From positions 716,840-780,839 of the forward strand of contig QPGO01000016.1 of assembly GCA_008632985.1 (NCBI GenBank): a stretch of 64,000 nt of DNA. The letters are read 5' to 3'. This document shows, in pieces, positions 1 to 64,000 of this stretch. The notes below the pieces were generated by a model, which was not told the origin of the DNA, did not search any database, and was given only the letters and a program-made list of their open reading frames with translations. The stretch comes from Psammoneis japonica (taxonomy: Eukaryota). The position numbers and the translations under genes were made by a program. How positions within the stretch are numbered: the stretch's first letter is position 1; each line of letters opens with the position of its first letter.

Positions 1-73
1 TCTTGAGAGCCTCTACAGAAGCAGAGTAGAAAGCAAGGGAAAGCGTAAAGAGAGCAACGATGGAGAGCTTCAT
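1..73 (-). CDS. 5' end of a secreted protein gene (runs off window)
   Basis: Reverse strand reads MKLSIVALFTLSLAFYSASVEALK, a typical signal peptide resembling the N-terminus of the 801-1286 protein. Confidence 0.55.
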   Translation of the reverse strand, partial: MKLSIVALFTLSLAFYSASVEALK

Positions 74-800
74 GATTGCAAAGAATGTGAATTTGTGAGA
101 AGCAAATGTGAAAAATGTGAAAGGCGGGACCAGGCATGGAAGATTTTCGGATATTTCTGGTCCCCTGCAGTCCCGCGTACTTATCCTGTGGAATCCCACG
201 TAAATGAGTCACTAGTGTCTGGGGAGAAAACAGAAAACGAACTATTTCGCCAACACTTTGGAAGACGCATAAACAAATGCCAGGAACAAGTTCCAGAAGA
301 CTTCCCTGTAAAAGATGGTACAGCAGCGCATAGCGCAAGTATCAGTACTTTTAATGCATCGTTAAACTGTTTTAAGCAGCCCAGAATAACACAAAAACAA
401 AAACAAGAATCGATGACCGCGCAGAGTCATTTGTTTGTCATTCGAAATACTCTCTCAAAAAGCTGAGGCGATCTTCGACGGATCATGGGTAAATAATACT
501 TCGAGAACGCACTCAAAGAACACAAGTCTGGTATAATGAAAACTCGTAAACCGGTAGCCGACTTTGTTCTCTAAGAACTACTGTGAACATTTTATGATCA
601 AACCGTATCTTGGAAATATAATCACAAACATGGTACGTATGCAGTTTAGAAGATAAAGCAAACACCCTTAAAGTATTGAAAGCCTGTGTAATTTCTTTGA
701 TATCTAGAGAAAGCTAATAGAGCCGGTGCGCGTGATTCTACTTTACGGGAATCGTCGTGCAGCGAACTGAGGAGAGTGTTGCAAAGGTCACAACAAAGAA

Positions 801-1286
801 CTATGGTTCTGATACGGGTGAAAGGGGCCTGATCTGTGGGAGGGGCTTGACCTGTGGGAGGGGCTCGGTGATGACTGATTTGGTCTTGGGCGGCTTCTTG
901 GCTTTGACTGGCTGGAGCGGAGATGTCACAGGCGGCAGCGGTTCGGTTATGACCGCTTTGTTGGTCGGTTGCTTCTTTTCAGGAGGCTTGCCACCACGCT
1001 TGACGGGTCTTTCTTTTTTATTCTTGACCCGCTCAGGCTTTCCGCGCCCTTCTCTCTTTTCCTCGTTCTTCTTGCGCCCTGTCTTTTTCGGACGTTTCGC
1101 GTTGTCGCGCTTTGATGCTTTGTTGCTCTTTTCGGCAGCGTGCTTCTTCGAAGAGCCCCGGCCCCGAAGCCCACGACGTGCTCTAGCTACAATAGAATCG
1201 ATCGGTCGTTTGTTGCTGTCAATGTCTATAGACGTGTAGAAGACAGCGAGAGAGAACAATAGGAGAGCGGCAGCGGCTAGTTTCAT
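801..1286 (-). CDS. Secreted Lys/Arg/Pro-rich low-complexity protein
   Basis: ATG start, hydrophobic signal MKLAAAALLLFSLAVF, RRGLRG, Lys-rich body, repeated VITEPLP(P/Q)V. Confidence 0.65.
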   Translation of the reverse strand: MKLAAAALLLFSLAVFYTSIDIDSNKRPIDSIVARARRGLRGRGSSKKHAAEKSNKASKRDNAKRPKKTGRKKNEEKREGRGKPERVKNKKERPVKRGGKPPEKKQPTNKAVITEPLPPVTSPLQPVKAKKPPKTKSVITEPLPQVKPLPQIRPLSPVSEP

Positions 1287-1768
1287 GGTGACGAAAATTG
1301 ATAATATACTCCAAGTAATTGTGAATTGTGAGAGCCTTCACAACATTTCAACAGGTAGGTCACAACAATCTCCAAGATTATGACTGTTGAAGAATGACTG
1401 TATCGAAACACATTATATTATTTTTTATTTGGTAATAAAAGCGATGAATTACTCAACATTTAGACACTGCGTATATCCAAAAACACTTATGCCCCATGAC
1501 TGATTGAAGAAGTTTGGTAGCCCATTTGCGAATTGAAAAAGATCGGCTTCAAAATTACAAGTCAAAAGAGAGGAGACGAGAGAGAGAGGAGAGGTACTTA
1601 TGTACTCTCTCTTGTAGCAGGAGGCGAAAACCAAAGGCGCAAATGAGATTGATCTCTTGCACTGTCATACGCTGCCCTCTCGTGTTCCAATACTAGGCTT
1701 CCACTATTCACCAAACAAATTTCCGTCGTCTCGTACACTAGCTAGCCGAACGCAAGTGCATCACCGGC

Positions 1769-3061
1769 ATGTCCGTTTCGCCAGAAGAGAATCATCCACC
1801 GCTGACTTCGTCAAGTTGGTATTTTGGCGTTGCAGTCACCCTCTGTCTTGCTGTGGCATGTCACTGGGTCTTGTTCCGTCGTGTAGACTCGCAGGAAGAA
1901 AAGCCCTTGTTGAGTGAACGAGAGTCACGAGAAAAATGGCTCGCAGAGTTGGAAATCAATCGAAAACAACAACAAGCGGAGGCACGGAAACAGGCAGAAG
2001 AAGAGAGAAAACAGGCAGAAGAAGCAGAAGTTGAAGAAGAGGATGATCCAAAACAAAAGAACAAGCTCTCGTCTCAAAAGAAGCAACAAAAGAAGCAGCA
2101 ACAACAAGCAAAGGCAAAACAAGTACTACCGTCTTTGCCGTCGACTGCAAAGGATATATCAGACCTAACGGACTTTTACAGTTGGTACAACGTCGAAACT
2201 AGTCTCTATAGGATATATGCAATTGGTCGAACCGATCAAGAGGTGATATGCCCTTTTATTCCAAGATCTGAACGTGGCCAGGTTTCAGTGGAGCTTGCAA
2301 TCACCAATGACATGGACCAGGATATCGAGATTTTCTGGGTTACCTACAAAAGTGTAGAAGAGCATCGCGGTTCCATCAAGCCGCGTGGAACCTGGTATCA
2401 AACAACTTGGATGGGCCATCCGTGGGTGTTTCGAACCAAAGAAGGGGAACTCTTGCTGCACTACATTCCTTACAAGATTTGTCCAACCATTCCGGAGATG
2501 CAGACGACTTCAGACCATGACGATCGTGTCGGTCTGTACCGATTCACCTTGTCGGGCAAGCATGAACCAATCATTCGGAATCGCAATATCCTTTCACAGC
2601 ATGACCGCTGTCATGTTGTGGATCCCATCTTCCCGTTGGAGTTCTCATCATCAAGCGATGCCTTGCAATGGACGTTGCAGCAAATGACTCGCTGGTCGCT
2701 GGTTGTCAACCCCATCAATGTGGATTTGGTGCTTACCTATCTTATGAATGTTCTAAAGAACCCATCCGAAACCAAGTATCGACAGATACGAATTGCTAAT
2801 AGCACCTTTTTCAACGAGGTTTGGAACACACCGAGTCGTGGTGTCTTTTTGGTGGCAGGATTCGTTGAACACGGTGCGCATGCTCAGCTGGGAACAAGAG
2901 ATACACTGGAGTATGCGTGGATTCAACACTTGTCAAATATTGTTCTGGAACTCCAACGGTACAGAGCAAAACAGCAGGATCTGCCACTTCCGACCGAGCA
3001 ACCCGAGGGTGCAGATGGGTACGGACGTGCTGGCTTTGGACGAGCGGGACAAATGCACTAA
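1769..3061 (+). CDS. Membrane-anchored protein with VHL beta-domain and C-terminal PUB domain
   Basis: 430-aa ORF. N-terminal TM and coiled coil; VHL-like IEIFWVTYK..QTTWMGHPWVFR; PUB-like YLMNVLKNPSETKYRQIRIANSTF..GF. Confidence 0.85.
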   Translation: MSVSPEENHPPLTSSSWYFGVAVTLCLAVACHWVLFRRVDSQEEKPLLSERESREKWLAELEINRKQQQAEARKQAEEERKQAEEAEVEEEDDPKQKNKLSSQKKQQKKQQQQAKAKQVLPSLPSTAKDISDLTDFYSWYNVETSLYRIYAIGRTDQEVICPFIPRSERGQVSVELAITNDMDQDIEIFWVTYKSVEEHRGSIKPRGTWYQTTWMGHPWVFRTKEGELLLHYIPYKICPTIPEMQTTSDHDDRVGLYRFTLSGKHEPIIRNRNILSQHDRCHVVDPIFPLEFSSSSDALQWTLQQMTRWSLVVNPINVDLVLTYLMNVLKNPSETKYRQIRIANSTFFNEVWNTPSRGVFLVAGFVEHGAHAQLGTRDTLEYAWIQHLSNIVLELQRYRAKQQDLPLPTEQPEGADGYGRAGFGRAGQMH

Positions 3062-4294
3062 CTAAAAAGTATGTAGCTTCGTATAATGTAGTTACCAAAT
3101 GAGCTTTTCAAGAATATAGAGTTGCCTGGGAGAGGGACCGCAGCGTAGTTTGGTGAATATGTGCCACTCTACGGTGTCTTCGGTGTGCTCGAGCACGGCT
3201 TGGGAATCCACACTTTTTCTTTCTCGCCTGTGTTGTAGGGCACGCCGTTTTAGTTGAATTTGGGTTGTTCGTTTTGTGGGAGCCAAATTCTAGAGAAGCA
3301 TTTGAAAACGTATCTTTTAAGCTTAGAAATCCCCTACGTCGCATCGCCCGAGATAACGTGAGAGCAGCATGGATGATTCGTCTCCAACAAGTGGCCATAT
3401 GAACATCGCGCATGGATCATGCAAAGCATCAGGAGTACTCGCACGGTAGTACTTTACGAAGTGACAACCGTATTCGCCATTGTATCAGTTGATGATGAAA
3501 AGTGGGCAATGGCTCTTTCAGCGAGAAGGCGATCTTGCGTGCACGGATCTACAGAGTCAGCGAGACCCAGCGTAATGCCTCCGTCAAATAGTCGTAGATT
3601 CTTGCCCCTCAGGCTCAGACTCCACCAACTTCAACAAACTCAGGAACTGTTACGCCATGTTGAATGTGCGACAATACCAGCCGTATCGAAGGACGATTTC
3701 TTCTTTGCTGTATTCGCATGGCGAACACATGACGGATTTGATAGCCACATCGCCAAAAGCTTTGATGCTGATTTCTGGGAAGATGAAGAAATGAACGGAT
3801 GCAAATTTGGGAATGCAAGCCAACAGAATTTGCCAAAAAGTCTCCTTGTCGCATGGGAGGACACCGAACCCACCGATAGATGAGCGCCTCCGCAAGATGA
3901 TTTGTGGGGAGAAATGTGGACAAAAATGAAAAAGTGACCAAAAAAAGAAAAAAAGAAAACTTCACTCGGTTCTCTTTTTTTGATACTATCACAGTTGTAA
4001 CGGACAAAATATTCTTAACATTATGAATATTATAAAATGATATACATTATTTGTAAACGTATGCTAAATTAATTTACTCTGGCAACTCGCCACAAAACCA
4101 TCCCCACTTTTCTCCATCAAGCGTTGAAGCGTTGGGACGTCTCAGGGTTTGTCATCACGTCGTCGCCGTCGCAACTTGTTTGCCATTCGTGATACTAACA
4201 GTGCAAAAACAATCCTTGGCTCAGCAACTATCACGACAAGGTCGTTTACTAGTCCTTGCCACTCTCCACTCGCACATTGTTTCGACTTTCAACC

Positions 4295-4954
4295 ATGATG
4301 AACTTGCAGGAAATTGACCTCTCGTCGGCATCCAATCACCGACTACTGCTCTCCGATTCCATGGACGGATTATCTCTAGATGATAGTATGGACGTTGGGG
4401 TGCCACTTCTTCCTTACACGGATCAAGGCAGCAACACTGATATAGCATCTACCAAAGACGGGGACGAACAGAACGAGAAGCTCCAGGCGTTCGCCTTTTT
4501 GTCGCAGTTTAGCGCTCGTCTTGGCTGCGCTCTTGGGTACTCTGCACCGTTTGTCATTATTGGCACAGCACTACTCATTGCGGTTGCCTGTTCACGATTC
4601 GAAGCTCTGGGTCTCACCACAAATCAGATTCGTGGACTCATTGTCATTATCACATTGGTTGCATCACAAGCGGTATACTTTTTCATCACGCCCAGTTATG
4701 TTGGAACCGATGAACGCACCTTGGGCACACTAGAGTTGGTCAAGTTTCGTTTTTCCTTAGGCGCCTTGACAGGTGCGTTGGGGTGCTGGGTCACGACCTG
4801 CTTGATATTTGGCTTTGGCGTTTGGGACATTATTGGTCTAATAACGGGATCGTTGGTGGTGCTTCATTACCATCGGAAAAATGAAGCTTTGCATGAAGAA
4901 CAAGTGCTTCAAATCATGAATGAAATGCAGGACAAAGATCTATTGATTGTTTAG
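4295..4954 (+). CDS. Hypothetical multi-pass membrane protein
   Basis: ATG at 4295, acidic N-terminus followed by about 4 hydrophobic segments. Confidence 0.65.
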   Translation: MMNLQEIDLSSASNHRLLLSDSMDGLSLDDSMDVGVPLLPYTDQGSNTDIASTKDGDEQNEKLQAFAFLSQFSARLGCALGYSAPFVIIGTALLIAVACSRFEALGLTTNQIRGLIVIITLVASQAVYFFITPSYVGTDERTLGTLELVKFRFSLGALTGALGCWVTTCLIFGFGVWDIIGLITGSLVVLHYHRKNEALHEEQVLQIMNEMQDKDLLIV

Positions 4955-5959
4955 ATCGGCAATGTAAGGGGGCATTTCGTAAAGAAATTAGACAACACGA
5001 ATCAATGCAGTTGTTTCTTTGTTCGAGTCTCAGTGGAACTGTCTCTTTCTACGCTCCATTACAAGTAGTAACGTCTCTTGAACTCATTCAAGAAGAAAAG
5101 TTGTGTGATATGTATCGTTCGATTGTGAATTTTCATAGGGGAGAAAAGCTAAGGGGTCGTCGCTTCCAAGAATCGTCTCATTTCACTTAATGACGATGAT
5201 TCGCTCGCTTTATTTCACCCGGTCTGGGCGACTACCCCCAGCTGACGCGAACTTCATGGCTCGGCTTAACTTGACTCAGGTCCTGTACGCCCTAGGGTAC
5301 TAGTGGCTTCTTCAAAGCCTGTACCTCCCAGAAGCACAGCTTCAATGCCGGCCATATGCTCTAGCGGATGAATCACTCGAACTAAGCGCTAGCCGAAAGC
5401 ACAAAACGAAATCTAGTACTCTCTTGCGGTCACCAAATCCAACATATTGCTCTCGTCTCTTTCGTACATAGACGAATATCTATAATTCTTCGTTCCTGCA
5501 ACATCACCGCCCACAGTTTTCAACAACATACTCTCCTTGCGGGCAAAGATTCCAAATAATGACCAACATGGCAAGGAGGGACGCCTACTGAATAGTTGGA
5601 TAAATATCTGAATTGTAGCTGCTACCTTAGCTACTCTAATTTGTTCGCTATATTTGTCGGTTGATCGCTATCGCGATCATCGAGAGAGAAGCACACCCCT
5701 CAAATGATACCTGAATCAAGAAAGGCTCGAGACGCCCATAAGCTCGACCACGATCAATACATGAAATGCCAGGATGCTGACTTTGCAGAAGCTACCCCGA
5801 TGGAATGTGGATGTTTGCTGTGAAAGATTTGTCAACGAATTTGCGATGGACCCAACTGCGATTGCAACGCGCCCCCCCCCCCCCCCCTGCAACTCCACCT
5901 GTGTCTTTTCCATGCATCGATGATACTCATGCCTGCAAAGGAGTTTAAGTCCGTAGTGT

Positions 5960-6433
5960 TTACTTTTTCATTCCAATCCCCAGTCCATTCAATTCTTGCC
6001 TACACGGTCTTACCGTGTTGGTCAAATACCATTCCAACCTTTGCTCTGAAAAATGATTGAAATCCCATTCTTGATCTAACTCCAGGTGCGAGTGAGGATT
6101 GCACCACAGATACGTCAGAACGTCGTTGTGTTTTTCTTTGTTTGTTGCTGTCTCGACATTGACTTGAATACGATTGTACTCTTCTCCCTCAAACCAATCC
6201 AAAACTTCCATTTCATCCTTTGTAATGCCCGTCAAGAGTCGTCCCCATACGACCGAGTCGCCATTGCTCGAGACAATCATTCCTGGAAAGACGTGGCCTT
6301 TTACAGGATGGCGAGAGTGCTGCTTCAAACAAGCGTCTGTCAAGGAAGGAACGCGCCCCAGTAGTACCTCCAGCACTTGTGGTGACATGAGTGTCCCGTA
6401 GGCAAAGAGATTGTAAGAACTATTGGGTAACAT
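5960..6433 (-). CDS. Gamma-glutamylcyclotransferase / AIG2-like protein
   Basis: LFAYGTLM motif, HVFPGM, VWGRLL, LDWFEGEEYNRIQV. Start taken at ATG 6433 because the upstream part of the ORF lies inside the transposon. Confidence 0.9.
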   Translation of the reverse strand: MLPNSSYNLFAYGTLMSPQVLEVLLGRVPSLTDACLKQHSRHPVKGHVFPGMIVSSNGDSVVWGRLLTGITKDEMEVLDWFEGEEYNRIQVNVETATNKEKHNDVLTYLWCNPHSHLELDQEWDFNHFSEQRLEWYLTNTVRPCRQELNGLGIGMKK

Positions 6434-6478
6434 GGTTGAACCGTTGTCACAAAGCCGTGATGGAGATACCACTTCTAT

Positions 6479-9400
6479 CCCCCGTGAAGATTTTCGTCTG
6501 TTTTTTGTCCGTTCGTGCCCACAGGGGCACGAAAGGAGGCTACGTAGGACTGTACCAGCAAATCCTGTAGATGCACGTTTCCATGCCAACAAGATTCATG
6601 AACCTCTCAAACGAAAAGAGACAATGGCGTCGTTCTGGATCAACGCCGTAGTTGCTACGTCTGAAACCGCAGCGCGCCGCTTTTCTGCTCGTAGACTTGT
6701 ACGCTGTCCTGGTACAAAGGTCATTGTATGCATAGAGTCTACGATGAGGTCATGCTGAAGGAAGAATTCTCGAATTTGAATTCTCAGCAATCAACCGAGT
6801 TTGTGTACTTTCTATTTTTTTATGCTGCCAACCAAGTCTTACAATCACACATCCCTGATTCTACCTGCATAAGACGACACTGAGATTTCAGTCCACACAT
6901 AAGTTCACTTGCACCAATGGATGAATCGGCGTTGCACTCGGTGACGACGTCCGAATCAGATTGGGTGGAGTGTTTCAATCCAACAGAGGACTTGAATTTT
7001 TGCGACGAGGATCTCCACTTGATTGAGGACAGCTTGATGGATAAGTATGATAGAACCGAGCAGTCAAAGGACCGTCCAAAATGGAAAGTGGACAATGATG
7101 GGAAAGATGTTAAGATTGCCTTTAGCCAAGCTCCCCAAAAGGTGTGGGAGACGGCCAAAGCCGAGATTCAGGGATGTCGCGAGAGGGTGCAAAAACTTAC
7201 AGGAAAAGAATTCAAATCGATTGATCCTATTGAGGACATTGCGTTACTGTTTATGGGTAGTGCACGTCCTCTCATGCAACTTCTGGAGTCAGAGTTGTCG
7301 CTCAAGTTTCAAGAAGCTTCTCAATTGTTGCTGCCTGCTGCAAGCAAAAGGCACATCGGTTGTCAGTTGAAGAGTTGTATGATGATGACGATATAAATTG
7401 TGCTGGGCTAATGACCAAAGAGAAGTACAAAATGGTGTGGAAGTTAATGGGCCGTTCAGGCGATGCGTCATCGTCAACGGCTCGTAAGAAAAAGCCATTC
7501 TGGGAAAAATTCCAAGACAGGTTCAACGAGACGTGTCAAGAAATAAATGTGAGCCAGTCAGCATCCTTGATTGTTTCATTGGACGACGATAAAAAGAAAG
7601 CTGCAGTCAACAATGGAGATGACATGCTAGGTCTGAAGCAGGTTGTGCATGCAGACAAGCGAAAGGGCATCGTCGGTCACACAGCCGTGTCCCCTGCAAC
7701 TCTTTTGACGCACGGTGTTTGCTGGGAACGAGTGGGCGACACAACTTATGATTGTCATGTAAATCTTGTTGAGACAATATTTGGATGGAGGCCAACGCTC
7801 GACCGAGTCACGTTTTGCTCTGATCGCGGTTATTGGACGATGAAGCTTCTTACATGCTTGCTCGAGAACGGAGCCGACATTCATGGGACGGTGAGGCGTC
7901 AGCATTGGTGCCACTTTACTTATGACCAGACATTGAAGATCGGCGACCCCAGGGTTTTGATTGACACGACAGGGCCGGCAACACTTTACACGGGGGCTGC
8001 ATCGGTTTCGGAACGGAAAGTGGATATAAATGCTTTTCGAAACGGCACGAATGGCGTGGTGTTATCTATGTCAACTATGTGTCATGGTGCCCATTGGGAT
8101 CTTGTCCTCAAGGGGGGGAAAGAGCAAGTGTCAAAGCGTGTTCCACTTGTTTTAAGTCCCGAATATCGTCGTGCTCACACGTTCCGACGGTTTCTTGAAG
8201 ATCAGCCAGTTACGTGGCTAGAGTGTACCCCCGCCTCTCGACCCTACATCGTGCTGAACAAGGAGCAACTGAAGGTGAGCATGTGCAATTGCTGCTACTG
8301 ACATTATTTTACTATAGATCTAACCGAGTCGCTCCGAACCATTATTTGCTGACAAAGGCAAAATACCGAGAATGTATTAACAGCACGATACCGTCGAGTG
8401 TGACAAAAAACGATGACTTCATAGCGATTCTGAGCGGTGAAGTCTCCGCACCAGTTGCAAGAGATGGCGATAGTGAGCCAAAAACGCCACTGGAAGCAAT
8501 GGTGAAAACCACTTTTCTTCCACCACTCAAAGGTGAGGCGGCGGAGCTCTGTAGATTGGGACATGAGATGGAAGAACAGCACGGAAAAGATTTTCTTGGT
8601 GTTGCAAGCGGCGAAGGAGTGCGACTCGAAAACGGATCCGTATTTGTTGCAAACAATCTCTTCAGAGCCGGCCTGCTACAGAAGCAAAATCGCCCTTATC
8701 AAAAGGACAGTCCAGACTTCCTCTGCACTGGAACAATAGACGATAAGCGAATCGTAGCGGTTGTCGAGATGAAGGCGCGTTGCAAATCTACTACCGCCGC
8801 CAAGGAGCGTCAGCGCATCTCCGAAGTTGGTGAATTTTCGTTTGTATCATGTGATTCGCCTGAGTTACGCAAGTTCATACTTAAACGTTCAGAGGCAGTT
8901 CAGGTGAGCTGATGCACGGAATAACTATTTGATACTGTCGTTGTAACGGTAACTCACCTCAGTCTCCACGACTTCCTCGCTACAGTGCGCTCATCATGCA
9001 AGCACCCTTGGAGTCAACCACGTCATTCTTGCCACTGGAGACAGAGTAGGCCTTACAGCAATGGTGGTTATTGAGTACTCCGACGAGTTCCTTGAAAACT
9101 ACGAAAAGTGCATCAACGACATGTACGAGTCGGCATTGAAGTGGGCGTACGAGGAGGGCGTCGACATTCCAACGGAAGAGCTCAAGGCTGCTGTGAAAAC
9201 TGCACGAGTAAAGGTGGACTATGAGTCATTTATGAAATCGGTTTACTTTTGGAAAGAACTGACGAAGCCTCAGTGCTTACCACTCCCACCGTGCGAGAGG
9301 ATCATTCCCATGCAGGATGCGTACTGGAACAACACCAAGCATGGGTCGGACGTCAAAACCCAGTACTGCCAAAACCTGTCAGCCCCAATTCCTGTCACAT

Positions 9401-10342
9401 CTGCCGGAGCTAAGGCATACGACCGCATGCAAATGACAGCACTATCCGACATCCACAAAGGCGCTACCATGTTTATTACCAAGGAAGATCTCAACCAGTA
9501 CAATTCCCTTCACGACTTCAGAGACGATGCAAAGCACAAGATGAGCTTCAGAAAAGCACTCCTTCGATTGTCTAAGTTTTTCAAGAAGCTGAGCCAGCAA
9601 AATCTCCAAAGTGGAATTGGTTCTCCTTCGTCTTTTACAGGGATCGTTACACCATCACCAGCAACTCCAGTACAGCCGCCGAGGTGGATGCGCGGTGAAA
9701 TTCAAAAGGAACCAACCAATTTTGTAGCAAAAGGAACTGGAAAGTCTCCCAAGCGCTCTCACCTAGAAGCTCTACTGAAACCAAAGGACAGTTCTGAAGA
9801 GGTCCCTTCCAAGCGATTCAAGAGTTGTCGGGGTGTACCTGTGTTCAGAGCAAATGAAAACAATGGAAGTAAGAAAGGGAGTGGAGCTTTGGCGCGATGT
9901 ATCATGTGCGACTCCAAGACACATTGGTATTGCTCTGGCTGTCGTCAATGGTATTGTTGCGATAGTCCCCGTCCGCAAAGCGCTGGAGTCCCATACTTTC
10001 AAGATTCGTCAACGTACCGTGATGGGAAAAACAGGGATCGACCAATCGCCGGCGTGTACACATGCTTTATGCACTGTCACCCATCCATTGTGAACCAGGG
10101 ATAGTAATATGTATTTGTATTTAGTGAATATATCATCTTTTTGACCACCGGCGTAATTGTAGTACTTTGGAATATCATTTGTTGACAAGACGAGCGTCAC
10201 TTGTGTTGATGCTTTATCAATGAGAGCCGGTGTTTGTTTTGCACGTACAACTCGGTATGAAACCTACAGGGGCGTCGTTCGTGCCCACAGGAGCACGAAC
10301 TTTTGCGTTCGTGCCCACACGCGCACGAAACTATCACGCGGG
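6479..10342 (+). mobile_element. piggyBac-like DNA transposon with imperfect TIRs and CTAT TSD
   Basis: CTAT at 6475-6478 and 10343-10346. Left end CCCCCGTGAAGATTTTCGT; right end (reverse complement) CCCGCGTGATAGTTTCGT. Shared subterminal palindromes; internal transposase. Confidence 0.8.
6917..10104 (+). CDS. piggyBac-like DDD transposase with inserted YqaJ-like nuclease domain and C-terminal Cys-rich domain (spliced; frameshift ~7330, unresolved junction ~8275-8320)
   Basis: SLDDDK (D1), SDRGYW..GADIHGTVRR (D2), YWNNTKHGSDVKTQ (D3), CIMC..WYCSGC..CFMHCH. YqaJ-like GHEME/SPD/EMK/Q-x-x-H-H. Intron 8904-8985 joins the ORFs in frame. Confidence 0.75.
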
Positions 10343-10496
10343 CTATGCAGCAACACGATACCGTGCGTTGATTGCGCGGTGTTTCAGGCTGACACCAGGA
10401 AACGCCACCCAAAAACTCACGACTGACCACGACTTCCCGCCACGCACGTCTCACATTATTTTTGCTCACGGCTCCGAGCAACCAAAAGTGTCCACA

Positions 10497-11255
10497 ATGA
10501 TCTTTCCCATGACGACGATAGTGAAACTTGCAGTGTTTATTTTCTACTGGACTGTCTTTGTTCATGCCGCATGGACTGGTAGTGTCATAAAGTCAGCGAC
10601 TGCGCCCGCGACAAAATGTGAATCTTGGCAACCATCAGAAGCCATCACCACAGCATCTTTGTCTGCTTGGAACCGTCGAAAAGCACTCGTCTTCATCGCT
10701 TCCGCTGGAACCTCCCTCGTTTCTACAAAACCATCATTAGCATACACACCGGATCCCGACAAACTCCAAGAGAGTTTGTATCTCATGAGCCGTGTCCAAG
10801 AAGCCACGGTTCAACAAGCCCGATTTGTTTCCAACTCGAAGTTACAGGAGGAACTCGGCAACAAAATGAAATTAACATTGAGATTGGTGGAAAAGAATTA
10901 TCGGTTGTTGGATCAAGTCAATTATGCTTCGGCCTTTGTACAGCCCGCCGATGCCATTGTGGAAGCAACCGAGGCTGGCAATCGTGCGGTGGAAGCCTTG
11001 GATAGTGCCATTGAATACGTGCGAAACGACTTAAAGACGGGTCCGCTGACACGAGAACAACAAGACTTTTTGACAGAATGCATGACCACCACGAGACAAG
11101 AGTTGTTTGAATTTTTAAAGTACATGCCGGCCGACAAGCTTGCCGCCGCACGACAACGTGTCGAAGAAGAAAATGTCAATAATCGAGAAGAATTTGATGG
11201 TGCGGCCGATGCGGGAGTGTACAATCCAGTGGTGCTTCCTTGGAAGCAACAATAA
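10497..11255 (+). CDS. Hypothetical plastid (probably thylakoid-lumen) protein
   Basis: Signal peptide ending VHA-AW, transit-like stretch, twin-Arg Tat-like NRRKALVFIASAG..SLA, then helical domain. Confidence 0.75.
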   Translation: MIFPMTTIVKLAVFIFYWTVFVHAAWTGSVIKSATAPATKCESWQPSEAITTASLSAWNRRKALVFIASAGTSLVSTKPSLAYTPDPDKLQESLYLMSRVQEATVQQARFVSNSKLQEELGNKMKLTLRLVEKNYRLLDQVNYASAFVQPADAIVEATEAGNRAVEALDSAIEYVRNDLKTGPLTREQQDFLTECMTTTRQELFEFLKYMPADKLAAARQRVEEENVNNREEFDGAADAGVYNPVVLPWKQQ

Positions 11256-11296
11256 ATAAAACCATCGCTCCTGGTGTAAAGATATCTATTGTTTCT

Positions 11297-12610
11297 CTAT
11301 TTATTGGATGCAATCGCTTCTTGTAAGGACGAATTTCCCGTTCGTTCCAATAGCAAATCAAAATCAATGTAATCTTCATAATGTTGAACGGCCGCGTTGA
11401 CACGGTGATCGTCTTGTGGATTGAGCTTGGGCGTGTGCGAATGAATCAGTTCCATCGTATCACGTGTCGAATACGGGCTTTGCAACACGGGTGCTTCGTT
11501 GGATACAATCATGTCGAGTACTTCTTGAGAGAGTGGGTATTTTGCTGGATCACCCGACACTACGAGCGCGGCCTGGAGGGGTTCTTCGTCGGTAGTGGAA
11601 CGCCTTTGGTATTCTCCGAGAAAGCCCAGCACAATGTCTTCACGAGACGCGTGACACACATAGAGAGTGCGTGGTGGTTTGGTGCGCAAATTGCTCAAAA
11701 AGACACCCAATGACGTTGCCACCAGCATCAAATCACCCATGGTATAATGCCGGTATGCGTGCTCCTGACCACTTAGCAATTTGGTACCAAACAAACCCTC
11801 CATATCTCTCAGAGCGGGACATCCCAAAAAGGGTCGGTCAGGAATGCATCCCAACAATGGGACATTCCAATTTTTCTCCAATGCCACTTTCAAATAATGC
11901 TTTGTTTGTTCATACTTGTCTGGTTGTACCTTGTTGATGATTACACCCGCCACATTGACATTATGGTATTCACACAGCACACGGTTCAGCTCCAATTCAT
12001 CAAAGGACGAACCCAATCCACCATTGGCGACCAAAACCATGTCGGCACCCATCCACGACGCCACTTGTGCATTACACGCTCCAACAACGGCCCCGACCGC
12101 ACAATGTCCAGTCCCCTCGGCCAAGACGACACCGGACGATCGCGCTTTGATTTCCGCGTAGGCATTTTGAATGAGGCGTTGTTGCGATTCGTTGGAGATT
12201 TTGCCATCCAAATAATTCTTGGTATATCCACGTGGAATTAATACGGGTGACATGTACCGATACGGCAAGTGATGCAATTCAAAATGTTGTCGAATCAAAG
12301 CCACGTCCTTATCGACATTAATCAGCTCGTTTGTTAATTCATCCTGGACGGCCAAGTGCTGCTGTCCGACGGGTTTTAAAAATCCAACACGATCAAAACG
12401 CTTTTGTAATCCCGACAGCAGAGCCACCGATGTAGTGGTTTTACCCACATGTTGACGAGTGGCAGCGACATAAATGGGGCGGGGCGATTCTTCTTGTTGT
12501 TCCGCATAATCCAGAGACGCAACGGCAACCGAAGAAGAGCTTCGAAGAATGATGGGACGACGCAACAAGATGGAGACGTGTCTTTGAGTCAATAACTGCG
12601 GAAGAACCAT
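11297..12610 (-). CDS. Phosphate acetyltransferase N-terminal-like protein (CbiA/AAA_26 P-loop plus DRTGG-like domain)
   Basis: ATRQHVGKTT P-loop, FLKPVGQ, EGTGH, ANGGLGSSFDEL, GVIINKV; no PTA catalytic domain. Confidence 0.85.
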   Translation of the reverse strand: MVLPQLLTQRHVSILLRRPIILRSSSSVAVASLDYAEQQEESPRPIYVAATRQHVGKTTTSVALLSGLQKRFDRVGFLKPVGQQHLAVQDELTNELINVDKDVALIRQHFELHHLPYRYMSPVLIPRGYTKNYLDGKISNESQQRLIQNAYAEIKARSSGVVLAEGTGHCAVGAVVGACNAQVASWMGADMVLVANGGLGSSFDELELNRVLCEYHNVNVAGVIINKVQPDKYEQTKHYLKVALEKNWNVPLLGCIPDRPFLGCPALRDMEGLFGTKLLSGQEHAYRHYTMGDLMLVATSLGVFLSNLRTKPPRTLYVCHASREDIVLGFLGEYQRRSTTDEEPLQAALVVSGDPAKYPLSQEVLDMIVSNEAPVLQSPYSTRDTMELIHSHTPKLNPQDDHRVNAAVQHYEDYIDFDLLLERTGNSSLQEAIASNK

Positions 12611-13115
12611 GGTGATAAACCTCAACTAACTAATGTTGTTGGTTGGGTGTTTGTTCTCTATGTAAGAGTTTTGACAGATGTTGACAGATGCTCAATGCAA
12701 TGCAGAAACGCAAGCAGTTGGGCTGATGAAAAAGTGAGCGTGAAGCGAGAAGCGCTTGCGTCGGCGGCATTATTTTGAGCGACCTACTGTACGTACTCTC
12801 GTCGTAGAAAGATACATGCGTCATTTTTGCGTACCTTTTGTACGGCCACGTCATTCATTTGCGAGATAACGCAGTGACACACGAACGCAGCCGAATCGGA
12901 CGACTGAAATATGATCGCTGGATGAGGCGGGAAAGCAAGTTTGGAAGTTGTCTTCGTGAGTTGCTCCTATGGTATTCCAAAAAAGGAAAGGAGGGCACCG
13001 CAACGACAAAAGACACGTCAACACCACGTGTGTGCGTATTAGTGAATGCTCTAGCTCATCATATTTACAATACACAAAAACAAAGTATTCCCCCCAAACA
13101 TGTGTCATCTAGAAC

Positions 13116-16100
13116 TCAACCCATGCCCCCTTCCCTTTTCATTTGTTCATAAAGCTCCTTGTAATCCACTTGATTTCGTCGTCGTTTTCTTGAAGGCTCT
13201 TGCATATCCGGTGGAATCATATCGTCGCCTTGTGGTTGTTGCTGCTGCAACAGCGCTTGTTCGTATAGCCGTTGTCTTGTTTCTTCAGCGGCACGATTCA
13301 ATCGTTCCACCTTTAATTGACGCTTCCGTTCACGATCTTCCACCATGTGCAATTCAAATTGACTATCCCACTCGCCATCGGCCGCGTTGTACAACTCACG
13401 GCTCTTGCCACCATCCACCAGGGCACGAACATGGGACGCGACGGACCGGGCAAAGGGCGACACAATGCCACCATGAATCTTGTATCCACCCTCCAAGACA
13501 GACACAATTCGTCCATTGCAACATGTGTTGGCCACCTTAACCAATTGTTCCGTCACCCATTCATAGTCGTCTTCGACCATGCCGACATAACCAAAGTTCA
13601 TGGAATCACGCTTGTGCGCATCAAAGCCGGCTGATATGAATATCAAATCGGGATCAAACTCGCGCAAATGGGGTAAAATGGATTTGCGGTAGGCGTCTCG
13701 CAATTCCACACGTTGCATACCGGGAACCGACTCGCGAAGGGGCAGGCCCAAGCCGCAATTGATCACCTTGCAACAATTCATGCGCGACTCTTCTCCCATA
13801 CGCGTCCATGTTTGACTCTGGAGAAAATCAGCCGTGCTGGGGCACTCGACAATGGACGGGTTCAAAATGGCGTCTGTGGTAATCGACTTGCCCGAAGCGG
13901 GATAAAACCAACCACCACCGGCCGGGTGGTCGACAAACTCGAGACCGCGGGGACCGTAGCCGTGGGTACTGGCGAAAAAGACATTATTGACATCCGACTC
14001 GTCCAACCACGGGCGGTAACTCGGACGAGCGAGCTCCCCCATGGCAAAGGGTGTTTGAATGACAGATTTTTCCACCTGAGGGACCAACTGCCGTATCACT
14101 TCTTCCGTGCCGTTCCCATGGTGGACGTCAAAGTCGATAATGGCAATCTTGTGAATGTCATGATGACGGTACATGCTACGCGCGTACGCGGCACCAATCG
14201 CCACATTGTTCAAGAGACAAAATCCGTGAGATCCGCCTTCCGGGTCGTTGGGACAACGCACAATACCGCGAGGACCGGCGTGGTGGCCAGGAGGACGCAC
14301 GGCACAAAAGGCATTACGGACTTCGCCCGCTACAACCTTGTCGACAGCCTCGCAAATGGAGCCGGCAGCACGCATGGCGGCTTCAAAGCTCCAGCGGGAA
14401 ATAGCCGTGTCCGCGTCCAAGTGAGCAATGGAAGATGGGTGATCAGGGATGGCGCTGCACATGGAACTGATACTTTCGACATAGTTGTACTCGTGAACCT
14501 GAATGCAAGAAAAGAGAGATTGTGTCAGTTGATAATCTCGAACATGCCTGCGTCATTTCGGCTACTACAAACTCACCTTTAGGATATCAGACATTGCCGC
14601 TCGCCGTGCTTCCCCTTCCCATTTACATCTCGCAAATTCACCCCCTCGCAAAATACCATCATCTTCGTTGATCAAAACATGGAGACGGCGAACGTTCTCT
14701 GGTGGAGGTTCGCTGTTGTTATCTCTCCTAATTGGAGGACAGCTTCGATGCAAGCTACACAACTCGTGACAAATAAGTAAGGTGGAGCTGTCTGGGTCTA
14801 CAATCAAATCTCGAGGTGGAGCGCATTGGCCAGAAGTAGGTGCTTCGCCCAAGACAGGCAAAAGGTCGTTTGGTATTGGCATGCCCCGTTTGTGTGCCAA
14901 ATGGCCAGGAGTGAAACCACGGCGGTCCGCAACGTTGGGATTTGCATTCGCGCCCAATAATAATCGGACCACGGGCCAGTTGCCTCTCGAACAGGCAATG
15001 TGTAATGGAGTTTGGCCGTAGGTATTCTTGGCGTCGACTTCAACGTCAGTGGAAGAAAGCAACAGCTGTGTAATGAGATTGGCGCCGTCGGCGGCACCGT
15101 CCATTAGCTGAGTAGAGGCATTTGGAGAAGAACTTGTGCTGGTGGGGTCGGACTCTGCTGGTACGCGGTGAAATCCTGGGTGGTGATGATGTCCTGAGTG
15201 ATCTATAGTTCCATCGGGGTGGTGGTGAGGATGATGAGCCCCGGTCGTTGCTCCGTGTGGAGAGCCACTTGAAGAGGTTCTGAAACCGGGTGGTATGGGA
15301 ATGTCGTGCTTTGCAGCCGCGTGGAGAGGTCTGCCGCCAGACCGGTCGGACCTGGCGTTCAACGTTGACAAGCCAACGGAGTCTGTCTTGGTTAAAATGT
15401 AACTTGCAATTTGAGGTAAATTCATCATACATGCAAGATATAGTGGTGTGTGCATGGAGTCGTCGCGTACGCCCAGGTCAGCTCCGCTTTCCACCAGCAC
15501 TGTCACACAGTCATAGGCAAAGCTTGCATGCATTGGCACTGACCCAATGCTAATGGCGGTATGGATAGGAGCGCTTCCATCGCATTTCTTGTGCACCGAT
15601 GCACCAGCATCAATAAGCAGTTTTACATGCTCGAGCTTGCGGGCATGAATGGCAACGTGAAGCGGAGTGTTTTCATCTTCGTCGCGCTCGTTCAAATCGA
15701 ATGGGCAGTAGAAAGACGGCGACTTGTCTCGTTTGGAGAACTTTTTCTTTGACGATTTCGAGTCGCTCTTGTCTCCGTTTGTCGCCTTGGCAATAGCTTG
15801 GCTCGGCGGGGCAGGTTCGTCCTTCTCTGCCGAAGGACTAATGTCCATTGCATCAGCCGAATCCGTGTGTGCATTAGCAAGTGAAGCATCTTTCCCCGCT
15901 GTTTCATCGACAGGTTCTGAAGAGATGTCTTCGTGTTGTGCGCTTGGGGATTGTGACAAAGCACCGGCTTCGTCCCCGCTCGGCGTCACCTCTCGGCCTT
16001 TATCGCTACTGTCACCCTTCTCCGCGACCTTTTCTTCTTCATCGTTCTCCGGCTTCTCTTCCGCAGCATGGGTAGGGTTTTCAGTATCTGCTGTTTTATT

Positions 16101-16496
16101 CAAATCAGGAAGCGCCGCAGCCGAAGCAGGTACCGCGACGCCAATCTGCGGAGGAACAGGTTGAGGCGAGTGCCCAATAGCAGCTGCGTGGGCTGCGGCA
16201 TGTGAGTCATTGCTATCGTCCGAAGAGCTGGAGTCATCGTCACCGTTCGATGACGATCCGGAGCTAGAAGAGTCGTCGTCAGAGGAAGCGTTCTGGCGAA
16301 CAAAAATGAGTCTCTGTTACATGGTTAGTTGAAATGAGCAGAGAAGCCAAAAAAATGTGAGAAGAGAAATGACAATGTTGGATGTATGTGTGTCCCAGTG
16401 AAGTATTGCCCAGAAAGAGCTAAAAATATCGATGGCGACGAAATGCGGCTCAACGGACTGATAACCCGGATTTGCAGCGGCAATGGCGGTCGCCAT
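13116..16496 (-). CDS. Ankyrin-repeat histone deacetylase (class II-like)
   Basis: Ankyrin TPLH motifs; HDAC motifs PPENVRRL, RPPGHHAG, GFCLLNN, DFDVHHGNGT, SAGFDAH, LEGGY. Intron 14499-14576; first exon and start uncertain. Confidence 0.85.
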
Positions 16497-17299
16497 CAGA
16501 CGGGATCCAAAAGTCGATTTTTGCAACGCGAAGCATTGTTGAAAGCCTCGAGCTTACCTTCAGACTCTCAGCATCCTCAAATTCACAACAATCATGAACT
16601 GGATAGCGCTTTGAAACGTTTGATTCGCCGTATTCGAACGCATCGTCACTCGTGGACGAGTCCGCGGTGCTCATCCTGCCATTCGATCCTACTGCAAAAT
16701 TCACGTAAAATTCTACGTAGTGTAACTTCCACGTGTCAGCAGGCTAAATAAATCGAAGAAATATTGTCGCTCAAAATTCGACGGTGAATAGCACTATCAT
16801 GGGGACTCGTTCTAGTTGATGAATAAGAAATTCATTCAATTTGGGAGCAGGAGCTTCGAGGTGTGGCCGGATTTTTTGTGAGCTTTTCGAATGAAAAATT
16901 AGGAAAAGCACAAAATCTACAGCGGAAGCAGTATTGTTCTACATACTTGATTTCTCGTTGAACTGGTACTCGCCAAAGATATCGCGCCAGCTGTTGCTGT
17001 AAGTACCTGTATGTACTACGTCTACGTAGGAAAGTACAGATTCCTGCGTTGGAACCACACGAGAGAAACCACACGTTTCGGCGCGCAAAATCCTTATATT
17101 TCTAACCATAAATTTGAATGAAGAATAAAGTAGTATCGAGAATCAGATGTGACACACACACACAGTGCGCTTTCGCGCCAAAATTTGAATTTCAATTTTG
17201 CAATCTCCCCTTGCCCCCTCTTGCAAGACGAGAAGTTAAGTTGTTAGATTACGTGACCAATGAGTCATTGTAAAGAGTGGCTCTTGTTGCAAAGAACAA

Positions 17300-18950
17300 A
17301 CAACGCACATTTCTTCCCAGCCATCTCATGTTGAGAGCTGATCTTGCGTCCAAGCAGCGCCACCTCTCTGGAGGCCCCTTCGCAGGGACCCAATTCTGAG
17401 TGTGGTGGAAACCATCCATTCACACATGTGTGCAGCATGGCATGTCACTGATGCACGCCACAGATGATCTGAATGCACAAACAGCCCTTTGTCTGGCCAC
17501 CTGAGTGTTCTTGGTTTGAATTGTTTTTGATGCGACAATTTGAAAACTGCTGGCAAGCTGCAGCAGAAGAAGAGTGTGTTGTGGCGCTGGTGCTCCCATT
17601 TAAGGAGTTGTCATTCATGGGCTGAACTGTGTGACAATTGCACATTGTGGAGAAGGCATGGCTGCAGTTGCTGACTGATGAACTTGATGATGGAGAAATT
17701 GTCATTGGGTGAGAGTCAGCCGTGCGACATTGTTTCGTTGACATCACCCATCACCAGCGACGACAACGGCGTGGGAGTTCTTTGTGAGTGCGTGTCAGTT
17801 CTTAGAGACAGTGACAGAGCTGATGTTTGTAAAATTTTCATCACTGGAACAATGGCAGGTTCAGGTTCAGAGGATGCAGGCATCTGAGCAAAGCTTGTGT
17901 TTTCTGCTTCTTGCCTCATTGGACTCGCGCCCATTGCAGCAGAAACCGGTCTTTGCTCCTTCTTCTCCCTTCGCCTTCATTTGCAAACAGCCCCATTGTT
18001 CCTCTTTTTTTTTTCTTTGCCATCTTGATGAAACCATTTCTGAGGTTGATGTCACACCTTGCCAAACACCTGCATCAGCTGAGCACTGCCTTGCTCACTC
18101 TGGTTTTCCTGGGCTGGTTTGGGCTGTGTGGGATTGATCCAATTGCTTTTGTGCAATCTTCCACATTCCTTTCCTCTCTTCCTTCAGCCTTGTTGCCAAA
18201 ACCATTTCACATTTGGCGACCTTTTGTTTGCTTTTCTGGCACTTCCGCGCTGCCAACAATTTTGGAGTCTGGCTTCTTTTCACCACACACACAGCAGCAG
18301 GCAGGAAGAATGAGGAGCACACCTTGTCCGATGGTTTTTTCACATTTGTTTTTGTTTCCATGTGCTTTTGCCAGTTGTTCGTCCTGTCCCACCAGTTTGA
18401 TGCAGGTTGTTTCACCACAAAATTGTTTGGCTTGGCAAACAACAGAGCCAAAGTGCAAAAGTCATAAAAGGCTCCTTCTTGTTGGTGAGAACTTTGGGAA
18501 TCATGACATTCTTTTTCCATTCTTGCAAAATGTCAAAGCAAAAATCAAATTTTCAACTCATTGTTGCCCCCGCATGGTTCTCTTCTCTAAATTTTCCCAG
18601 GTGCGGCCACACAAGATTGGCGACCTGCTCCCTTCGCGCAAGCAAGAGAACATGGTTTTGATGTCGTGGTGATGTGATGTTCACTTTGTGAATTTTCACA
18701 TGTTGTCATGTCAACAAATTTTGCATTTGTGCACAAATGCCAACAGCAACAGGAAAAATCCTGAACCATGTCCTGGCAACCATGGGGCGGGAGTTTTCAC
18801 TTGACAACACACACATGCTGGCGCAAGAACATGAACACATCCAACTCAATGCAAGTGATGATGTCATCACCAACATCCCACAGGACCACTTGCAAAGGTG
18901 TGAAGAGAGCCCGGGTCCTCAAAAGTTAATTGTGTTGACACGGATTTTGA
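17300..18950. mobile_element. Degenerate TpA/CpG-depleted repeat relic, family not assigned
   Basis: Near absence of TA, excess TG/CA, broken Cys/His-rich frames. Minus-strand MLHTCV resembles NVHTCVNG of the Harbinger at 49.8 kb (weak). Confidence 0.5.
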
Positions 18951-19613
18951 TTTTATGAGCCGCAAATTCAACGCAATACGACAACACGAGCATCAAGAAT
19001 GTCTGATTAGAAGTCATTAACTGCTGACGTTGGCCAGACAGTTTGGTCCTTTGTCGTCCGTCCGCACTGTACCAGGATGAGATTTCCAACGATTGCCGAC
19101 CACCCGCCTCTCTTCGAAACCCTCTGCTCCAGGTCCCTGATCCAACGAGAGCAGAGACTCACTCTACTAGCTAGACCTGCCCTTGTTGGTCAGAGGTTGT
19201 GCTTTTACAGCACCAAATAACGTGGGAAAGACTCTACATTGCGTGGGAAAAAGACCTCTTTTTACCGTAGACGCGGTCACCGAGCAAAAAGGGACTTGAG
19301 TGTGCCCGAGCTTCGCGGCTGCATAAAGCGGTGCTACATTATTTCCACAATAGCCAGATAGAGCAATGTACTCGATACAATGTCGACCACTACAACCTGG
19401 GAGATGGCTTTGGAGTAGCTTTGCTAGATTAGAGCACTACTGTAGAGATGGTTCAGCAGAGACTGGGCACAGACCGGCACCAACATTCATCACGCTTCAG
19501 AGTAGTATGGAGTCAATAGTACTGCCGGAAATGCACTCCACTATAACTATAGTGTATATATCAAAAAAAAGCCTTATAATAATAATAGCTAGCTTGTTAT
19601 ATTAGTAAGTCAT

Positions 19614-20506
19614 TTACCAATCCCAATACGAGGCATCGGCGCTTCCTGCCGGAGCCACCACTACCGGTGCACAAGTGTTTGGTTGAAACGAACGTTCCGT
19701 TTCTTCAATGTGAGTTGCGGACAGAACTTGTCGAATCTCTTCCTCCTTGACAATCGTTTCCAACACACTTTCCTTGTCGTTGTTCCAATCCCAATAGGCG
19801 TTTCGTGGGTGTGTCTCGTCTCGCACATGTGGTGCTTCTTGAAGAACGACATCATTGTCCTTCCATGTCCATACGAGTCGTGTGCTGGATTAGGAGAGGA
19901 TTCTTCTTCTGATGGCGCTTGCTGGTTTCGTCGCAATGCTCTTCGATGCGTGCCAGCGACGTGACTTGACGTGCGTTCTCGTCGGCCAAAATTTTGGCAA
20001 TCAAGACCGACTTGGTGTTTTGTGCTGCTGGCCAGTCCCAGTACGAGTTGTTGGGATGAGTAGCGTCTTGTACGTGTTGAGCTGTAACCATCTTGGATTC
20101 TTCCACTGGCACGTCATTTTCAGACGGCATGGTCCAATAGTCGTCGTCGGCTCATATTGTCTGCCTGTTCTAGCATGTCAACGTTTTGCTCCGCGGCGGC
20201 GGCGCTCTTGATTAAATTCTCTTCGATATGAGATACAGAAAGAACCTGACGATTAGCTTCTTCCTTGACAATTGAATCAATCACAGCTTGCTTATCACCT
20301 TCTTGTGGCCAGTCCCAGTAGGAGGCATTGGCGTTTGGATTGACAACATACTCTTCTTCTTGTTGTGGTGGAGCTTGCTGCGCCTGAGAAGTCAAGGGCA
20401 AAAAGGCAGCTTTTGGTGGTTGTTGATCCACAAAGTTCTCAACATCATCGAGGGATACGAGTCCCCTGAGTTGTGCAATAGCTTGGCGGTTGGGGTTTGG
20501 CGGCAT
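19614..20506 (-). CDS. Uncharacterised YWDW-repeat protein (split over three frames by probable indel errors)
   Basis: Three ~45-aa repeats YWDW..K..V...I..EE..RQV.S..(H/R)IEE in consecutive frames; ends SYWDW-stop. Confidence 0.75.
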
Positions 20507-21309
20507 TGTAAGGTATTACTGTATTGGCGTTGATCGATTGGCTTTTTGTTTTTTGTGAGGTTGCATGTCGATTCTCATTTTTGGGGTTCGCTGCAGATTC
20601 AAAGGGATCACGTAGAAACTGGTGGACATTGTACGTGGAACTCTTCGTGTTCCCGCCATTTTACGTAGAGCTCTACGCAAAATGTACTAATGCATTTGCA
20701 ACTTGAAGGGTGCGCACGAGACAACGTGGAAAACAAGGTGTCAAGCGAAATCAGTGAAAATACAAACGCCCTCCAAAAAGCTCATGAACCTGAATCTGAA
20801 GGAATGTTTATTATTATGATTTGAGGATAAAATATAATGTCGTTGGAAGTTAATATCAATTAAAAATAGAGGGATATATTAAATAAAAGTAATACATAGA
20901 CCATTGCAAATGAAGAGCCTACTGTACATTTTCGAGGACAATCATTTGCGAAACTTCCGTCAAATAATGCGGAACCAAAGCGAAGATTCGTGTCAAGCGT
21001 GTCGCTCATTCGCTGCTTCAGTCCCGAATCAGCCTTTTTTACGGGACTGACTCACTTCACCTTTGTGTCTCGTCTGCTATCCATCCGTCAATATATCTGT
21101 CCGTTGTCAGGTGCTGACGAACCTGACGTTGAAGTCATGCACGCGCGTTTTTTTCGGACATGCTGCGCGTGAAGAATGAGGCATTTTGTGCCTGCTCTGC
21201 CGCCGCCGCCGCGCGCCTCTGTGTTGTTTTCCAGTGTTGCGTGTTGCGTCGCGTGTCGCATCTCATTGGTTTGTTTGTTGCTGTTGTTGCCTTGCAGCCG
21301 ATCTAAACC

Positions 21310-24300
21310 ATGAGCTCTTCTCAGGAAGAGAAGAACGGAATTGAGGAGGAGGAGATGATGAAGAATGGTGTTGAGGAAACAACCATGAGGACATCGGTTG
21401 CAAGCGGGAATTCGAGCAATCGATCGGGTGGTCGACCCAATCGTCTCAACAGTCTTATTGAAGTTCGCCGTGAATCCCTCAAGAATTTTTCGCAGTTTTC
21501 GGAAGAAGAACTCATGAGTCCCATTGAAGATGCTGCGGAAGACGAAGAGGAAGAAGAAGTCATGGAGGAGGGTGAAGTCAAAATGACCGAAGCCAAGCTC
21601 CGCAGAATCTCGCAACGTGTCTCTGTTTACCACAGCAATCTCGGTCGGGAACGTCTCGTCGAAGTGCGTCTACGAAACGTGTCGTATCATGTTCCCGTCA
21701 AGGCCGACACACCCACGGTACCGACGGTATGGAACGCGACGCCGTTGTACAAGGCGTATCGGTTCTTTCGTCGCATTCATCGCTATCGAACGTGGAACGA
21801 AACGAAGGAGTCGATTTCGAATGTCAAGTTTATCCCCAAGAGTTTGAGTGATATCTTTTCGCCCTACAGCAACAAGACGATTCTCAGTAACATTAACCTT
21901 TCTCTCAAGCCGGGTAACTCGTATTTGATTTTGGGGCCTCCCGGGTGTGGTAAGTATAGTGAGTGTTTTGCCGTGCGAGGGCAAAATTCGAATTCTCAAC
22001 CTCATTTTCTTTTATTTTGCGTTTCAGGCAAGACTAGTCTTCTCAAGGCCATTGCTGGCTCTCTCCCTGGAAGTACGACGGAAACTCAAAAGGATAAGCC
22101 TTATTTTGAAGGACGTGTCGAGTACAATGGTGTCGCTGCTCAGGTATGTTAAGAATGACCTGCTGAATTTCTGTCTGAGTTTTCTGGATGCTCAATTTTA
22201 TCTTTTTGCATTTCCTCTTTTTTTTTTTAGGATGAACCCGACATGATTTTGCCAAACATTTGCAGTTATGTGGAACAACATGACTTTCACGCGGCCGTCT
22301 TACGGTCAAGGAAACCTTTGAGTTTGCCTTTCAGTGCAGGACGGGCGGAAAACACCAAAACGTGGGTGTTGCCGACTCCAAGGTTGGAACGCAGTATGAT
22401 TCCGAGCGTCTCACGGAGAATTTGACCATTGAAGGCCTCGGTCTTGCCCACGTGGCGGACACCTTTGTCGGTGACGACGACATTCGTGGCGTCTCGGGTG
22501 GTCAACGGAGACGTGTCACGGTGGGTGAAATGATGCAATCGCAAAGTCCCGTGGCGTGTGCCGATGAGATTTCCACCGGATTGGATGCGGCCGTGACGTA
22601 TGAGATTTGTCGCAGTATCGTTACCTTTGCCAAGGCGGCCAAAACGACCCGAGTGGTATCGCTGTTGCAGCCCGGGCCAGAAGTGTTTAGTCTCTTTGAT
22701 GAGGTTATTATTCTTTCCGAGGGATACCTTGTCTACGCTGGACCTATTGGTGAGGTGGTGGAATACTTTGAAGAGTTGGGATACAATTTACCCGCCACGG
22801 TGGATGTGGCGGACTTTCTTCAGTCCTTGCCAACTCCCGACGGCGCCTTGTATTTCACACCTCCCGAGGGTTCTTCGCAGACCCATTACACGTCGGAAGA
22901 ATTTGCAGAGGCCTTTAACAACAGCGATGCGGGCCAGAGCGTTCGTGACGAGTTGGACGCCAATCTCATGTGCAAGTGGATACCAACCAGTGACACGTCA
23001 GCAAACGACGAAGAGGAAGCTCAAGCTCGTCTTGTCGTTCCCACCCCGGATGAATTCAAGGTTGAGTTTCAAAACAAATTCCCTAGGTCCTTCAAGTTGA
23101 ACTTGAAGAGGCACATTACCTTGTGGAAGCGTGATAAGGGATTCATCATTGGAAAGTGTTGCGAGAATATCGGTATGGCTGTTGCGACGGGTGGTATTCT
23201 TTTTGGTCAGGCCAAGGTCAAGTGGGCCGAAGATGCACCTTTGGACGAAGAAACATCCAAGAAAGTCCTCAAGCTCTTGGCTGCGGTGTTTGGCGCTCTC
23301 TACATGGCGTCGTTTCATATCGTGCAGGGATCCATGACGAGTGCGCCCGATGAACTCGATGGTCGTGGTGTCCATTACAAGCATGCGGATGCCAATTTCT
23401 ATCAGTCGCTCTCTTTTGCCATTGGACGGCTCGTTGCCACATTTCCGCAGCGTGCCCTTGACATTACCGCGTTTGGTCTTCCCGTGTACTGGATGGTTGG
23501 GCTCTACGCTGACGCGGGTGCCTTCTTTGTTTACCTCTTGCTACTCTTTTGGCTCATTATTGCCGAGAAGGTTTTGTTTGGAGTCATTGTTGCCGTCGTG
23601 AAAACAAAGCAGAATGTATTGGGATTCGGCTCCTTTGTGGTCTTGCTGCAGCTTTTGTTCAGTGGATACATTGTCTTCCCGGACGCCATCCCGTCGTACT
23701 ATGATTGGCTTTATTACATTAACCCAATGGCATGGGTCTACCAAGCGCTTTTGCTCAACGAGTTTCTAACGGATAAGTACCGAGGAGACGGAGAATCTTT
23801 CTTGTTGAGCAGAGGTTTCAAGGCAGAGAGGGAGTGGATTGGCTGGGGCTTTCTTTACGTGAGTTTGTTTTCGATATTTATTACTTTCATTATGGCATAT
23901 GCATTGAAGAAAGTCCGTTTCGAAGCGACGAGGCCAAAGGGAAGTGCTACTGTAGATGAGGAAGACGAGTCGGAGTACGATGGCAAGGCGTTTAGTCTGC
24001 CGTTCACCCCTGTAGATCTAACCTTCGAGAATATTGAGTACGAGGTTGTGGCTTCGACTGGAAAAGACACGATTAAGATCCTCAACGGAATTTCAGGCTC
24101 TTTACGAGCTGGACGTCTCTGTGCGCTGATGGGGAGGTGAGTTTTGTCATCATGTTTTCCCAATTCAATCAAGTGCCAGGATGCACGTCCTCATTTTTGT
24201 CATCCAATCTGTCTCTGCAGCTCTGGTGCGGGAAAGACCACGCTGATGGACGTGGTTGCGATGCGCAAGGAGAGCGGTACGGTCACTGGTGACGTACGAC

Positions 24301-26134
24301 TCAATGGTTTCGAGCAGGAGAGAACCTCCTTTTTACGTAGTTCGGGCTACGTGGAGCAGTTTGACATTCAGAGTCCGGAGCTCACAGTTCGCGAGACTGT
24401 GGCGTTTTCTGCTCGCTTGCGTCTCGACGACACTAGCAATCCCGAGTTGAAGCCGGATGAAGAAAAGCTAAAGTTGGTCGACGGAATTTTGCAGATGCTG
24501 GAACTGACCCCCATCGAAAATGCCCAAGTCGGAACTTATGAAGAAGGCGGGCTCGCATTTGAACAGCGCAAACGCTTGGCGATCGCCGTAGAACTGGCGG
24601 GTTCTCCCTCCGTTTTGTTCCTTGACGAGGTACGCCTAACTCCTTTTCACGTGTTCTGTCTCATCTCTACTTTTTTGCTAAATCAATGCGTCCTCTTGAA
24701 ACTCTTTTCTTCGATCATTTTGTGCCTTCCAGCCGACATCTGGACTTGACGCGCGCGCGGCGGTTCTCGTCATGAGGCTTTTGAAAAGAATCGCAGACAC
24801 GGGACGCACTGTGTGTTCTACGATTCACCAGCCATCATCTGCGGTTTTCGAAATGTTTGTAAGTTATGATTTCTTTCCTCTTGGTTGTCGATTTCTTTGC
24901 GCATCCGTCTTATGCAAGTGTCGCACTCCGTTATATCTCTTTTGCAGGATGATCTGATGCTTCTCGAAACTGGAGGACGTGTCGTTTTCTTTGGCGAACT
25001 CGGAGAGAAAAGTTGCAAGCTTATTGATTACTTCGAGTCCCACGATGCAACGCCCATTGAACACGGCGAAAACCCATCGTCTTGGATGTTGAGGGTTCTT
25101 GGCAAGAGGAAGGACTGGAACCCAACCTACCTTGCTCTCCTAACTACGAATCTTTGAAAAAGGAAATAGAAGAGATCAACGCGTCCCCCGACGAGAGTAA
25201 GAAGGTTTTCTACTCCGAGCAATACCCTACGACCTGGAAGAGGCGGATGCAGTTGATGTACAAGCGCCTCATCATGATCTACATCCGATCTCCTGCGTAC
25301 AACCTCACTCGTGTGGGAATTTCGCTCTTTTATGCCTTCATCTTGGGTTCGCTGTTCATTAGTCAGTCTAGTAGCGGCGACATCTGGACAGAGAATCAAG
25401 TTGAAGGTGTTTTGGGAACAATGTTCCTATCTCTCACTGTTATGGGTGTAACTTGCATCACAATGGTGGTACCTGTGATGAAGAAAATTAGGGATGTGTT
25501 CTACAAGCATCGAGCGTCGGGCATGATTGAGCAGAGTCCCCTGGCTTTATCCCTTTCGATCGGAGAGTTCCCCTATATTTGCGTTATTGCTGTCATCTTC
25601 GGTGGTATCTACTATGCCACCGTTGGTCTCTTCAACGGTGCCGGGAGGTTCGGACTCTATTTCGTGTTTTTCGCGCTCAATCTTGCCACCTATACGTATT
25701 TGGGACAGTCTTTCATGTGTCTCGTTAAAGACACTACTACCGCCGGGGCGCTTATGGGTGCATTGATTGGTTACAATGTGTTCTTCTCAGGCTTTGTTGT
25801 GAGACCTCAGTACTTTGTGGGCCCGTTTCAGATTGGATACTGGACGGCTCCTGGACGCTTTGCCTACGAAGGCTTGGTCGTTTCGCAGTTCACTGACGTC
25901 GAGGAAGTCATTGAGGCGTCTCCTGGAAGTCCGTACTTCTTCAACAAAGGGTGTACTCTTAATCAAACCCAACCTTGTTTGGGCAACATTGATGAATACG
26001 TTGGTTTCTCGTTTGGCGGTAGGTTCAACAATGACAATTTCTGGATTGATCTTGGAGGCCTGATAGGCTACACTGTTTTGGCTTGGGCTTTGACGGCGTT
26101 TGCCTTGAAGAAATTTAACTATGTGAATACGTAA
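21310..26134 (+). CDS. Full-size ABCG (PDR-type) transporter, NBD-TMD-NBD-TMD
   Basis: [42 protein letters not shown]. Introns 21950-22027, 22144-22230, 24137-24220, 24630-24732, 24859-24947; 1-bp frameshifts ~22295 and ~25135. Confidence 0.93.
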
Positions 26135-26908
26135 TGCGGCTGTGGCAATTCAGCAACATCTTGAATCCGTGATGAGGTGAAATTGGATAGTACTTGCAGG
26201 AAGAAAATAAATTAGTATTTGTGAATATGTACCAAAAGCTCATTGAAGATTGACACGGTACCCGTATCGGCACTTCGGTTTTTCACGAGAAAGTACCGAA
26301 GGTCTTCAGAGCCACTCCATTGTCTACCTATGGTGGGCTCTGCCGGTGCATACGTGCTACCGGTACTAGCTAGTTTGTATTTTCATCCTTAGACCCTCAC
26401 CAGAGGAGTCGTCACAGCCGATGGATGAACCGCCCTAGGACTCTGCAACATGAGCCCCTTATTGTTAATGGTACTTTTGAGGCACAGGAACAAGATACCC
26501 TCGCTACCATACCGGAGACCAGGAGAAAGAGGAGAAAAGAGAAAATAGAATTAGCAGTGGCACAGGCGGAAAATGACACCGTCCCTCCGCCGCCTCTCCG
26601 AATTTCGGTGAGCAGCAGTTTGCGAATCATACATCTCTCTGCTCTCTACTCTCTACTCTAGCTACTACTCTAGCTAGTAGTAGTAGCTACTCTCTCTAGC
26701 TAGCTAGAGGGCCCCTACCTTGGACCTTCGCTACTACGAGCTCTCTACTCTCGGGGGCTCTTCTCTACTAGCTAGGGCCCTTAGTATTTTTTTGCTGTTG
26801 GAATAGCACTGGCATTAGGTAGTTTGGCATTTTATTCTTTAGCTAGTAGTCGGCCTGAGCATACCTTGGGTTTTCATTTTTGGTCTTCTTCTAATCTTCC
26901 TGTCCTGT

Positions 26909-27206
26909 CCATTGTACCTTTAGATTAGAAAAAAGAACTTTTTGTCAATCCATCACCGGCACCATGATTTTCAACGCTAGCCAGCCAATCACATCGGTTT
27001 TTGTTGTTGAAGGAGCTCCGGGTTTACTTTTCATGTAATCTACAGCACCGCATCTTGTATCGATGTGAGTCCCATTGTACCTTTAGATTAAAAAAGAACT
27101 TTTTGTCAATCCATCACCGGCACCATGATTTTCAACGCTAGCCAGCCAATCACATCGGTTTTTGTTGATGTAATCTACAGCACCGCATCTTGTATCTATG
27201 TGAGTC
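26909..27206. repeat. Tandem duplication (26909-27071 / 27072-27206)
   Basis: Both copies run CCATTGTACCTTTAGATT...GTGAGTC; the first carries an extra ~27-bp insert. Confidence 0.9.
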
Positions 27207-30200
27207 ACTCGTCGGAAAAATTGGTGAGTAAAGTCGAGGATAAAACCTTTGGACCGTTCGCTCCATTCAGGGGGGCATGAACAACACTTCAACAATGTCC
27301 AAGGTTTGTGCAAGTTCATATGAAATGAAAGAGAGAAAATGCTTACAAGTCAAATTCGAGTGCCGCACGTAGACCTTGTCGCTTTCTAAACTGAAGCATT
27401 TAGTTTTTATACACATCTAATTAGTCTTGGGCTTTCCCTCGACCTCGTATCCTGGCAATAACGTATCGACTCAGTTCTTGAGAATCGCCAGACGCTCCCC
27501 AAGAAACAAATCCCCCCTACCTGGTAGGGCTACAGTACATACGCTGTAGTCGGATTCATCACCTGGAAGAAGTAGCTTGCGGAACCGGTCTTGGAACTGT
27601 AGATCTTGGTGCAACGTGGTTATTGATCGTCATCTTCGGAGCTTCGCCTTGCTTTCTCGGTACGTGGTAGTGTTTGACAAATTCTCGTCGTTCACGGACA
27701 AGTCCCAAAGATCCAAACATTGTGCACGTAGTGCTTTCAATAAACGCTTTGAATAATCAAGTAATGAAACAAACAGAAGTGCAGACAGCCCTTTATTTGT
27801 TCGGAAGATTAAGCAACAGAGAAATTCTCAGAAGAATCGTGTTCCTCTGCTGGCAGTTCTGTTTTTGTGAGCAGTTGCCAGATACCGGTAGATGATCAAG
27901 ATCGCGCAAACCCCGCATGACATGGGCGAGAAAAATAGCTTTGAAAATGCATCGAAAGAGAGTGGTTACAGCGAAAGCGGTACAAATTCTACGAGGGCTA
28001 GTTGAATAATTATATCTTCTATGGATTCTAATAAGATGAATTTTGACACTGCGACGCAATGAATGTGTATCAGGTGTACAGTCCGGTATGCGTCTGAGTG
28101 AAGCGCAAGTTGACGCAACTCAGGCAGCAGCAGTTTTCTGATTCCACGTCAGCAAAAACGATCACGCAACAATGCGTTGTAGTTTCCGCCGCACTGTACA
28201 CCACTTGAAGAAATGCTGCATGACGAAGCATTTTCTTGAAACTGCCACAGATTTCACCCTCTGGGCAAGTTGCTCAAAAGCTTTCCTGTGTGTGGGTGGG
28301 CAAAAGTGTGTGTGCGGCGTGTCATCGACAATGTTCAGGGTGGTGCAGCAGAGCCCAACACACGCAGAAAGAGCACGTCATGCTGATGTGAGATGTGCTG
28401 CCTTGGTGTGATTGGCAGAACCTCATCGGAACTTGGGCTCACATGAGAAGCAAAGTTGGCTGGCTTCAGGTCAAAACACAAGATCACACTGCCATGTCAT
28501 CCTTTGTGCAAATGAACGCGAGCACCTGTGGCAGCATTGCAGCATCATCTCCAAGTGACGGACGGCTCTGCCAGCTCATCCTCCACACACCATTCCATGT
28601 GTGCTCCTTCCCAGTGCATGCCGCAGCATCAGCCATGCCTTCTTTTCTGTCCAGCCATGCGCCCCCCCACCCCCTGTTTTGGTGGTTTTGTTTTGCGCAC
28701 AGAATGGCAAAAAACATGGGGAGCCATTTTTTGCCAGCTTGGCATGCAAAGCAGCACAGCAGCCACTGGTTTGGCTGCATGATCGCACTGCCAAGTGTGC
28801 AGAGCAACAAGAACCCAAAGTTTTTCTGTGTGTGTGTGCACTCAACATTTGCCACCACTTGCAAACCCTGCAGTCAATCAAATGTGCTCCATGCTGTTTG
28901 AGAACACAAGCTTTGGCAGCTGTGGTGTGGAGCCCACAACAAGACTTTGAGAAATGTCGTTTTTGTCTTGCTGGAAATTGCACATTTTCAAGCCCTTTTT
29001 GCTTAAAAACTCCCTCCACTGTGACAGTGTGCTGAAAGTTCCACAAGGCAAGAGTGTCCACTCCTGCTTTTTTTCACCCCCGCCAGCAGCCAGCTCTCAT
29101 GCGCAGAGTTGTTCTTGGCTGGGGGGTGCGCAGAAATTTTGGAGGCATCTGCTGCTGATGCACCACCTGAGCTCTCATCTACAAACAGTTGCTTTCTCTC
29201 AAATGCAAAATGGTGATTAAACTGGTGCAGGAGCTGCACCCACCTGCCTTCATTTGGTGGCGCCAAAGGCAGGGCATCCAGCCACATGCCATCTGTGCGC
29301 ATGTGGAAGAATCAGCCCACACAGATGTGTTGGCAGGTTGGTGAGTTTAATGAGCAGCAGAAAAAATGAGTGCAGTGCAACTCAAGTCACTCACTCTGGT
29401 CAGCTTGGGGGGGGGGGGGGGGGCATGCACACCAGGGAGTCATTGGACGGAACAGGCTCAGACCCAGCCAGATGTGACGAGAACAAGAAAAAGTGTGCTT
29501 GGGGCACAAGCCCAGAAACCCATCACCATCCTCAGCTGGTGCAACTCCAATGAAGAAAACACACAGTTGAGCCCCTTGAGTTTGGGTTGCAGCACACAAT
29601 GGCTGGCAGAGCTCAAGGAGCTGGGCTGGAATCCTGATGTGTCAGAAGCCTCACCTTGTTCATGTTGGCCACACTGTGGGCCTCGTTGTCTTCTCCAGTG
29701 TGGCTGTTTGGTGAGTTCATGAACCTGGATGTTAGCCACCTGTTTTGTCACATCACAGCACAAGTCAGCATTTCATGGAGCTGTCCTTGTCAAATGGGGT
29801 GGTTGTCACAACAATTGGGAGGGAACAAAGTGATGTCCCTCGCTTGCAGTTGTTTTGTGCCCAACTCATCACCAACTCCAGCACACTGTGGAGTGCTTCA
29901 AAACTTCAACTTTCCTTTTTTGACCAATGAAAGCACTGCATTTTTGAGTGCACAGGTGCATGTGTGCAGCTTGTGTGTGGTGTTGTGCATGAGATTGTGG
30001 GCCAATCACTTTGTGCACTGCTTTTTAAAAGGTCAGAGACTTGGAGGGCAAATGCACAAACATGGCGCAAGGGGGCATGGTGTGCATGTGTGAACAACCA
30101 CACCATTGCACTGGAGGCAATGGCACCCAATCTCACAACACACAAGTTTGCCACTTGCTGAACATTTCTGGCAAAGCTGGCACTGGGTGCCATGGCAGGG

Positions 30201-31726
30201 AGGGGGCATGAGAAGCATTGTTGCACCACTTGTCTGGGGGGAGAGAGGAGCAGCATGTCAGTGACAAATGCAGCAAAAAGAGAACAATGAGAAGATGCAG
30301 GAAAGAGATGTGGTGGTTGCTTTGGAGACATTCTGCAAGAGCTTGTGCATGGACTCTGCAAGTTTCCAAACAAAAACATCCCTGAGAGGAGCCACATGTG
30401 AGTGCATGAGAGAGATTGACATGATGGCAATGGGGGGCACACAAAACATTTTGCAACACAAACTGATGCCAGCAAATGCAGGGTTGGTGAAAAAGGGTGA
30501 GGTGTGCTGGCCAACCAAAAACAAAGGCACAATGATGTGTGCAATGAACTTGAGCACAAACAGCCACCACTGCACAACAAGCAACATGAAAGCCCGCAAA
30601 CAACAGCACATGACAAATTTGAGATCACATCAACAAATTTTCTGTTGCAAAATTGTGCCAGACACATGGGCAGCAGAAAGGGTTGTGATGTGCTGGAGAG
30701 CACCAACAATCACAAAAAGATGGCACTGTGGAGATCAAGTTTTGGAAGGCATGGAAAACATCATGAGCTTGCACTCTCACACTTCTTGCACCACTTTCTG
30801 CCAGTCATTGTCAGAAAAATGCTTGGAAGAACATGATTGAGGGCTGAGTGTGAAGCTGAGCAAGCTTGCAATGGGAAGCAATGCAAGGAGTTTGCTCAGC
30901 TGGCACAACTGGCAAAAACAAGTTTTTTTTGTTTGTGTGTGCAGAAAATAAAAAAAGAGCTGAGGGAGGCTCACAACACACTGGGGGTGAGCTCCAGAGA
31001 CCAAGCACAGCACACCAGAAAAGGGAAACGAGCAAGAAGAAAGCATCGGAGGGTTTGATGAAAAAAGGGCTGGCCAGGTGTGGGGAGATGGGAAAGCAGC
31101 AGGCTGTGGCCAGAAAAAGAGGTGACAACAAAATTTGGTTGTGACAGTTCTGCCAATTGTTTGCAAGCTGCAGAAAGTTTGTCACCTTCAGGAGTGTAGA
31201 ACAGCTGCCAAAAATGACAATGACAGCAACAATTGCTTTGATGCCCCAGGGGCATGTGGGGGACAGGCCGCATCACAGTGCAGGCAGGGCCACACAGCAT
31301 GACACTGCTCCTCAGCATCTCAGAAACAATGAAACAAGAACAAATTAGAGTGCAGCACACACCAATGCAAGCCAGCGCAGCATGTGTTGTGGGGCATCAA
31401 GAGACTGAGCCCACACTGCTGCAAAAATGAGTTGTGTGCAGTGGCCGTGTGAGCATTGTTTTCTGCACAAACATGAGTGTGCTCAGGCAGCCAGGCTGTG
31501 GCCCAAATGATGTGGACAACCCAGCCATTTGGAAGAGAGAAGAGAGAAGAGATTGCCACATGGGAGCCTGTGGCACAACCCGTGTTGCTGTTTGTGACAG
31601 CATGTGCAGATGTGCAGGTCTCTGAATCAGCCAAAACACACTTGCTTCACTCTGGCAGCACAGAGAACCCCTGCATTGTTTGGGGGTGTGCCGGACTCAA
31701 AAAACATTGTCCCCCTCCGAGTGTTG

Positions 31727-34700
31727 GAATGTCAAGATGAGAGACCCAGATGTCACATCATGTCACCTGGATCAATTGAATGAGAAGGAGATGTTGACTC
31801 TGATGTGGTTGGCTGATGTGATCTTTTTCAATGAGATCACAACCATCAACACATTCTTTGCATGTGTTTCATTCTCTCACTCTTTGGAGTGAATCATTTG
31901 CTTTGCACAATTGTCAGTTGGCATCAAGAGGCACTTGTTGCTTTGGCAATTGTGCAGTTTGCACTGATGCCAAGGCAAACCACAGCCATTGTAGACTGCC
32001 GGGGCAAGCGCAACAAGCAGCTCAGGAAACCTTGCAGGATTCCCTTTTGGAGACATGGATTTGGTGCCAGTTCAACATTCACTCCAAAGAGTCAGGAGCG
32101 CTGCACTTGGCACTCATTTGCTTCAAGATTGCTGCCAACAAAAAGACATCAGAACACCTGCACAATGAGTGGCAGAGGAGGTGGCAGGATGAGCTGTCAA
32201 GGCCAAGGACAATGAAAAGGTGAAGGCCAGTGCCAAGAAACACTTTCAGTCTAAGATGAAGTTCTGTCCTTCATCACTGAACAGCTTTTCCTGCAATGTG
32301 ACATTTGAGGAAACCAAAGAAAAGATCACTCACTGCATGCAGAAGGAGTGCAGCCAAGGGTTGCACCTGGTGACATCCACAGAAGAAATGAACCACAAAG
32401 ACTTCATTGGACAGAGGCCCATGTGTGAAGGATCTAAGATTGTTCTGCCAGGTGTGAGCAACCCCAATTGCCAAGAACAACTGATGAAGAAGGCCAACAA
32501 AGAAAAAAGTGTGGATGGACACCCAACACAAGACAGACTTCAATGAATGGCACAAAAAGGCCAAAAAGTTCAAAGAGAACAAGACTGCTGCATTTGCCAA
32601 GCTCCTGGATGACTGCTGTTCAAAACAGATGAAACAAAGACTGCAAGAAGACCCCAACTTCAAGAACACCATCAGAGACAATCAAGCTGCACTGCTGAAA
32701 CCAATGCAAACCCTTGCACTTGACTCTGTGAGAGGTTGACACCCACTCCATGCACTCACAAAGGCATGGTGCACAAGACTTCTTAGAGAACCTGCCAATG
32801 ACAATTGGGGCAAGCCAGTCCATTGCATCAAGTGCCTGAGCCGAACAAGAAACGAAGTTGCTGTGCTGAGTGTGAAAGACCTCTGAATCATCAAGTGATG
32901 TGTGGACACATTGTTTGCAGTGCACCCTGATTTCAAGAGCCATGCCAGAGGTGCAATGACCATGGGTGCAAACACCCAAAGCAGCACTGAAGCTGAGTCA
33001 GCTGGAGTTGACAATGCAGTGACCATGACACCATGGACCAAGTTGTTCACAGAGCACCAAGGACACCCAATTGACACTGACATCCTGCATCAGGAAAACA
33101 AGAGTGCCATCATCCACTGGAGACAAATGGGTGTTGTCAAGAGAGCAAGAAAATGGTCTGGGCTGCTCAACATTGTTTTTTTGCAATGGATCAGATTGAG
33201 AAGGTCAACCCAGGCAGGGTGCAAGTCCAATGGATGACATGTTGGAGGACTTAATTGCCAAGCCACTGCAGGACAAGAAGCTCTGCAAGTTCAAGTGAGC
33301 CATTGTGGGCTGCCAAAGAGAAGGTGAGCATGAAGGGTGCGCAAGCTGTTTGTGATGTCAGACCAGAGTTTGGACACATGTGGGTGAAAGATCCCTGCAC
33401 CCAATGGTTGTGGTGAGCCAAGTGTTCAACAAACCACAAATTTGCTTTCAGATGAACCATGATGTCCATGAGAAGAGTGCCCACCCATCCTGATGATGAC
33501 CCAGGACACGTCAGTGAGGGGACAGAGCCACGTGACACTTGCTTGCAATGGTGGCGCCAAGACATTGTTGGGACAAGTTCAAGAGGCCAATTGAAATGTT
33601 GGAGGAAAGGAGAATGGAAACTGCAAATCAAGATTGCAAGATGGTGGTGGAAAAACACTGCAGACATGATGAGAATGGATTCATGCCAAGGCCTGTGGAT
33701 CCAATTGTCTTGCATGAAATGATCAACATGAGATCATTGATGTTGGAGTTGGAGAAGGATGGAAACAACATCTGGGACCATTTCAACAGTGTGAAAGATG
33801 AGTGCATGGAAGAGCTTGAAGACAAATGGCTGGCACAAGCTGTGGGCAGAGAGGCTTGAAACAGGGCCTGTTGTGTGCAAAGTCTGGAAGAAATGGTCTG
33901 GTGCAGCTCATCAATGTGTGTCTGCTGCTGCACCAATGATTTCCATGTTTGGTGAAGGAAGCACAGTGTTGCATGAGACAATGGAACATGCAAAGGCAGC
34001 ACACAAAGCCAAGGAGGATTGGCAAATCATTGGGACACACACCACAATCCAAGGTTTCAAATGTTGCAATGAGGGTGACAAGGTGGATTGTCCTGACAAG
34101 TGTGCAGTGAGGAGATGACAGCAGGGTTCAGAGGCAATGAGTTTGGCTTGCCCTTGACAAGAAAGACATTGACCTTGCATGGAAATGGTTGCTCACAAGG
34201 GGTTCACATGACTGAGTCATCAAAATGAAATGACACAATGGTGGTTTGGCAACAGACAACTGTGGACGAGTTGTTTGTGACACTTTGAAGTTGGTGTGGT
34301 TTTTCCATCAAAAAGTTGTTAAAGTGAAGCCTGTGCTGAAATGGGCGCTTGTTATGAAATGGAGTTTTGCCATCTGCAGCCCTGGAGAACCAATGAGTGG
34401 GTGTTGGATGCAATCAACAACGTGGGTCAATGCAGTGAGGGGAAGTGCAAGAGAAGGTTTGTCACGTTTGTGTGAAGAGTTTTGTTGATCAAGTTGACAA
34501 CACTGCAAATGAGTTTCATGTGATGCTTCACCTTGAGAGTTGTGGTCCCAACTGGGAATTCATGACATTGTGTGAACTGTTGGACAGCAACAACATTGAC
34601 ACTCCCATCGAATTAGAAGTGATTGTGCCAAGGGGCAATGCTGAGCCCAGTTGTGTGATTGTGAAACCAGCAGACATCAGATCATCAACATTTGAGTGGC

Positions 34701-35056
34701 GTGAGTGAGTCAGAATGTCAAGACAAGAGACCTGGATGTCATGCTGTGTGACCCAGATCAATTGAATGAGAAGGATGTTGATCATGGAGTGGTGTCGGCT
34801 GATGTGATCTTCTTTGATGAGATCACAACCGTGAGCACATTCTTTGCATGCATTTTGTTCTTCTCGCTCTCTGGAGTGAATCATTTGGTTTGCATGACTC
34901 CTGTCAGTTGGCATCAAGAGGCACCTGTCATTTTGGCAGTCGCGCAGTTTGCGCTGATGCCAAGGAAAGCCACAGCCATTGCAGACTGCCAAGACAAGTG
35001 TGACGAGCAACTCTCAGACAGGGGGGAGACATTGCAGGATTCCCTTTTGGAGACAT
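31727..35056 (+). repeat. Dispersed direct repeat: copy A 31727-32056, copy B 34713-35056
   Basis: Alignable from GAATGTCAAGA to GGATTCCCTTTTGGAGACAT; differences are dominated by transitions. Confidence 0.9.
32200..33320 (+). pseudogene. Internally deleted Ty1/Copia (CoDi-like) relic: gag fragment joined to RT/RNase H end
   Basis: gag-like FKENKTAAFAKLLDDCCSKQMKQRLQEDPNF..IRD; RNase H IIK*CVDTLFAVHPDFKSH, SSTEAE..GVD, WTKLF, ILHQENKSAI. Confidence 0.85.
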
Positions 35057-35682
35057 TGACTTGCCGGCTCAACACTGTGGCAATGGGCAGAAGAGATGGC
35101 TGCAAAAGAAGAGAAAAATGGGAGGATGGAAAAGTTTAACAAAACCCAGCTGGTGCAAGGTTGCTGTGTTTGATGAGATTGAGAACAGAGACAAAGTGTT
35201 CCGGCAGAGCAGGGTGGAAGAGGGCAAGCTGAGAAAAAGAGCTGGCCGCCAATTTTGCTGTGCTGAAAGAACTCTGTACGGTAGAGAGAGAGCGGGGTGG
35301 AAGAGGCTGGGGGTCTGCAGCGAGCCCAGCACTGGGGAGACAGTGGTCTGGCTGCAAGTTATTGTTCATCATCATGATTGACTCAAGGATTGACACCTCA
35401 GCCCCAAAAGTTTCAGTCGTGAGGTTGGGTTGCGGGAACAAAACGAAGCATTATCGTGCGTGCGTGACCACGTCACAAGAAAACACTCGGGACCGACGCA
35501 AGAAGCCATCGTGTCTTCTCTTCAGATCGCCTCATATTGTAACATCATCTCTTGGAAAACCCTCGACGCACATCACTGTACAGATATACTCGTTACAAAT
35601 CGCACTCCCTGGTGCCAGTCTTCCTTGCATACGAAAATTACGTTGATCATAGCTGTTGCTCTCTTCAGAAAGCGAAAATACG

Positions 35683-36252
35683 ATGGGAAATTCTTCATCG
35701 TCTTCACTCCCAGCACTTCAAACAGCAGCGAGCTGTGACACTGCCAAATTCATGGGAACATGGTTTGTAATTGGAGTCAAGCCAACCTTGTTAGAAAAGA
35801 CATGTTCCAACGCAGTAGAGCGATACTCCATGACGGAAGGGAAAGGACACGACATTGATATTGACTTTACATTCAACACAGACAAGCCACTCGAGTCTCG
35901 CGTTAAATCAATGCCACAGAAGGGGTGGGTCCAAGGAGACAAGAAGAATAGCGCCAACTGGAAAGTGTCGCCTTCGTGGCCATTGAAACTTCCGTATCTC
36001 ATTTTAGATGTGAAAGAGGACGAGTACGTCGTGATCGGATATCCGTCCAGGAGTTACTGTTGGATCATGGGACGAAAACCTCAAATGCCGGACGAAAAGT
36101 ACAACAAACTCCTAGAAGACTTGCAAGAAAAGCATCAGTATGATCTTAATGGGTTGAGAAAGGTGCCGCAAGTGTGGACAAAACAAGAGCGAGAAAAGCG
36201 GGGACTGACGTCAAAGGAAATCCCCGACAGCATGTTGACAACGTTGAATTAA
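35683..36252 (+). CDS. Lipocalin (Blc/ApoD-like), possibly N-myristoylated
   Basis: KFMGTWFVI (SCR1), PYLILD, YCWIMGRKP (SCR3); MGNSSS start. Confidence 0.9.
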   Translation: MGNSSSSSLPALQTAASCDTAKFMGTWFVIGVKPTLLEKTCSNAVERYSMTEGKGHDIDIDFTFNTDKPLESRVKSMPQKGWVQGDKKNSANWKVSPSWPLKLPYLILDVKEDEYVVIGYPSRSYCWIMGRKPQMPDEKYNKLLEDLQEKHQYDLNGLRKVPQVWTKQEREKRGLTSKEIPDSMLTTLN

Positions 36253-36493
36253 ACATTGCTCAGGAGCGAGGTCTTGTGTGTAACACAATAAGTTTCTATT
36301 TATACGTGAAAATGACTCCATACGAGAACAAGTAAGGAAATCGCAGATAAGCATGGCCAAGGAGATTCTAAGTGCTTTGACTTAACTTGCAGTGTTCATA
36401 CATGACGATTCTTCCTTGCTATGCTTCGAATAAGTTTGTCCATATTGTGTTTTATCAACCTAGCTGTGAAGCTACTGGTAATGTCTACAAGAG

Positions 36494-38146
36494 CTAGGTT
36501 TTGTGGCACAAATAAGTCGCCAAGGCTGCCGCGACGACCACAAAAAATGATGATGAACAACGAGCAAGGATTTCTTCCACCACCATTAGCCACCACAGAT
36601 GAATCCTACCAACCATAATCACTTCATCGGTTGCATCAGGACACAGTTTGTCAATCCACGCATTGAATCGGCTACTCTGGCTTGACCGAGTTGTGTGTTG
36701 CACATGAATCAATGCTTCAGCTCCTCCCGGGCCGTTGCTGCCTTTGACTACAAATCCTTCCAGTTTTGAATTTTCGGATATCCCCGCATCCTTTTGAAAG
36801 TTCGCATAAAATGACTTGGCTATGGAGAGATGCGGTTCTTGACACGGACAAGATTTCCCGAAGTTATTTGTCGGGTAAGGACAAATGTCCCTCTTGAAAA
36901 AGGAGTAAAAGTTCTTCGATCCGCTCGCGGATCGTCCCAAATCTGTCACCCAAAACTTGGTGTCTGCATGATCAAAAGCAAACAATGCAAGATTGGTCAA
37001 ACCCATGAGGCTCTGGAGATCACGTCCACGGTGTTGGGGGTGTACCATGATGAGTCCCATGTGAAGACATGGGACTTGCTTTTGATACTGCCATTGAATA
37101 GAAACATTGAAGCCACAGGGAACACTACTTCCTTTTGGATACACCAAACAGATCAGCTTGTCGCGGTAGCTCTCGCCACGAAATATGGGATAGGGCAACA
37201 AGTCGCCTATGGATTCTCGACACACTGTAGCAAGCTGCAGCGTCAATGACTTAATGATAGTAGGATCGGTTGGACGAACATATCGACGGAAGCTGTAATC
37301 GCTGTTCAACGACAACAAAGTGCCATCCTGAAGTTTGGAGCTTCCCCGCCAGATACGGTGCCACAAAACATGGGCGCAAAAGTCAAGCACAAAGTTAGAT
37401 TTGGTGCGTTTCTTGGATAATGACCCATTCGACAGCTTGGGCGGCTGTGACAGCTTTGTCCCGTTCTGTTTCTGACTGACATTACAGGGATAGAAAATCT
37501 CCATGAATGGATCTTCAAATATCTTGGCCACAGTCCAGTATCCAAGGGCAATCCATCCAGCCAAGTACAGTGCCGTCGGAGAAAGAATCCTCATGGAATA
37601 CCCGACATGGGCTACCGCGGCTCCAACGTACATGGGATGCGACATGCAATTGTAGGGGAAGGCCGTGACGAGCGTAAGCTGGATAAATCCAAAGTACTCG
37701 GGGTAGTACGTGTTGAGATGCACGTGAAAGAACCCTGTGAAATTGAGCGTTGAGCCCGAAATGTAGAGCACAGTTCCAATCGTCTCGATAACTTGACGAG
37801 GAAGAATTGTCACTGGGTAGTAGTATTGATTGCGCGGTGTTTCGGCCATGGCAAGAGCAAAGACGTGTTCTCGATAAATCGAAAATGCCAACACGTACAC
37901 GGCAAAGCAAACTTGCGCCACGCGACGATGACCACAAAAAAGTCTCGAAAGGAGACGGTGTCGATACTCCAAACGCGAAAATACCACCCAGGAAAATGGA
38001 GCCCAAATGCTGGCAAAGACGGCTTTTTGAACACTTGCAATCTCAAGCTGCGTTGCCAACAGGAAGTGGCTTGCGACTACCATCGTGGAGAAGTAGAGCA
38101 CGAGCTGCACCCAAAGACTGGGGTCTCGAGCAACAACGACCATCAT
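36494..38146 (-). CDS. Phospholipid methyltransferase (PEMT/Opi3-like) fused to a GNAT-like domain
   Basis: Multi-TM N-half with TYYPEYFG..VTAFPYNCMSHPMYVG..FEDPFMEIFY; C-half LHMGLIMVHPQHRGRDLQ; one continuous ORF; start uncertain. Confidence 0.75.
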   Translation of the reverse strand: MMVVVARDPSLWVQLVLYFSTMVVASHFLLATQLEIASVQKAVFASIWAPFSWVVFSRLEYRHRLLSRLFCGHRRVAQVCFAVYVLAFSIYREHVFALAMAETPRNQYYYPVTILPRQVIETIGTVLYISGSTLNFTGFFHVHLNTYYPEYFGFIQLTLVTAFPYNCMSHPMYVGAAVAHVGYSMRILSPTALYLAGWIALGYWTVAKIFEDPFMEIFYPCNVSQKQNGTKLSQPPKLSNGSLSKKRTKSNFVLDFCAHVLWHRIWRGSSKLQDGTLLSLNSDYSFRRYVRPTDPTIIKSLTLQLATVCRESIGDLLPYPIFRGESYRDKLICLVYPKGSSVPCGFNVSIQWQYQKQVPCLHMGLIMVHPQHRGRDLQSLMGLTNLALFAFDHADTKFWVTDLGRSASGSKNFYSFFKRDICPYPTNNFGKSCPCQEPHLSIAKSFYANFQKDAGISENSKLEGFVVKGSNGPGGAEALIHVQHTTRSSQSSRFNAWIDKLCPDATDEVIMVGRIHLWWLMVVEEILARCSSSFFVVVAAALATYLCHKT

Positions 38147-38561
38147 TTTGTAGCGTGTGTCTTTCAGCTTTGTGAGCCCTTCCACTTTCAACTATCAAAT
38201 CTCAAGCGACCATCATCTCTGCTCATCGGATTCACCGACAGCCGACAGCTCCCTGGTGAGGGGGTTGCGGGGGTGCACTTTCTCTAGTAGTACCCCCGGT
38301 AGAGCTGCTTGACATGCATTCATCATTTTCGCGCGCGCAGAGGCTTGACGGAGGGTGGAGATGGGAGATGGGGGGGGATAAGAGCCACCCCGTTTCAGAT
38401 TTACGTGGAAGATCCTTGTAAAAAAGATATGCGCGTTTCCGGGTTTCACTTCTCACTGTTGTCTGTCAGGAAATCGCAGATCGCAGATTCAAGATCGCAG
38501 ACCGCAGACAGCCATGAGATTCTGAGCGGCTTTGACATCTACTCTATTTTATTCAAACATA

Positions 38562-42350
<3,789 letters not shown>

Positions 42351-42695
42351 CCTGCCGGCGAAAAAAATCCATAATCAGGCTTTGCGGTGTTGTTTTCCCT
42401 TGCTATTGCGTTGACAAAGATCAGTTTTTACACCGCGACGTAAAAGCTGTGTTTGATCCACTGCATTATGAGATCGACATTGTCCCAAGCTAACTAATAG
42501 CTAGTAGCTAGATAGTAACTGACGTGAATGGATCTGTCATCGTCGTGCTCTCGCATTTGATACGTAATTCCTTTGACGCCTTTAGCCAGCTGCTAACCAG
42601 TTTGAAAGCGTAGGCGTTTAGTCACTTATCTCTCATAGCTGTGCCATGCTCATAAACCGGTTTATCGAATGTCATGTCCTGCAACTGATCATTTA

Positions 42696-44713
42696 TTACA
42701 ATGCTTGCACAGATGATTTTTGCGTTTGACTTGGTGTGCCTTCGTTCGAAGGAGTTCCGCTCCGATTCCGAGACCGAATCCGCATACTTGTTGGAAAATC
42801 AGGCACGGGACCAGTCTTCAAAATGCTCGGTACATCCTCATATTGTAAAGTTTCATCTTTAATATCCACCTCCCAATCCAATACAAATTGGGCTAAAAAC
42901 ATGTGAACCTCAGCGAGTGCAACAGCTGCCCCGGGACAACGACGCAGCCCCTGCCCAAAGGGCTGTGCTAGGTACGGATGATCCAAACCCTCTTGAGCGG
43001 TACCTTTGCGTTCCCGGACTGCTTGTGGAAACCAACGGGTCGGATCATACGTCCAAATAGAACGATCCATACCGGTGGCAGGATCCAGCTGTCCATCATC
43101 ACTTGTAGAGTCCTTGTCGTCAGCGCCATGATTAGTCGTACATGTGTTTGTCTCATGTTGCATCTTCGGCAAGACTAGTCCTAAGTTGGGAGTCACCGAG
43201 TCAAACATGACGGCCGATCGGCGGGGAAGCTCCACACCATGCAAGGTGATTGGACACAAGGCATCCTTAATGAGAGAAACGGTTGCCGCGGGTGTCAACG
43301 GTGTGTTTCCCGAACAACTCCATGCAGCCACGGTGTGCGCATCTTGTCGAGTAGAACCGACGCTGGCGTGTCGGCAATACAAGAGCGGGAACCTTCTGAT
43401 GAAGTTTTAACCACAGACGAAATTTCGTCCAGCAGGGCGTTTTGCACGTCTTGATGAAAGGCGAGCTGCAGCAGGTTCCACGCGATCTTTCCGGCCGTGG
43501 TATCAATCGCTCCCAACAACAAGGCCAGGCACGAAAATGCAAGATCACGACGAGGCACTACTGCTACCTTCTGGCTGTTTCTATCCCCACTGTTTTTGTG
43601 GTCATAGTATGATTGCAAATTTCGAAGCACGTAGCAATCCTCTAAGGCGGATGGATCATCCTCCTGCTCACCATGTGCTACTAGTCGTTTTTCGAGTGCG
43701 TTGACTCGAGCTTGTAAGATTTCTACCGCCGCGTCCATTGCTTGATTACATTTGCGCATGAGGGGTGTTTGTATGCCAAACATCCGGGCTACACTTTGCC
43801 ACGGCGATCGTCGCAAGGCTTGTGCTTGATTCATAGCCTCCAATGTTGCCTCAAAGAGTTGGTCGGATGAGGAAGATGAAATGTTGTTGCCAAAGAGGAC
43901 GTGTTCAAACATGCCAAATGCCGCACGGTTGAGTTGAACCATGAAGTTCTCGGGAAGTTCACTCCATGCTGTCGAGTTTTCAGGTTGTTGTCGACTCGTT
44001 TTCACTGTGATTCGACGATTGGCCGCAACGGCACCCTTTAAAACCGCGTCGAGCGGTGGAACGGCCAAGGCCGCTTGCGTCGCTTGACGAGCTTCCCACC
44101 ATTGCGGACCTCGTGTAAAGATATTGGCAGCAGTCATTGCTTCTTGTCGAGAAAAGTATTCCCAAAAAGGCCACAATTGTTCGACCATTCCGACTGGATA
44201 GTCGTATTTGGCATTGTCCACGACCGCAGTAGGCTGCGATTGAACAATTTTGCGCATTTCGGTTGGATCTGTAATGACATACAAGTCAGGCTGGATGTCC
44301 TTGCCAAAGGTGGGCACACCAAGCCGGTAAAAATCACCAAAGCGCTGGTTCATGAGTGGATTAAACCGGTTGACAAACTTCATGTCGGCTGTAGGAGTGC
44401 CTGTAAGTGGTGGAAAGAAGGAACCCAAAACAGGCACAGTTGGGACAAGGCGGAGAATGGGCGTTACAGGACATGAAGCAGTTTGATCGTTATCTTCTTT
44501 CTCATCCTTAACCACAGCCTTCTTGGCAACGAAGAGAGGGGAGACTCCCAAACTGTCGCATCTCGTGGTTAGAAACGGTGTCTCCTGAAAGGCAAAAACA
44601 ACAATGGCCGAGTGCACGAGAAGGAGCAGGCTCAAGAGGTTTGCAGGGTTCTGATGCGACATGCTTCTTCCACGACGAGCCACACTGAAAGACGATTTCG
44701 TGTAGCGAAACAT
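42696..44713 (-). CDS. Cytochrome P450, probably plastid/ER targeted
   Basis: I-helix GAIDTT, K-helix ETHR, YDPTRW, heme motif PFGQGLRRCPG; 1-bp frameshift ~43298; signal ending VFA-F. Confidence 0.9.
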
Positions 44714-44998
44714 TAAATCTACTCTTTGTATCGCCTTGTCAATGCCTTTCGACTAGCAGCCGACAACATGCATACCGGTAGTCGCAGACTGAAGCAGACC
44801 GGAGAAAACGAAAAATGGTGCCGTCAGAACCTTGGGTGCTAAATATATATAGTGTCATGAATATAATTTTGTACATTCATTTTCTCCCTCCGAGCCACCG
44901 ATCCGCCACCAACCCACGACTCAGAGCCACGACCCACGACCGCCAAAAAATCGCCATGCGATGCACCATGCACCGCCACAACAGAGAACGATCTCACG

Positions 44999-45907
44999 AT
45001 GAACCTGTTCAATCTCCAAAAGATCTTTTTGGTAACTATTTTGGGGCTGACACTGTGTCTTTTGATGGTGTCAACAAAATATGCAAATTTTGATTCTGAA
45101 ACTACATCGTCGGCGCTTGCTCCTCATCAGTCCGAACAACCAAAAGAGTCCTGTCGCGAGTACTTCAACAAGCCCAACACGAAACCGATAAAGGAGATTC
45201 TTGTCGTTGGCGAACGTCATCACGGTACAAATTGGATCCGTGTCATTATAAACAAGAACGCGCCTCTTATCAAGTGCGACCTGAATACGTCGCATTGGAA
45301 GCACGGATTTTTCAATGCTACGTCGTTTCGGCTCAAGCAAAATCAACTCCTATGGATTGTCACGCGGGACGTGTTTGCCTGGCTTCCAAAAATGTATCGT
45401 GAAGTATACTGTGAAGAAGCTGATTCTAGTGAAGACTTGACATTGCCCGAGTTTATACGTAAAGAGTATGTATGCCCAGAGAAAAACGAACGTGCCAAGA
45501 ATCTCATTCAACTCCGCACCGCAAAGTACAAGAATTGGATCAAAGACTCGTCGTATTTTGAGAAACCACATTCGTGCTTGAGAACTCATATAAAATATGA
45601 AGATGTGTTGGAGAAAGGACAAGAAGAGACGGTTGGACAAGTGCTAAAGGACCACGGCATTCAAATGAATGAAACGCATTCCTTTCAACGAGTTGTGGGT
45701 CGCACAACCTTTATGGGTGAATCGAAACAGAAACCTCCCGATTTTTATCTGCCCAACCAATACACACTCACATGGTACACTATAGAAGACATTTGCTTCA
45801 TTCTGGATAATCTGGATTTGGAGTTTGAGAAGAACGTTTTGAACTATTCTTATGATTATGTGATGGAGTATCTGAACAATACCGCTTCAGCCATTCCGCA
45901 GTATTGA
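44999..45907 (+). CDS. Type II membrane sulfotransferase-like P-loop protein
   Basis: N-terminal TM, VVGERHHGTNW, WKHGF, RDVFAWL, IKYEDVL. Confidence 0.75.
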   Translation: MNLFNLQKIFLVTILGLTLCLLMVSTKYANFDSETTSSALAPHQSEQPKESCREYFNKPNTKPIKEILVVGERHHGTNWIRVIINKNAPLIKCDLNTSHWKHGFFNATSFRLKQNQLLWIVTRDVFAWLPKMYREVYCEEADSSEDLTLPEFIRKEYVCPEKNERAKNLIQLRTAKYKNWIKDSSYFEKPHSCLRTHIKYEDVLEKGQEETVGQVLKDHGIQMNETHSFQRVVGRTTFMGESKQKPPDFYLPNQYTLTWYTIEDICFILDNLDLEFEKNVLNYSYDYVMEYLNNTASAIPQY

Positions 45908-46569
45908 TACGATTTTGATCCCAGCCTTCCTGACCTGAAGCAATCGAGAGTGAAAAAGAGACGACTGCGAATCAGAGCCATTCTCTACGGAAGGTGGTCA
46001 AGCCGCTCCGGTTGAAAAGATCCAGGTCGGCAATTCACAAGTCTCCAAGTGCAGCACAGAAACTTTGTCTTTGCTGGTTTCCATGGTTTTCCATCCGCGT
46101 TACAGGATCTAAATACATTGTTTAGTTGTTGGCACTCTGCCAGCTGCTACCGTAGGGTATCCAACGTATGAGATTGGTGCAAGGATCTCTTCCAACCGAT
46201 CCGTTGGATAGAGAACCGCGATGGGAGGTAGATCTTTGACAGTGTGAATGTTCTTATGCACCAGAAAACGCCTTTCTAGTGTGCGTAGCTCGGCTATCTT
46301 CAAATCAACATACCTATGGGCAGATCCGCGTCTCGTGACGAGCAATGAGGCGAGCGTACCAACTTCAAATTATCTATGCGGGGTAGACGAAGCAGTAGCA
46401 TTTTTAGCATCGTACAGTATCATCAATGCGTGTGCTTGCAGGTAGACACCTAATTTTAACTCATAGCTACTAGCACAGTCTGTCAACATAGAGTTATGGT
46501 GATGATTATCTTTTCAAAGATTGGATGCTCCGAAAATATGAATGCGAGGTTGGACACTTACTTCCTCGC

Positions 46570-47900
46570 TCATCGCAAACGCAAGCCTTCCAATGCGATG
46601 GCCATGTCATTTTCAGTCTGAAAAGGGATTGGATCAATCTCATCATCATTGGTGCCACCAAATTGCAATTCAAAATCACGAATCTGAACCTTAAAAGCAG
46701 GTACTTTGGATAAAACGCTGCGAACCTGCTTTCCTCGTTTGCGGCCTTTCACGTCTGAATGCCAGGGGAATCCCTCCTCCTCTGGGACTTTCACAAGGAT
46801 GTCTGCTTCACATTGAAAGGAGTTTGCATCATGCTCAACCTGCACAATGAGAGCCCTTCCTCCTGCCTGAGTACCATCCACCTTGACTTTGTCATTGGAC
46901 CAATTGAAGTGCATTCCACAGCTGTCAAGGTCGCACCCATCAAATGCAGTCGTTTCTTCGTCCAGGATGCACACTGATTTCATGTTATCACGCCTGAAGA
47001 GAGTGACTCGGAGGCACGGTCCATCTCTGCGACAGGATGGAGCACCATTTGCAATGCATTCTATGATGCCATCTTCAACAACCACATGCTCATCACAGAA
47101 CCAACAGTCGTCCGACAAAGGGTCATCCCCGCTAAATCCTGTTGATGATGCATGGTGCGGATTTTTTACCGTGAATTCCACCCCGGTGTCAGGCGCATGT
47201 TGCCGCTGCCCTAACAGGCCTCCAACTTGTCAATCAACCCACAAGCAATTGTGCACAGTGTTGAAACGATGTCATTTGGCCTGTTTTTGCATCTGCATTG
47301 TTGATGGAAGATCGTCTTTTTTGTTTGTGCGGGGTTTTGCGTGCTTTGGCTCGACGGCAATGGTGGAGCGGCTCTGCAAATGACAAAATCGGATTGAAGG
47401 TCCTGTGTCATGGCACTGTCGAGCTCAGGGGATGACAGAGATTCAGCACATGGTGTGTTGTCATTGAAATGAGTGGTTTTGGGCAGTTGGCGGCTGAACT
47501 CTTGCCGTCATTGTCGCGAAGCATGGCATTCCACCACAACGTGAAGATCCATGTCGAAATTGAATCAGGTTGTGAGTGCAATTGTGTTTGTGCAGAAGCA
47601 GTGCTACGTCGCATGGCCCAAAACGAATGACACAGTGTTTCCCCGTGGACATTTGTCGCTTTTGCCGGAGGAAGCATTGCTGCAGCATGCAGCACGGCAC
47701 GGCACTGTGCCAAATAAAAATGCGGTGCACGCAGGTGTGGCACAAATGCCGGCACCGTACCCACAGAGTCGATCCCACATTGAGACCCACCTGAGATCAC
47801 CAGCCATTAAAATTTCTCTGTGCACATGCAATGCAACTTTTCATGCATGGACATGAAAGATCTCATTGAACTTGTCACAAAAAAATTCTTCCCTCTTTTG
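46570..47900 (-). pseudogene. TpA-depleted broken ORF of unknown origin
   Basis: 203-aa frame (46570-47181) with protein-like composition but no Tyr; further fragments upstream. Confidence 0.4.
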
Positions 47901-48277
47901 CAAATCCGGTTGGTTCATGAGTTTCAGCACGCTGACCAAAATGTCCGACGAGCCGATGCGGACAGGCAGGTGGTGATTTAAGACCCACGTAGAAATGTGC
48001 GTGATTTCAGCAGAGTGACAGATTGCACCTGTTTGCTGTTTGCTGTTTGCTGTTCACTGTTGGCTTCGATTTTTTTAGTTGAAGCGCTGACATCACAAAA
48101 TGGAATTTTGCTTTTTACGAATTCTCAACTCGCGTCCTGTTCCTTTTGTTTGATCAAACTTCAGTCATTTTGGTCAGATGCTCATTTTTAGATTCCTTCT
48201 TCTCGACATGAATGTGGTGTGCCATTTTCATCTCGCAGCTCATTCTGTGTTTCTTGTTCCACTCTCATCGAGCTGCA

Positions 48278-49867
48278 ATGGCGATGCTTGTCAATCCCTT
48301 TACAGGCAAGAGACGTTGCAAGCCCACACGATGGACAACACAGAAAAGGAGGAAGATGTTTGCAATTAATGTCAACGATCAACTGCTTTGTCGAGAGGCA
48401 ATGTCAGTGGCCATGTGTGCTCTGGAGAACACGCAAGAGCATCTAAACTCCACGATCATGTTGGTTGCACAAAGATTGCAGCTCCTCATCCAAAACAACA
48501 TGGAAATGTCACCCCAAATTGCTCAAATGGACCTTTGTCTGCAATTGTGTGTCGGCTCATGTCAAACTTGCATGCTGCATTTCTGCAACGCGGTGCAGGT
48601 TGATGCAGAGGTCGGAGACCTGCAAGACGATGAACTCGAAACTGCTCCGTACAAGGAAATCTGTCGATTCACAAGAATTGACAGCTTCCAAGATGACAAC
48701 GAGGCAAATGATTTTACCACCTTTTCCAAGGTTGAGCTCCAAGAAATGTTGGATCCACTGGATCTTCCAGTGATTGTTCATGTGCCCCATCCTGGGAACC
48801 AAGGCTGCTTGCATTTTCATCGCGAGAGCTTGCTGATCCATTCACTTGTCAAGTGCAAACGACGGGGGACACACAAAGATTTGGCCAACAATGGTGTCTC
48901 TGGGGAAGCGACGAAATGGTCATGTGGTTTCAAGCATTTCGTGCGGCATTTTGATTCGAGATGTGGACACCTGCTTGGACCAGACGGACTCCGACTGTGG
49001 ATGCCACACTTTCCGGATTTTGCCGAGGCGATTTGTCAGGAAGTTGGAAGAGATGTCACGTTGATTGACCCCGAGACGGAAGAGGAACATTTTTGTCCTG
49101 GAGTTCACTGTGAACCCGGCTCTTTTGTGGCACGCGGCTCCACCGATTGCAAAGACCATGCAGTTGCAACACCATGAACGGGCCCTGATGGAAACTGTGA
49201 GGGAAGCATGCGTTGACCGGGACATGATGAGGCTCAACGTTGTGTGCACACTGGGAAGTCTAAAAAGCATGCTCTGAAAATGTTCAATTTGTTCCTTCCA
49301 AATGGAATTCATGCGTGTGCTTGTGGGCCCATGTCATCCAGACCGTGAGTGCATCCGAGCTCCAATGTCATTCTGCTGCGTTGCGTTGCATGTGTCTAAA
49401 ACATTCTTGCCATTCCGTGTCACTCCAGGCATGACAGCAAAGCGCTTGCAAGGAGTCAAATTGACACTTTCCTTCATGTTGTTCAAGAGGCGTGCCCGGA
49501 ACTACAAGGAAAGGTGCGTGCTTTTTACGGAGACTCAGCCTTCAAAGGTGTCTGGTGCTGCATTCGTGCCAGACACGAGCCCACGAGATTAGTTCCTGTT
49601 CTTCCTCTTTGTCAAGTTCAAGAAAATGCAGCAATGAAGTGATGCCGTCAATCTGTGGAGTGGGGGTGTGCGGGTGAGGTCAACATCTGTGCACTGATGA
49701 ATCGCAAGGAACAGTTCAAGCTCGAACAAGACCACGATTTTGTCCTTGCGCAGCTTCGTGCAGGTCTTCTTCTCCACAATGTCCACACATGCGTGAATGG
49801 ATCACAGACAGGAAATGGACTGGGCTTGCGTGCCCCAGAGCTAGAAGACCACTTGCCAGCTGGATGA
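48278..49867 (+). pseudogene. DDE_Tnp_4 / HARBI1-like transposase, inactivated
   Basis: TDCK, QRCVHTGKSKKHALK..PNG..GP, HD, YGDSAF, N..MK*CRQSVEWG, HTCVNGSQ, LEDHL; several in-frame TGA. Confidence 0.85.
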
Positions 49868-50084
49868 ATTTTATAATTTTTAGAATAAAATAGATTCCAC
49901 TTTAGTTTTGACATGACAGATCTGACATGACACATCGTGTTAATGTGTCGAGCCTAACTGCACTCTCTAGAATCGATGCCTGTGCACACATGCACTGCAG
50001 GCAGGTTCACAGATGTACATCTGCATGGTGCTTTGTAGCTGCCACTCTCTAGAGTCTAATTGCCACCCCCGAATCACACTCTGT

Positions 50085-50950
50085 CTAGTTGCCGCCCATG
50101 TCATGCCACGTGTTCTCCAGTTCCTTGATTCTCCGGTCATGTCTCTCATGGTCAACATCATCTCCACAGTCCAGAGCATCTTTGCGTGCCTTGCAAAGGG
50201 AGGAAAGCATTGCAGCATTGTGCTTGTGTTTCCTGGACTCCTCCAAGGCATTGTTCTGGGAGGCAAGGAGTTCCATGGTCCTCTCAAACAAGTTGTTGAC
50301 ACGGGCAGAGTTGTCATGCATGTGCTCACCATCAACATCCAATGGAGACGTTTCCGATCCAGGTGCAGATGCTCGGGCCTCAGAAGGCGGAGTGGGGTTG
50401 CTCTTGCGTTTCTTGTCATTGGTGGTGGCGAATGGGCTGCTCTCTGGATCTCTGACAACAGGTGACTTGGAAGTGGCTGAGCCCATGAAATTGACGTTGC
50501 GCATCACTTGGTCGCTGAACTGCAAATTAGTTGAGTTGACAGTGCCAGCAGGGTGGAGGTTCCAACGCGCCTCGCTCGCTTTGTCCGTGTGCTCTTGTTG
50601 AATTTTCCTCGCACATTCTTCATCCTTGCCTGCTTGGGACTTCTTTTCAGTGTCTTGGCATTTCTCCCAAAGCACACATCCCCTTTTTTCATTGTTTGCA
50701 TCCACGAAGTCCTTCTGAGCAAACTCGTCCTCACACTTCTTTGCAAGGTGCGGCAGAATGCCTTTCTCCATCACGAACTTGCGTTTCGTCAAAGCAGTGC
50801 GATTCGCAGTTTTTGACACCTGCAACCCATGCTTTGCTGCAATGCCATTGCTGTCTGCACACAACAGACGGCCTGCTTTGTGCCAAGGATTCTGTGGATG
50901 CTTGGCATCGGATGCAATGGCACTGCAAGCGTGCACTGTTCGACAATCAC
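50085..50950 (-). pseudogene. Harbinger accessory (ORF2) protein relic
   Basis: Convergent with the transposase inside the IRs; charged, coiled-coil C-terminus; 0 Tyr in the 388-aa frame 50085-51251. Confidence 0.55.
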
Positions 50951-51773
50951 AAGCATGTCGGAAAGCAACTGCCGACAAGTTGGGGAGAAAAAAAGATGAG
51001 ACCAAAGTGGTTGGGAGCTGAAAAAATGACACACAAAGTGGAGAAGAGCAACGCCAGAAAACTTGCCTCCTCACATCTGCCATCTGAGACAAGCTTGTCT
51101 GTGTTTGGGAATCGTTGCGCTTTGCGAGGAGCAGCAGCGGCATTCGGCCGAGCGGGGGCGGCGGGTTGATCCCCGATTGATGCCAGCACACCGCCATCGA
51201 CCATGTGACGATGTGCAGCTGGTGCACTGGCACTCGAATGCATGCTGTCACTCATGGTTAGTGTGGAAGTGCTTGATGTCCTGTGTGCTGAAGGCAGGCG
51301 AGTGTGTGGTGTGTGGTGTTTTTCAGACAAGAGACGATGGCGCACCTCGAAGGAATCTCAAAGTGCAGCGAAGCAAGTGGCGAGCTGGTGCAAAAAATGC
51401 GTTCATTTCTACGGGGAGGAGCTGTTTGCTAAGTCGGCTCAAATCGGGCACGAACACAATTGACAACCTGGATCTATGGAAGCCATTGACCATCCTGCGT
51501 CACACCATTTTCTTGGACGTCATTTGCGTGACGCGCGTGTGACGTGGCGAGTGCAATGGCAAATGGCAAACAGCACAATCTGTCACTCTAGTGCTGGAGA
51601 TCAGACGCGCCCCTCAAGGGCCAAGGATTTTTCTGGGGGGTAAAAAGGGCGGCAATCGAATGCTCTCATCGTGCTGTTTCGAACGCGATGCCTCTCGACT
51701 TTTTTCGACCAACAGAAAATTCTACGCATTTTTGTACCACGCCCCACGCGGGTCTTAATTTGTGCCGGGTCTT

Positions 51774-52281
51774 ATAAGCCATGTGCACTAGTACAAAAAT
51801 CACGTAGAAATTTTACGTAGAAAAAATTATAAAAATTAGGGTTTGGGCCGATTTTTTTCTCGTGCTTCTACCGTGCTTTCTGCTCCACCGACGCCTCAAG
51901 GAATCGTTTTCCCCTGAAACCATTGACACTTTACATGATGACTTTTACATAAGTAACACGATTCTGTGCGTGAACACTTCAAAATTCCATTTTCAGAAAT
52001 TCGATCAACACTTCACTACGGTCCTACCACGGTAAACATTTTCCAATGATGGAATTTTGCCGAACGGTGGACATCGTCGCGTTTGTCATCAAAAAGTAAG
52101 TACGCAAAGTGTCAACCGTTATGACTGAAATCGATTCCTTGAGGTCGTGGCCTATTTTTCGCAAAGCACGGGAAAAGCACGACGAACAAAATATTCTACG
52201 CGAATTTTCTACGTGAGTTTTGTACCAGAAATCGGCCCAAACCCTGTTTTTCGGGACTCATAACCCCTGCACATGGCTTAT
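51774..52281. mobile_element. ~510-bp foldback MITE
   Basis: Terminal ATAAGCCATGTGCA / TGCACATGGCTTAT plus internal IR pairs (GTACAAAAATCACGTAGAAA, AGGGTTTGGGCCGATTT, CCTCAAGGAATCG, TTGACACTTT). Confidence 0.85.
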
Positions 52282-52443
52282 TTTGGGATCGACTCTCTAC
52301 CGGTAGTAGCTAGAGGCCCGTAGGAACCCCTACCGGTAGGAGCGAGAGGAATCAGGAGCCGACGGCAGACGGACGGCTGACGGTTTTGCCGGTACGGCAC
52401 GGTCCACGCGGTCGGTTGCCATTTTTTTTTTTGCCTCGCGACC

Positions 52444-53818
52444 ATGTCGGACGAAGAGGAAGAACGCGTTATTCATGACCTTACTAAAACAGCATCAGAC
52501 GATTCTAGTGATGACGATGATTCTTCTTCTGGAGAGGAAGAGAATCTGAAGAAGAACGAGAATAAAAAGGACGAGAAAAACAGTGACAGCGATGACGACG
52601 GCGCTGCCGCTCCATCAAACAAGAGCAAATCGTCTTCATCATCAAGCAACGACGACGATGACAGCAGCAGCAGTAGCAGCGACGAAGAGAACGAGGCGCC
52701 AGCAACTCATGTTGGTGGAAGTGAGAGAGACGAACCAGCTTTTGCTCTTTTATCTGGAGTACTAGAAACGGACCCGTCTCATACCGTCACTGTAGCCTTG
52801 ACGAGACTGCCTGCCACGCTGGGTAGATCTCACGGGACTAAAGATTCTCACTTTTTTGGAATTGGAGACTTGAAGGCTGTCAGTAGACAACAGGTACAGT
52901 TCAGTGTTCTCTAGAAATTTTAATGCATGATATTTATGCATTGATTTTGTCTGGAGACTTACATTTCCAATCCCCGTACACTCTCTCTTTTTTCGTTCTT
53001 ACGCCCTTACGCAGTGCGCTATTCACTATCAAAACCCATTTGGTGGTCGACTTGGGCAATTCAAGGATGATTCTGACGAGTTTTCTTACCAACCACCGCC
53101 AAAAAAATATTCAAAAGCATCTCTTCACGCAAACGGCGAGGATGAGCCGTCTAGCGGATATTATGTAGTAGAGTGCTTGGGAAAGAACCGCATCATTGTC
53201 AATGGCAAGAAAATAGAAAAGGGCGAATTTGCAGTGCTACGACATGGGACGCCCATTCGAATGAATGCGCTCTGTCTCTATTTCTTGCTACCAAACGATG
53301 CTCCAGAACGAACCATGGAGGTACCAAACCCGGAAGCGTCAAATAAACAAACTCGAAAGCGCAAGACTGACAATGACGACGGTCCGTCAAAGAAACCAGC
53401 CATAACAAAAAAGAAATCTGGAACCGGAGCCGTGGTGGCAGAACTGGAAACGCTGTCTCTGGCTACTCTCATGGAACGCATGGACGAAGCCATCCGTTCG
53501 GATGTGTGGGAACGAAAGCATCAAATGATTGGTAGCGCCATTGCGTTGCATGCCGTCAAGGCTGCGGCTCAAGCCAAACCCATTATAGACTTGGCCAAGG
53601 AGGATGAAAACCACGGAGTGGCGAGAGCTGAAATTATGGCATGGATCAAGGAGAACCCAACCTTTTCAGAGTGGGTGTCACAAATGAACAGCAGGATGGA
53701 ACCAAAGAGTTACCAGACAAACATCAACAAGGCTCTTCTGAAGGCTGGTTTTGTTCGCACCGGGACTGTTGGTCGACACGTCAAGTGGGTTCTTCCTCCT
53801 ACAACGTCGAGCGCCTGA
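52444..53818 (+). CDS. FHA-domain nuclear protein
   Basis: Acidic/Ser-rich N-terminus; FHA motifs LGRS, VSRQQ, LGKNRIIVNG; intron 52894-53014 keeps frame; NLS-like RKRK. Confidence 0.88.
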
Positions 53819-54199
53819 GTTGGATCGCCACAATTTTGTACCTCGGACTACTTTTCGGCATGAAGAGTGTATAACATGAAGAAGGACGCTCGTTGGCATC
53901 TATCCATATATGCATGATGTGTTATAATAGACCTTACGCCCAGATGGCGTGAAAAGAAAAGGACGATTTCGGTTCTTGGACTGCTTACCACCAGCTTGCA
54001 ACATTTCTTATTGTAGCTCATAGCTTTAGAAATACAAACATCTCTGTCTAGCTGGAGAGAGCCGTCATCGAATCACGGCTGCTCGGAATCAAACTGTTTT
54101 TTGGTTTCCTTGTTGGCTCTGCTTGTTGATTGCTTTCACTGATTCAAAACTCATTGTCGCCATGAACGACATTCCGAACGCCCACTCATTCGGAAATCG

Positions 54200-55330
54200 T
54201 CAAATCATGAGCCTGTTTTAAACCCCCAAGCACAAGGTGGGAAACCATTGTTGCACTGTCAAAGGCATTTGTTGATAGAGACTGGAGTGCATGAAACCAG
54301 CAGCAATGTTCAGTTGTGACGGATTGAAAAGTTCAATTTTTTAGCAGCACACACAGTGTTCCACAGTTTCATTTTCCAACAAGGCTCACTCCTCTTTCTT
54401 CTCTCATGAGTCAGATCAAGGCTGTGTGACCCATTCAATGCCAACAACACTCTGGTCCAAATCTCTGGCCATCTCTGCCAAAAGCTTGTCTTTGGTTGTG
54501 GCACTGCTTTGAGAGACCATCATCGTGAGTGTGGCTTTCATTGTTCATCATGCCACCCACTCAGTCTTGACTCACAAAAGTGACCCCCTTCCCATGGCAC
54601 CAGTTCCTCACACTTGAGCCAAGCTTTGCTGCTTTTTAACAAAACAGTGCTTGCCTGTCTTGAGTGCAGCCACTTCAAGTTGAAACTCAGAGAAGAAACT
54701 CTGTCTTCAACACCCCAATGTTGCTTTGTTGAATGTCCAGCCTGGATGATGCCTGTCATCGGAACAAGTGAACCCTGCTTTCTCAAAAAATCAAACACCT
54801 GCAAAGTGCTGCCATCTTTCTGTTTTCCCTAAGAGCAAGGAAAACAGTGCTGAGAGAAACAATGCACAGAGCAGCCGCAACTCTGTTTTCCACTCTTGAA
54901 GCATCCACCCAAATCTTGCGCACGGCGCTGGAACATTGTGATGTGAGGGGCTTGCTCTGACGCACTTTGACCACACAGCCAGCATGAGGCTGACTGGCAA
55001 CAATTTAACTTCCATTTCTTTTTGCAGCTTTTTGCCACAATTTCTTGCCTTGCACGTGCGATGTGACATTTCAACAAAGAAAAGAAGGCTGCTCAAGCCA
55101 CTTTTCTCTTCTGCCTCCTCTTGTTGTGTGCTCGCCATTTTGTTGCTTTTTGGCACAACAGCTGGACATTGGACAAAAAGTCAACTTTGAAACGGCTCTT
55201 TCCCTGGACAGAAGCAACACGGTAAGCCGTTGCGCCGATGAACCAGAAAAGCAATCGCAAAGCCGCAGTGGCTCCGACAGCGCACGCATGCATCATGGGC
55301 GTCCATCCATCAGTGCATGCACCGCAGTGC
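54200..55330. mobile_element. Degenerate TpA-depleted repeat relic, unassigned
   Basis: Composition only (TA nearly absent, TG/CA rich). Confidence 0.45.
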
Positions 55331-55837
55331 TGGCTGTAAGTCAGTTCCTCATTCGATCGTCAATCGTCCTCAACTTGAACCCGATGGAGGGCAGAGGCTT
55401 TTACCCTTAATTAAACACGACGTGTAACTTGCAGTTTACACCTAACGAAAAATTGATTACTTAAGGACCGCGTGTCAGAAAGGTGTCAAGACATCATGCC
55501 AGCGTCGTGTAGAAAGCTACAGTGTCCAAGATCGTAGTCCCGTTGCGCGATGAGTCATCATTGTGATTCAATCAGCGATGAATAAATGTGAATGATTCAT
55601 TCGCGCACTTATTCAGACCGACTTCAGAACCTTGGAGCGAACGAACGAAAAACAAACCAATCACATTGTTGCCTTTCATCCCAACAACAAACAGCGGCTG
55701 TGCCACCGCCAATCACTCTGAGAGTTCCTTGCAACGACGATACTGCTACTTTTGAACCAATCAGTATGCATACGGTAAGTGAAATCGCTGCAACACTGTG
55801 ACTGATTCGCCAGCGAAACCAGTGTCAATCGGTATTT

Positions 55838-56152
55838 TTGCATGCACGTGTCAACTCGCCTTTTTGCTACTTCACGTCTCACGATGTTCTCATGCACGTT
55901 TCATCTCGTTTAGCACAAACATCACCCACAATCAAGCGAAAACATGGTCTTTCTACCCAAGAAGCAATTCAATTGAGCCTGCAACGACAAAACAGCAAAT
56001 CGAGTGGATGGCTGAACCGAATAAGCAAGAGCAACAGGAGATTGACACGTTGCGATTCTCTTGAAATGCTGCATCAGCGAGCCAAGGAGAAGAGCGCGTT
56101 TATTCCACGAGAGCAGCACCCAGTCATTGAACGGATGCAATCTGAACAATGA
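55838..56152 (+). CDS. Small protein, DSLE..PR..HP family member 1 (5' end probably spliced)
   Basis: DSLEMLHQRAKEKSAFIPREQHPVI; GTAAGT donor-like site at 55776. Confidence 0.55.
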   Translation: MHARVNSPFCYFTSHDVLMHVSSRLAQTSPTIKRKHGLSTQEAIQLSLQRQNSKSSGWLNRISKSNRRLTRCDSLEMLHQRAKEKSAFIPREQHPVIERMQSEQ

Positions 56153-56933
56153 CTGAAGAATACGCTGCTTTGGATGATGTAAGAATGCGCGCGAGTTGAG
56201 CTGCAATGCCTGAAGCGCTCCGCGCCGCATTGCGCAGCTTGCAGATGATCGCCTACCGACAAGCTACATAATAATAGAGATTTGGTGAAATCACTTGTTT
56301 CGTGCTATTGTAGATTACCTTGTGTTTGCAGTCTCTGAAAAGTGTTCACACCATACCCTACTTTTGGCCTGTTGTTTCGTAGAGTGGATGGATCGAATCT
56401 AATGGAATCTTCTCATCTTTTGAAGGTACTAAGTATCGAGAGTAAGAAAACACTGAAACAGAGCATTGGCAATTGGCTGATGAACATGAGATGCTTCAAT
56501 CCATAGAGCCTTTACGATTCATAAGCGTTAAGTTCGAACTAGTGATGGGTGCGAGGAGTCGTAACTGTAGTGATTCCATTGGGTTGGATTGTCGGTGTCT
56601 TGTTGCTAGCTTTTTCTTCCTTCGAAGTCATCTATAGGATATTGTTATTTCGGTTGTTTTTTAGAGTATGCGTGAAACGGATGAGTCTGTCTGCCTTGGG
56701 AGTTAAAACAAAGTTGGCTCAATAAAAGCGAGAGGCTCTACTAGTGGGAGGGATTGATGAGCTTTCCGATTGTGCCATTATTCCAAACGGCCCTAGTTCT
56801 AGTAAGCCGGAGTCCCATGGCAATGCCTAGTACTTTCATTGCTGGAGCAGCCTTCTTGGCTAGAAACGCTCCATATCTCCGCCTCGCACGGAAACTCGGT
56901 CATGGTCTCCTCCTTCAGCCTCCGCTATCACAA

Positions 56934-58013
56934 CTACTCCTGTGCCCTGTTATTGACGTGTGATGCTTCCCACAACCACGGCATGGTTGATTCCAGTTCT
57001 TGTCCAACATTGGCAATCACGGCATCAAACAACTCGTGTGCTTCCTTTTGGTTCTTTCCCTCTTCCTCCGCGGTGGAACAATACAAGAACACTGTTTGCA
57101 TTCCCATTTCTTTGCCCTGCACCAGATTCATAAAGGAATCTTCAAAAAAGCATACCTCAGAACACGCAGTCTTGTCGTACGCATCAATGCCAATCTTTCC
57201 GAGTACCTTTTCAAAAGCCTATACATTGCAGATTACGAGTCGGTGAGACATATAAACAACGAGGAAGACATCACAAGAATTGAAATTGTCGCATCCCCGC
57301 TTTCAATTTTGTACACCACGACGAAACCAAGCCACTCACCTCCATTTCAGGCTTACAGCACCCCGTTCCCATGGTTTCTGCTCCATACACCCCATCAAAA
57401 CAATCAAGAATCCCCATTCGATCTAAATTCTTGTTGGCCGACGCTTCTGGTGCATTGGTAAATATGATTTTTTGCTGTGGCAGCGACAAGAGCACCTCTC
57501 GCAATTTTTCGTCTCGATTCATAAAGTTCTCCGTCCATCACGAAAGTACGCGTTAAACTCGGCCGCATCAATTTTGTATCCCGCACTGTGCAAGCCACGA
57601 AGGGATTGGTTGTACTTGGCAAAAAGCGGAGCCCAAATGGCTCGAGCTTGTTCTCGCGTTGAAATGGCGTCGAATTTTGGGTCACCCGTTTCTTCGCCCG
57701 TCTTGTCCACCATGAATTGGTGTATACGGCCCTGCATGAATTCCTTCATTCCATTATCACCGTCGTACAGAGTTCCGTCTAAATCAAACAAGAGGACTTT
57801 GCAGTTTGACAAGGATGATGTAGTGGTAGTGCTTTGTCTTGAATTTGTTTGTTCGGTGCACGACGAGGATGCCAACGACGACGTTACACCAAACCGTGTT
57901 CTTTTGTATGATGACGTAAATGATCGTGCTACAGCAAGTCGTGGTGACCACGCCACAATTTGCTTCATAGTCAAAAGCATAACAAGAAGTAATGATAGGT
58001 TCTTCTTCAGCAT
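56934..58013 (-). CDS. HAD-family pyrimidine 5'-nucleotidase (SDT1-like) with N-terminal targeting peptide
   Basis: LFDLDGTLY, IFTNA, CKPE, FFEDSFMNL..GMQTV; intron 57219-57339; frameshift ~57525. Confidence 0.88.
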
Positions 58014-58788
58014 TTTCCAGAGCGGCACTTGCAACTGGCAAAGCTACGATTCAGAGTACGATTCGATTTTTTTAAATAACCGCAGCTTCTATTCTTTTGG
58101 AGAGATAACTACTCGATACCGGTATTGTAGGTGGCGGAACTGACGATTGGCCTCCATCATCGTCAACAACTTCTCTCGCTGCCAGCTCAGTTTTGAGTTT
58201 TGATTGGAGTGCGTGGTCCTTCATGATGACGCGACGAAACACGAACAAAAACTGCGGGCAGTACAAGGGCAGTGTATCAAGAACATATTACCGTACATAT
58301 AACAATTATAGTTACTCCTTCAAGATATTGAATATTTAAATCCTTGCTCTGACAAAAGCGAGACATAGAGGCATCAAACATTGTTAAGTAAAATCTTCCT
58401 GAGATTCAACTACATATTGCCTTGGTCGCGCGGCGCTCACAAAGTTCGCGAGTTTTCGTCAACGGCGCACTTTCGTTCCGATTCGCATCATGTCAAAACG
58501 AGACCAAAGGCTCGTACGGTAGAAACTCCGCGACCGATCAAAATCATACCCGGACTACAAAACGTTCAGCACAATCGTAAATTCATTTCAGTAGCCATAA
58601 TCATTTTGAAGTCGAGCGGAAGCAGTCAGGTAAGGAAAAGTGTCGAATGCAAAGTGCCGAGTTGTTTGCCAACATGTGCGCTTCTGCTGCCGGAAGATTG
58701 CGACGCCGAGACCTGGAACGTATTCCATTGGACGTTGATAACTGATGTTTTTGCGTTTTGCTAGTGACACACAGATAGAAATTTGAGA

Positions 58789-59076
58789 ATGACCATTACA
58801 ATGACAGTCTTCACCATGGACAATGTACGACAAGAACAAAGCAGGAGCAGTCGCAGAATTGGATGGAGCACCAGCCAAGCCATCGAAATTACCAAGAGCA
58901 AAGAACTTGGAAAGAAAACGAGTTGCAAGGCGAGGCGTTTTCGATCCGATAGTCTTGAGTTGTATCGTGGAACCGACGAAGAATCGCAGTGGGTTCCGCG
59001 AAAGAAGCATCCCATTATTGAAATGAAGAAGGCTCAGCAATGGATGAAAATGCAAGGACACGATAGCAGAATATGA
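58789..59076 (+). CDS. Small protein, DSLE..PR..HP family member 2
   Basis: DSLELYRGTDEESQWVPRKKHPII. Confidence 0.6.
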   Translation: MTITMTVFTMDNVRQEQSRSSRRIGWSTSQAIEITKSKELGKKTSCKARRFRSDSLELYRGTDEESQWVPRKKHPIIEMKKAQQWMKMQGHDSRI

Positions 59077-59890
59077 CCATGCGGGCGTGTAAAAGTGGGG
59101 AATCGGATCGATCAATAACTACAAAAGCAGTGTAGCAGCGCAAAGCACATCAATAATAGAGGCATAAACTTCACATTTTACTAGAGCGCGCGTTTCTTCT
59201 TCGTTTTTCCCGCTTAAACAGCGATCTTACTCCCATTCTATTTTGCAGAGAGAGGCGTCTGCTTTCAAGAAGGCACCTTCTAAAGACGCTTTAATTAGAA
59301 CAGAAATTCCAAAGAAAATTGTAAGAGGAAACGGATCCAGAAAGAGCTCTCCCCATGCTCTTCATTCAGAGCTTTCGGACCAGATTGCGGTGATGACAGA
59401 TTTGGAAAAAAGATAGCGCATTTTAGTCTACTGTTGCAACCTTTTTGTCTTAAAAAAGACATTCTGGTCTTTTCAGAGCTTGAACTACCCTTGGTTACAC
59501 GGCAGTCGGCAGCACTACTTTCCTCTACTAAGAGATGATGATTCAGAAGATAAAGTCGTTCGAAAACTCCGTCGCTACTTCTACGAGTTCCAGTCGAGGG
59601 AGTCATTCTGTGTGTGCCGGTGGCTGTGAAACAAAAAACGAAAGGTTTCCGCGCGCTTATGTACATTATTAACACAATCGCGCTGACGTCTCAAGTTGAA
59701 CTTCAAAAAATGTCGAAAAGTGCTCAGGCAGGATTGCGCCATCACCCGCCATCGCGGCCATCACTCTCACTCATCACTCCACGAGATGTACCATACAACG
59801 TACAACGCAGATGTTGTTCTGTTAGTTGCCCACAATTTGAAATTCTGATCCGATAGCATCACTCGTAATCCGGGATTGGTACGTGATCCG

Positions 59891-60322
59891 ATGCTGATGA
59901 GGCCAAAAGCAGACGCACACAGTGACTGTTCGAGTGACAATTCAATCACCATGTGTTCCGAAAATAGTTACGCGCATTCATCTTCTGAGTCTGTCGCAAG
60001 GGACACCGGCAAATGCAATGTTATCGGCAAGCTTGCAAAGTCTCTGCAACGTTTGCGTGGTAGCGTTGGGAACGAGGATGACAAGTTCGTGACCATCAAG
60101 AAGTCGAAGGAGCAAAAAAAGGGGAAAGGTGGTCTCTCGACACTCGAAGCTAAGGAGCTTGCAAGGCAACGACGCAGAAAGCGAGTTCTAGTAGATCCCC
60201 CCGACAGTCTCGAGCTGTATCGCGCTCCAGATGGCGGAGAGTACTACACTCCTAGAGAGGAACATCCCCTGATGAGCAAGCTTCGACACCAAGGGATGAC
60301 AGAGGTATCTGTCACATCTTGA
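59891..60322 (+). CDS. Small protein, DSLE..PR..HP family member 3
   Basis: DSLELYRAPDGGEYYTPREEHPLM. Confidence 0.65.
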   Translation: MLMRPKADAHSDCSSDNSITMCSENSYAHSSSESVARDTGKCNVIGKLAKSLQRLRGSVGNEDDKFVTIKKSKEQKKGKGGLSTLEAKELARQRRRKRVLVDPPDSLELYRAPDGGEYYTPREEHPLMSKLRHQGMTEVSVTS

Positions 60323-60719
60323 TCTGATGAAGTCGGGACCGTATGTATCAAGGTCGTCACACCGTGTGCTGCATGTTGCATATTTCAGACAACTGGAAAC
60401 GCAGACGTACCCACCAGCGAATATCGATGAATTTTCGCCAAGTGGTAATTCCTTCACAGGCGATGTTGGGTTGGAAGCAAAGATGTATAAGGACATGTTC
60501 ATACATCATGTTTCTCCTCTGAACAACACAGACATCACGCGCTGCGCTCCAGTTCCTTAATGTGGTCGTTGGTATTCTAAGAAACGCAAAACCTTTAAAA
60601 TAAATGTCATTAGAAGTCGATGTATGAACCAAATCGAATATAACCTCGTTAACGTGTGACCGTAATACCTTCTACACAGCAAGATCTCAGACGATCACAT
60701 TATCACAGCACATGGAGCT

Positions 60720-62350
60720 GAGTGCAACAAACTCAAGAGCAACAGGGACCTGAGGCAATTATAGTTCGCAATCCTCTTCAACAAGGAAGGTGTCACGCAG
60801 GGCGATCCATTGCGCATGCGTGCGGGCCAGGCCTTCTCCCACCAGTCCGCGAGATGAACAAGCATTTCCAGCAGCATTCACTCCTTGGCATGCGCCGACG
60901 ACTCTGCCACAGCGAGGAAATTTCATGTCTTACGAAACTTTTTACTGACTCTACGAGCCGAAGGACCCAAGCATGGTTGCCATCCCACTGGCAACTCCAA
61001 GAACATTCTAGCAGCCTCAGAGCACAATCTGGAGAATGCTGAGAAATGCTTTTTGAAGACCTCGGCTTCACCATCAAGACTGGCAGCCACCACCTTGTGG
61101 GTTTCACAGGAGAGCGGGAAGCCTTCGACCAATGGGCAGCAGAGAATGCCTCACTAAGACAGTGATTCAACACCAACAGGCAGCTAAAGCACAAGTGGCA
61201 GCATGTCCAATGAGTGGCAAAGGATTGAGGCAATTTGTTTGCCAGCATGGAACATGCGATCAAGCACCAATTCTTGCAGGCACTGTCAGGAGAGACTTTG
61301 GCAGATGACAACCTGAGATTGGCCCTGCCCACCCTCCTGCACAAATTTGCAGGACTTTCCACACAATGTTCAACTGAGTCTGCAAAATGCAAAACTTTGA
61401 AGTGAGTGCTCTCGCATGCTCACACTTGATTGTTGACTCACTTCGTGCCCCCCTTCCCCCTTGCAATTCACCACAGCTGTCCACAAGGACACAGCATGCA
61501 AGGTGAAGCCAGCAGCAGCTGAAAAGAAAGTCAAAAAGCATGGCAATGCACTCAAAACTGTTCCCCCCTGCACTCTGTTCAACATTTGAGCCTGCATGGC
61601 AAGGTGCAGCACCAGAGCTGGTGCTTGGCGCAATCAGCACAAAACTTTTGCATCACAAATTTTGGGACACCTGTTTCCCATGCTGTGGCAAAGATCCTCC
61701 TGGCCTGCCCAATGCTTGCAGTGGATGCAGCTGGAACTTTTTCATTCAATGTGCCCTTCAGTGCAAGACAGAGGAAAGATCAGCGAGTCGCATCTTGACA
61801 TGATGAGATCTGTGATGATCTCAGCTCCTGCATGTGCACACATTGTCACCAAGCCATCCACAGTGCACAACAAACCTCTTGTCAATCCTGCTGGTCACTT
61901 TTCCAGAAGCCCTCAACTGCCAATGATCAGCCCAAGCAGCTTGCCAAGCCCAGCCACCAATTTCAACAAGTCAGGAGATGGTGGTCATGGGGAGATCTTT
62001 CAGCCAAAAGCTTGTGGGGATGGAGATGACAGATGTGATCATGGGTGCAGAAGTGGCTGACATGCTGGCATCCAAAACCCCCAAAACAAGTCTTGCTGGA
62101 CCATGAAATGGAGAAGAAGTGCAAGTGTCTCAAGCCAGCATGTCTTGGGCAATGCCGTCATTTGTTGCCTGTTGTTGTGTGCCACACAATGGTCTGGTGA
62201 TTGGCAAGGAGGCTCAAGAAGCCATCTCACTTCAGATGGCTGGGGAAAGATTTTTGAGTGAGTGGAAGAAGCTCCGCTTGGAAGCATGAGGCTTTGTCAA
62301 CATGCAACAAGATTCAGCATTGCAATGGCGAGGGCAAATGACCCATGACT
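60720..62350 (+). mobile_element. 5'-truncated non-LTR retrotransposon relic (CRE-like RT, Zn motif, restriction-like endonuclease)
   Basis: KEGVTQGDPL (~60783), CADD (60891), GPKHGCHP, CSGC...ALQCKT, HDEI, GDLSAKSLW. Confidence 0.8.
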
Positions 62351-63630
62351 CTGCTTGGAGGGTGGTGCTGGTCCATCCCTGTGCCAATGCTGCTGGACCA
62401 AGACAGCACATCATCCAAGGGCACACACTGAGGCTCAATGCTGTTGAGTGGGCTCAAGACACTGCCCCTTGACCAGAAGATTAACTTGGTGCCAGCTGCA
62501 ACTCCAAAATTCCATGCACAAATTTTGCTCAAATGTGCATGCAAAAAACTCAGCTCTGCATTCCTGCGAATCCCCAGCCACACAAAAACCCCTTTTGCCA
62601 GTTGTTTTTGCCACAGTGTGTGCTTGTCACTTTGTCATGATGATGACTGCAGCAACAGTGGTGACAAAGGTTCAGGGCACCGCCACTTTTTTGTTGTCAT
62701 TGGTTTGCCACATCTGGCCTGTTCCAGCCCCAGGTGATGAGCAGTCCATCGCGCGAGAGGCCAATTTTCTGTGCAGTTTGGCACATTGAACTCCTTCAAA
62801 TTTGATCGTTTTGAAAATCAAAAGATGAACGCACACAAAAAAACACAAGTTTTGTGTGCACTCACCCTTCCATTTGGGAAAAAACCGATTTTGAAGGAGT
62901 TTGTTTGTTGCACTGAATGCAAAAATGATGGGAATCGAACCTGTGCGCATCACCTGGTGAGCTGGAACAGGCCATCTGACAGAAAATTGTTCAAGAGAGA
63001 GTGAAATGACAACAATGGATGCTGCGACCAAGACCACCAACCCAAAATGCACATGTTTTGATTCAACTGCAGAGTGAACCCATCCAACCAGCAGCCAAGG
63101 ACACCTGCAGCATGCCTCGCTGCTGGACAACACGGCGAGACCGTGCACAAGCCTCTTGCACGTGGCAACGTGGCATTGTCAACACGCACCTGGGAAGCAC
63201 GACCACAGGAGGGCGTGGCTCTGGGTCTCAGGCAATTCCAGAAGGATGCCAAGAGAGCATCCGTGTGAAGCACACTGGCCCGTCGTCTGGCCCACGATGG
63301 CAGCGTGATTCCACACGATGACATCACTCGTGCACAGCGCATGATGGCTTGATTCGCACGATCCACAATGCGAATGCACGATCGATTTGATGCGATCCAA
63401 ATGCAAACGAATGGGGATTTGGCAAGATTCCCCATTCGCACGATCCCATTTTCTCTGCTCTAAACCAGCTCACAATTTCCACAACGACAAAGTCGCAACA
63501 CATCTTCTTTTCAGCGCCTGGCACATGCACAGGGCACAGCAATGTCACTCCCGCATGTTGTGCGAGGTGACGAAATCTGCAGAAACGAAACTGTGAAATG
63601 TTGGCAGGACCGACAAATCTTAAAACGACC

Positions 63631-64000
63631 ATGAAGAAGTGGATTGAGCCGCCGACTCCGTTCGCACGGCGGGAGAAGAAAGAGCTGCAGCAAGGCGAGT
63701 GCCAGACGTTCAAGCTGCGCAACAACCCCACTGATCCGGATGGTCCAATGCATGAGATGGGCATTCTGCACCTTTCCACAGCTACATGCGAGACACTCCC
63801 AATCTTTCTGCGCAACGTGGATCGCGTGCACGAAGGACAAAACATCACACTGGGCCAGCGAAATTTGCCCTCATGCGTGACCTGCTGCAGGGTGATGCTC
63901 TGACATCATTTGACAATGCCACTGACAAGCAGGCATCTCAAACCAATGCCACGCACGCAGCATGCATCGCGAAGCTAAAGGAAAGCATCTTCCCACATGG
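63631..64000 (+). mobile_element. Start of a Ty3/Gypsy-like gag ORF relic (runs off window)
   Basis: PPTPFAR.EKKEL...TFKLRNNPTDPD, GQNIT, LLQGDAL..F, IFP, recognised from diatom LTR-element gag sequences. Confidence 0.65.

Follow-up and report, generated by a model that had tools for sequence, protein, structure and literature searches.

Within the 64-kb window, i.e., the whole stretch of DNA that was analysed, positions 6479-10342 are occupied by a DNA transposon of 3,864 bp, which starts with CCC, finishes with GGG and has CTAT duplicated on both sides. It carries one transposase gene on the forward strand, in which a putative nuclease domain is encoded between the second and third residues of the catalytic triad (D2 and D3). 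Taken together with the domain roles proposed below, it is very probable that this is a defective copy of a piggyBac-type, nuclease-bearing transposon.

Ends and mobility of the element

The left and right target-site duplications (CTAT, 6475-6478 and 10343-10346) were read directly from the letters and are also given by an empty-site contig, in which 6474 is joined to 10343, 3,868 nt are skipped and four letters are common to both sides. This contig came from a public run carrying the same organism label (n = 318 contigs aligned to the window), and its joint sets the first base of the left end at 6479, a CCC start also being present in loci L004 and L005. The left terminal inverted repeat (CCCCCGTGAAGATTTTCG, 6479-6496, forward strand) aligns with the reverse-complemented right end, where the corresponding repeat (10326-10342, reverse strand, reverse complement CCCGCGTGATAGTTTCG) was delimited by end alignment, the empty-site joint and direct reading. 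The element is positioned in a ~190-bp spacer separating two divergently oriented genes.

Subterminal palindromes of 22 nt accompany these ends. Three matches were found in the 64 kb, where none is expected, and all three flank the transposase gene, with one copy 33 nt inside the left end (6512-6533) and two copies at 10278-10299 and 10308-10329, the outer of which lies 13 nt inside the right end. The window element begins CCCCCGTG and finishes CACGCGGG, while the ends of L004 and L005 read CCCTGGTG and (C)CCTGGGG, respectively. Both of these loci show the same layout as the window element, i.e., the CCC start, a left spacer of 32-33 nt followed by one palindrome, and a right spacer of 13 nt followed by two or more, so that the three elements have one palindrome at the left end and 2-4 at the right. 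The TTAA target duplication was absent from all three, the flanking 4-mers being CTAT in the window, ATAT/ATAT in L004 and ATAG/ATAT in L005; the 4-bp length matches piggyBac.

Summed contig word depth, which is not a copy number, was 346-3,326 in 28 bins across 6441-10388, while the adjoining bins, one on each side, had 50 and 60. Because of this sharp rise inside the element and the empty-site contig, the transposon family is considered to be repeated and the insertion polymorphic. The 3,864-bp element belongs to a recently mobile, repeated transposon family in a diatom-type genome, and the empty site could be the ancestral allele instead of an excision product.

The transposase gene and its damage

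The coding sequence starts at the ATG at 6917, and its N-terminal region is read in a first frame (6917-7327), to which P0154, P0003 and P0153 align by tblastn as far as ~7330. A second frame (7328-8274) encodes the alpha-helical DNA-binding part, D1, D2 and the beta-rich insertion domain, as judged from phmmer relatives, conservation and fold. There follow an 83-nt phase 0 intron (8275-8357; GT..AG, GTGAGC...CTGACaaAG), an exon for a SAP-like stretch and the nuclease core (8358-8903; translation, and the lambda-exonuclease fold in a relative's model), an 82-nt phase 0 intron (8904-8985; GT..AG, homology) and a last exon (8986-10104; translation and conservation). This single exon encodes the C-terminal half of the nuclease as well as D3, the second half of the helical DNA-binding domain, a Cys/His-rich tail and the stop.

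Direct reading placed all of the motifs, i.e., D1, D2, nuclease, D3 and the Cys-rich tail, where the earlier note had reported them. D1 is SLDDDK (7576-7593, DDD at 7582-7590), D2 is SDRGY (7819-7833, the D2 residue at 7822-7824), then GTVRR, and D3 ends WNNTKHGSD (9325-9351, the D3 residue at 9349-9351), with the Cys/His-rich tail at 9898-10080. The nuclease motifs are LGHEMEE (8556-8576), KDSPDF (8703-8720), VVEMKAR (8760-8780) and EAVQ, which ends at 8903 and is continued by CAHHA from 8986. Within these, residues G (8559-8561), E (8571-8573), D (8715-8717), E (8766-8768), K (8772-8774) and Q (8901-8903) are kept in 21-22 of 22 family members, and the HH pair (8992-8997) lies in the last exon.

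Splicing of the first intron is supported by a contig from run X2, which covers 8207-8275 and joins 8274/8275 to 8358/8359; its removal also keeps the protein continuous with its relatives. The run is labelled 'DNA?' and was taken as RNA because of its GT..AG and CT..AC joints and uneven coverage. For the second intron, no spliced read or contig was seen; the P0153 tblastn match ends at 8903 and restarts at 8980 with the protein ungapped, in agreement with the in-frame intron proposed earlier. A junction near 8275-8320 that is not cleanly in frame had previously been taken as a sign of possible damage. The copy is indeed damaged, but that junction is the real 83-nt intron, and the damage lies elsewhere, at 8207/8208 and 7327.

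At 7327-7328, all three of the contigs covering the site have one extra C behind 7327 (depth 563.2 of 563.2), and the tblastn homologues change frame between 7330 and 7339, which reflects the loss of 1 nt from this copy or else a mistake in the assembly. The other change is an in-frame internal deletion of ~200 codons with its breakpoint at 8207/8208, as P0153 residues 448-648 are without a counterpart in the window and the X1 and X2 contigs continue with different sequence on either side. This deletion takes out the N-terminal motif of the nuclease, which includes a conserved Arg, and the acidic linker, leaving the catalytic residues of the nuclease in place. The window copy is therefore non-autonomous, being internally deleted and possibly frameshifted, and full-length copies are probably needed for its movement.

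Family conservation and predicted fold

At E<=1e-3, phmmer found 306 relatives, of which many are 1,190-1,380 aa long, and the full-length members are single proteins of ~1,200-1,450 aa. Each of the 22 relatives of comparable length either lacks a name or is annotated as 'hypothetical', and none carries a Pfam domain. More broadly, 25 of the 28 long relatives lack any Pfam match at E<=0.01, and neither the piggyBac nor the YqaJ model matched any of the 28 at this threshold. DDE_Tnp_1_7 (PF13843) was not matched by the four window ORF pieces (E<=1) or by the P0155 and L004 ORFs (E<=0.1). Weak similarities included YqaJ (PF09588) in one of six proteins scanned (L004:2614-4911, E 0.046, 14.4 bits with the cut-off at 22), a sub-threshold DDE_Tnp_1 match in P0043 (E 0.001) and a PHD-type match (E 0.054) in the tail, whose Cys/His columns are nearly invariant across the family. 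A family profile compared with PDB sequences retrieved neither piggyBac nor lambda exonuclease. The DDE_Tnp_1_7 and YqaJ matches that the earlier note had expected thus failed to appear above cut-off in either the window ORFs or the relatives, so the support is structural rather than HMM-based.

The alignment is divergent (A1, n = 19 sequences, mean column identity 24%), and the catalytic triad is kept in nearly every full-length member (D1 in 21/22, D2 and D3 in 22/22). The same is found for the nuclease, in which W, R and S of motif I (W...R...TSS) and the E, D and E residues are each present in 22/22, K in 21/22 and H in 20/22. Since these are conserved positions in a family with 306 relatives, the transposase and nuclease motifs are not due to chance. 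Nuclease and DDD parts share one reading frame in all 22 full-length proteins and in the six metagenome loci long enough to show the arrangement, including L005, which carries an intronless ORF of 1,456 aa with the nuclease. A nested insertion limited to one copy, which the earlier note had raised against its own reading, is contradicted by these counts.

Structures were predicted for P0153 and P0154, which are relatives 40-55% identical to the window rather than the spliced window protein itself. The AlphaFold model of P0153, the closest full-length relative (1,177 aa; pLDDT 81.3, pTM 0.77), was matched by Foldseek to piggyBac (6x67_C, E 6.5e-6) and lambda exonuclease (3slp_A, E 4.4e-3), both at probability 1.00. 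By VIA-align the best match was again piggyBac 6x67_C (Z 26.1, rmsd 3.8, 374 aligned, model range 100..1050), ahead of piggyBat (Z 23.7) and Tn5 chains (Z 17.4-18.4), and the alignment spans 117..544 of the 6x67_C chain, i.e., the helical DNA-binding domain and the catalytic core. The model of P0154, a relative without the insert, gave Z 22.5 for piggyBac and 14.0-14.8 for Tn5. Residues 438-925 of P0153 matched lambda exonuclease (3sm4_B/1avq_A, Z 15.0/14.8, rmsd 3.5-3.6, 208/228 aligned) and LHK-Exo (Z 13.9). These predictions support the assignment of residues 438-925, between D2 and D3, as a lambda-exonuclease-type PD-(D/E)XK nuclease, the YqaJ/lambda-exonuclease-like domain proposed previously, and the piggyBac-like assignment is borne out by the Z scores and the conserved triad. 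When clusters were ranked by protein-language-model features, DDE_Tnp_1_7 or its clan was carried by each of the ten best named ones, the top score being 0.90, with 183 features shared with a PF13843 cluster.

Some limited weight must be given to the possibility that the family lies outside piggyBac proper, either in a separately named superfamily, e.g., one of the Sola groups, or in one of its own, and that it may already be in Repbase. Sola transposases have a DDD triad, duplicate 4 bp of the target and are not covered by a Pfam model. A placement of this kind would suit the missing PF13843 match in the window pieces and 28 long relatives and the target that differs from TTAA, and the accessible text of PMC5751038 describes Sola RNase H-like domains without Pfam similarity. 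Similarly, Maumus et al. 2009 (PMC2806351, in the portion available) report a diatom transposase, as yet uncharacterised, that is 'weakly related to piggyBac'. However, in each of two independent models the Z score of piggyBac exceeds that of Tn5 by ~8, the alignment takes in not only the catalytic core but also the helical DNA-binding domain that distinguishes piggyBac, the language-model features lead to DDE_Tnp_1_7 clusters, and the CCC...GGG ends, Cys-rich tail and subterminal palindromes all resemble piggyBac. Repbase aside, no description of a piggyBac-type transposase with an embedded lambda-type exonuclease was found in the literature searched. As a piggyBac-type enzyme with a nuclease between D2 and D3, the lineage is possibly new as a variant, and Repbase may list it under another name.

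Possible roles of the nuclease and comparison with known systems

In the proposed architecture, the full-length protein would comprise a helical dimerisation/DNA-binding domain, an RNase H-like DDD core, a beta-rich insertion domain and a C-terminal Cys-rich finger, with the PD-(D/E)XK nuclease nested between the insertion domain and the D3 segment; a linker that is acidic and disordered, together with a SAP-like stretch, would divide the nuclease in turn. The DDD site would excise the element as in piggyBac and integrate it with a 4-bp stagger, and the Cys-rich domain may bind the 22-bp palindromes as a dimer. The function of the nuclease is most likely 5' resection, in which it would bind the 5'-phosphorylated ends left by excision and resect them 5'->3'; the motif-I Arg, kept in 22/22 members, is presumably the 5'-phosphate-binding Arg of lambda exonuclease. 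We tentatively suggest that the nuclease acts at the donor break and that repair then re-copies the element from the sister chromatid or homologue. It is possible, if rather doubtful, that the family forms a stramenopile-centred 'two-nuclease' lineage whose built-in exonuclease acts right after excision, resecting either the donor break or the ends of the excised element. If true, such resection would force homologous-recombination repair and therefore make a cut-and-paste element effectively copy-gaining.

The nuclease could alternatively act on the ends of the transposon in the manner of TnsA, cutting the 5' (non-transferred) strand and thereby replacing or aiding the hairpin step. This would fit a protein which combines a PD-(D/E)XK nuclease with a DDE enzyme and in which the nuclease adjoins the DDD active-site segment in the chain, and TnsA is described as a PD-(D/E)XK transposase in the available part of PMC3424549. 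We regard it as unlikely, as the fold matches enzymes that digest DNA processively in the 5'->3' direction (Z 15.0 for lambda exonuclease, 13.9 for LHK-Exo), endonucleases of the TnsA type do not stand out (a TnsABCD entry reached Z 7.2, with an aligned range of 85..1006 covering most of the model), the motif-I Arg is kept in 22/22 members, and the 4-bp duplication and exact empty site suit an unaltered piggyBac-type pathway. It is very unlikely that the domain has lost catalysis and serves only to bind DNA or to support the structure, since E, D, E, K and R are kept in 21-22/22 members despite the low identity of A1; the window copy and the transcript P0154 do exist without a complete domain, but both incomplete forms resemble deletion derivatives, and the D3 segment of P0154 (450-477) has a pLDDT below 50. 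Two further readings, a transposase-derived gene domesticated by the host and an independent element inserted as the middle segment of this copy alone, are highly improbable. The window does hold a single copy, and it lies between ordinary genes, but against these readings stand the inverted-repeat ends, the 4-bp duplication, the empty-site contig, the steep internal depth rise, a gene with a deletion and a frame change, and a nuclease in 22/22 full-length relatives and 6/6 informative loci, the L005 ORF among them.

A nuclease fused inside a piggyBac-type transposase would be of wider interest, as YqaJ/lambda-type nucleases accompany several DNA-transposon superfamilies in a role described as unknown in the accessible text of PMC4482050. 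The fusion means that the role of the nuclease can be tested by point mutants of one protein, in a lineage which also bears signs of recent mobility. Were the two-nuclease reading true, the fused architecture would account for the independent recruitment of the same nuclease by the unrelated superfamilies ISL2EU and KolobokE and would offer a single-polypeptide system for testing that idea. The range of piggyBac-type enzymes is broadened to include a target other than TTAA and an additional domain placed between D2 and D3. A family name can be given to hundreds of 'hypothetical' proteins of diatoms, other genomes and metagenomes, and a native, possibly active transposon is a potential tool for diatom genetics.

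Among known systems, piggyBac of Trichoplusia ni (6x67) and piggyBat of Myotis (9c0f) are the best fold matches, sharing helical, DDD and beta insertion domains, and the element resembles piggyBac in its 4-bp duplication, exact empty site, CCC/GGG ends, Cys-rich C-terminus and asymmetric palindromic subterminal repeats. It differs in a CTAT/ATAT-like duplication instead of TTAA, in the absent PF13843 match and in a module of ~490 residues (lambda-exonuclease fold, acidic linker and SAP-like stretch) where piggyBac has ~14 residues before D3. The family proteins are accordingly long, at 1,200-1,450 aa, whereas the piggyBac transposase has 594 aa. In the available part of PMC7351741, the piggyBac insertion domain occupies residues 372-433, ahead of D447, and a palindromic 19-bp repeat at asymmetric ends is bound by a Cys-rich-domain dimer.

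With lambda exonuclease and YqaJ (1avq, 3sm4; LHK-Exo 3syy; PF09588) the nuclease shares its fold, a D...ExK with an upstream Glu, a downstream Q..HH and, in full-length relatives, the N-terminal W...R...TSS motif. Unlike these free-standing enzymes, it is nested inside the catalytic domain of another enzyme and split by a disordered acidic linker of ~45 residues, then a helical region. Tn7 likewise pairs a PD-(D/E)XK nuclease (TnsA) with a DDE enzyme (TnsB) in one transposition machine, but it is bacterial, uses two separate proteins, and TnsA has a restriction-endonuclease-like rather than a lambda-exonuclease fold. Closer in their nuclease are KolobokE (PMC9587614) and ISL2EU (PMC4482050), which, as far as the accessible portions of these sources describe them, are DDD/E cut-and-paste transposons with a lambda-exonuclease/YqaJ-type nuclease, the YqaJ-like nuclease that accompanies ISL2EU having already been pointed out in the earlier note. 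Both belong to other transposase superfamilies, and the place of the nuclease also differs, being downstream of the transposase domain in KolobokE, in a separate ORF in ISL2EU and between D2 and D3 in the family described here.

The gene and its predicted fold

Four plus-strand open stretches (6884-7396, 7261-8301, 8199-8912 and 8953-10104) bear, in translation, the motifs named in the earlier note, i.e., SLDDDK at 7576-7593, SDRGY at 7819-7833, a nuclease-like string (LGHEMEE...KDSPDF...VVEMKAR...EAVQ) at 8556-8903, CAHHA starting at 8986, WNNTKHGSD at 9325-9351 and a Cys/His-rich tail at 9898-10080. An intron at 8904-8985 is predicted from homology. The intron at 7257-7366 in our first gene model was rejected, since homologues align straight across it with a frame switch near 7330 and other copies have an extra C behind 7327.

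No relevant Pfam match was found for the window open stretches at E<=1, and neither a phmmer search of PDB sequences with exons 2 and 3 nor a comparison of PDB sequences with the family profile returned a transposase or a nuclease. In a search for homologues, the D1-D2 stretch (7369-8274) matched 306 proteins at E<=1e-3 among 1.84 billion representatives (phmmer; 135 of them reach <=1e-10 and 12 reach <=1e-30), and lengths of 1,190-1,380 aa are frequent among them. Those with names include all three relatives from the diatom Seminavis robusta, each called 'unknown protein', the others being MMETSP transcripts, one of which is labelled as the diatom Extubocellulus. The 22 relatives of near-full length all lack Pfam domains and have either no name or the label 'hypothetical'; 25 of 28 long relatives had no Pfam match at E<=0.01, models of piggyBac and YqaJ were hit by none of the 28, one gave a sub-threshold DDE_Tnp_1 match (E 0.001) and one a Rho_N/SAP-like match. 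An ESM Atlas cluster (56 proteins, 1,206 aa, score 0.90), in which Oomycota is the commonest phylum, is best treated as a lead.

Structure prediction was carried out on two relatives in place of the spliced window protein. P0153, the closest full-length relative (1,177 aa), shares 45% identity with the window's last exon (best BLASTP local alignment) and 42% with the D1-D2 stretch (tblastn), and was modelled from a 109-row alignment with pLDDT 81.3 and pTM 0.77. Foldseek against the PDB placed piggyBac first (6x67_C, E 6.5e-6), followed by Tn5 (2.1e-5) and then piggyBat, with lambda exonuclease ranked after these (E 4.4e-3, probability 1.00). VIA-align gave piggyBac Z 26.1 (rmsd 3.8, 374 aligned, model 100..1050, chain 117..544), piggyBat Z 23.7 and Tn5 Z 17.4-18.4, as well as lambda exonuclease Z 15.0 (rmsd 3.6, 208/228 aligned, model 438..925) and LHK-Exo Z 13.9. 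Both folds expected in the earlier note are therefore matched in the P0153 model, although the DDE_Tnp_1_7 and YqaJ Pfam matches it anticipated did not appear. In P0153, D1 lies at residues 246-248, D2 at 327, the nuclease motifs at 479-839 and D3 at 956, and strands 345-422 of the model occupy the place of the piggyBac insertion domain. In piggyBac itself only 14 residues separate the end of the insertion domain (residue 433) from D447 (PMC7351741), and the nuclease is therefore predicted to be nested downstream of the insertion domain and upstream of the D3 segment.

The model of P0154, an MMETSP transcript of 719 aa, has pLDDT 78.0. In structure comparison piggyBac (Z 22.5) again scored higher than Tn5 (Z 14.0-14.8), no nuclease was matched, and DDE_Tnp_1_7 clusters were all ten of its best named matches in language-model features. 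The P0154 protein is marked complete, joins the post-D2 region straight to the D3 motif and is without the entire nuclease module. It could be read as a clean modular loss of the insert, but its D3 segment (residues 450-477) falls below pLDDT 50 and the strand preceding D3 is missing; more likely, P0154 comes from a different diatom's internally deleted copy that is still transcribed.

Conservation of the two active sites

In the alignment of family members, the motifs along the full-length chain are DDDK and DRGY...GT.KR, followed by T..QG..W...R.FS.TSS, an acidic low-complexity stretch and a SAP-like stretch. The nuclease core then runs in the order G H.LE, DSxD...E.K.R and E..Q.LHHA, after which come PLP...R.IP....WN..KGGSD and a CxxC...CxxC...C...C..H tail. 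Across the 22 full-length members D1 is kept in 21, and D2 and D3 in all; in the nuclease, the motif-I W, R and S, the G, E, D and E and the R are each kept in 22/22, the K in 21/22 and the H in 20/22. Mean column identity was 24% in a 19-sequence alignment (A1). Both active sites are thus conserved in full-length members.

The earlier note had considered that the nuclease segment might be a separate insertion nested in one copy and absent from others. Ten metagenome loci were available, four of which end before the nuclease, and in all six whose contigs reach far enough the nuclease and DDD parts share one frame; that reading is rejected. One of the loci, L005, holds an intronless ORF of 1,456 aa.

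Element ends, mobility and damage

A 22-nt palindrome occurs three times in the 64-kb window (0 expected), at 6512-6533, 10278-10299 and 10308-10329, and all copies flank the gene. Two distant metagenome relatives (L004 and L005, with ~28% identity across the D1-D2 stretch) share this end layout, each with its own palindromes. All three elements begin with CCC at their ends. A single palindrome lies 32-33 nt from the left end, and on the right there is a pair whose outer copy stops 13 nt short of the end; in L004 and L005 two further copies lie deeper inside on the right. Downstream of the transposase, the 7.6-kb element of L004 has a second ORF (5196-6413, 405 aa) in which Pfam recognises a SAP domain (E 9.6e-10), and at the same position L005 has one long open frame on the minus strand (381 aa) and one on the plus strand (260 aa), neither with a Pfam match. 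A second gene of the L004 type would not fit into the window element.

The window was compared with contigs from a public run bearing the same organism label. In one contig, 6474 is directly followed by 10343, so that 3,868 nt are absent, and 4 letters are common to both sides of the joint. This places the element at 6479-10342, flanked by a 4-bp duplication (CTAT, 6475-6478 and 10343-10346, also read directly), and an empty site exists, showing that the insertion is polymorphic. The flanking 4-mers are ATAT/ATAT in L004 and ATAG/ATAT in L005. The element family is repeated: 318 contigs aligned to the window at 85-100% identity, and summed word depth, which is not copy number, was 346-3,326 in bins 6441-10388, while the bins on either side had 50 and 60. 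A domesticated host gene is contradicted by the inverted-repeat ends, the duplication and the empty-site contig.

The element occupies the spacer between two divergent genes. A minus-strand AIG2/GGCT-like ORF has its likely start codon at 6434-6436, ~39 bp left of the insertion site, and the first Met (MIFPM...) of a plus-strand ORF (10224-11255) is at ~10494, ~148 bp to the right; in the empty allele the two starts would be only ~190 bp apart, and the promoters of both genes may therefore be affected by the insertion. Elsewhere in the window, an 81-nt direct repeat occurs twice within 26929-27170 (161 nt apart, 99% identity), and three collinear repeat blocks in 31727-35013 (~2,990 nt apart, 81-84% identity) suggest a tandem gene duplicate.

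That this copy may be damaged was right, although not at the junction near 8275-8320 described as not cleanly in frame, which is a plus-strand intron (8275-8357) at which a contig of run X2 is exactly spliced. P0153 residues 448-648 have no counterpart in the window (tblastn) and at 8207/8208 contigs continue with other sequence on either side; the same organism thus also has longer copies, and the one in the window carries an in-frame deletion. Lost with it are the acidic linker and the N-terminal motif of the nuclease. Homologues switch frame between 7330 and 7339 (tblastn) and all three contigs covering the place have an extra C behind 7327; either this copy has truly lost 1 nt or the assembly is wrong here. 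In run X1, one contig skips 75 nt inside the Cys-rich tail (window 9908-9984), a second lacks 4 nt at 10197, and other copies differ from the window by many transitions scattered along the element.

X2 contigs also skip 9200-9280 and 9835-10013 with CT..AC edges, and loose contig ends at 8807 and 8881 imply more skips, read as ~8808-8861 and 8880-8957. All of these have the look of GT..AG introns in transcripts that cross the element in the antisense direction. Word depth of the antisense-type contigs was 338-546 vs 7.3 for the sense-spliced contig, and we infer that X2, labelled 'DNA?', is RNA.

Proposed mechanism and known systems

A 2009 paper (PMC2806351) refers, without detail, to a diatom transposase 'weakly related to piggyBac'. 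In the literature searched on piggyBac, YqaJ, lambda exonuclease and Sola we found no nuclease inside a piggyBac-type catalytic domain and nothing linking Sola with YqaJ. The relevant match pairing piggyBac with YqaJ concerns ISL2EU, only Kolobok work was relevant for piggyBac with lambda exonuclease, and reports of YqaJ in DNA transposon superfamilies deal with ISL2EU/PHIS or viruses. This family may be catalogued in Repbase under another name.

We propose that the DDD site would carry out piggyBac-type excision and integration, that the Cys-rich domain would bind the palindromes, and that the nuclease would resect 5'->3', most likely at the donor break, after which recombination would restore the element. 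The main alternative is a TnsA-like role, in which the nuclease cleaves the 5' strand. The layout of the ends resembles that of piggyBac: piggyBac has a palindromic 19-bp repeat bound by a dimer of its Cys-rich domain, and asymmetric ends (PMC7351741), and the window, L004 and L005 elements likewise combine palindromic repeats with asymmetric ends.

Follow-up and report, generated by a model that had tools for sequence, protein, structure and literature searches.

Near-complete, context-dependent loss of TpA in discrete blocks of a diatom genome: a probable case of in situ A:T>G:C hypermutation

Five discrete, gene-free blocks in a 64,000-nt stretch of the Psammoneis japonica genome (GCA_008632985.1 QPGO01000016.1:716840-780839, one strand; hereafter the window) have lost nearly all of their TpA dinucleotides and gained TpG and CpA. 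The host genes in the window mark the organism as a diatom. We think it likely that this reflects an enzymatic A:T>G:C hypermutation, acting in situ and limited to TpA in non-genic blocks, laid over the decay of CpG. We base this on direct observation of composition, mass balance, separability from CpG loss, strand symmetry, sharp edges and context bias, and on the sequence support of a public run (X1).

TpA loss in five discrete blocks

The observed/expected ratio (o/e) of TpA is 0.03-0.15 in the five blocks (17.3 kb together; Table 1) and 0.57 in the remaining window, a 4- to 20-fold depletion, while TG and CA nearly double to an o/e of 1.5-1.95 and the GC fraction is still 0.44-0.54. Outside the blocks, CG has an o/e of 1.00 and CA and TG of 1.18 each; the whole window holds 1921 TA and 3008 CG. 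CpG is also depleted within the blocks (o/e 0.12-0.79 by sub-block), a co-depletion that the original prediction had not mentioned.

The TpA-loss signal is genuine and lies far above chance expectation. The longest TA-free run in the window (61186-62481, 1297 nt) compares with a mean of 258 nt and a maximum of 551 nt in 100 dinucleotide-preserving shuffles, and 56 of 255 windows of 500 bp contained four TA or fewer, against at most one such window in every one of 50 shuffles.

The original prediction centered on block 2, for which it had claimed a TA-less stretch at 33255-34319, a few dozen TA at most overall and an excess of TG and CA. Our counts bear this out, with zero TA over 33253-34319 and, in 28250-35300, 20 TA (o/e 0.04), 61 CG (0.15), 811 CA (1.86) and 829 TG (1.92), the last two above their value of 1.18 outside. 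The same signature was seen by dinucleotide o/e in all four further blocks that had been named, and the host genes described as spared do show normal TA values where they flank the blocks; across the genes and other noncoding DNA of the window, TA o/e is ∼0.35-1.16.

Block edges are sharp, resolved to well below 100 nt. At the left edge of block 2 the final flanking TA lies at 28197, and TA o/e drops from 0.58 to 0.00 across 28197/28198; inside, 17 TA occur within 28198-35136 and one at 35137, the next coming only at 35278. The noncoding DNA flanking these edges is normal (TA o/e 0.58 over 27700-28197 and 0.44 over 35278-35800). The TA-free domain of this block is wider than its CpG-poor core, and its TA-free margins retain more CpG (o/e 0.43 in 28198-28450 and 0.31 in 34900-35277).

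Table 1. Features of the window (positions counted from its first nucleotide)
Feature	Position	Strand	Observation
Block 1, TpA- and CpG-depleted, TG/CA-rich	17272..18926		5 TA; o/e TA 0.04, CG 0.36, TG 1.62, CA 1.85
Block 2, TpA-free domain with sharp edges	28198..35277		Delimited by TA counts
CpG-poor core of block 2	28451..34899		CG o/e 0.12
TG (window) versus CA (X1)	28556..28557		Full depth, sole contig over the site
Direct repeat copy a (LTR-like, or a member of a dispersed family)	31723..32080	+	Pairs with copy b
Multicopy segment of block 2 in X1	31755..33656		Summed contig depth 143-833 versus 54-64 in flanks
TA (window, TTAT) versus TG (X1)	34353..34354		TAT>TGT, the favored context
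Direct repeat copy b	34709..35078	+	Pairs with copy a
Block 3a, TpA-depleted, mild CpG loss	46712..49841		25 TA (o/e 0.12); CG o/e 0.68
TA-keeping 245-bp island within block 3	49842..50086		14 TA (o/e 0.71)
Block 3b, TpA nearly absent, CpG mostly retained	50087..51409		2 TA (o/e 0.03); CG o/e 0.63
Block 4	54219..55222		6 TA (o/e 0.08); CG o/e 0.24
Block 5, truncated by the window end	60931..64000		11 TA

TpA conversion and CpG decay

The TG+CA excess balances the CG+TA deficit in blocks 1 to 5 (112/121, 611/593, 255/222, 61/78 and 221/201, the deficit of 593 in block 2 being made up of 336 CG and 257 TA), with expected counts that presume an original dinucleotide make-up like that outside the blocks; no copy in the ancestral, unmutated state was recovered. 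In all five blocks the excess is larger than the CG deficit alone, which by our own division accounts for just 31-57% of it, and the YpR fraction is unchanged (0.226-0.249 in the blocks versus 0.242). TpA is also gone where CpG is largely kept, as in 62901-64000 of block 5 (o/e TA 0.07, CG 0.79, TG 1.91, CA 1.51) and in block 3b (TA 0.03, CG 0.63). Because the excess equals the CpG and TpA deficits combined, and because TpA falls where CpG is near normal, we therefore conclude that two distinct processes have acted, ordinary 5-methylcytosine (5mC) decay and a TpA>TpG/CpA conversion.

Decay of 5mC was rejected as the full explanation, since TpA is lost even at a CpG o/e of 0.79, and is a component only. 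Fungal RIP was also rejected, as it would need C>T at CpA with TpA enrichment and AT-rich relics, whereas TpA is depleted here. The original prediction had argued that neither process explains the TpA loss and its reasoning holds, RIP running in the wrong direction and 5mC decay touching only CpG. Its claim that TpA becomes TpG or CpA on either strand is likewise supported by the mass balance and by TpA loss with CpG kept, and further by the TG/CA and TA/CA differences between repeat copies and the TA/TG and TG/CA differences between the window and X1 described below.

Could avoidance of TA and CG be native to the blocks, as foreign or selected DNA, without any mutation by the host? That no homologue of any block was found would suit such a reading. 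We nevertheless judge it exceedingly improbable: the YR fraction is that of the host and the excess equals the deficits, the signature is common to five mutually unrelated sequences, ORF structure and domains are not kept, and copies and alleles differ by TG/CA.

The alignment of repeat copies a and b of block 2 has 289 matched positions, 53 transitions against 11 transversions, and 22 columns with gaps; identity is 78% by blastn and 95.4% in purine/pyrimidine coding. Thirty-three of the 53 transitions lie within YR steps, with 11 TG/CA double differences and a single TA/CA difference. The 78 aligned YR steps comprise 31 TG/TG, 25 CA/CA, 11 CA/TG, six CA/CG, four CG/TG and one CA/TA; ∼31 of them would be expected to be CG or TA from rest-of-window proportions, 22 are visibly changed and, by our own arithmetic, ∼11 same-direction conversions would stay hidden. 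At 11 common YR steps the two copies went opposite ways.

The TA loss of block 2 is reproduced by X1, whose contigs of 2286, 2695 and 14058 bp carry the TA-free sequence throughout at 54-64x, equal to the flank depth, with two differences from the window per contig. Four full-depth differences (window>X1: TG>CA, CA>CG, TA>TG and TG>CG) all fall at YR steps in block 2, and none was found in 2.4 kb of single-copy flanks, numbers too few for a rate. X1 may be the assembly's own source sample and so does not count as independent proof, and its read accuracy is inferred from clean 31-mer contigs at 54-64x.

Modified bases cause systematic nanopore errors, and the record of X1 names no platform; a modified base might in principle be miscalled in DNA that truly retains TA. 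Such a sequencing or assembly artefact is extremely unlikely because the X1 contigs repeat the TA-free sequence at 54-64x k-mer depth. These 31-mer contigs reach 14 kb at the depth of the flanking genes with two differences each, which noisy reads would not give, and a base mispairing on both strands would split sites into TG and CA reads, halve the depth and break the contigs. In addition, the two ∼360-nt repeat copies differ as real independent mutation predicts. Clean contigs of equal depth contradict the original suggestion of a modified base, taken as a persistent one that is misread for another.

The TG count is close to the CA count within each block; no strand bias is seen, as expected if double-stranded DNA is the target. 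This bears on the alternative that the elements were hypermutated before integration by an APOBEC- or ADAR-like activity, at the stage of RNA, cDNA or unintegrated viral DNA, and inserted TpA-free. The halt of the signature at sharp edges (0.58 to 0.00 at 28197/28198) with normal flanks would suit such editing, but editing of one strand would show up as strand bias, the repeat copies took opposite directions at 11 YR steps, the window and X1 differ by TG/CA and TA/TG at the same locus, and the mutations described in the text of a preprint on Bigelowiella natans occur in DNA already integrated (10.64898/2026.01.13.699255). We consider editing before insertion quite unlikely; the hypermutation that we favor would have acted after integration.

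Sequence context and candidate enzyme

The TA sites that survive in the blocks (n = 81) are strongly biased in context. YTAR makes up 49 of them (60%), compared to 301 of 1840 (16%) outside, and RTAY four (5%), compared to 30%; no survivor lies in ATAC/GTAT or in ATAT, which hold 262 and 122 sites outside. TA retention is 0.44 at YTAR, 0.073 at mixed sites and 0.019 at RTAY, and additive half-site rates fitted by 3' base are 2.54 for T, 1.83 for C, 0.65 for G and 0.23 for A, rates that shift, without a change in ranking, if some surviving TA are newly arisen. Conversion of 5'-TAY is about five times faster than that of 5'-TAR. The half-site model fits: it predicts ∼83% YTGY products from mixed sites, and the observed product excess is 431 YTGY versus 229 RTGR, or ∼78% to 19% after subtracting an even CpG share. 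Eight of the 14 TA in the island within block 3 are in YTAR context, as read by eye from the listed contexts.

In the process we propose, each TpA step would become TpG or CpA, nearly to completion, the struck pair being an A:T whose A has a pyrimidine 3', with TAY going ahead of TAR. Superimposed decay of methylated CpG would yield the identical two products and yet be separable. As the enzyme, our leading guess is an adenine deaminase of TadA/ADAT2 type that acts on DNA and would turn A into inosine, which is read as G. TadA, ADAT2 and the base editors derived from TadA share the A>I change and the U/T 5' of the edited A, whereas their natural substrates are RNA loops and the footprint here is in DNA. 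The bacterial enzyme edits the A in UACG, that is, U-A-pyrimidine, in the text available of one report (PMC13170351), and the T-A-pyrimidine preference in the blocks agrees with this context. Of the three mechanisms originally put forward, a TadA-like deaminase, Pol eta and a modified base, only the deaminase is left as the best guess.

The TpA footprint is palindromic, so A>G is indistinguishable from T>C by sequence and the attacked base of the pair is not readable from it. An attack on thymine would fit as well, the bias being equally readable as a T attacked faster in R-T-A than in Y-T-A. A TET/JBP-type oxidation at TpA in silenced chromatin would then give 5-hydroxymethyl- or 5-formyluracil, or a derivative, that mispairs with G and yields T>C. 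Dinoflagellates and kinetoplastids do carry modified thymine in TpA contexts, and 5-formyluracil promotes T>C mutation; we know of no thymine hydroxylation in diatoms. We regard thymine oxidation as unlikely, given that equal-depth contigs give no sign of present-day modified-base misreading and that the favored U/T-A-pyrimidine context matches the TadA motif UACG as that report gives it (PMC13170351).

Error-prone repair synthesis of the Pol eta type in heterochromatin (WA>WG) is very unlikely. The A>G errors of Pol eta do fall on WA, where TA is a hotspot, but AA, also a WA target, is not depleted (o/e 1.04-1.36 in the blocks versus 1.16 outside), the 3' base has a strong effect that spares TAA and TAG, and the near-complete conversion is strictly confined to TpA. 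Hyper-editing by ADAR of double-stranded RNA from repeats, in animals, resembles the present pattern in its A>G clusters in repeats and its preference for 5' U. It was rejected as an explanation: ADAR prefers 3' G, whereas the half-site rate is 0.65 for TAG versus 2.54 for TAT and 1.83 for TAC, and ADAR acts on RNA, retro-copied DNA from which would be strand-biased, whereas here TG is close to CA. To our knowledge, ADARs are confined to animals.

Origin of the blocks and related systems

At least one block is partly dispersed repeat. Besides the multicopy segment in Table 1, bins 34608-35241 of block 2 are multicopy in X1 (summed depth 242-568), as estimated from 241 contigs placed at an identity of at least 85% with a single-copy flank depth of 54-64. 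Most of block 2 is at single-copy depth by the same measure; full independent conversion would itself separate copies by ∼10% (our own estimate). The term repeat-restricted in the original prediction finds support in 31755-33656 and 34608-35241 of the block. A Pfam search of the blocks gave nothing above noise, with only two sub-threshold, unrelated matches (E 0.02-0.03), and Pfam and homologue searches found no transposon or viral protein domain or homologue in any block, which leaves the description as transposon relics without protein homology. Every block is probably repeat or foreign DNA in a silenced state, which the process may target as a defense.

Tyrosine-less ORFs of 279 aa in block 1 (17833-18669, + strand) and 388 aa in block 3b (50088-51251, - strand) exceed the longest of 200 shuffles. 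A homologue search found none for the first, and zero homologues of the second among 1.84 billion representatives. TpA erasure removes all tyrosine codons together with TAA and TAG stops, and the conversion itself never makes an in-frame stop.

A TpA-targeted process has so far been reported once only, in an unrelated alga, the chlorarachniophyte B. natans (Mettrop et al.). According to the preprint text, 231 of 302 new mutations fell in two integrated viral regions, with A>G or T>C changes in almost every case; in mutation-accumulation lines those GC-biased mutations were all at TpA, and new mutations arose at a rate ∼1000-fold over background (10.64898/2026.01.13.699255). TpA-poor coding sequences were enriched in DDE and reverse-transcriptase domains, and an ADAT2-like adenine deaminase was proposed, DNA activity of natural ADAT2 enzymes being cited there from other work (10.64898/2026.01.13.699255). 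The diatom process appears to be the one seen directly in those lines. As far as the preprint text goes, the two share conversion of TpA to TpG/CpA only, on both strands, and TpA-poor, CpA- and TpG-rich clusters. The hosts differ, a diatom (Stramenopila) here and a member of Rhizaria there, as do the targets, which are partly repeated, unrecognizable DNA here and recognizable giant-virus and virophage genes in B. natans. Depletion is near total here (o/e 0.03-0.15) versus a Rho of 0.45 still found for the NCLDV region of B. natans. In the diatom, CpG decay accompanies the TpA loss, and the words "CpG," "trinucleotide" and "diatom" are absent from the preprint text; the TAY over TAR preference was derived here, and the figures or supplements of the preprint may hold a motif. 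Finally, mutations were caught as new in B. natans, whereas here the conversions are inferred from composition, a footprint none of whose changes was directly witnessed as a new mutation. The original prediction knew of no description in diatoms, and a literature search found no report of TpA hypermutation in them; outside diatoms, the 2026 preprint does describe such a process.

RIP in ascomycetes is alike in outline, as a host process with one transition class, a dinucleotide context, sharp limits, genes left untouched and a target that is duplicated or foreign DNA in RIP and probably so here. It differs in that CpA becomes TpA, TpA is enriched and GC is lowered, whereas TpA is destroyed here. 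RIP hallmarks are dependence on duplication, a stage in the sexual cycle and a RID-type methyltransferase-like enzyme. It is conceivable, though we would not quite presume it, that SAR algae widely share a mirror image of RIP, in which a DNA adenine deaminase, perhaps TadA/ADAT2-derived, would act in situ, led to repeats and invaders through homology, small RNA or silent chromatin, and would erase 5'-TAY there until TpA is gone. If true in both diatom and chlorarachniophyte, this would make it an ancient defense rather than a lineage oddity, and would indicate a natural DNA A>G editor with sequence-context specificity.

In Phaeodactylum tricornutum, LTR retrotransposons carry CpG methylation, according to the text available of one study (PMC2806351). 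Decay of 5mC in diatom transposons explains why CpG is short in the blocks, and some of their TG/CA excess as well, whereas removal of TpA is impossible by this route.

Composition of the TpA-depleted blocks

Five gene-free stretches of the window, blocks 1 to 5, are depleted of TpA. In 500-bp windows, their observed/expected (o/e) ratio is 0.00 to 0.2 for TA and 1.5 to 2.0 for TG and CA, with G+C as elsewhere (the whole window has 47.9% G+C, with 1921 TA and 3008 CG). The kilobase originally read as TA-free indeed contains no TA (33253-34319), and the longest TA-free run, at 61186-62481, reaches 1297 nt, compared to a mean of 258 nt and a maximum of 551 nt for the longest run in 100 dinucleotide-preserving shuffles. 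At most 4 TA were found in 56 of 255 windows of the real sequence and in no more than one window per shuffle (50 shuffles). Positions 28250-35300 hold 20 TA (o/e 0.04), 61 CG (0.15), 811 CA (1.86), and 829 TG (1.92), while the corresponding ratios in the remainder of the window are 0.57, 1.00, 1.18, and 1.18. CpG is therefore codepleted in this stretch, a feature absent from the original prediction.

Features of the TpA-depleted blocks, with dinucleotide balances where calculated
Feature	Position	Description	TG+CA excess	CG+TA deficit
Block 1	about 17.3-18.9 kb	TA-poor in 500-bp windows	112	121
Block 2	about 28.2-35.3 kb	TA-poor in 500-bp windows; TA-free domain 28198-35277	611	593
Block 3	about 46.7-51.4 kb (46712-51409)	TA-poor in 500-bp windows	255	222
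Block 4	about 54.2-55.2 kb	TA-poor in 500-bp windows	61	78
Block 5	about 60.9-64.0 kb (60931-64000), ends at window edge	TA-poor in 500-bp windows	221	201
Direct repeat	31723-32080 and 34709-35078	Within block 2; alignment of two copies		
Window versus X1 difference	28556-7	TG>CA		
Window versus X1 difference	30125	CA>CG		
Window versus X1 difference	34354	TA>TG, context TTAT		
Window versus X1 difference	34742	TG>CG		

The pyrimidine-purine (YR) steps CA, CG, TA, and TG together make up a share of 0.226 to 0.249 in the blocks and 0.242 outside. With expected counts taken from the remainder of the window, the excess of TG plus CA matches the deficit of CG plus TA in all five blocks, and the CG deficit by itself accounts for only about one-third to slightly more than one-half of that excess. 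The core of the original prediction, a conversion of TpA to TpG or CpA within the blocks, is upheld by both the composition and this balance. The conversion is TpA-specific (A:T>G:C), strand-symmetric, sharply bounded, and context-dependent, and it spares genes and other noncoding DNA.

Three smaller irregularities were also observed. TG and CA are slightly unequal in block 5 (366 CA versus 303 TG) and block 3 (500 TG versus 441 CA), and either a weak strand effect or the composition of the ancestral DNA could be the cause. Within block 3, an island of 245 nt (49842-50086) retains 14 TA (o/e 0.71) with a CpG ratio of 0.35 and high TG and CA; it may mark the place where two elements meet, have been inserted later, or gather contexts that resist conversion. 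Positions 21095-21627 have a TA ratio of 0.21 with normal CpG and TG/CA, which is coding bias rather than the block signature.

Separation from CpG decay and authenticity of the sequence

CpG decay is to be expected in the blocks, since diatom retrotransposons are described as CpG methylated in PMC2806351. TpA and CpG depletion are nevertheless separable. At 62901-64000, a CG ratio of 0.79 stands beside a TA ratio of 0.07 (TG 1.91, CA 1.51), at 50087-51409 the values are 0.63 and 0.03, and in block 2 the TA-free domain exceeds the CpG-poor core by about 250 to 380 nt on each side. Two processes with common products have therefore acted, CpG decay and a separate conversion of TpA to TpG or CpA. 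A single process acting on both dinucleotides was rejected on account of the different boundaries and the independent variation among sub-blocks.

The direct repeat in block 2 provides a comparison within the same DNA. Its alignment has 289 matches, 53 transitions, 11 transversions, and 22 gap columns, and the copies are 95.4% identical under purine/pyrimidine scoring. At 33 of the 53 transitions, both copies have a YR step. The 78 aligned YR steps comprise 31 TG/TG, 25 CA/CA, 11 CA/TG, 6 CA/CG, 4 CG/TG, and 1 CA/TA. Host proportions predict an original CG or TA at about 31 of the 78. A change is visible at 22, and adding about 11 hidden same-direction conversions (equal to the opposite-direction count if direction is random) gives a total of about 33. 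As judged from their sequences, the copies fit independently converted descendants of an ancestor of normal composition, which suggests that the process acted once the copies were already separate. With 1 TA left in the pair compared to 10 CG, TpA loss is further advanced than CpG loss.

A sequencing artifact behind the TA-free blocks is highly improbable. X1, a public sequencing run that we compared with the window as 31-mer contigs, contains a fraction of 0.97 of the sampled block 2 31-mers, although it may come from the assembly's own sample and is therefore not independent proof of the sequence. Three X1 contigs of 2286, 2695, and 14058 bp span 27138-36500 at a k-mer depth of 54 to 64, equal to that of the flanking genes, and each differs from the window at two places; such long, clean contigs at this depth indicate that the reads were accurate. 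With a base that mispairs on both strands, each site would appear partly as TG and partly as CA, and no such split is seen in X1. A second run of this sample, X2, gave contigs only on the flanks (27000-27841 and 35497-36500), and a third, X3, gave none in the region; the missing cover is uninformative in both cases.

The window and X1 differ at full depth in four places, all of them YR steps inside block 2, with none in 2.4 kb of flanks. These differences look like ongoing in situ mutation between haplotypes or strains, in numbers too small for a rate. Editing before integration is disfavored by these same-locus differences, by the strand symmetry, and by the pattern of the repeat pair.

Sequence context and candidate chemistry

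Among the 81 TA surviving in the blocks, 49 (60%) are in the context YTAR, compared to 301 of 1840 (16%) outside; these comprise 28 CTAA/TTAG, 16 TTAA, and 5 CTAG. RTAY accounts for only 4 survivors (5%) versus 30% outside, and neither ATAC/GTAT nor ATAT survives in any block, whereas there are 262 and 122, respectively, outside. Relative to expectation, YTAR is retained at 0.44, mixed sites at 0.073, and RTAY at 0.019. A model in which the base 3' of the A determines how fast each A:T pair of TpA is hit fits the ten site classes, and its half-site rates were 2.54 for T, 1.83 for C, 0.65 for G, and 0.23 for A; these assume ancestral composition and some surviving TA may have newly arisen, making the ranking firmer than the values. 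The model predicts YTGY as the main product of mixed sites (YTAY), and the product excess is indeed 431 for YTGY and 229 for RTGR, or about 78% to 19% after subtracting a CpG share split evenly. Survivors and products, two independent readouts, point to 5'-T-A-Y as the preferred target.

This preference bears on the possible chemistry. ADAR prefers a 3' G, and ADAR-like editing does not fit the context seen in the blocks. Mutagenesis by Pol eta, which would act on WA, does not fit either: the ApA ratio is 1.04 to 1.36 in the blocks and 1.16 outside, and this lack of ApA depletion identifies TpA, rather than WA, as the target. The conversion is presumably enzymatic and would act on integrated double-stranded DNA, with repeats or foreign sequence in a silenced state as its probable target. 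The simplest candidate is a DNA-acting adenine deaminase, which would turn A into inosine that is read as G. Bacterial TadA is described as editing UACG (PMC13170351), a U/T-A-pyrimidine context that resembles 5'-T-A-Y in the blocks. Thymine could instead be the base attacked, through TET/JBP-type oxidation, a possible alternative that could leave the same sequence footprint as adenine deamination.

Identity of the blocks and relation to known systems

None of the five blocks has a protein family or homology match. Pfam searches gave no family for the six frames of 28150-35430 (stops as X) and nothing above threshold for 3 long block open reading frames (ORFs) and 22 more of at least 110 aa from blocks 1, 3, 4, and 5; matches to RGS (E 0.03) and UfSP2_N (E 0.022) were below threshold and taken as noise. 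Blastn and purine/pyrimidine-recoded searches between blocks, in both orientations, recovered only the repeat pair of block 2. The conserved core of this repeat also supplied two degenerate motifs for scans of metagenomes, each of which matched no locus and so yielded no outside copy from which to read ancestral states. The summed X1 depth is 143 to 833 over 31755-33656 and 34608-35241, with 241 contigs at 85% identity or more, and these segments therefore belong to a dispersed family with some ten copies or more. The rest of block 2 has single-copy depth. The description of the blocks as transposon relics is thus plausible for part of block 2 and more tentative for the other blocks, and restriction of the process to repeats is likewise only partly shown.

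Two ORFs without tyrosine, of 388 aa (50088-51251, minus strand) and 279 aa (17833-18669, plus strand), are longer than any ORF that 200 shuffled versions of their blocks contained. The first had no match among 1.84 billion representatives and no usable Atlas match, and none of 344 candidates scored for the second. Conversion of TpA to TpG or CpA cannot create an in-frame stop, since TAA>TGA, the only change that yields one, starts from a stop codon, and on this basis the two ORFs may be fossil reading frames.

A comparable process is reported for the rhizarian alga Bigelowiella natans (10.64898/2026.01.13.699255). According to this preprint, 231 of 302 new nuclear mutations in mutation accumulation lines fell in an integrated giant-virus region and a virophage region. 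With a single exception these were A>G or T>C, and every such change was on TpA, at a rate about 1000-fold above background in some lines only. It also describes 124 clusters of 1-kb windows poor in TpA and rich in CpA plus TpG, with DDE and reverse transcriptase domains enriched in TpA-poor coding sequences, and its authors propose an ADAT2-like deaminase; the words "CpG," "trinucleotide," and "diatom" are absent from its text. The diatom blocks resemble what a B. natans-type process would leave once it had run its course, and they add, relative to that text, that the erasure is nearly complete, is independent of CpG decay, and favors TAY. RIP is similar in outline but opposite in direction, as it produces TpA. 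TpA-specific hypermutation was not found described for diatoms in the literature, two papers on diatom transposable elements included, with most subscription journals outside the search; as far as could be found, this is its first sighting in diatoms, the phenomenon itself being already described in B. natans.

Since the 2026 preprint on one rhizarian alga is the sole description so far, a diatom case would show phylogenetic breadth, in a form that is near completion, separable from CpG decay, and measurable in its flank preference. Diatoms include transformable, CRISPR-tractable models and have rich methylome, histone, and small-RNA data, through which the enzyme and its targeting could be found. 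A natural defense mutating DNA adenine would be new enzymology because, to our knowledge, natural DNA adenine deaminases are barely known. With their homology erased, such blocks escape both repeat and gene annotation, and the transposon and viral content of such genomes is therefore probably underestimated.

The host genes around the blocks are ordinary ones and encode an ABCG-type transporter, an Ank-HDAC, a P-type ATPase, a P450, a PEMT domain protein, and a PUB domain protein. The ABCG/PDR-type transporter (21310-26134, plus strand) consists of at least three ORFs with an ABC_tran fragment and two ABC2_membrane domains. Immediately left of block 2, an intergenic tandem duplication of an ∼160-nt unit (26909-27206) has 99% identical parts and normal TA content, with 2 extra letters after 27089 in one X1 contig. 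An imperfect inverted repeat, whose arms of 68 nt (51894-51961 and 52077-52144) are 71% complementary, lies a short way to the right of block 3, where composition is normal. The histone deacetylase ORF (13119-14462) and the ankyrin repeat ORF (14568-15848) are arranged head to tail on the minus strand and are probably one gene with an intron of ∼100 nt, since several homologues are single Ank+HDAC proteins of 637 to 765 aa. The best match of the HDAC is 80% identical, and its named relatives, which show that the organism is a diatom rather than B. natans, are all from this group: Bacillariaceae sp. (74%), P. tricornutum (69%, partial), Cyclotella (65%), a Pseudo-nitzschia gene model (Psemu1; 55%), and T. 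pseudonana (48%).

Follow-up and report, generated by a model that had tools for sequence, protein, structure and literature searches.

The window, the whole 64-kb stretch of DNA analysed here, contains a 7-kb island almost devoid of TpA, in which a fragment of a Ty1/copia-type pol gene lies between two direct repeats. The features are as follows.

28200..35130, no strand: TpA-free island, with 17 TA and 58 CG in 6.9 kb (observed/expected ratio, o/e, 0.04 for TpA, 0.14 for CpG, 1.94 for TpG and 1.86 for CpA)
31718..32077, + strand: direct repeat copy A, multicopy to judge from contig depth and possibly an LTR
32724..33321, + strand: Ty1/copia pol C terminus, the whole recognisable remnant (by tblastn and by blastn after YR collapse)
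34702..35074, + strand: direct repeat copy B, 78% identical to copy A in the raw sequence and 86% after YR collapse

The pol remnant begins just ~650 bp past copy A and ends 1.4 kb ahead of copy B. Contig depth is raised at 31.7–33.7 and 34.7–35.3 kb, and the rest of the island is single-copy at ≥90% likeness, a test that is blind to decayed copies.

The remnant pairs with residues 1511–1709 of a 1,710-residue relative, P0009, and only the last ~200 codons of pol survive. A protein search with the stretch returned 11 proteins at E ≤ 0.001 out of 44 candidates, two of them RVT_2 polyproteins of 1,710 and 1,720 residues; P0009 (E = 4e-12) and P0011 (E = 2e-6) both carry PF07727, and tblastn with P0009 matched residues 1511–1644 at E = 1e-26. 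The RVT_2 domain of the relatives lies directly upstream of the matching part, at residues 1231–1471. When all frames of 28–36 kb were searched with Pfam, the sole match was a flanking lipocalin, and RVT_2 was absent because the copy is a fragment, by truncation or decay. Likewise, no reverse transcriptase, integrase, protease or gag was left in the element according to Pfam and to tblastn with full-length relatives, which finds the C terminus only. Collapsing YR dinucleotides before blastn raised the bit score against relatives from 91 to 207, and a comparison of all five islands of the window with 80 loci in this way gave a match at 32724–33321 alone, the few others being no better than a control region.

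By translation and alignment to relatives, 32887..33115 (+) is the central part of what remains of the RNase H domain. The translation of 32887–33117 (+), IIK*CVDTLFAVHPDFKSHARGAMTMGANTQSSTEAESAGVDNAVTMTPWTKLFTEHQGHPIDTDILHQENKSAIIH, contains both strings in which the sequence-only reading had recognized a Copia RNase H motif. Our comparison set comprised 80 related elements from metagenomes, aligned by codon; their DNA identity to the fragment is only about 60–70%, and contexts at third codon positions were for this reason inferred. The consensus of the protein relatives, V[VI]KWYVDASFAVHPDFKSHTG and NI[LV]YQDNKSAIL, is near the one that the sequence-only reading gave for diatom Copia elements. 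The diatom Ty1/copia elements CoDi, a candidate clade for this element, have in common with it a Copia-type pol with the RNase H motifs WYVDASFAVHPDFKSHTG and YQDNKSAI of that reading; the text of the article on CoDi (PMC2806351) does not contain RIP, dinucleotide, hypermut, deamination or degenerate, and uses 'transitions' a single time, with an ecological meaning. Built from 43 sequences, a structural model of the domain in the relatives (pLDDT 87.6; an earlier one from nine sequences, at 35.7, was unusable) resembles RNase H from human, archaeal and retroviral sources (Foldseek E = 2e-4 to 1e-3, probability 1.0), and a profile search of PDB sequences with the domain gave no matches. The motif-bearing domain of the relatives is therefore modelled as an RNase H fold and, judging by its sequence, the stretch comes from the RNase H portion of a Ty1/copia-type retrotransposon that is now dead.

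Besides replacements at conserved codons, the remnant carries a single stop, in-frame deletions at two places and four indels that shift the frame.

32815..32817, 33031–33033 and 33114–33116, + strand: Leu>Pro, CTA>CCA, T>C at TpA
32833..32835, + strand: Tyr>Cys, TAC>TGC, the first of five conserved Tyr codons ruined at TpA
32899–32901, + strand: conserved Tyr codon lost at TpA, now TGT
33064–33066, + strand: conserved Tyr codon lost at TpA, now CAC
33088–33090, + strand: conserved Tyr codon lost at TpA, now CAT
33174–33176, + strand: conserved Tyr codon lost at TpA, now TGT
32998–33000, + strand: Leu>Ser, TTA>TCA, T>C at TpA
32896..32898, + strand: TGA stop replacing Trp (TGG in 80/80 relatives), a G>A change at neither CpG nor TpA
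33094..33096, + strand: Asp>Glu, a GAC>GAA transversion in the DNKSAI motif (Asp in 76/79 relatives)
32970..32971, + strand: 36-nt deletion relative to relatives
after 32782, + strand: 84-nt deletion relative to relatives
33111 (+2), 33134 (+4), after 33173 (−4) and after 33224 (−1), + strand: further indels relative to relatives

The Asp replaced at 33094..33096 is a putative catalytic residue of RNase H.

The sequence-only reading had used such codons to give mutation a direction, TA>TG/CA plus CG>TG/CA, and the relatives bear out most of its examples. At 32899 (TAT>TGT, Tyr>Cys) they have Tyr in 54, His in 16, Trp in 9 and Cys in 1 of 80; this is the KWY site, at which His is a native alternative, found in some intact elements, and the Cys of the fragment is nearly unique. 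At 33088 (TAT>CAT, Tyr>His) they have Tyr in 65, Phe in 5, His in 4 and Cys in 2 of 79. Intact relatives thus mostly do not carry Cys or His natively, and the five alignable conserved Tyr columns are Tyr in 54–72 of 75–80 elements. Among the CpG examples, Ala>Thr at 32908 (GAC GCA>GAC ACA; Ala in 67/80, Asp encoded by GAC in 45/80) and Gly>Arg at 32947 (GGA>AGA following C; Gly in 79/80) agree with the alignment, as does the assignment of the Trp>stop change at 32896 (TGG>TGA) to neither class. Two examples stood in part. The Thr>Ala change after CAT at 32944 is confirmed (Thr in 77/80), but its origin at a TpA that spanned the two codons is plausible rather than shown, the His being CAT in 29/80 and CAC in 51/80; similarly, the Ser>Leu change at 32911 is present, but TCG, its one-step ancestor by TCG>TTG, occurs in just 6/80 relatives and TCA in 30/80.

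Polarization of the fragment against its relatives revealed a spectrum concentrated at TpA and CpG. All six conserved TpA are lost in the fragment, each now TpG or CpA, versus 17/319 in 48 intact-like relatives (Fisher, 6e-8). Under strict polarization, using columns conserved in ≥80% of 31 non-redundant intact-like relatives, the six losses are three A>G and three T>C, and outside TpA the same columns show A>G at 0/30 and T>C at 1/11 positions. A>G is therefore enriched at TpA, as had been proposed (6/6 vs 0/30; Fisher, 6.5e-7). No A preceded by a purine became G (0/25 positions), and conserved TpG or CpA was altered at only 1/13. With the conservation threshold at 60%, A>G (7/49) and T>C (5/19) also appear outside TpA, and general decay therefore exists too. 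At the codon level, 32 changes were inferred in 30 altered conserved codons, namely 12 at TpA, 8 at CpG, 7 other transitions and 5 transversions, so that TpA and CpG hold 20/32 changes vs 20% of positions (binomial, 2e-7). The 12 TpA changes are even between strands (read along the sense strand, six are T>C and six A>G), and all five alignable conserved Tyr codons have become Cys or His (TGC, TGT, CAC, CAT and TGT). There are 0–1 conserved CpG columns, and the evidence for CpG loss therefore consists of the eight codon-level changes (5 G>A, 3 C>T) and ten sites at which one repeat copy has CG and the other TG or CA; with the CpG o/e of the island, these match CpG>TpG/CpA of the methyl-CpG type on both strands. 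The region polarized in this way spans ~600 bp only. Over the remaining 6.3 kb of this island, and throughout the four others, we assume an ancestral state with the composition of flanks or intact elements.

Dinucleotide composition extends the same pattern over the whole island, where about 96% of TpA is lost. YR dinucleotides make up 0.2455 of the island and 0.2422 of the flanks; TA and CG together lost 0.086, TG and CA gained 0.089, and AA, TT, AT and G+C are unchanged (AA o/e 1.12 vs 1.17; G+C 0.485 vs 0.476 in the flanks), for which reason GC-biased gene conversion was rejected. TG (0.118) and CA (0.117) are equally frequent, indicating strand symmetry. The island borders are sharp, and the CpG-poor core, at about 28800–34800, is narrower than the surrounding TpA-free span. 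Four further islands in the window have TpA o/e of 0.04–0.15 with CpG at 0.36–0.67, and at 63001–64000 TpA is down to 0.04–0.12 despite a CpG o/e of 0.82. The genome-like flanks have a TpA o/e of 0.57; outside the islands, 10.5 kb of non-ORF DNA has TpA at 0.73 and CpG at 1.03, and coding DNA is lower in TpA, at 0.51. The four other islands contain no gene or repeat recognizable by Pfam (0 families on 99 ORFs) or word search; a 321-residue ORF in the island at 46.6–51.6 kb gave 409 candidates in a word-based homology search, none at E ≤ 0.001, and Pfam on 41 ORFs, including the minus strand of the main island, gave two chance-level matches. Self-comparison of the window found no repeats common to islands besides the 31.7/34.7-kb pair. 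We assume that the other islands are transposon relics as well.

The loss of TpA depends on the flanking bases. Among TA surviving in the islands, 51/84 are YTAR and 5/84 RTAY, compared with 261/1,628 and 498/1,628 in the flanks. Survival rises from RTAY (0–8%) through YTAY and RTAR (2–18%) to YTAR (20–77%), in each of the five islands and with either baseline. Among TA-derived products, YTGY exceeds RTGR by 2–4 to 1, an asymmetry that was not reproduced in short metagenome copies; within the Copia fragment, the T-A-Y>T-G-Y rule is followed by 3 to 2 only, over five asymmetric TpA sites. TpA and CpG losses show unlike flank preferences. TpA loss is thus separate from CpG decay, TpA being gone where CpG persists and over a wider span, with other flank preferences. 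CpG decay fails as an account of the whole pattern, since 12/32 changes are at TpA and some islands keep CpG.

Related copies differ at the same dinucleotides. Repeat copies A and B show a single TA-vs-CA site, and this pair alone does not show TpA loss after duplication. Two metagenome copies that are 88.5% alike (L028 and L060) differ at 57/231 YR sites vs 30/562 other positions; the YR differences are 19 TA vs TG/CA, 11 CG vs TG/CA and 27 TG/CA swaps, and 13 TA are common to both copies, with 19 in one only. Conserved TpA is lost at 5/7 and 3/4 sites in L028 and L060, respectively, and conserved Tyr at 5/7 and 3/4. Among the sequencing runs searched, the stretch was present in one sample only, and no RNA run was listed as containing it. 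The k-mer contigs of that run, X1, which may be the source sample itself, hold 0.98 of sampled 31-letter words, with an island depth of 54–72; contigs across the unique flanks depart from the window at five island positions, whereas about 3 kb of flank is identical. Of these five differences, four lie inside YR (a TG/CA swap and single CA/CG, TA/TG and TG/CG differences), which we count in favour of change in situ.

Several known systems share parts of this pattern. Fungal RIP (RID/DIM-2 dependent) likewise produces regional, both-strand, dinucleotide-specific transitions with sharp edges, leaves missense changes and stops in transposons as well as unrecognizable copies, and is visible through dinucleotide indices. 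However, RIP acts mainly by C>T at CpA and raises TpA, whereas here A:T>G:C occurs at TpA and G+C is not lowered; the TpA o/e of 0.04, CpA and TpG at about 1.9 and the polarized TA>TG/CA changes are the reverse of what fungal-type RIP leaves. RIP is also tied to duplicated DNA and to a sexual stage. Diatom DNMT5a methylates transposons (PMC9998398, whose text contains neither 'deamination' nor 'CpG depletion'). CpG decay in methylated transposons resembles the CpG>TpG/CpA half of the pattern but cannot remove TpA, and here the TpA-free span exceeds the CpG-poor core and TpA is gone where CpG is still 0.67–0.82. Polymerase eta errs at WA motifs in immunoglobulin hypermutation, giving A>G at TA secondarily to the processing of deaminated cytosine. 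It also hits AA and is inefficient, unlike the near-complete loss of TpA with AA intact seen here. Adenosine deaminases of the TadA/ADAT2 type, from which adenine base editors are derived, act on U-A-C-G in the tRNA anticodon loop. They read one strand and target A between a 5′ T/U and a 3′ pyrimidine, as here, but their natural substrate is tRNA, and we know of no natural eukaryotic DNA adenine deaminase.

Other origins of the TpA loss differ widely in plausibility. A family that natively avoids TA, whether by codon usage, TA-targeting nucleases or TA-site transposons, is scarcely credible, having nothing in its favour except the depletion itself. The intact relatives have normal TpA (o/e 0.65–0.85), and the loss is therefore derived; as Tyr, moreover, cannot be encoded without TA, native codon usage is excluded. 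Together with this ratio, the replacement of conserved Tyr, Leu and Thr by damaging residues refutes native composition or selection for the Copia fragment, in agreement with the sequence-only reading, which had called the loss derived and damaging; the stop, the in-frame deletions and the frameshifting indels also count against it. We give little more credence to modified bases misread by the base-caller and fixed in the consensus. Heavily modified DNA can yield systematic consensus errors, and the only run containing the stretch may be the assembly's own source, but the X1 contigs cover the island at good depth with just five differing sites, the near-even TG/CA split of sites and the indels are not expected of such errors, and unrelated metagenome assemblies carry the same signature. 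Editing of element RNA before integration is very unlikely. ADAR A-to-I hyperediting of retroelement or viral RNA, which prefers a 5′ U/T neighbour, becomes fixed as A>G in new copies through reverse transcription, and this element is indeed a retrotransposon with A>G beside a 5′ T. Editing of the sense RNA, however, predicts A>G only, whereas T>C and A>G are equally numerous (six each) and TG equals CA in the island, so the change is not confined to one strand; in addition, the preferred 3′ neighbour is a pyrimidine rather than G, the depletion spans 7 kb, of which Copia makes up just 0.6 kb, plus four other islands with non-Copia DNA, and the differences found inside one sample show the same type of change.

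There are two further alternatives. Under a genome-wide mutation equilibrium, TpA and CpG would be hypermutable everywhere, with islands as old unconstrained DNA and genes keeping TA and CG by selection. The flanks, already at a TpA o/e of 0.57, and the islands, in which Pfam detects no function, would fit, yet non-ORF DNA off the islands retains TpA and CpG, its TpA lying above that of coding DNA, and the island edges are sharp; we regard an equilibrium as improbable. Passive decay, in which a chromatin-linked modified T or A at TpA (for example, oxidized thymine or methylated adenine) miscodes at a raised rate and erodes TpA gradually with no dedicated mutator enzyme, deserves more weight, although we still consider it unlikely. 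It would run parallel to CpG decay within the same islands, and both the graded state of L028 and L060, with shared and single-copy TA, and the same-sample variant sites, which suggest ongoing change, speak for it. Against it, nearly all TpA is lost while CpG is still 0.67–0.82, the strong single-strand trinucleotide rule must then belong to the modifying enzyme, and we know of no TpA modification of such a kind in organisms of this sort.

On balance, the best explanation is probably a dead Copia fragment in an island hit by CpG decay and by local TpA-directed transitions. The data demonstrate the direction, dinucleotide specificity, strand symmetry, locality and flank preference of the change; that TpA changed in situ on DNA, in a process aimed at silenced or repeated DNA in the manner of a genome defence, we infer from them. 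Two context-specific transition processes would have struck the chromosomal DNA of the 7-kb island on both strands once the sequence was in place. One would be CpG>TpG/CpA, by which methylated cytosine ordinarily decays where repeats are silenced. The other would convert TpA to TpG or CpA (A:T>G:C), fastest at 5′-T-A-Y > T-G-Y (R-T-A > R-C-A on the other strand); it would be faster or more thorough than the first, limited to discrete islands and ruinous to coding through Tyr>Cys/His, Leu>Pro/Ser, Thr>Ala and Asn>Asp. As a guess at the agent, we favour a reader of single-strand trinucleotides, for example a TadA/ADAT-like enzyme that deaminates adenine in DNA, and place a miscoding modified T or A second. 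More speculatively, and with appreciable doubt, we suggest a 'reverse RIP' in this host and at least one other from sediment metagenomes, in which a genome-defence mutator would turn chromosomal A into G at 5′-T-A-Y-3′, whichever strand bears the site, wherever DNA is silenced or repeated. It would quickly erase every Tyr and many Leu, Ile, Thr and Asn codons of transposons ahead of much CpG decay, and its agent would be a DNA adenine deaminase occurring in nature or a base modifier with the equivalent specificity for TpA.

To our knowledge, context-specific hypermutation of repeats has so far run by C>T, whether in RIP, in the decay of methyl-CpG or in editing by APOBEC, and DNA adenine deamination is known to us from laboratory-evolved base editors only. 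A search of the open-access literature yielded no account of TpA-directed hypermutation of repeats. Our reading of the pattern is a mutator that has not been described before, operates at the level of DNA, is directed at TpA and strikes silenced repeats in addition to ordinary CpG decay. If this is true, it would account for relics that evade similarity searches, 0.6 of 7 kb being still recognizable here, and collapsing YR dinucleotides before alignment regains similarity both between repeat copies and with relatives. It would also give a composition index for such relics, with TpA and CpG low, TpG and CpA at about 2 and G+C unchanged. The RNase H fragment fixes the polarity of the whole phenomenon. 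A regional A:T>G:C change at TpA only, with a trinucleotide rule, would then amount to a second chemistry of transposon inactivation and would point to an enzyme found in nature, or a base modification, that targets A or T in DNA.

Translation of 32887–33117 (+) exactly reproduced the peptide given in the sequence-only reading. Relatives were sought by a word-seeded search among the longer entries of a large protein collection, and 11 of 44 candidates matched at E ≤ 0.001. Two of these are polyproteins of 1,710 and 1,720 amino acids with a Copia-type reverse transcriptase (RVT_2) that ends ~40 residues upstream of the matching part. With those relatives as tblastn queries, the sole match in the window was residues 1511–1709 of the 1,710-residue protein (P0009), at 32746–33310; DNA comparison with the four YR dinucleotides (CA, CG, TA and TG) collapsed widened it to 32724–33321. 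No other retroelement piece was recognisable on either strand within the surrounding 8 kb. For the relatives' domain, a structure modelled from 43 sequences (pLDDT 87.6) matched experimentally solved RNase H folds, and the label 'RNase H' therefore holds. The gene copy is broken: it has a TGA at a codon that is Trp in 80 of 80 relatives, deletions of 84 nt and 36 nt relative to them, and further indels (+2, +4, −4 and −1).

Next, the direction of mutation was established against 80 related loci taken from metagenome contigs. The in-frame pol C terminus was cut from each and codon-aligned, and the window DNA was then added. Intact relatives have an observed/expected (o/e) ratio of 0.65–0.85 for TpA and about 0.9–1.0 for CpG. 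The test used 31 non-redundant sequences from the 48 intact-like relatives, at columns with at least 80% agreement whose neighbouring column was equally conserved. All six conserved TpA are gone from the window, three by A>G and three by T>C, compared with A>G at 0 of 30 and T>C at 1 of 11 positions outside TpA (Fisher, 6.5 × 10−7). Enrichment of A>G at TpA, set beforehand as the test, was therefore found. In a leave-one-out control, the 48 intact-like relatives showed TG or CA at 17 of 319 conserved TpA instances, against 6 of 6 in the window (6 × 10−8). Conserved TpG/CpA was altered in the window at 1 of 13 sites. At 60% conservation, non-TpA changes show up (A>G, 7/49; T>C, 5/19). CpG offered practically no conserved columns (0–1), and the polarized sequence amounts to 0.6 kb in one window.

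The codons tell of the same changes. Seven alignment columns are at least 60% Tyr, and at the five that are reliably aligned the window has TGC, TGT, CAC, CAT and TGT. Column 37 falls outside the reliable alignment; at column 820 the window reads CAA next to a 1-nt deletion, and no single transition accounts for it. Among 90 conserved amino-acid columns, 60 are the same in the window and 30 differ, for which 32 nucleotide changes were inferred at the codon level:

At TpA: 12 of 32 (6 T>C, 6 A>G)
At CpG: 8 of 32 (5 G>A, 3 C>T)
Other transitions: 7 of 32 (4 G>A, 3 T>C)
Transversions: 5 of 32

Because TpA and CpG together occupy some 20% of the positions of intact relatives, 20 of 32 changes is far beyond expectation (2 × 10−7). 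Some details of the earlier reading need amending: Tyr is indeed the norm at the sites in question, but 16 of 80 relatives natively carry His at the KWY site, and the ancestral codons proposed for S>L (TCG, 6/80) and for the His-Thr boundary (CAT, 29/80) are minority codons. Overall, the observation is real and its interpretation right.

The fragment lies in a 6.9-kb island (28200–35130) with 17 TA and 58 CG. Island o/e values are 0.04 (TpA), 0.14 (CpG), 1.94 (TpG) and 1.86 (CpA), compared with 0.57, 1.01, 1.18 and 1.17 in the flanks. Transitions preserve the purine/pyrimidine pattern, and the YR share is 0.2455 in the island and 0.2422 in the flanks. The TA+CG deficit (0.086) equals the TG+CA excess (0.089), and AA, TT, AT and G+C are the same as in the flanks; this balance rules out a general AT>GC drive. 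TA ends abruptly at about 28200 and is back at about 35137–35277; CG is sparse only from about 28430–28800 and restored by about 34830–35200. GCGC holds 14 of the 49 CpG surviving in 28501–35000. Just left of the island, a TpA-rich intergenic stretch (o/e 1.16) carries a tandem duplication of ~160 bp at 26909–27206, with 81-nt cores 99% identical. To the right lie two host genes, and the TpA-free zone stops about 400 bp short of the first:

35653–36252 (+), lipocalin-like ORF, directly right of the island
36497–38146 (−), PEMT-domain ORF

Four further islands show the same TpA loss with a much smaller CpG loss (36–67% of expected CpG kept):

17280–18920, TpA o/e 0.04, CpG o/e 0.36
46560–51560, TpA o/e 0.15, CpG o/e 0.67
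54050–55220, TpA o/e 0.07, CpG o/e 0.36
61000–64000, TpA o/e 0.04, CpG o/e 0.42, continuing past the window end

The clearest 'TpA only' case is 63001–64000, with 4 TA and 58 CG in 1 kb (TpA o/e 0.04–0.12, CpG 0.82). The 99 ORFs of these four islands gave no Pfam matches, and the islands showed no likeness to one another or to Copia loci. The 10.5 kb outside islands and in no long open frame have o/e values of 0.73 (TpA) and 1.03 (CpG), indicating that the depletion is not general to this genome's unconstrained DNA.

Within the dead gene, T>C equals A>G on the sense strand (6 and 6), and TG frequency equals CA in the main island, which disfavours an edit made on the copied RNA or on a single cDNA strand. 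The island also holds two copies of a repeat:

31718–32077, copy A of a multicopy repeat
34702–35074, copy B of the same repeat

Contig depth is 200–600 at 31676–32343 and 34682–35349 compared with about 60 elsewhere, and many contigs join or leave there, indicating that the repeat is multicopy in the genome. The copies are 78% identical, or 86% with YR collapsed. Of their 77 common YR sites, 12 are TG/CA swaps, 10 pair CG with TG or CA, and one pairs TA with CA; the swaps require an ancestral CG or TA, the two being indistinguishable, that decayed separately in each copy. Long k-mer contigs from X1, a sequencing run that contains the stretch and is possibly the source sample, hence not independent, bridge the unique flanks and agree with the island sequence, at depth 54–72, except at five sites: a TG/CA swap, a CA/CG, a TA/TG and a TG/CG difference, and a transversion. 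In the ~3 kb next to the island they match the window throughout. The five sites are probably differences between alleles that arose by the same type of mutation, and as such would hint at change in place.

TA survival depends on both neighbours. The five islands retain 84 TA, 51 of them YTAR and 5 RTAY, compared with 261 and 498 of 1,628 in the flanks. Whether scaled to the window flanks or to 38 intact relatives, survival in every island rises from RTAY (0–8%) through YTAY/RTAR (2–18%) to YTAR (20–77%). After subtraction of the new TG expected from lost CG, TA-derived products of the asymmetric class favour YTGY over RTGR by about 2–4 to 1 in every island. On the assumed ancestral composition, this points to T-A-Y > T-G-Y (R-T-A > R-C-A on the other strand) as the preferred event; the Copia fragment, too small a sample, has three sites for this rule and two against. 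CpG survival is ordered otherwise, RCGY being kept best, the opposite of the TpA rule and one more sign of two processes.

Two further Copia copies, of another family and 88.5% alike, come from sediment metagenome assemblies and show TpA and CpG decay:

L028:2132–3159, related Copia copy
L060:1–1024, related Copia copy

TpA o/e is 0.28 in L028 and 0.35 in L060; conserved TpA is absent at 5/7 and 3/4 sites, and conserved Tyr is lost at 5/7 and 3/4. The pair differ at 57 of 231 YR sites (19 TA against TG/CA, 11 CG against TG/CA and 27 swaps) compared with 30 of 562 other positions. YTAR is kept better than RTAY (0.62 versus 0.28 and 1.44 versus 0.16; the ratio spans 0.5–2.0 among 38 intact loci), and the YTGY-over-RTGR asymmetry does not recur in these short sequences. 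The process thus reaches beyond the genome of the window. Several short 'hypothetical proteins' among the related proteins P0001–P0010 belong to one Copia family, 87–92% alike; Y>C, Y>H and R>C/H/Q replacements distinguish members at conserved sites, and these proteins may likewise represent copies in partial decay.

The TpA loss is derived, damaging, dinucleotide-specific, strand-symmetric, local and separable from CpG loss. It probably took place on chromosomal DNA, in situ, with silenced or repeated DNA as the likely target. Known processes fit in part: repeat-induced point mutation (RIP) works in the same manner, but its defining chemistry is not shared and is mirrored here, and methyl-CpG decay accounts for just one half of what is seen. 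ADAR-type editing is contradicted by the strand symmetry and the 3′ neighbour, and polymerase-eta-type WA errors by the untouched AA. TpA loss appears to be completed sooner than CpG decay, an order that an active mutator would fit better than slow chemical decay. TadA/ADAT-type adenosine deaminases act in a U-A-C context, and by its likeness to the single-strand T-A-Y rule our guess at the agent would be an enzyme of this type; the main alternative would be that T or A at TpA is modified in a way that causes miscoding.

Searches of open-access literature yielded no description of TpA-directed hypermutation of repeats. Turning CA, CG, TA and TG into one symbol before blastn offers an easy means of detecting such relics: with it the top bit score to relatives rose from 91 to 207, and identity within the repeat pair from 78% to 86%. 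The mutation pattern, whose polarity the Copia fragment anchors, appears to be new.

Follow-up and report, generated by a model that had tools for sequence, protein, structure and literature searches.

A PIF/Harbinger-type element nested in an older repeat

Within the 64-kb window (the whole stretch of DNA analysed), positions 48012–51589 hold what is, judging by sequence features, a dead and nested copy of a PIF/Harbinger-type DNA transposon (Table 1). Its terminal inverted repeats comprise one pair of segments that is fully complementary over 14 nt (pair I12, 48012–48025 with 51576–51589) and a second that is 88% complementary over 17 nt (pair I10, 48034–48050 with 51559–51575), and they coincide exactly with the empty-site joint. 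In PIF/Harbinger elements, the target-site duplication is 3 bp long and usually reads TWA. The trinucleotides flanking the element fit this length but lack the TWA word; they agree at two of three letters, and the empty site reads AGT once. The left copy differs from the right one by a T>C change, located at a TpA step that formed where the duplication meets the initial A of the inverted repeat. Read depth over the repeat that received the insertion (46600–48008) is 200–590, compared with 62.7 for single-copy sequence, and contigs from the read runs show joints of three kinds at this repeat, which skip 3581–3696 nt.

Table 1. Features of the element and of the repeat that surrounds it (positions in the window)
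Feature	Position	Strand	Basis and remarks
Older multi-copy repeat, insertion site of the transposon	46600..48008	.	Read depth, joints, TA o/e; also TpA-poor
Left target-site duplication, AGC	48009..48011	.	Empty-site joint 48008->51590, two ambiguous letters at the joint
5' terminal inverted repeat	48012..48050	+	Inverted pairs I12 and I10
Transposase exon 1	48278..49344	+	In-frame TGA at 49175-49177 and 49214-49216; TA o/e 0.09, CG o/e 0.66
84-nt intron, GTGAGT...CAG	49345..49428	+	Present in the DNA copy; 1 TA, TA o/e 0.21
Transposase exon 2	49429..49867	+	In-frame TGA at 49640-49642, stop at 49865-49867; YGD and VEW motifs; TA o/e 0.15
Spacer between the two convergent stop codons	49868..50084	.	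13 TA in 217 nt; TA o/e 0.73, CG o/e 0.42
388-aa open frame (ORF2)	50085..51251	-	Putative frame, exon limits provisional; 0 Tyr; 2 TA, TA o/e 0.03, CG o/e 0.61
3' terminal inverted repeat	51559..51589	-	Inverted pairs I12 and I10
Right target-site duplication, AGT	51590..51592	.	Empty-site joint
Right-hand remainder of the host repeat, up to the start of a MITE-like element	51593..51700	.	Joints; depth 342 in bin 51349-51682

The transposase gene occupies 48278–49867 in one frame, with no frameshift, and its defects are three in-frame TGA codons and the retained intron. Excision of the 84-nt intron brings back a GP..S.R..D motif known from relatives. A phmmer search (HMMER) returned 232 relatives with E-values of 1e-3 or less, the lowest being 1.4e-48. 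Among the 15 best full-length relatives, 14 matched DDE_Tnp_4 (PF13359) at E ≤ 0.01, 10 of these reaching the 24.8-bit cut-off. The window's own transposase had no Pfam match even at E ≤ 1; the standard models failed on it because its tyrosines had become Cys and His. Its assignment to the DDE_Tnp_4 kind is indirect, by way of its relatives. Catalytic columns that are invariant in six relatives (DC, YGD and IEW) appear in the window as TDCKD, YGDS and VEWG, in an unscored comparison by eye. Neither a word-indexed homologue search with a piece of the transposase nor a metagenome scan with the window protein itself as query returned a relative. When 150 transposase relatives were compared with the window by tblastn, all 149 segments fell at 48.0–50.0 kb, with no further Harbinger remnants. 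The inverted repeats, empty-site joints, retained intron and DDE_Tnp_4 relatives identify a DNA transposon and therefore a mode of movement that would lack an RNA intermediate, as an earlier note on this DNA had proposed.

The second open reading frame of PIF/Harbinger elements encodes a Myb/SANT-like DNA-binding protein. For the putative 388-aa frame, the Pfam search gave only two sub-threshold rows (RGS and C2c1_Nuc-II; E 0.03–0.09), a word-indexed search found no homologue among 2144 candidates, and the ESM atlas held no usable match. Since long open frames arise by chance in TA-free DNA, this frame alone proves nothing.

TpA depletion in sharply bounded blocks

The earlier note had seen no TA by eye, yet dozens of CG, in 50530–51258; a direct count gave 0 TA and 35 CG in these 729 nt. 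The TA-free interval measures 731 nt, from 50528 to 51259, and belongs to a set of six in the window that exceed 700 nt. At the background density of 0.040 TA per nt, the chance of a TA-free run of 731 nt is 1.9e-13. Across 48009–51589, 33 TA are present, whereas 1000 mononucleotide shuffles average 227.6 (sd 11.3) and never fall below 193. The window contains five TpA-poor blocks, and the observed/expected ratio (o/e) of TA is 0.15 in the element, 0.04–0.09 in the other four blocks, and 0.58 in the background, defined as the 45-kb non-repeat sequence of the window. G+C content is 0.47–0.51 in the blocks and 0.474 in the background.

The block that contains the element coincides with repeats by read depth and forms a domain of about 46.6–51.7 kb. 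Its edges are sharp, within about 100 nt: the number of TA per 100 nt falls from 11 through 3 to 1 around 46.4–46.6 kb and climbs again, from 1 to 7, near 51.7 kb. The host repeat (46751–48008) and the nested element have nearly identical ratios (TA o/e 0.15 and CG o/e 0.67 in the former, 0.15 and 0.66 in the latter). A repeat of about 70 copies that adjoins the domain (51683–52290) is not depleted, and the 217-nt spacer between the two genes is fully spared, contrary to what would be expected of a process acting uniformly on DNA; both observations count against the explanation favoured below. For the other TA-poor blocks and their flanks, 71 open frames matched no Pfam family and a PDB sequence search with three frames gave no match; Rfam had no match in the whole window.

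TA loss depends on the flanking bases. The 81 TA that survive in the five blocks, with the spacer left out, were compared with the 1827 background TA. None of the survivors lies in ATAC/GTAT (14.3% of background TA) or in ATAT (6.7%), whereas CTAA/TTAG accounts for 30% of them (7% in the background) and TTAA for 21% (4%).

TpA loss is mutational and affects both strands

The protein sequences reveal the direction of the change. The transposase contains 2 Tyr among 501 residues (0.4%), whereas its homologues of at least 300 aa have a median of 4.7% and a minimum of 2.3%; Cys is raised to 5.8% (2.4% in homologues) and His to 5.2% (3.4%). Tyr is absent from the 388-aa frame, which contains 14 Cys and 18 His, and occurs once in the 321-aa frame at 48212–49177 on the forward strand, both Tyr counts being those reported earlier. 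In an alignment with 47 relatives, only one of nine Tyr-conserved columns is kept and the other eight have changed (three to His, two to Cys, and one each to Leu, Phe, and Arg), compared with 91 of 132 other conserved columns that are kept (Fisher p = 9e-4). The strings that the earlier note had quoted as marking expected tyrosines are present, and they fall on Tyr-conserved columns of the relatives (224 H, 229 C, 324 H, 436 C, and 497 H). When codons were polarised one by one on distant relatives, nothing was learned beyond the Tyr columns, as 38 of 49 changed conserved columns required transversions or several steps. The absence of frameshifts in the transposase gene fits point substitution without insertions or deletions.

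The deep family is not itself devoid of Tyr or TpA, whereas the earlier note had named a family consensus of that kind as refuting its reading: besides the Tyr content of the homologues, all 26 metagenome relatives have a TA o/e of 0.37–0.84. Each of the two genes shows an increase of TG as well as of CA, and the intron and inverted-repeat regions are depleted as well (TA o/e 0.15–0.21), which indicates a process that acts on DNA rather than on one transcript. These comparisons show that the TpA loss arose by mutation from TA to TG or CA, symmetrically between the strands, and the change of conserved Tyr to His and Cys bears out the earlier proposal of a mutational loss.

Two alternatives are affected by the same evidence. 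If TA were avoided in the family because it was costly in RNA or DNA, for instance through cleavage by UpA-specific RNases or a TA-cutting nuclease, the under-representation of TA in the host sequence (o/e 0.58) would be understandable, but tyrosines conserved in the catalytic core would not have been lost, stops would not be present, the depletion would not extend to non-coding ends and intron, and related loci would not stand at 0.37–0.84. Selection of this kind is very improbable. Adenosine deaminases acting on RNA, ADAR included, typically prefer a 5' U. That preference, also cited in the Discussion of a preprint on Bigelowiella natans (bioRxiv 10.64898/2026.01.13.699255), would fit a scenario in which UA in transcripts is edited by an ADAR- or ADAT-like enzyme and reverse transcription then returns the edited RNA to the genome. 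However, both the retained intron and the symmetry of the strands within each gene already contradict this scenario. The copy also carries inverted repeats and a target duplication, and its intron and untranscribed ends are depleted as well; RNA editing followed by copying back is extremely improbable.

TpA loss runs ahead of CpG loss

CpG is depleted in the same blocks, so TpA change is not the nearly exclusive class of mutation there. CpG o/e is 0.66 in the element and 0.19–0.67 across all blocks, compared with 1.00 in the background. The statement that the element had kept its CpG therefore stands only in relative terms: about two thirds are kept. TG and CA o/e rise to 1.55–1.90 in the blocks (1.17–1.18 in the background), and the TA, CG, TG, and CA ratios add up to 3.77–3.99 in the individual blocks, against a background value of 3.93; TG and CA gain what TA and CG lose. 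We read the CpG depletion as a second process in the same blocks.

Among the 128 bins of 500 nt that make up the window, none combines a CG o/e below 0.5 with a TA o/e of at least 0.25, whereas 14 of the 35 low-TA bins retain a CG o/e of at least 0.5. The absence of bins with CpG loss only, against 14 with TpA loss only, places TpA loss ahead of CpG loss, in agreement with the suggestion that TpA conversion precedes or outpaces CpG decay. Inside the low-TA bins, the two ratios are correlated (rho 0.59, p 2e-4). The description of TpA loss as decoupled from methyl-CpG decay holds insofar as TpA loss leads, but the word is too strong for this genome. That the block at 28–35 kb, in which both dinucleotides are lost, represents an older stage is only plausible.

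Read support and differences between copies

Run X1 contains 93% of 1036 31-mers sampled from a 10-kb stretch, and a contig 491 nt long spans the left junction and covers 47857–48347 with no differences. No RNA data set was listed as containing the stretch, and run X2 has no cover inside the element; neither result bears on expression. Some single positions could point to an assembly or base-calling artefact at modified bases: the window's CA or TG at 49476, 50364, and 50550 is CG in all X1 contigs, its TA at 51476 is TG in the contig, and there is one extra C after 50932. About 100 additional TA sites in the element, however, would abolish nearly all of its 31-mers, contrary to their representation in X1 (which may be the window's own source sample and hence not independent), and the difference-free contig also argues against this view. 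An artefact is extremely improbable.

Among the copies of the repeats, 420 of 513 differing places are transitions, and 21 of the 26 best-supported differences that were examined fall within the TA/CG/TG/CA network. These 26 rows include 12 of CG versus TG/CA, 5 of TA versus TG/CA, and 2 TG/CA double differences (4 rows). In 12 rows, the window has TG or CA where other contigs have CG; in 2, a paralogue carries TA where the window has TG. An LTR-like pair shows 11 TG/CA double differences in 330 aligned nt; had TA contributed none of them, some 32 ancestral CpG (o/e about 1.5) would, by arithmetic, have been required. The pair was rejected as a clock, as TG/CA double differences are assignable to ancestral TA or CG only with a model.

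These differences bear on whether most of the TpA had already been lost in the family's source lineage when this copy inserted, so that the local consensus would already be poor in Tyr and TpA and the locus would mainly record CpG decay. Such an inherited state would account for the preponderance of CG over TA (12 rows versus 2) opposite TG or CA in the window and for the matching TA and CG levels of host repeat and nested element, and Tyr-free relatives do exist as predicted proteins (P0057, P0072, P0074, and P0132). On the other hand, a source element needs a working transposase, whereas this copy has three in-frame stops and has changed eight of nine conserved Tyr columns. The target duplication, moreover, carries its T>C change at a TpA made by the junction itself, differences of TA versus TG/CA between copies do occur (5 rows), as do TG-versus-CA double differences, and the LTR-like pair would demand an ancestral CpG o/e of about 1.5. 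We consider a mostly inherited state unlikely. Nevertheless, the scarcity of rows in which a paralogue has TA and the equal levels in element and host repeat indicate that much of the loss could predate this copy, being partly inherited from an already mutated source rather than arising after insertion.

Possible mechanisms

Based on these data, the explanation that we favour, with modest confidence, is a TpA-specific transition process that acted on the domain formed by the transposon and its host repeat, accompanied by a slower CpG process, and left a dead PIF/Harbinger copy. Throughout about 46.6–51.7 kb, the conversion of TpA to TpG or CpA would have affected both strands and come close to saturation, and the second, slower process would have turned about a third of the CpG into TpG or CpA. 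By analogy with Bigelowiella natans, the first step may be an enzymatic deamination of adenine in DNA at 5'-TA, the product being read as G at the next replication; the enzyme would most likely be a DNA adenine deaminase. Mobile or repeated DNA might be targeted through chromatin marks, small RNA, or homology, and the CpG loss probably reflects deamination of 5-methylcytosine.

TpA is self-complementary, and T>C on one strand is therefore A>G on the other. This symmetry leaves room for a process that starts from thymine, which would be modified in TpA, for example to 5-hydroxymethyluracil by a TET/JBP-type enzyme, and then mispaired or misrepaired to give T>C. Dinoflagellates carry 5-hydroxymethyluracil preferentially at TpA, which speaks for such a route. 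Against it, adenine deamination is the mechanism that the authors proposed for the only measured case, B. natans (bioRxiv 10.64898/2026.01.13.699255), and we regard thymine modification as distinctly unlikely.

A wider form of the adenine deamination model, put forward tentatively, is that diatoms might edit adenine in DNA at 5'-TA in mobile elements, as an A-to-G counterpart of repeat-induced point mutation (RIP). The system would be the same as in the rhizarian alga Bigelowiella, and hence old or widespread among SAR protists, and decay of 5-methylcytosine would form an independent second layer. TAT- and TAC-type sites are erased, TTAA and CTAA are half spared, and the spacer is spared, a pattern that suggests that the process finds its targets through homology or through RNA derived from the coding parts.

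Relation to known systems

The first measurement of a natural rewriting of TA to TG or CA in mobile DNA dates from 2026 and comes from a single chlorarachniophyte. The same footprint, near saturation, in a genome that looks diatom-like from the one host protein tested extends the phenomenon to another major lineage of algae, for which good genetic tools are available. A process that acts on a cut-and-paste DNA transposon excludes explanations by RNA editing. The flanking-base preference, the sharp domain edges, and the spared 217-nt spacer provide handles for finding the machinery. More generally, the decay of transposons has two layers that can be told apart, TpA loss and CpG loss, with consequences for the dating and annotation of copies.

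A literature search on TpA hypermutation, in general and in diatoms, found only the B. natans preprint. Of the 231 mutations that mutation-accumulation lines of that alga showed in two integrated viral regions, 230 were A>G or T>C changes, every one of them at TpA, and DDE endonuclease and reverse transcriptase domains were over-represented among its TpA-poor coding sequences (Mettrop et al., bioRxiv 10.64898/2026.01.13.699255). The locus described here shares with that system the strand-symmetric conversion of TpA to TpG or CpA, the footprint of low TpA with high CpA and TpG, and the confinement to blocks of foreign or mobile DNA, although here the match with repeats, by read depth, applies to the one block studied. 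It differs in its diatom-like host, in the near-saturation of the change (o/e 0.04–0.15, compared with a rho of 0.45 for the giant-virus insert of B. natans in the preprint), and in its target, a classical DNA transposon with two ORFs that lies within another repeat. The preprint's text does not treat CpG, which is lost here from the TpA-poor blocks as well; the flanking-base preference and the spared inter-gene spacer are likewise unmentioned in its main text, although its supplementary tables may hold flanking data. The hypermutated regions of B. natans are without CpG mutation, which counts against the favoured explanation in that the CpG loss here needs a second process.

RIP in ascomycete fungi resembles the present case in its transition-only damage to repeated or mobile DNA, with sharp edges, on both strands, and without insertions or deletions. 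It converts C to T mainly at CpA and hence creates TpA, whereas here TpA is destroyed, G+C is slightly up, and an adjoining repeat of about 70 copies is untouched. RIP was rejected as a candidate, the blocks having neither an excess of TpA (TA o/e 0.04–0.15) nor a drop in G+C (0.47–0.51 versus 0.474). Editing of animal retroelements by ADAR or APOBEC enzymes similarly leaves clustered deaminase-type transitions fixed in mobile-element copies, but it works on RNA or reverse-transcription intermediates, in contrast to an element that would have no RNA intermediate and in which both strands and the intron are hit. Diatom transposons undergo DNMT5a-dependent cytosine methylation (PMC9998398). Decay of 5-methylcytosine, in such methylated transposons as elsewhere, is matched here by the change of CpG to TpG or CpA in repeat blocks only; the removal of TpA goes beyond this decay, and CpG loss always lags behind it.

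Identity of the Element

In contigs that derive from further copies of the enclosing repeat, 48008 runs straight into 51590 (three contigs), 47996 into 51594, and 47953 into 51650. The element of ~3.58 kb thus inserted into a repeat older than itself. Its 14-nt terminal inverted repeat is lengthened by a 17-nt pair at 88%, and AGC (left) and AGT (right) flank the insertion; the Harbinger target word is usually TWA. The transposase frame carries no frameshift and is interrupted by three TGA codons and one intron only (Table). Pfam and a word-indexed homologue search returned no match for the window transposase. An exhaustive phmmer search yielded 232 relatives (best E 1.4e-48, 33-38% identity); DDE_Tnp_4 was matched by 14 of the 15 best full-length ones, ten of these 14 above the Pfam cut-off, and the window transposase carries DC, YGD, and IEW, three motifs that do not vary among six relatives. 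Inverted ends, empty-site joints, DDE_Tnp_4-matching relatives, and motifs, together with the retained intron, therefore bear out the Harbinger identity proposed in the earlier note and, on sequence grounds, identify the element as a PIF/Harbinger-type cut-and-paste transposon that is no longer alive. Harbinger-like elements are already known from diatoms (PMC2806351).

No family was found for the 388-aa frame in Pfam, the ESM atlas, or a homologue search. The second ORF of Harbinger elements is Myb-like. Long open frames in TA-free DNA are not evidence of a gene because TAA and TAG cannot be encoded without TA, and many overlapping open frames were listed in the window.

Features of the window (TA and CG as observed/expected ratios, o/e)
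Feature	Position	TA o/e	CG o/e	Remarks
Histone deacetylase gene	13116-14552			
TpA-poor block	17251-18950	0.06	0.38	
TpA-poor block	28101-35500	0.05	0.19	
LTR-like direct repeat pair	31727-32077 / 34713-35074			inside 28-35 kb block
TpA-poor block	46751-51700	0.15	0.67	
Terminal inverted repeat	48012-48025 with 51576-51589			14 nt, perfect
321-aa frame, transposase piece	48212-49177(+)			
Transposase frame	48278-49867			
In-frame TGA	49175, 49214, 49640			in transposase frame
Intron	49345-49428			84 nt, GTGAGT...CAG
Spacer between convergent stop codons	49868-50084	0.73	0.42	217 nt, 13 TA
388-aa frame	50085-51251(-)			
MITE-like element	~51683-52290	0.69	1.3	inverted ends
TpA-poor block	54051-55400	0.09	0.49	
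TpA-poor block	60951-63950	0.04	0.41	

TpA Depletion Is Mutational

A+T content is ~52%, yet TA o/e is only 0.44 window-wide, and TA is nearly missing in five blocks with edges ~100 nt wide. The left edge of block 46751-51700 coincides with a jump in the read depth of contigs from sequencing run X1; open-frame family and structure-database sequence searches assigned no element class to the other four blocks. The whole element has 33 TA against 227.6 +/- 11.3 expected (1000 shuffles). Counting confirmed the earlier note's description of 50530-51258 as TA-free and CG-rich (0 TA, 35 CG), the TA-free run here being 731 nt long (P = 1.9e-13 at background TA density), as well as its scarcity of Tyr (none in the 388-aa frame, one in the 321-aa frame).

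Host sequence outside the five blocks has a low TA o/e (0.58) and a CG o/e of 1.00. The best named relatives of the histone deacetylase gene are from diatoms (Bacillariaceae sp., 74% identity; Phaeodactylum, 69%, partial; Cyclotella, 64%); coming from a single protein, this gives no more than a broad placement of the host as diatom-like. This frame and an adjoining ankyrin-repeat frame, 13116-16316(-), are probably one gene, judging from single fused proteins (PF00850 + Ank) in many relatives. At 52445-53999, a contig from a second run, X2, aligns in two splice-like pieces that skip 52891-53011; X2 may include transcript-like contigs, and the host gene here would have a 121-nt intron.

Tyr, Cys, and His make up 0.4%, 5.8%, and 5.2% of the transposase, against homologue medians of 4.7%, 2.4%, and 3.4%. 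When aligned with 47 relatives, it keeps one of nine Tyr-conserved columns versus 91 of 132 other conserved columns (Fisher p = 9e-4), and five of the nine hold His or Cys, which a TAY codon comes to encode after one transition. The summed o/e of TA, CG, TG, and CA is 3.77-3.99 across blocks and 3.93 in the background (~45 kb outside repeats); by this mass balance, the gain of TG and CA equals the loss of TA and CG. The loss of TA is thus mutational, from TA to TG or CA, and selection is a very improbable cause. Transitions account for 420 of the 513 places at which X1 contigs differ from the window. Both TG and CA are elevated in each gene, and TA is depleted in the intron and terminal regions as well; the process therefore hits DNA, on both strands, rather than a single transcript, which leaves RNA editing followed by copy-back with hardly any credibility.

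TpA Loss Leads CpG Loss

The earlier note held that CpG was kept while TpA was lost, faster or earlier and decoupled from CpG decay. With an element CpG o/e of 0.66 against 1.00 in the background, CpG is kept only in a relative sense, more than TpA. TA o/e fell below 0.25 in 35 of 128 bins of 500 nt; CG was at least 0.5 in 14 of these 35, whereas no bin combined CG below 0.5 with TA of at least 0.25, so TpA loss always leads. Decoupling is incomplete, TA and CG o/e being correlated within the low-TA bins (rho 0.59, p 2e-4). Across 22 distinct relatives from other organisms rho was 0.00, and metagenome loci L025 and L026 (identical values) show the opposite decoupling in another organism (CpG o/e 0.08, TA normal).

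Among 40 of 514 differing places between copies, the 26 best-supported differences were examined: 12 set TG or CA in the window against CG in other contigs, five TA against TG or CA, and two more were TG-against-CA double differences. These results agree with a TpA process that is fast and near completion and a CpG process that runs more slowly and still segregates. Transposons of diatoms bear DNMT5a-dependent methylation (PMC9998398).

The direct repeats in the 28-35 kb block, possible LTRs of a degraded element, diverge by 19.7% in an alignment of 330 nt: 11 double differences pair TG with CA, nine differences set CG against TG or CA, one sets TA against CA, and the two repeats have neither a CG nor a TA in common. 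Region 63001-64000 (TA o/e 0.04-0.12, CG 0.82), counted among the 14 bins above, is a further stretch that has lost TpA but retained CpG; it extends past the window end and adjoins 61001-62500, where TpA and CpG are both gone.

X1 contigs contain 93% of sampled 31-mers from 44001-54000 (single-copy depth 62.7), and a 491-nt contig matches 47857-48347 with zero differences; that the TpA loss is an artefact is scarcely conceivable. All X1 contigs have CG where the window has CA or TG at 49476, 50364, and 50550; at 51476 the window has TA and a contig TG, and a contig has an extra C after 50932. Heterozygosity, changes between cultures, or misassembly at modified sites may account for these disagreements.

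Inherited or Acquired Loss

The deep family is not TA-poor: TA o/e was 0.37-0.84 at all 26 metagenome loci, a sample skewed away from heavily mutated copies, since one of the patterns used in the search demanded a Tyr/Phe-containing motif. A deep-family consensus itself free of Tyr and TpA is thus disfavored, although part of the loss may come from the source. Cys+His rises as TA falls (22 distinct loci; rho -0.73, p 1e-4); at locus L008 the values lie in between (TA o/e 0.38, Tyr 1.2%, Cys 7.5%, stop-free), and, of the relatives, four public predicted proteins lack Tyr wholly or almost wholly and have 12-15% Cys+His. Inheritance of the TpA-poor state from the source copy, for part of which the copy differences leave room, is rather unlikely; against it stands a T>C between left and right target duplications at a TpA created solely by insertion, an anecdotal, single post-insertion event.

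Neighboring Bases, Targeting, and Mechanism

TA survival depends on neighboring bases. ATAC/GTAT and ATAT were absent from the 81 surviving TA (five blocks minus the spacer) versus 14.3% and 6.7% of 1827 background TA, and CTAA/TTAG (30% versus 7%) and TTAA (21% versus 4%) were enriched. The spacer retains TA, though its CG o/e is low. Immediately right of the purged domain, a MITE-like element with many internal length variants has normal base steps at a depth of 4400-4650, or ~70 copies, so copy number alone is not the trigger. Because the spacer is spared and this high-copy neighbor untouched, we suggest, speculatively, targeting via homology or coding-part RNA rather than plain repetitiveness.

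In the mechanism we infer, a putative enzyme with deaminase-type activity would act on A in 5'-TA, in duplex or transiently single-stranded DNA, within mobile-element domains marked by a presumed targeting signal. Replication would then fix the deaminated sites as TG or CA, and CpG in the same domains, presumably methylated, would decay at a slower pace. That thymine is modified, rather than adenine deaminated, is a doubtful alternative.

Comparison with Bigelowiella natans

Our literature search found TpA-specific hypermutation reported only in a 2026 preprint on B. natans, and none for diatoms. In mutation-accumulation lines, two integrated viral regions gathered 231 mutations, of which 230 were A>G or T>C changes at TpA, at ~6e-7 per site per generation; TpA-poor, CpA+TpG-rich clusters occur genome-wide, TpA-poor coding sequences are enriched for domains of DDE endonucleases and reverse transcriptases, and the candidate enzyme is an ADAT2 homologue (bioRxiv 10.64898/2026.01.13.699255). 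The preprint's main text nowhere uses the words "CpG," "flanking," "context," or "diatom"; the CpG and neighboring-base effects are absent from that main text, whereas TpA loss is common to B. natans and the element described here.

Follow-up and report, generated by a model that had tools for sequence, protein, structure and literature searches.

Strand-symmetric and context-specific loss of TpA in transposon-derived DNA of a diatom, with a tyrosine-depleted R2-related relic as its probable protein-level trace

A dead retrotransposon in the nuclear genome of the diatom Psammoneis japonica carries cysteine and histidine where its relatives carry tyrosine, and we think it likely that these replacements are the protein-level trace of a strand-symmetric and context-specific process of transition at TpA, acting on DNA. 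The claim that this process targets repeats is based on a single stretch of 64 kb containing the relic (the window) and on two related copies from metagenome assemblies. In these sequences the changes are specific to TpA, fall on both strands alike, depend on the surrounding tetranucleotide, are independent of CpG decay and occur separately in individual copies.

The relic and its lost tyrosines

On sequence grounds the relic is a genuine, dead copy of an R2-related non-LTR retrotransposon, and the window that holds it is diatom nuclear DNA (Table 1). A phmmer search of 1.84e9 representatives returned one real relative, P0121 (E 2e-4, 36% identity, residues 2-94); a second match, P0122 (E 2.8e-4), was treated as spurious, being a repetitive protein rich in Arg, Gly and Ser that aligned in five stretches. 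A family profile made from P0121 and 15 longer homologues (16 relatives) matched R2 proteins among PDB sequences (9nl3, 7.6e-10; 9dou, 1.1e-9; 9nl2, 2.1e-7) and also 8c8j (7.3e-7), while Pfam RVT_1 is present in two of the five full-length relatives tested. The family is thus like R2-type non-LTR retrotransposons in that its RT core matches solved R2 proteins, but differs in the distance of the nearest protein found, which is only 36% identical to the relic.

The relic keeps the order of RT palm motifs, a QGDPL-type block followed by the YxDD site in a dead form with C for the catalytic Y, and its first piece matches ORFs of the family by blastx down to E 3e-28. An earlier note on this DNA had picked out CADD and GPKHGC as altered RT motifs; both are there to the letter, inside the profile-matched RT and in one frame reading ...KEGVTQGDPL...LACADDSA...GPKHGCHP. 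A frameshift follows near 61040-61060, and the second piece reads SHHLV where the family has sRYLG and has TGA at a conserved Arg; in the third-frame piece, CC occupies the place of a conserved lRYg. After the RT, a CxxC...H...C pattern and a conserved acidic block can be seen in the family consensus, and in degenerate form in the relic; they may represent a C-terminal zinc knuckle and restriction-like endonuclease, and domain searches gave no match for either. Pfam recognised no family in the 126-aa read-through of the relic, even at E<=1, or in the three + frames of 60700-64000.

On its 3' side the profile match stops at 62182 (position 882 of 962), leaving 80 profile positions, and another repeat begins at 62716; contigs with other copies of that repeat lose similarity before 62715/62716. 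The TA-free tail in between probably belongs to the LINE. A contig of run X1 carries the relic at single-copy depth and differs from the window by 8 letters and 6 gaps across 6,867 nt; run X1 is from the same sample as the window, so that this agreement is not independent biology, and the window stretch is present in one sequenced sample only.

Because the nearest relative is so distant, the ancestral state of the relic is safe at near-invariant columns only. Beneath the C of CADD, 78 related loci have Y 72, F 4, H 2 and C 0, and beneath the C of GPKHGC they have Y 73 and F 3. The column beneath the H of GPKHGC is more mixed (Y 34, F 23, R 14, C 2, I 2, E 1, H 1), and since R is often found there, this H could also derive from Arg (CGY to CAY). 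Across 344 confidently aligned columns, consensus Tyr is kept in none of eight (now C 4, H 2, W 2), with a further 2 H at F/Y columns; of the 336 other columns, 127 keep the consensus residue. Change from Tyr to C or H, in 6 of 8, exceeds the background share of such substitutions (33 of 209; p 3e-4). Arginine is kept in 2 of 20 consensus columns, and 12 of the 18 lost residues are H, Q, C, W or TGA, matching the prediction for CGN to CAN/TGN. The earlier suggestion that TpA-directed mutation had removed the tyrosines is thus supported, TpA being nearly erased in the relic and conserved Tyr being now Cys and His; it had also anticipated both strand classes, and Cys (sense-strand A to G) and His (sense-strand T to C) do occur together within this one relic.

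Table 1. Positions of the relic, its parts and other features within the window
Feature	Position	Strand	Remarks
TA-poor block	17400..19000		TA 8, CG 34, TG 176, CA 169
Largest TA- and CG-erased block	28200..35200		TA 18, CG 58, TG 826, CA 812
LTR-like direct repeat pair	31727-32063 and 34713-35063		Within 28200..35200
TA-poor block still CpG-keeping	46800..51500		TA 45, CG 188, TG 501, CA 444
MITE-like repeat, inverted ends, ~440 bp	51788..52228		Depth about 2,400-2,600 (~40x)
TA-poor block, single-copy depth 62.6-67	54200..55200		TA 6, CG 12, TG 99, CA 109
Non-LTR RT relic, 5'-truncated	60762 to about 62715	+	Part beyond 62182 probable
Relic piece 1	60762..61061	+	Frame of 60702; QGDPL block, CADD, GPKHGC; profile positions 395-494 of 962, i-E 7.6e-13
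In-frame TGA stop	60855..60857	+	Within RT relic
CADD at catalytic YADD position	60891..60902	+	TGC GCC GAC GAC
GPKHGC at GPxYGY position	60963..60980	+	GGA CCC AAG CAT GGT TGC
Rest of RT and C-terminal region	61037..62182	+	Frame of 60701; profile positions 486-882, i-E 3.1e-11
Third-frame relic piece	61483..61770	+	CxxC...C block; profile positions 651-748, i-E 8.2e-5
TA-free relic tail, to next-repeat junction	62183..62715	+	0-1 TA per 200 bp
Very high-copy repeat, TA-free, CpG-rich	62716..64000		Abuts or cuts relic

TpA loss in the window and in sister copies

Blocks with a pooled TpA observed/expected ratio (o/e) of 0.07 make up about 27% of the window, against 0.57 in host DNA, and TpG and CpA are raised equally in them. 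Between blocks and host DNA the dinucleotides that fall are TA and CG only (CG 0.36 vs 1.00) and those that rise are TG (1.77 vs 1.18) and CA (1.75 vs 1.18) only; AA stands at 1.17 in both and TC at 0.93 vs 1.11, and the TG count approximates the CA count within every block. Across 61001-63000, TA o/e is 0.05 and 0.01, compared with 0.20-0.92 in 79 related loci, and the TA-free state of the relic is therefore derived. CG o/e lies at 0.04-0.5 in most blocks; 63001-64000, however, combines a TA o/e of 0.08 with a CG o/e of 0.82, and 47-51 kb has TA at 0.10-0.23 and CG at 0.54-0.74. The reverse pattern, with CG lost and TA kept, was seen in no block of the window.

Within the largest block, the arms of an LTR-like pair differ at 70 of 344 aligned positions, including 12 CA<->TG swaps that are not assignable to TA rather than CG ancestors, 10 sites of CG vs TG/CA and 1 of TA vs TG/CA; about 14 of the 17 'other transversions' fall in a misaligned stretch. 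An insertion of ~3.6 kb at 48008-51590 (joints 47996->51594 and 48008->51590) is absent from paralogous contigs, and an AT-rich patch at 49842-50090 retains 18 TA. The MITE-like repeat, whose arms (51788-51822 and 52194-52228) are 86% complementary, is TA-normal, with 8 TA per 200 bp at 51601-51800 and an o/e of 0.61 at 52001-53000. Given this untouched repeat and the AT-rich patch, it would be wrong to say that all repeats are purged. The earlier note had the process acting on non-LTR, LTR and DNA transposons alike; copy-specific TA changes in sister LINEs, described below, support this for the first, and the 12 swaps of the LTR-like pair for the second, but the extension to DNA transposons found no support, no TA-poor block being typed as one and the MITE-like repeat being TA-normal.

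The repeat that adjoins the relic has a summed contig depth of 26,000-31,000, compared with about 63 for single-copy DNA. Its majority sequence is TA-free, from which it follows that TA-free sequence can be inherited and amplified, and three of the four remaining TA lie in YTAR. Between 63341 and 63921 the window copy has at least 8 well-supported private differences; among those listed, 6 are CpG to TpG/CpA and none is at TA. The repeat has no Pfam, protein or Rfam match, its 110-aa ORF at 63571-63900 has no homologue among 20 candidates, Rfam gave 0 matches on 60000-64000 and ARAGORN 0 tRNAs. Pfam returned no real match for 150 ORFs of >=70 aa from all TA-poor blocks (one RAWUL, E 0.0043, far below cut-off), and a 388-aa ORF at 50088-51251(-) had no usable match in the protein atlas. 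Contigs of run X2 are without cover over the TA-poor blocks, which is not evidence of silence.

The process is also seen in two LINE copies from metagenomes, L030 and L026, which are 94.5% identical over 1761 nt, with L022 (76%) as outgroup. Their 95 mismatches resolve into 11 CA<->TG swaps, 20 sites of TA vs TG/CA, divided 13 to 7 between the copies, 8 CG-type and 45 other sites, so that ~44% of mismatches are located at TA. At the swaps the outgroup has TA in 5 cases and CG in 0, and the sister copies have 25 and 29 TA compared with 56 in the outgroup. TA-type sites outnumber CG-type by 31 to 8 although CG is four times commoner (about 110 vs 27), and outcomes on the sense strand are CA 21 and TG 21. 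Among 37 close pairs drawn from the 79 loci as a control, L026-L030, with 12 swaps in the BLAST alignment, is the sole pair to exceed 3; comparably diverged pairs show a single swap, with 4-5 TA-type sites among their 69-98 mismatches. L030 has a frame of 1178 aa that remains open, reads H, C, Y, H, H and H at six Tyr columns and contains 0.7% Tyr, relatives having about 2-2.6%; its TA o/e, 0.69/0.92 in the flanks, drops to 0.18-0.38 inside, with normal CpG. The non-TA differences between the two copies (29 nonsynonymous, 16 synonymous, 1 gap column) are consistent with neutral drift, and with burst and gradual models alike.

Survival of TA depends on its neighbours. Among YTAR sites in L030/L026, 2 are mutated and 12 survive, compared with 29 mutated and 3 surviving in other contexts (Fisher p 9e-7), and YTAR accounts for 51 of 84 surviving TA in the window blocks as against 299 of 1,837 in host DNA (p 7e-19). 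The process largely spares YTAR (CTAA/TTAG, CTAG, TTAA) and strikes TA that is preceded by a purine or followed by a pyrimidine; as Tyr codons are all TAY, every Tyr codon belongs to the susceptible class. A one-strand rule, under which A->G occurs in T-A-Y only, was compared with outcomes of 14 TG and 8 CA at YTAY and 4 CA and 2 TG at RTAR. In its strict form the rule fails and is weakly favoured, with 18 of 28 changes in the predicted direction (p 0.09).

Competing explanations and known systems

The relic might have inherited its condition from a lineage that was already poor in TA, long-term TA hypermutability, or selection avoiding TA, having brought transposon lineages of this genome close to a TA-free equilibrium, in which case the same process would have acted elsewhere. 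The adjoining high-copy repeat, TA-free in its majority sequence yet CpG-rich and with three of its four TA in the spared context, is an argument for such a history, but we judge it unlikely. A LINE with CADD, no conserved Tyr, a TGA stop and frameshifts could be no autonomous source; the first ~250 bp, beside host DNA, have 3 TA and 13 CG per 200 bp as opposed to 0-3 TA and 0-4 CG in the interior, a gradient unexpected for the copy of a uniformly purged master; and the TA changes of L030 and L026 are copy-specific. We infer that the changes in the relic arose in place at this locus. It is scarcely credible that they are an artefact in which modified TpA bases of repeats were misread during sequencing or polishing and the true DNA has TA. 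Modifications do concentrate in repeats, and 5-formyluracil (5fU) reads as C in libraries, according to the available portion of one account (PMC11071213). Yet TG and CA outcomes interleave within a few codons where misreading of a strand should presumably yield all-CA or all-TG molecules, run X1 contigs match the window over the relic at normal single-copy depth (albeit in the same sample), and signature and context rule recur in two separate metagenome assemblies.

Sense A->G changes that follow T, in what is a retroelement, might bring to mind ADAR-like A-to-I editing of RNA, or RT error, prior to integration, since ADAR prefers a 5' U neighbour. Such editing, fixed by retrotransposition, should produce A->G on one strand, which is not what is found: sense T->C is as common as A->G at the Tyr columns of the relic (C 4, H 2 and the 2 H at F/Y), TG approximates CA in all blocks, the two sister copies have equal numbers of each, 12 swaps separate the arms of the LTR-like pair, and TAG inside YTAR is spared although a 3' G is optimal for ADAR. 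The view of the earlier note that RNA editing or RT infidelity would not suffice is therefore justified, sense-strand versions being excluded by the Cys/His symmetry, and we consider an origin of this kind highly improbable. Equally slight is the chance that ordinary decay is responsible, through methylated-CpG deamination and drift with low TpA being ancestral or accidental. CpG is indeed strongly depleted in most blocks and Arg codons became C, W, H, Q or TGA, but TAY cannot become TGY or CAY by CpG decay, relatives retain much more TA, blocks exist with TA about 0.1 and CG 0.5-0.8, and TA-type sites far exceed CG-type sites in L030/L026. Pol-eta-like mutagenesis at WA motifs was ruled out, AA/TT being unchanged in the blocks.

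A process at TpA invites comparison with several known systems. Fungal RIP is alike in placing dense transitions, on both strands equally, solely in DNA of transposon origin, in permanent inactivation and in relics that are invisible to similarity searches (here Pfam is blank). RIP acts mainly at CpA, and in the available descriptions its direction is C->T, so that TpA and stop codons are created. The opposite applies here, in a diatom host: TpA is destroyed by T->C/A->G (CA 1.75 and TG 1.77 beside TA 0.07), and no stops arise. RIP is also triggered by sequence duplication in a premeiotic phase; as to duplication, the window is mixed, with a block at single-copy depth (54.2-55.2 kb) purged and the 40x MITE-like repeat not. 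Decay of methyl-CpG is similar in that, within silent repeats, a self-complementary pyrimidine-purine dinucleotide changes on either strand and so yields TpG/CpA. Here, however, the target is TpA, for which cytosine deamination is impossible as the chemistry; TA loss in the window is more complete, and either faster or earlier, than CpG loss, and L030/L026 lose TA without notable CpG loss.

Dinoflagellates mark DNA with 5-hydroxymethyluracil (5hmU), made by thymine dioxygenases of TET/JBP type. In the available portions of two accounts, 5hmU is concentrated on transposable elements and prefers T in TA and TC (PMC11572971), oxidation turns it into 5fU, whose pairing with G causes T-to-C change (PMC11071213), and mapping in B. 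minutum gave no sequence motif (PMC11071213). The T->C direction and the TA preference correspond to the pattern of the window; such a mutation pattern is absent from what is available of either account, and 5hmU prefers TC also, whereas the fall of TpC in the window is explained by CpG loss. As far as the literature available to us extends, a search on diatoms and 5-hydroxymethyluracil found dinoflagellate-centred work only.

A proposed TpA process and its significance

The process that we propose would change TpA to TpG or CpA, that is, T->C on either strand, at a rate roughly two orders of magnitude over background, in transposon-derived DNA and sparing the host DNA that flanks it. Its cause may be an enzyme that modifies or deaminates a base at TpA where the DNA is silenced. 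Candidate chemistries would be oxidation of thymine to 5hmU/5fU, mispairing with G, or deamination of adenine in a T-A-Y context; CpG->TpG/CpA decay is a separate, slower process, also active in the relics of the window. Under the genetic code, TpA->TpG/CpA creates no stop, and elements would thus die by missense only and keep long frames. A TA-free sequence, moreover, is no longer a target and may re-amplify, as the repeat at 62716-64000 suggests.

Whether these observations extend to a general system is evenly balanced in our estimation. Diatoms, and at least one marine microbial eukaryote known from metagenomes, would then possess an undescribed enzymatic TpA mutator or genome defence that converts T:A to C:G in silenced transposons, spares YTAR, runs ~100-fold over background, is independent of cytosine methylation, kills by missense only and leaves TA-free products that may re-amplify, with a chemistry new for genome defence, thymine oxidation or adenine deamination of DNA in place of cytosine deamination. 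Our literature search found no description of TpA-directed repeat mutation, although subscription journals or supplements may contain one.

To our knowledge, every well-characterised DNA hypermutation directed at transposons uses cytosine deamination (RIP, APOBEC-type editing and methyl-CpG decay). Removal of TpA by A:T->G:C change in a four-base context would imply a different class of enzyme acting on nuclear DNA, in major marine primary producers. A C5-methyltransferase alone cannot explain TpA changes. In the available part of one account, the DNMT4 of diatoms is RID-related and of unknown function (PMC9998398), a question for which a TpA process would offer a concrete phenotype. There are practical consequences also. 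Such relics evade domain searches (Pfam is blank on about 17 kb here), retain long false open frames, TGA being the sole stop left, and inflate Cys and His content, and the annotation of repeats and prediction of genes in diatoms would be systematically misled. A scan of TA o/e combined with the YTAR-survivor test would be an easy means of detecting them across a genome, and would supply a molecular clock by which to date insertions.

The LINE relic and its tyrosine columns

The codons for CADD and GPKHGC, which the earlier note had placed at 60891 and 60963, stand exactly there, in a frame reading FNKEGVTQGDPL...LACADDSA...EGPKHGCHP. Pfam returned no family for the 126-aa relic read-through, even at E≤1, or for three read-through frames of 60700-64000. 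A phmmer search against 1.84 billion representatives gave two matches at E≤1e-3, one of which was discounted as a repetitive protein, while the other, P0121, is a genuine relative (E 2e-4, 36% identity) with ...KEGVTQGDPLSM...QPWYADDS...HGPGYGYYPEP... at the motifs. Fifteen homologues of P0121 were found among longer proteins at E≤1e-10 (full length about 1160-1210 aa), and RVT_1 is present in two of the five examined. A family profile of these 16 sequences (962 positions) matches the relic in three frames that jointly span profile positions 395-882; among solved structures its closest matches are R2 retrotransposon proteins (E 7.6e-10), and in blastx the relic matches ORFs from related loci with E values down to 3e-28. 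The description as a LINE relic is therefore correct, and the element is a 5'-truncated, frameshifted relic of a non-LTR reverse transcriptase (RT).

Metagenome contigs were scanned for comparison, the best 80 of 481 relatives being retained as 79 loci, of which 78 align at the Tyr columns. The YADD Tyr column holds Y in 72, F in four, H in two and C in none, and the second Tyr of GPxYGY is Y in 73 and F in three; the relic alone has Cys at both. The first Tyr of GPxYGY is Y in 34, F in 23, R in 14 and otherwise mixed, and either Tyr or Arg could be the origin of the relic's His here. Across the 344 columns aligned with confidence, the relic retains none of eight consensus Tyr (C 4, H 2, W 2) and two of 20 consensus Arg (H 2, Q 2, C 3, W 3, TGA 2), against 127 of 336 non-Tyr columns. 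Two more His occupy columns with F in the consensus and Y in P0121, and V to A (5), L to P (4) and L to S (3) are the outcomes expected from GTA, CTA and TTA.

Coordinates of features in the window
Feature	Position	Strand	Remarks
CADD (TGC GCC GAC GAC)	60891-60902	+	in place of YADD
GPKHGC (GGA CCC AAG CAT GGT TGC)	60963-60980	+	in place of GPxYGY
In-frame TGA stop	60855-60857	+	same frame as CADD and GPKHGC
Profile match 1	60762-61061		i-E 7.6e-13
Profile match 2	61037-62182		i-E 3.1e-11
Profile match 3	61483-61770		i-E 8.2e-5
LTR-like direct repeat pair	31727-32063 and 34713-35063		begins TG, ends CA
Nearly TpA-free block	17.4-19.0 kb
Nearly TpA-free block	28.2-35.2 kb
Nearly TpA-free block	46.8-51.5 kb
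Nearly TpA-free block	54.2-55.2 kb
Nearly TpA-free block	61.0-64.0 kb
MITE-like element, roughly 440 bp	51788-52228		35-nt inverted ends, 86% complementary; inner inverted arms
Very high-copy repeat	62716-64000		start is where many contigs lose similarity; TA o/e 0.08, CG o/e 0.82

TpA depletion within the window

Host ORFs in the window include ABC-2 transporters, a P-type ATPase, a P450 and a histone deacetylase, the named relatives of the last being diatoms (Bacillariaceae MAG 74%, Phaeodactylum 69%, Cyclotella 64%). On the minus strand an ankyrin-repeat ORF (14568-16316) is followed immediately downstream by the histone-deacetylase ORF (13119-14552). In many homologues ankyrin and HDAC parts are joined in one protein of about 700-830 aa, so the two ORFs (13119-16316) are probably exons of one gene. 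An 81-nt direct repeat in TA-normal DNA (26929-27170) has two copies 161 nt apart at 99% identity. Contigs of X2, a sequencing run labelled 'DNA?', are contiguous across 52891-53011 and 57218-57338 and skip these short stretches like spliced transcripts, and X2 depth is very high at 59999-60594; the run behaves like an RNA data set.

The five blocks sum to 17,285 of 64,000 bp and contain 84 TA, against 1,837 in the other 46,715 bp. Pooled o/e in blocks and host respectively is 0.07 and 0.57 for TA, 0.36 and 1.00 for CG, 1.77 and 1.18 for TG, 1.75 and 1.18 for CA, 1.17 and 1.17 for AA, and 1.27 and 1.18 for TT, with TG and CA counts even within every block. TA is always lost at least as completely as CG; at 63-64 kb (TA o/e 0.08, CG 0.82) and at 47-51 kb (TA 0.10-0.23, CG 0.54-0.74) it has been lost with most CpG retained. 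Since LINE relatives have TA o/e of 0.20-0.92, the low values of the relic (0.05 and 0.01 at 61-63 kb) are a derived state. The relic's first roughly 250 bp, adjoining host DNA, have 3 TA and 13 CG per 200 bp and its interior 0-3 and 0-4, and host DNA immediately upstream is normal (8-12 TA per 200 bp). Because the edge keeps TA and CG, the upstream DNA is normal and no dead LINE, truncated and carrying CADD, can have served as a source, the TA changes more likely arose in place at this locus.

Three features do not fit a simple picture of every repeat purged in place. The MITE-like element has normal TpA content and thus escapes the process. An AT-rich patch in a purged block (49842-50090) keeps 18 TA, including AATAAA and contexts other than YTAR (TA preceded by a pyrimidine and followed by a purine), and was either protected or a later arrival. 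The third is the high-copy repeat, for which no database matches were found and in which a gag-like open frame starts at about 63630. In contigs of X1, a run from the same sample as the window and hence not independent, depth is 26,000-31,000 over 62677-64000, the high-copy repeat, and about 2,400-2,600 over 51338-52671, which takes in the MITE-like element; single-copy DNA has about 63. Among the eight well-supported window-private differences considered in the high-copy repeat, 827 further table rows apart and with contexts assigned by reading, six are CpG to TpG/CpA and none lies at TA; its majority sequence was thus already TA-free, and the repeat was amplified after TA loss or its lineage is at TA-free equilibrium. 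Paralogous contigs connect 47996/48008 straight to 51590/51594, so the TA-poor 3.6 kb of 48008-51590 is an insertion within an older repeat, the paralogues of which show about 86% identity.

Copy-specific changes and their four-base context

The LTR-like pair has 70 mismatches over 344 aligned positions, including 12 adjacent CA<->TG swaps, 10 CG versus TG/CA and one TA versus TG/CA; of the other 17 transversions, about 14 fall in a misaligned stretch. The simplest origin of such a swap is an ancestral TA or CG resolved oppositely in two copies, and this pair would fit either. Two sister metagenome copies, L030 and L026, do distinguish the two; they share 94.5% identity across 1761 nt, and L022, at 76%, serves as outgroup. 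Their 95 mismatches comprise 11 swaps, 20 TA versus TG/CA (13 derived in L030, 7 in L026), 8 CG-type, 23 other transitions and 22 transversions; where the sisters are swapped, TA stands in the outgroup five times and CG not once, and TA counts are 25 and 29 in the sisters and 56 in the outgroup. Among 37 close pairs from the 79 loci, only this pair exceeds three swaps, and control pairs of similar divergence show one swap and 4-5 TA-type sites per 69-98 mismatches. Judged by how many swaps there are per one-sided change, some 70% of the susceptible TA sites would have changed in each copy, roughly 90-fold over a background divergence of about 1.3% per site per copy.

L030 carries at 176-3709 an uninterrupted, full-length LINE-family ORF of 1178 aa, with HADD replacing YADD. 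Tyr makes up 0.7% of it (about 2-2.6% in relatives), C 3.2% and H 3.1%, six Tyr columns reading H, C, Y, H, H and H; TA o/e rises from 0.18-0.38 within the element to 0.69/0.92 in its flanks, and CpG is normal. L030 is a 'fresh' TA-mutated copy from an organism other than Psammoneis japonica. Two other metagenome loci are possible further cases: L051, with Tyr at 1.0%, Cys at 4.1% and His at 4.0%, and L053, where TA o/e is 0.05-0.38.

In the sister copies 12 YTAR sites (CTAA/TTAG, CTAG, TTAA) survive and two are mutated, against three and 29 for other TA (p 9e-7). The window blocks agree independently: 51 of 84 surviving TA are YTAR (CTAA 29, TTAA 18, CTAG 4), against 299 of 1,837 in host DNA (p 7e-19), and ATAT has no survivors (122 in host) and ATAC/GTAT one (261 in host). 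No Tyr codon can be YTAR, since all are TAY; TAA and TAG codons can. Outcomes by flank in the sisters (YTAY: TG 14, CA 8; RTAR: CA 4, TG 2) lean non-exclusively toward a one-strand T-A-Y rule (p 0.09), and the site seems to be read as a duplex.

Nature of the process and consequences for coding

The earlier note had proposed that TpA-directed mutation destroys Tyr, and this is supported at its core and sharpened; its extension to DNA transposons is a possible one. From one window and two metagenome copies, a DNA-level, strand-symmetric and TpA-specific process is established that spares YTAR, is confined to elements and can be separated from CpG decay. Sense-strand RNA editing or RT error fails on the strand symmetry of the changes. 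CpG decay accounts neither for the changed Tyr codons nor for the sister copies. RIP in fungi changes DNA in the opposite direction, and fails on that account; diatoms do have DNMT4, which is related to RID, the enzyme of RIP, and is described as of unknown function (PMC9998398); a cytosine methyltransferase alone cannot alter T:A pairs. Misreading is an unlikely source, since TG and CA outcomes alternate within a few codons and the same rule holds in two unrelated assemblies.

Two candidate chemistries would fit the direction of change. One is DNA adenine deamination by a TadA/ADAT-like enzyme. The natural substrate context of TadA/ADAT, U-A-C, resembles T-A-Y. The other is thymine oxidation. 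Dinoflagellates have a TET/JBP enzyme whose product, 5hmU, lies mainly on transposable elements, with TA and TC preferred according to an older report (PMC11572971); ionised 5fU pairs with G, giving T-to-C (PMC11071213). A full-text literature search, with subscription journals outside its reach, found no description of TpA-directed mutation of repeats in the text available to it, and as related work only fungal RIP, ADAR/APOBEC and dinoflagellate 5hmU.

By the genetic code, when TA becomes TG or CA, TAA can yield only TGA or CAA, and TAG only TGG or CAG; a new stop is impossible. Hence the blocks have long open frames in all six frames and L030 keeps its open frame, and from the same codon outcomes come translations rich in Cys, His, Gln and Trp.
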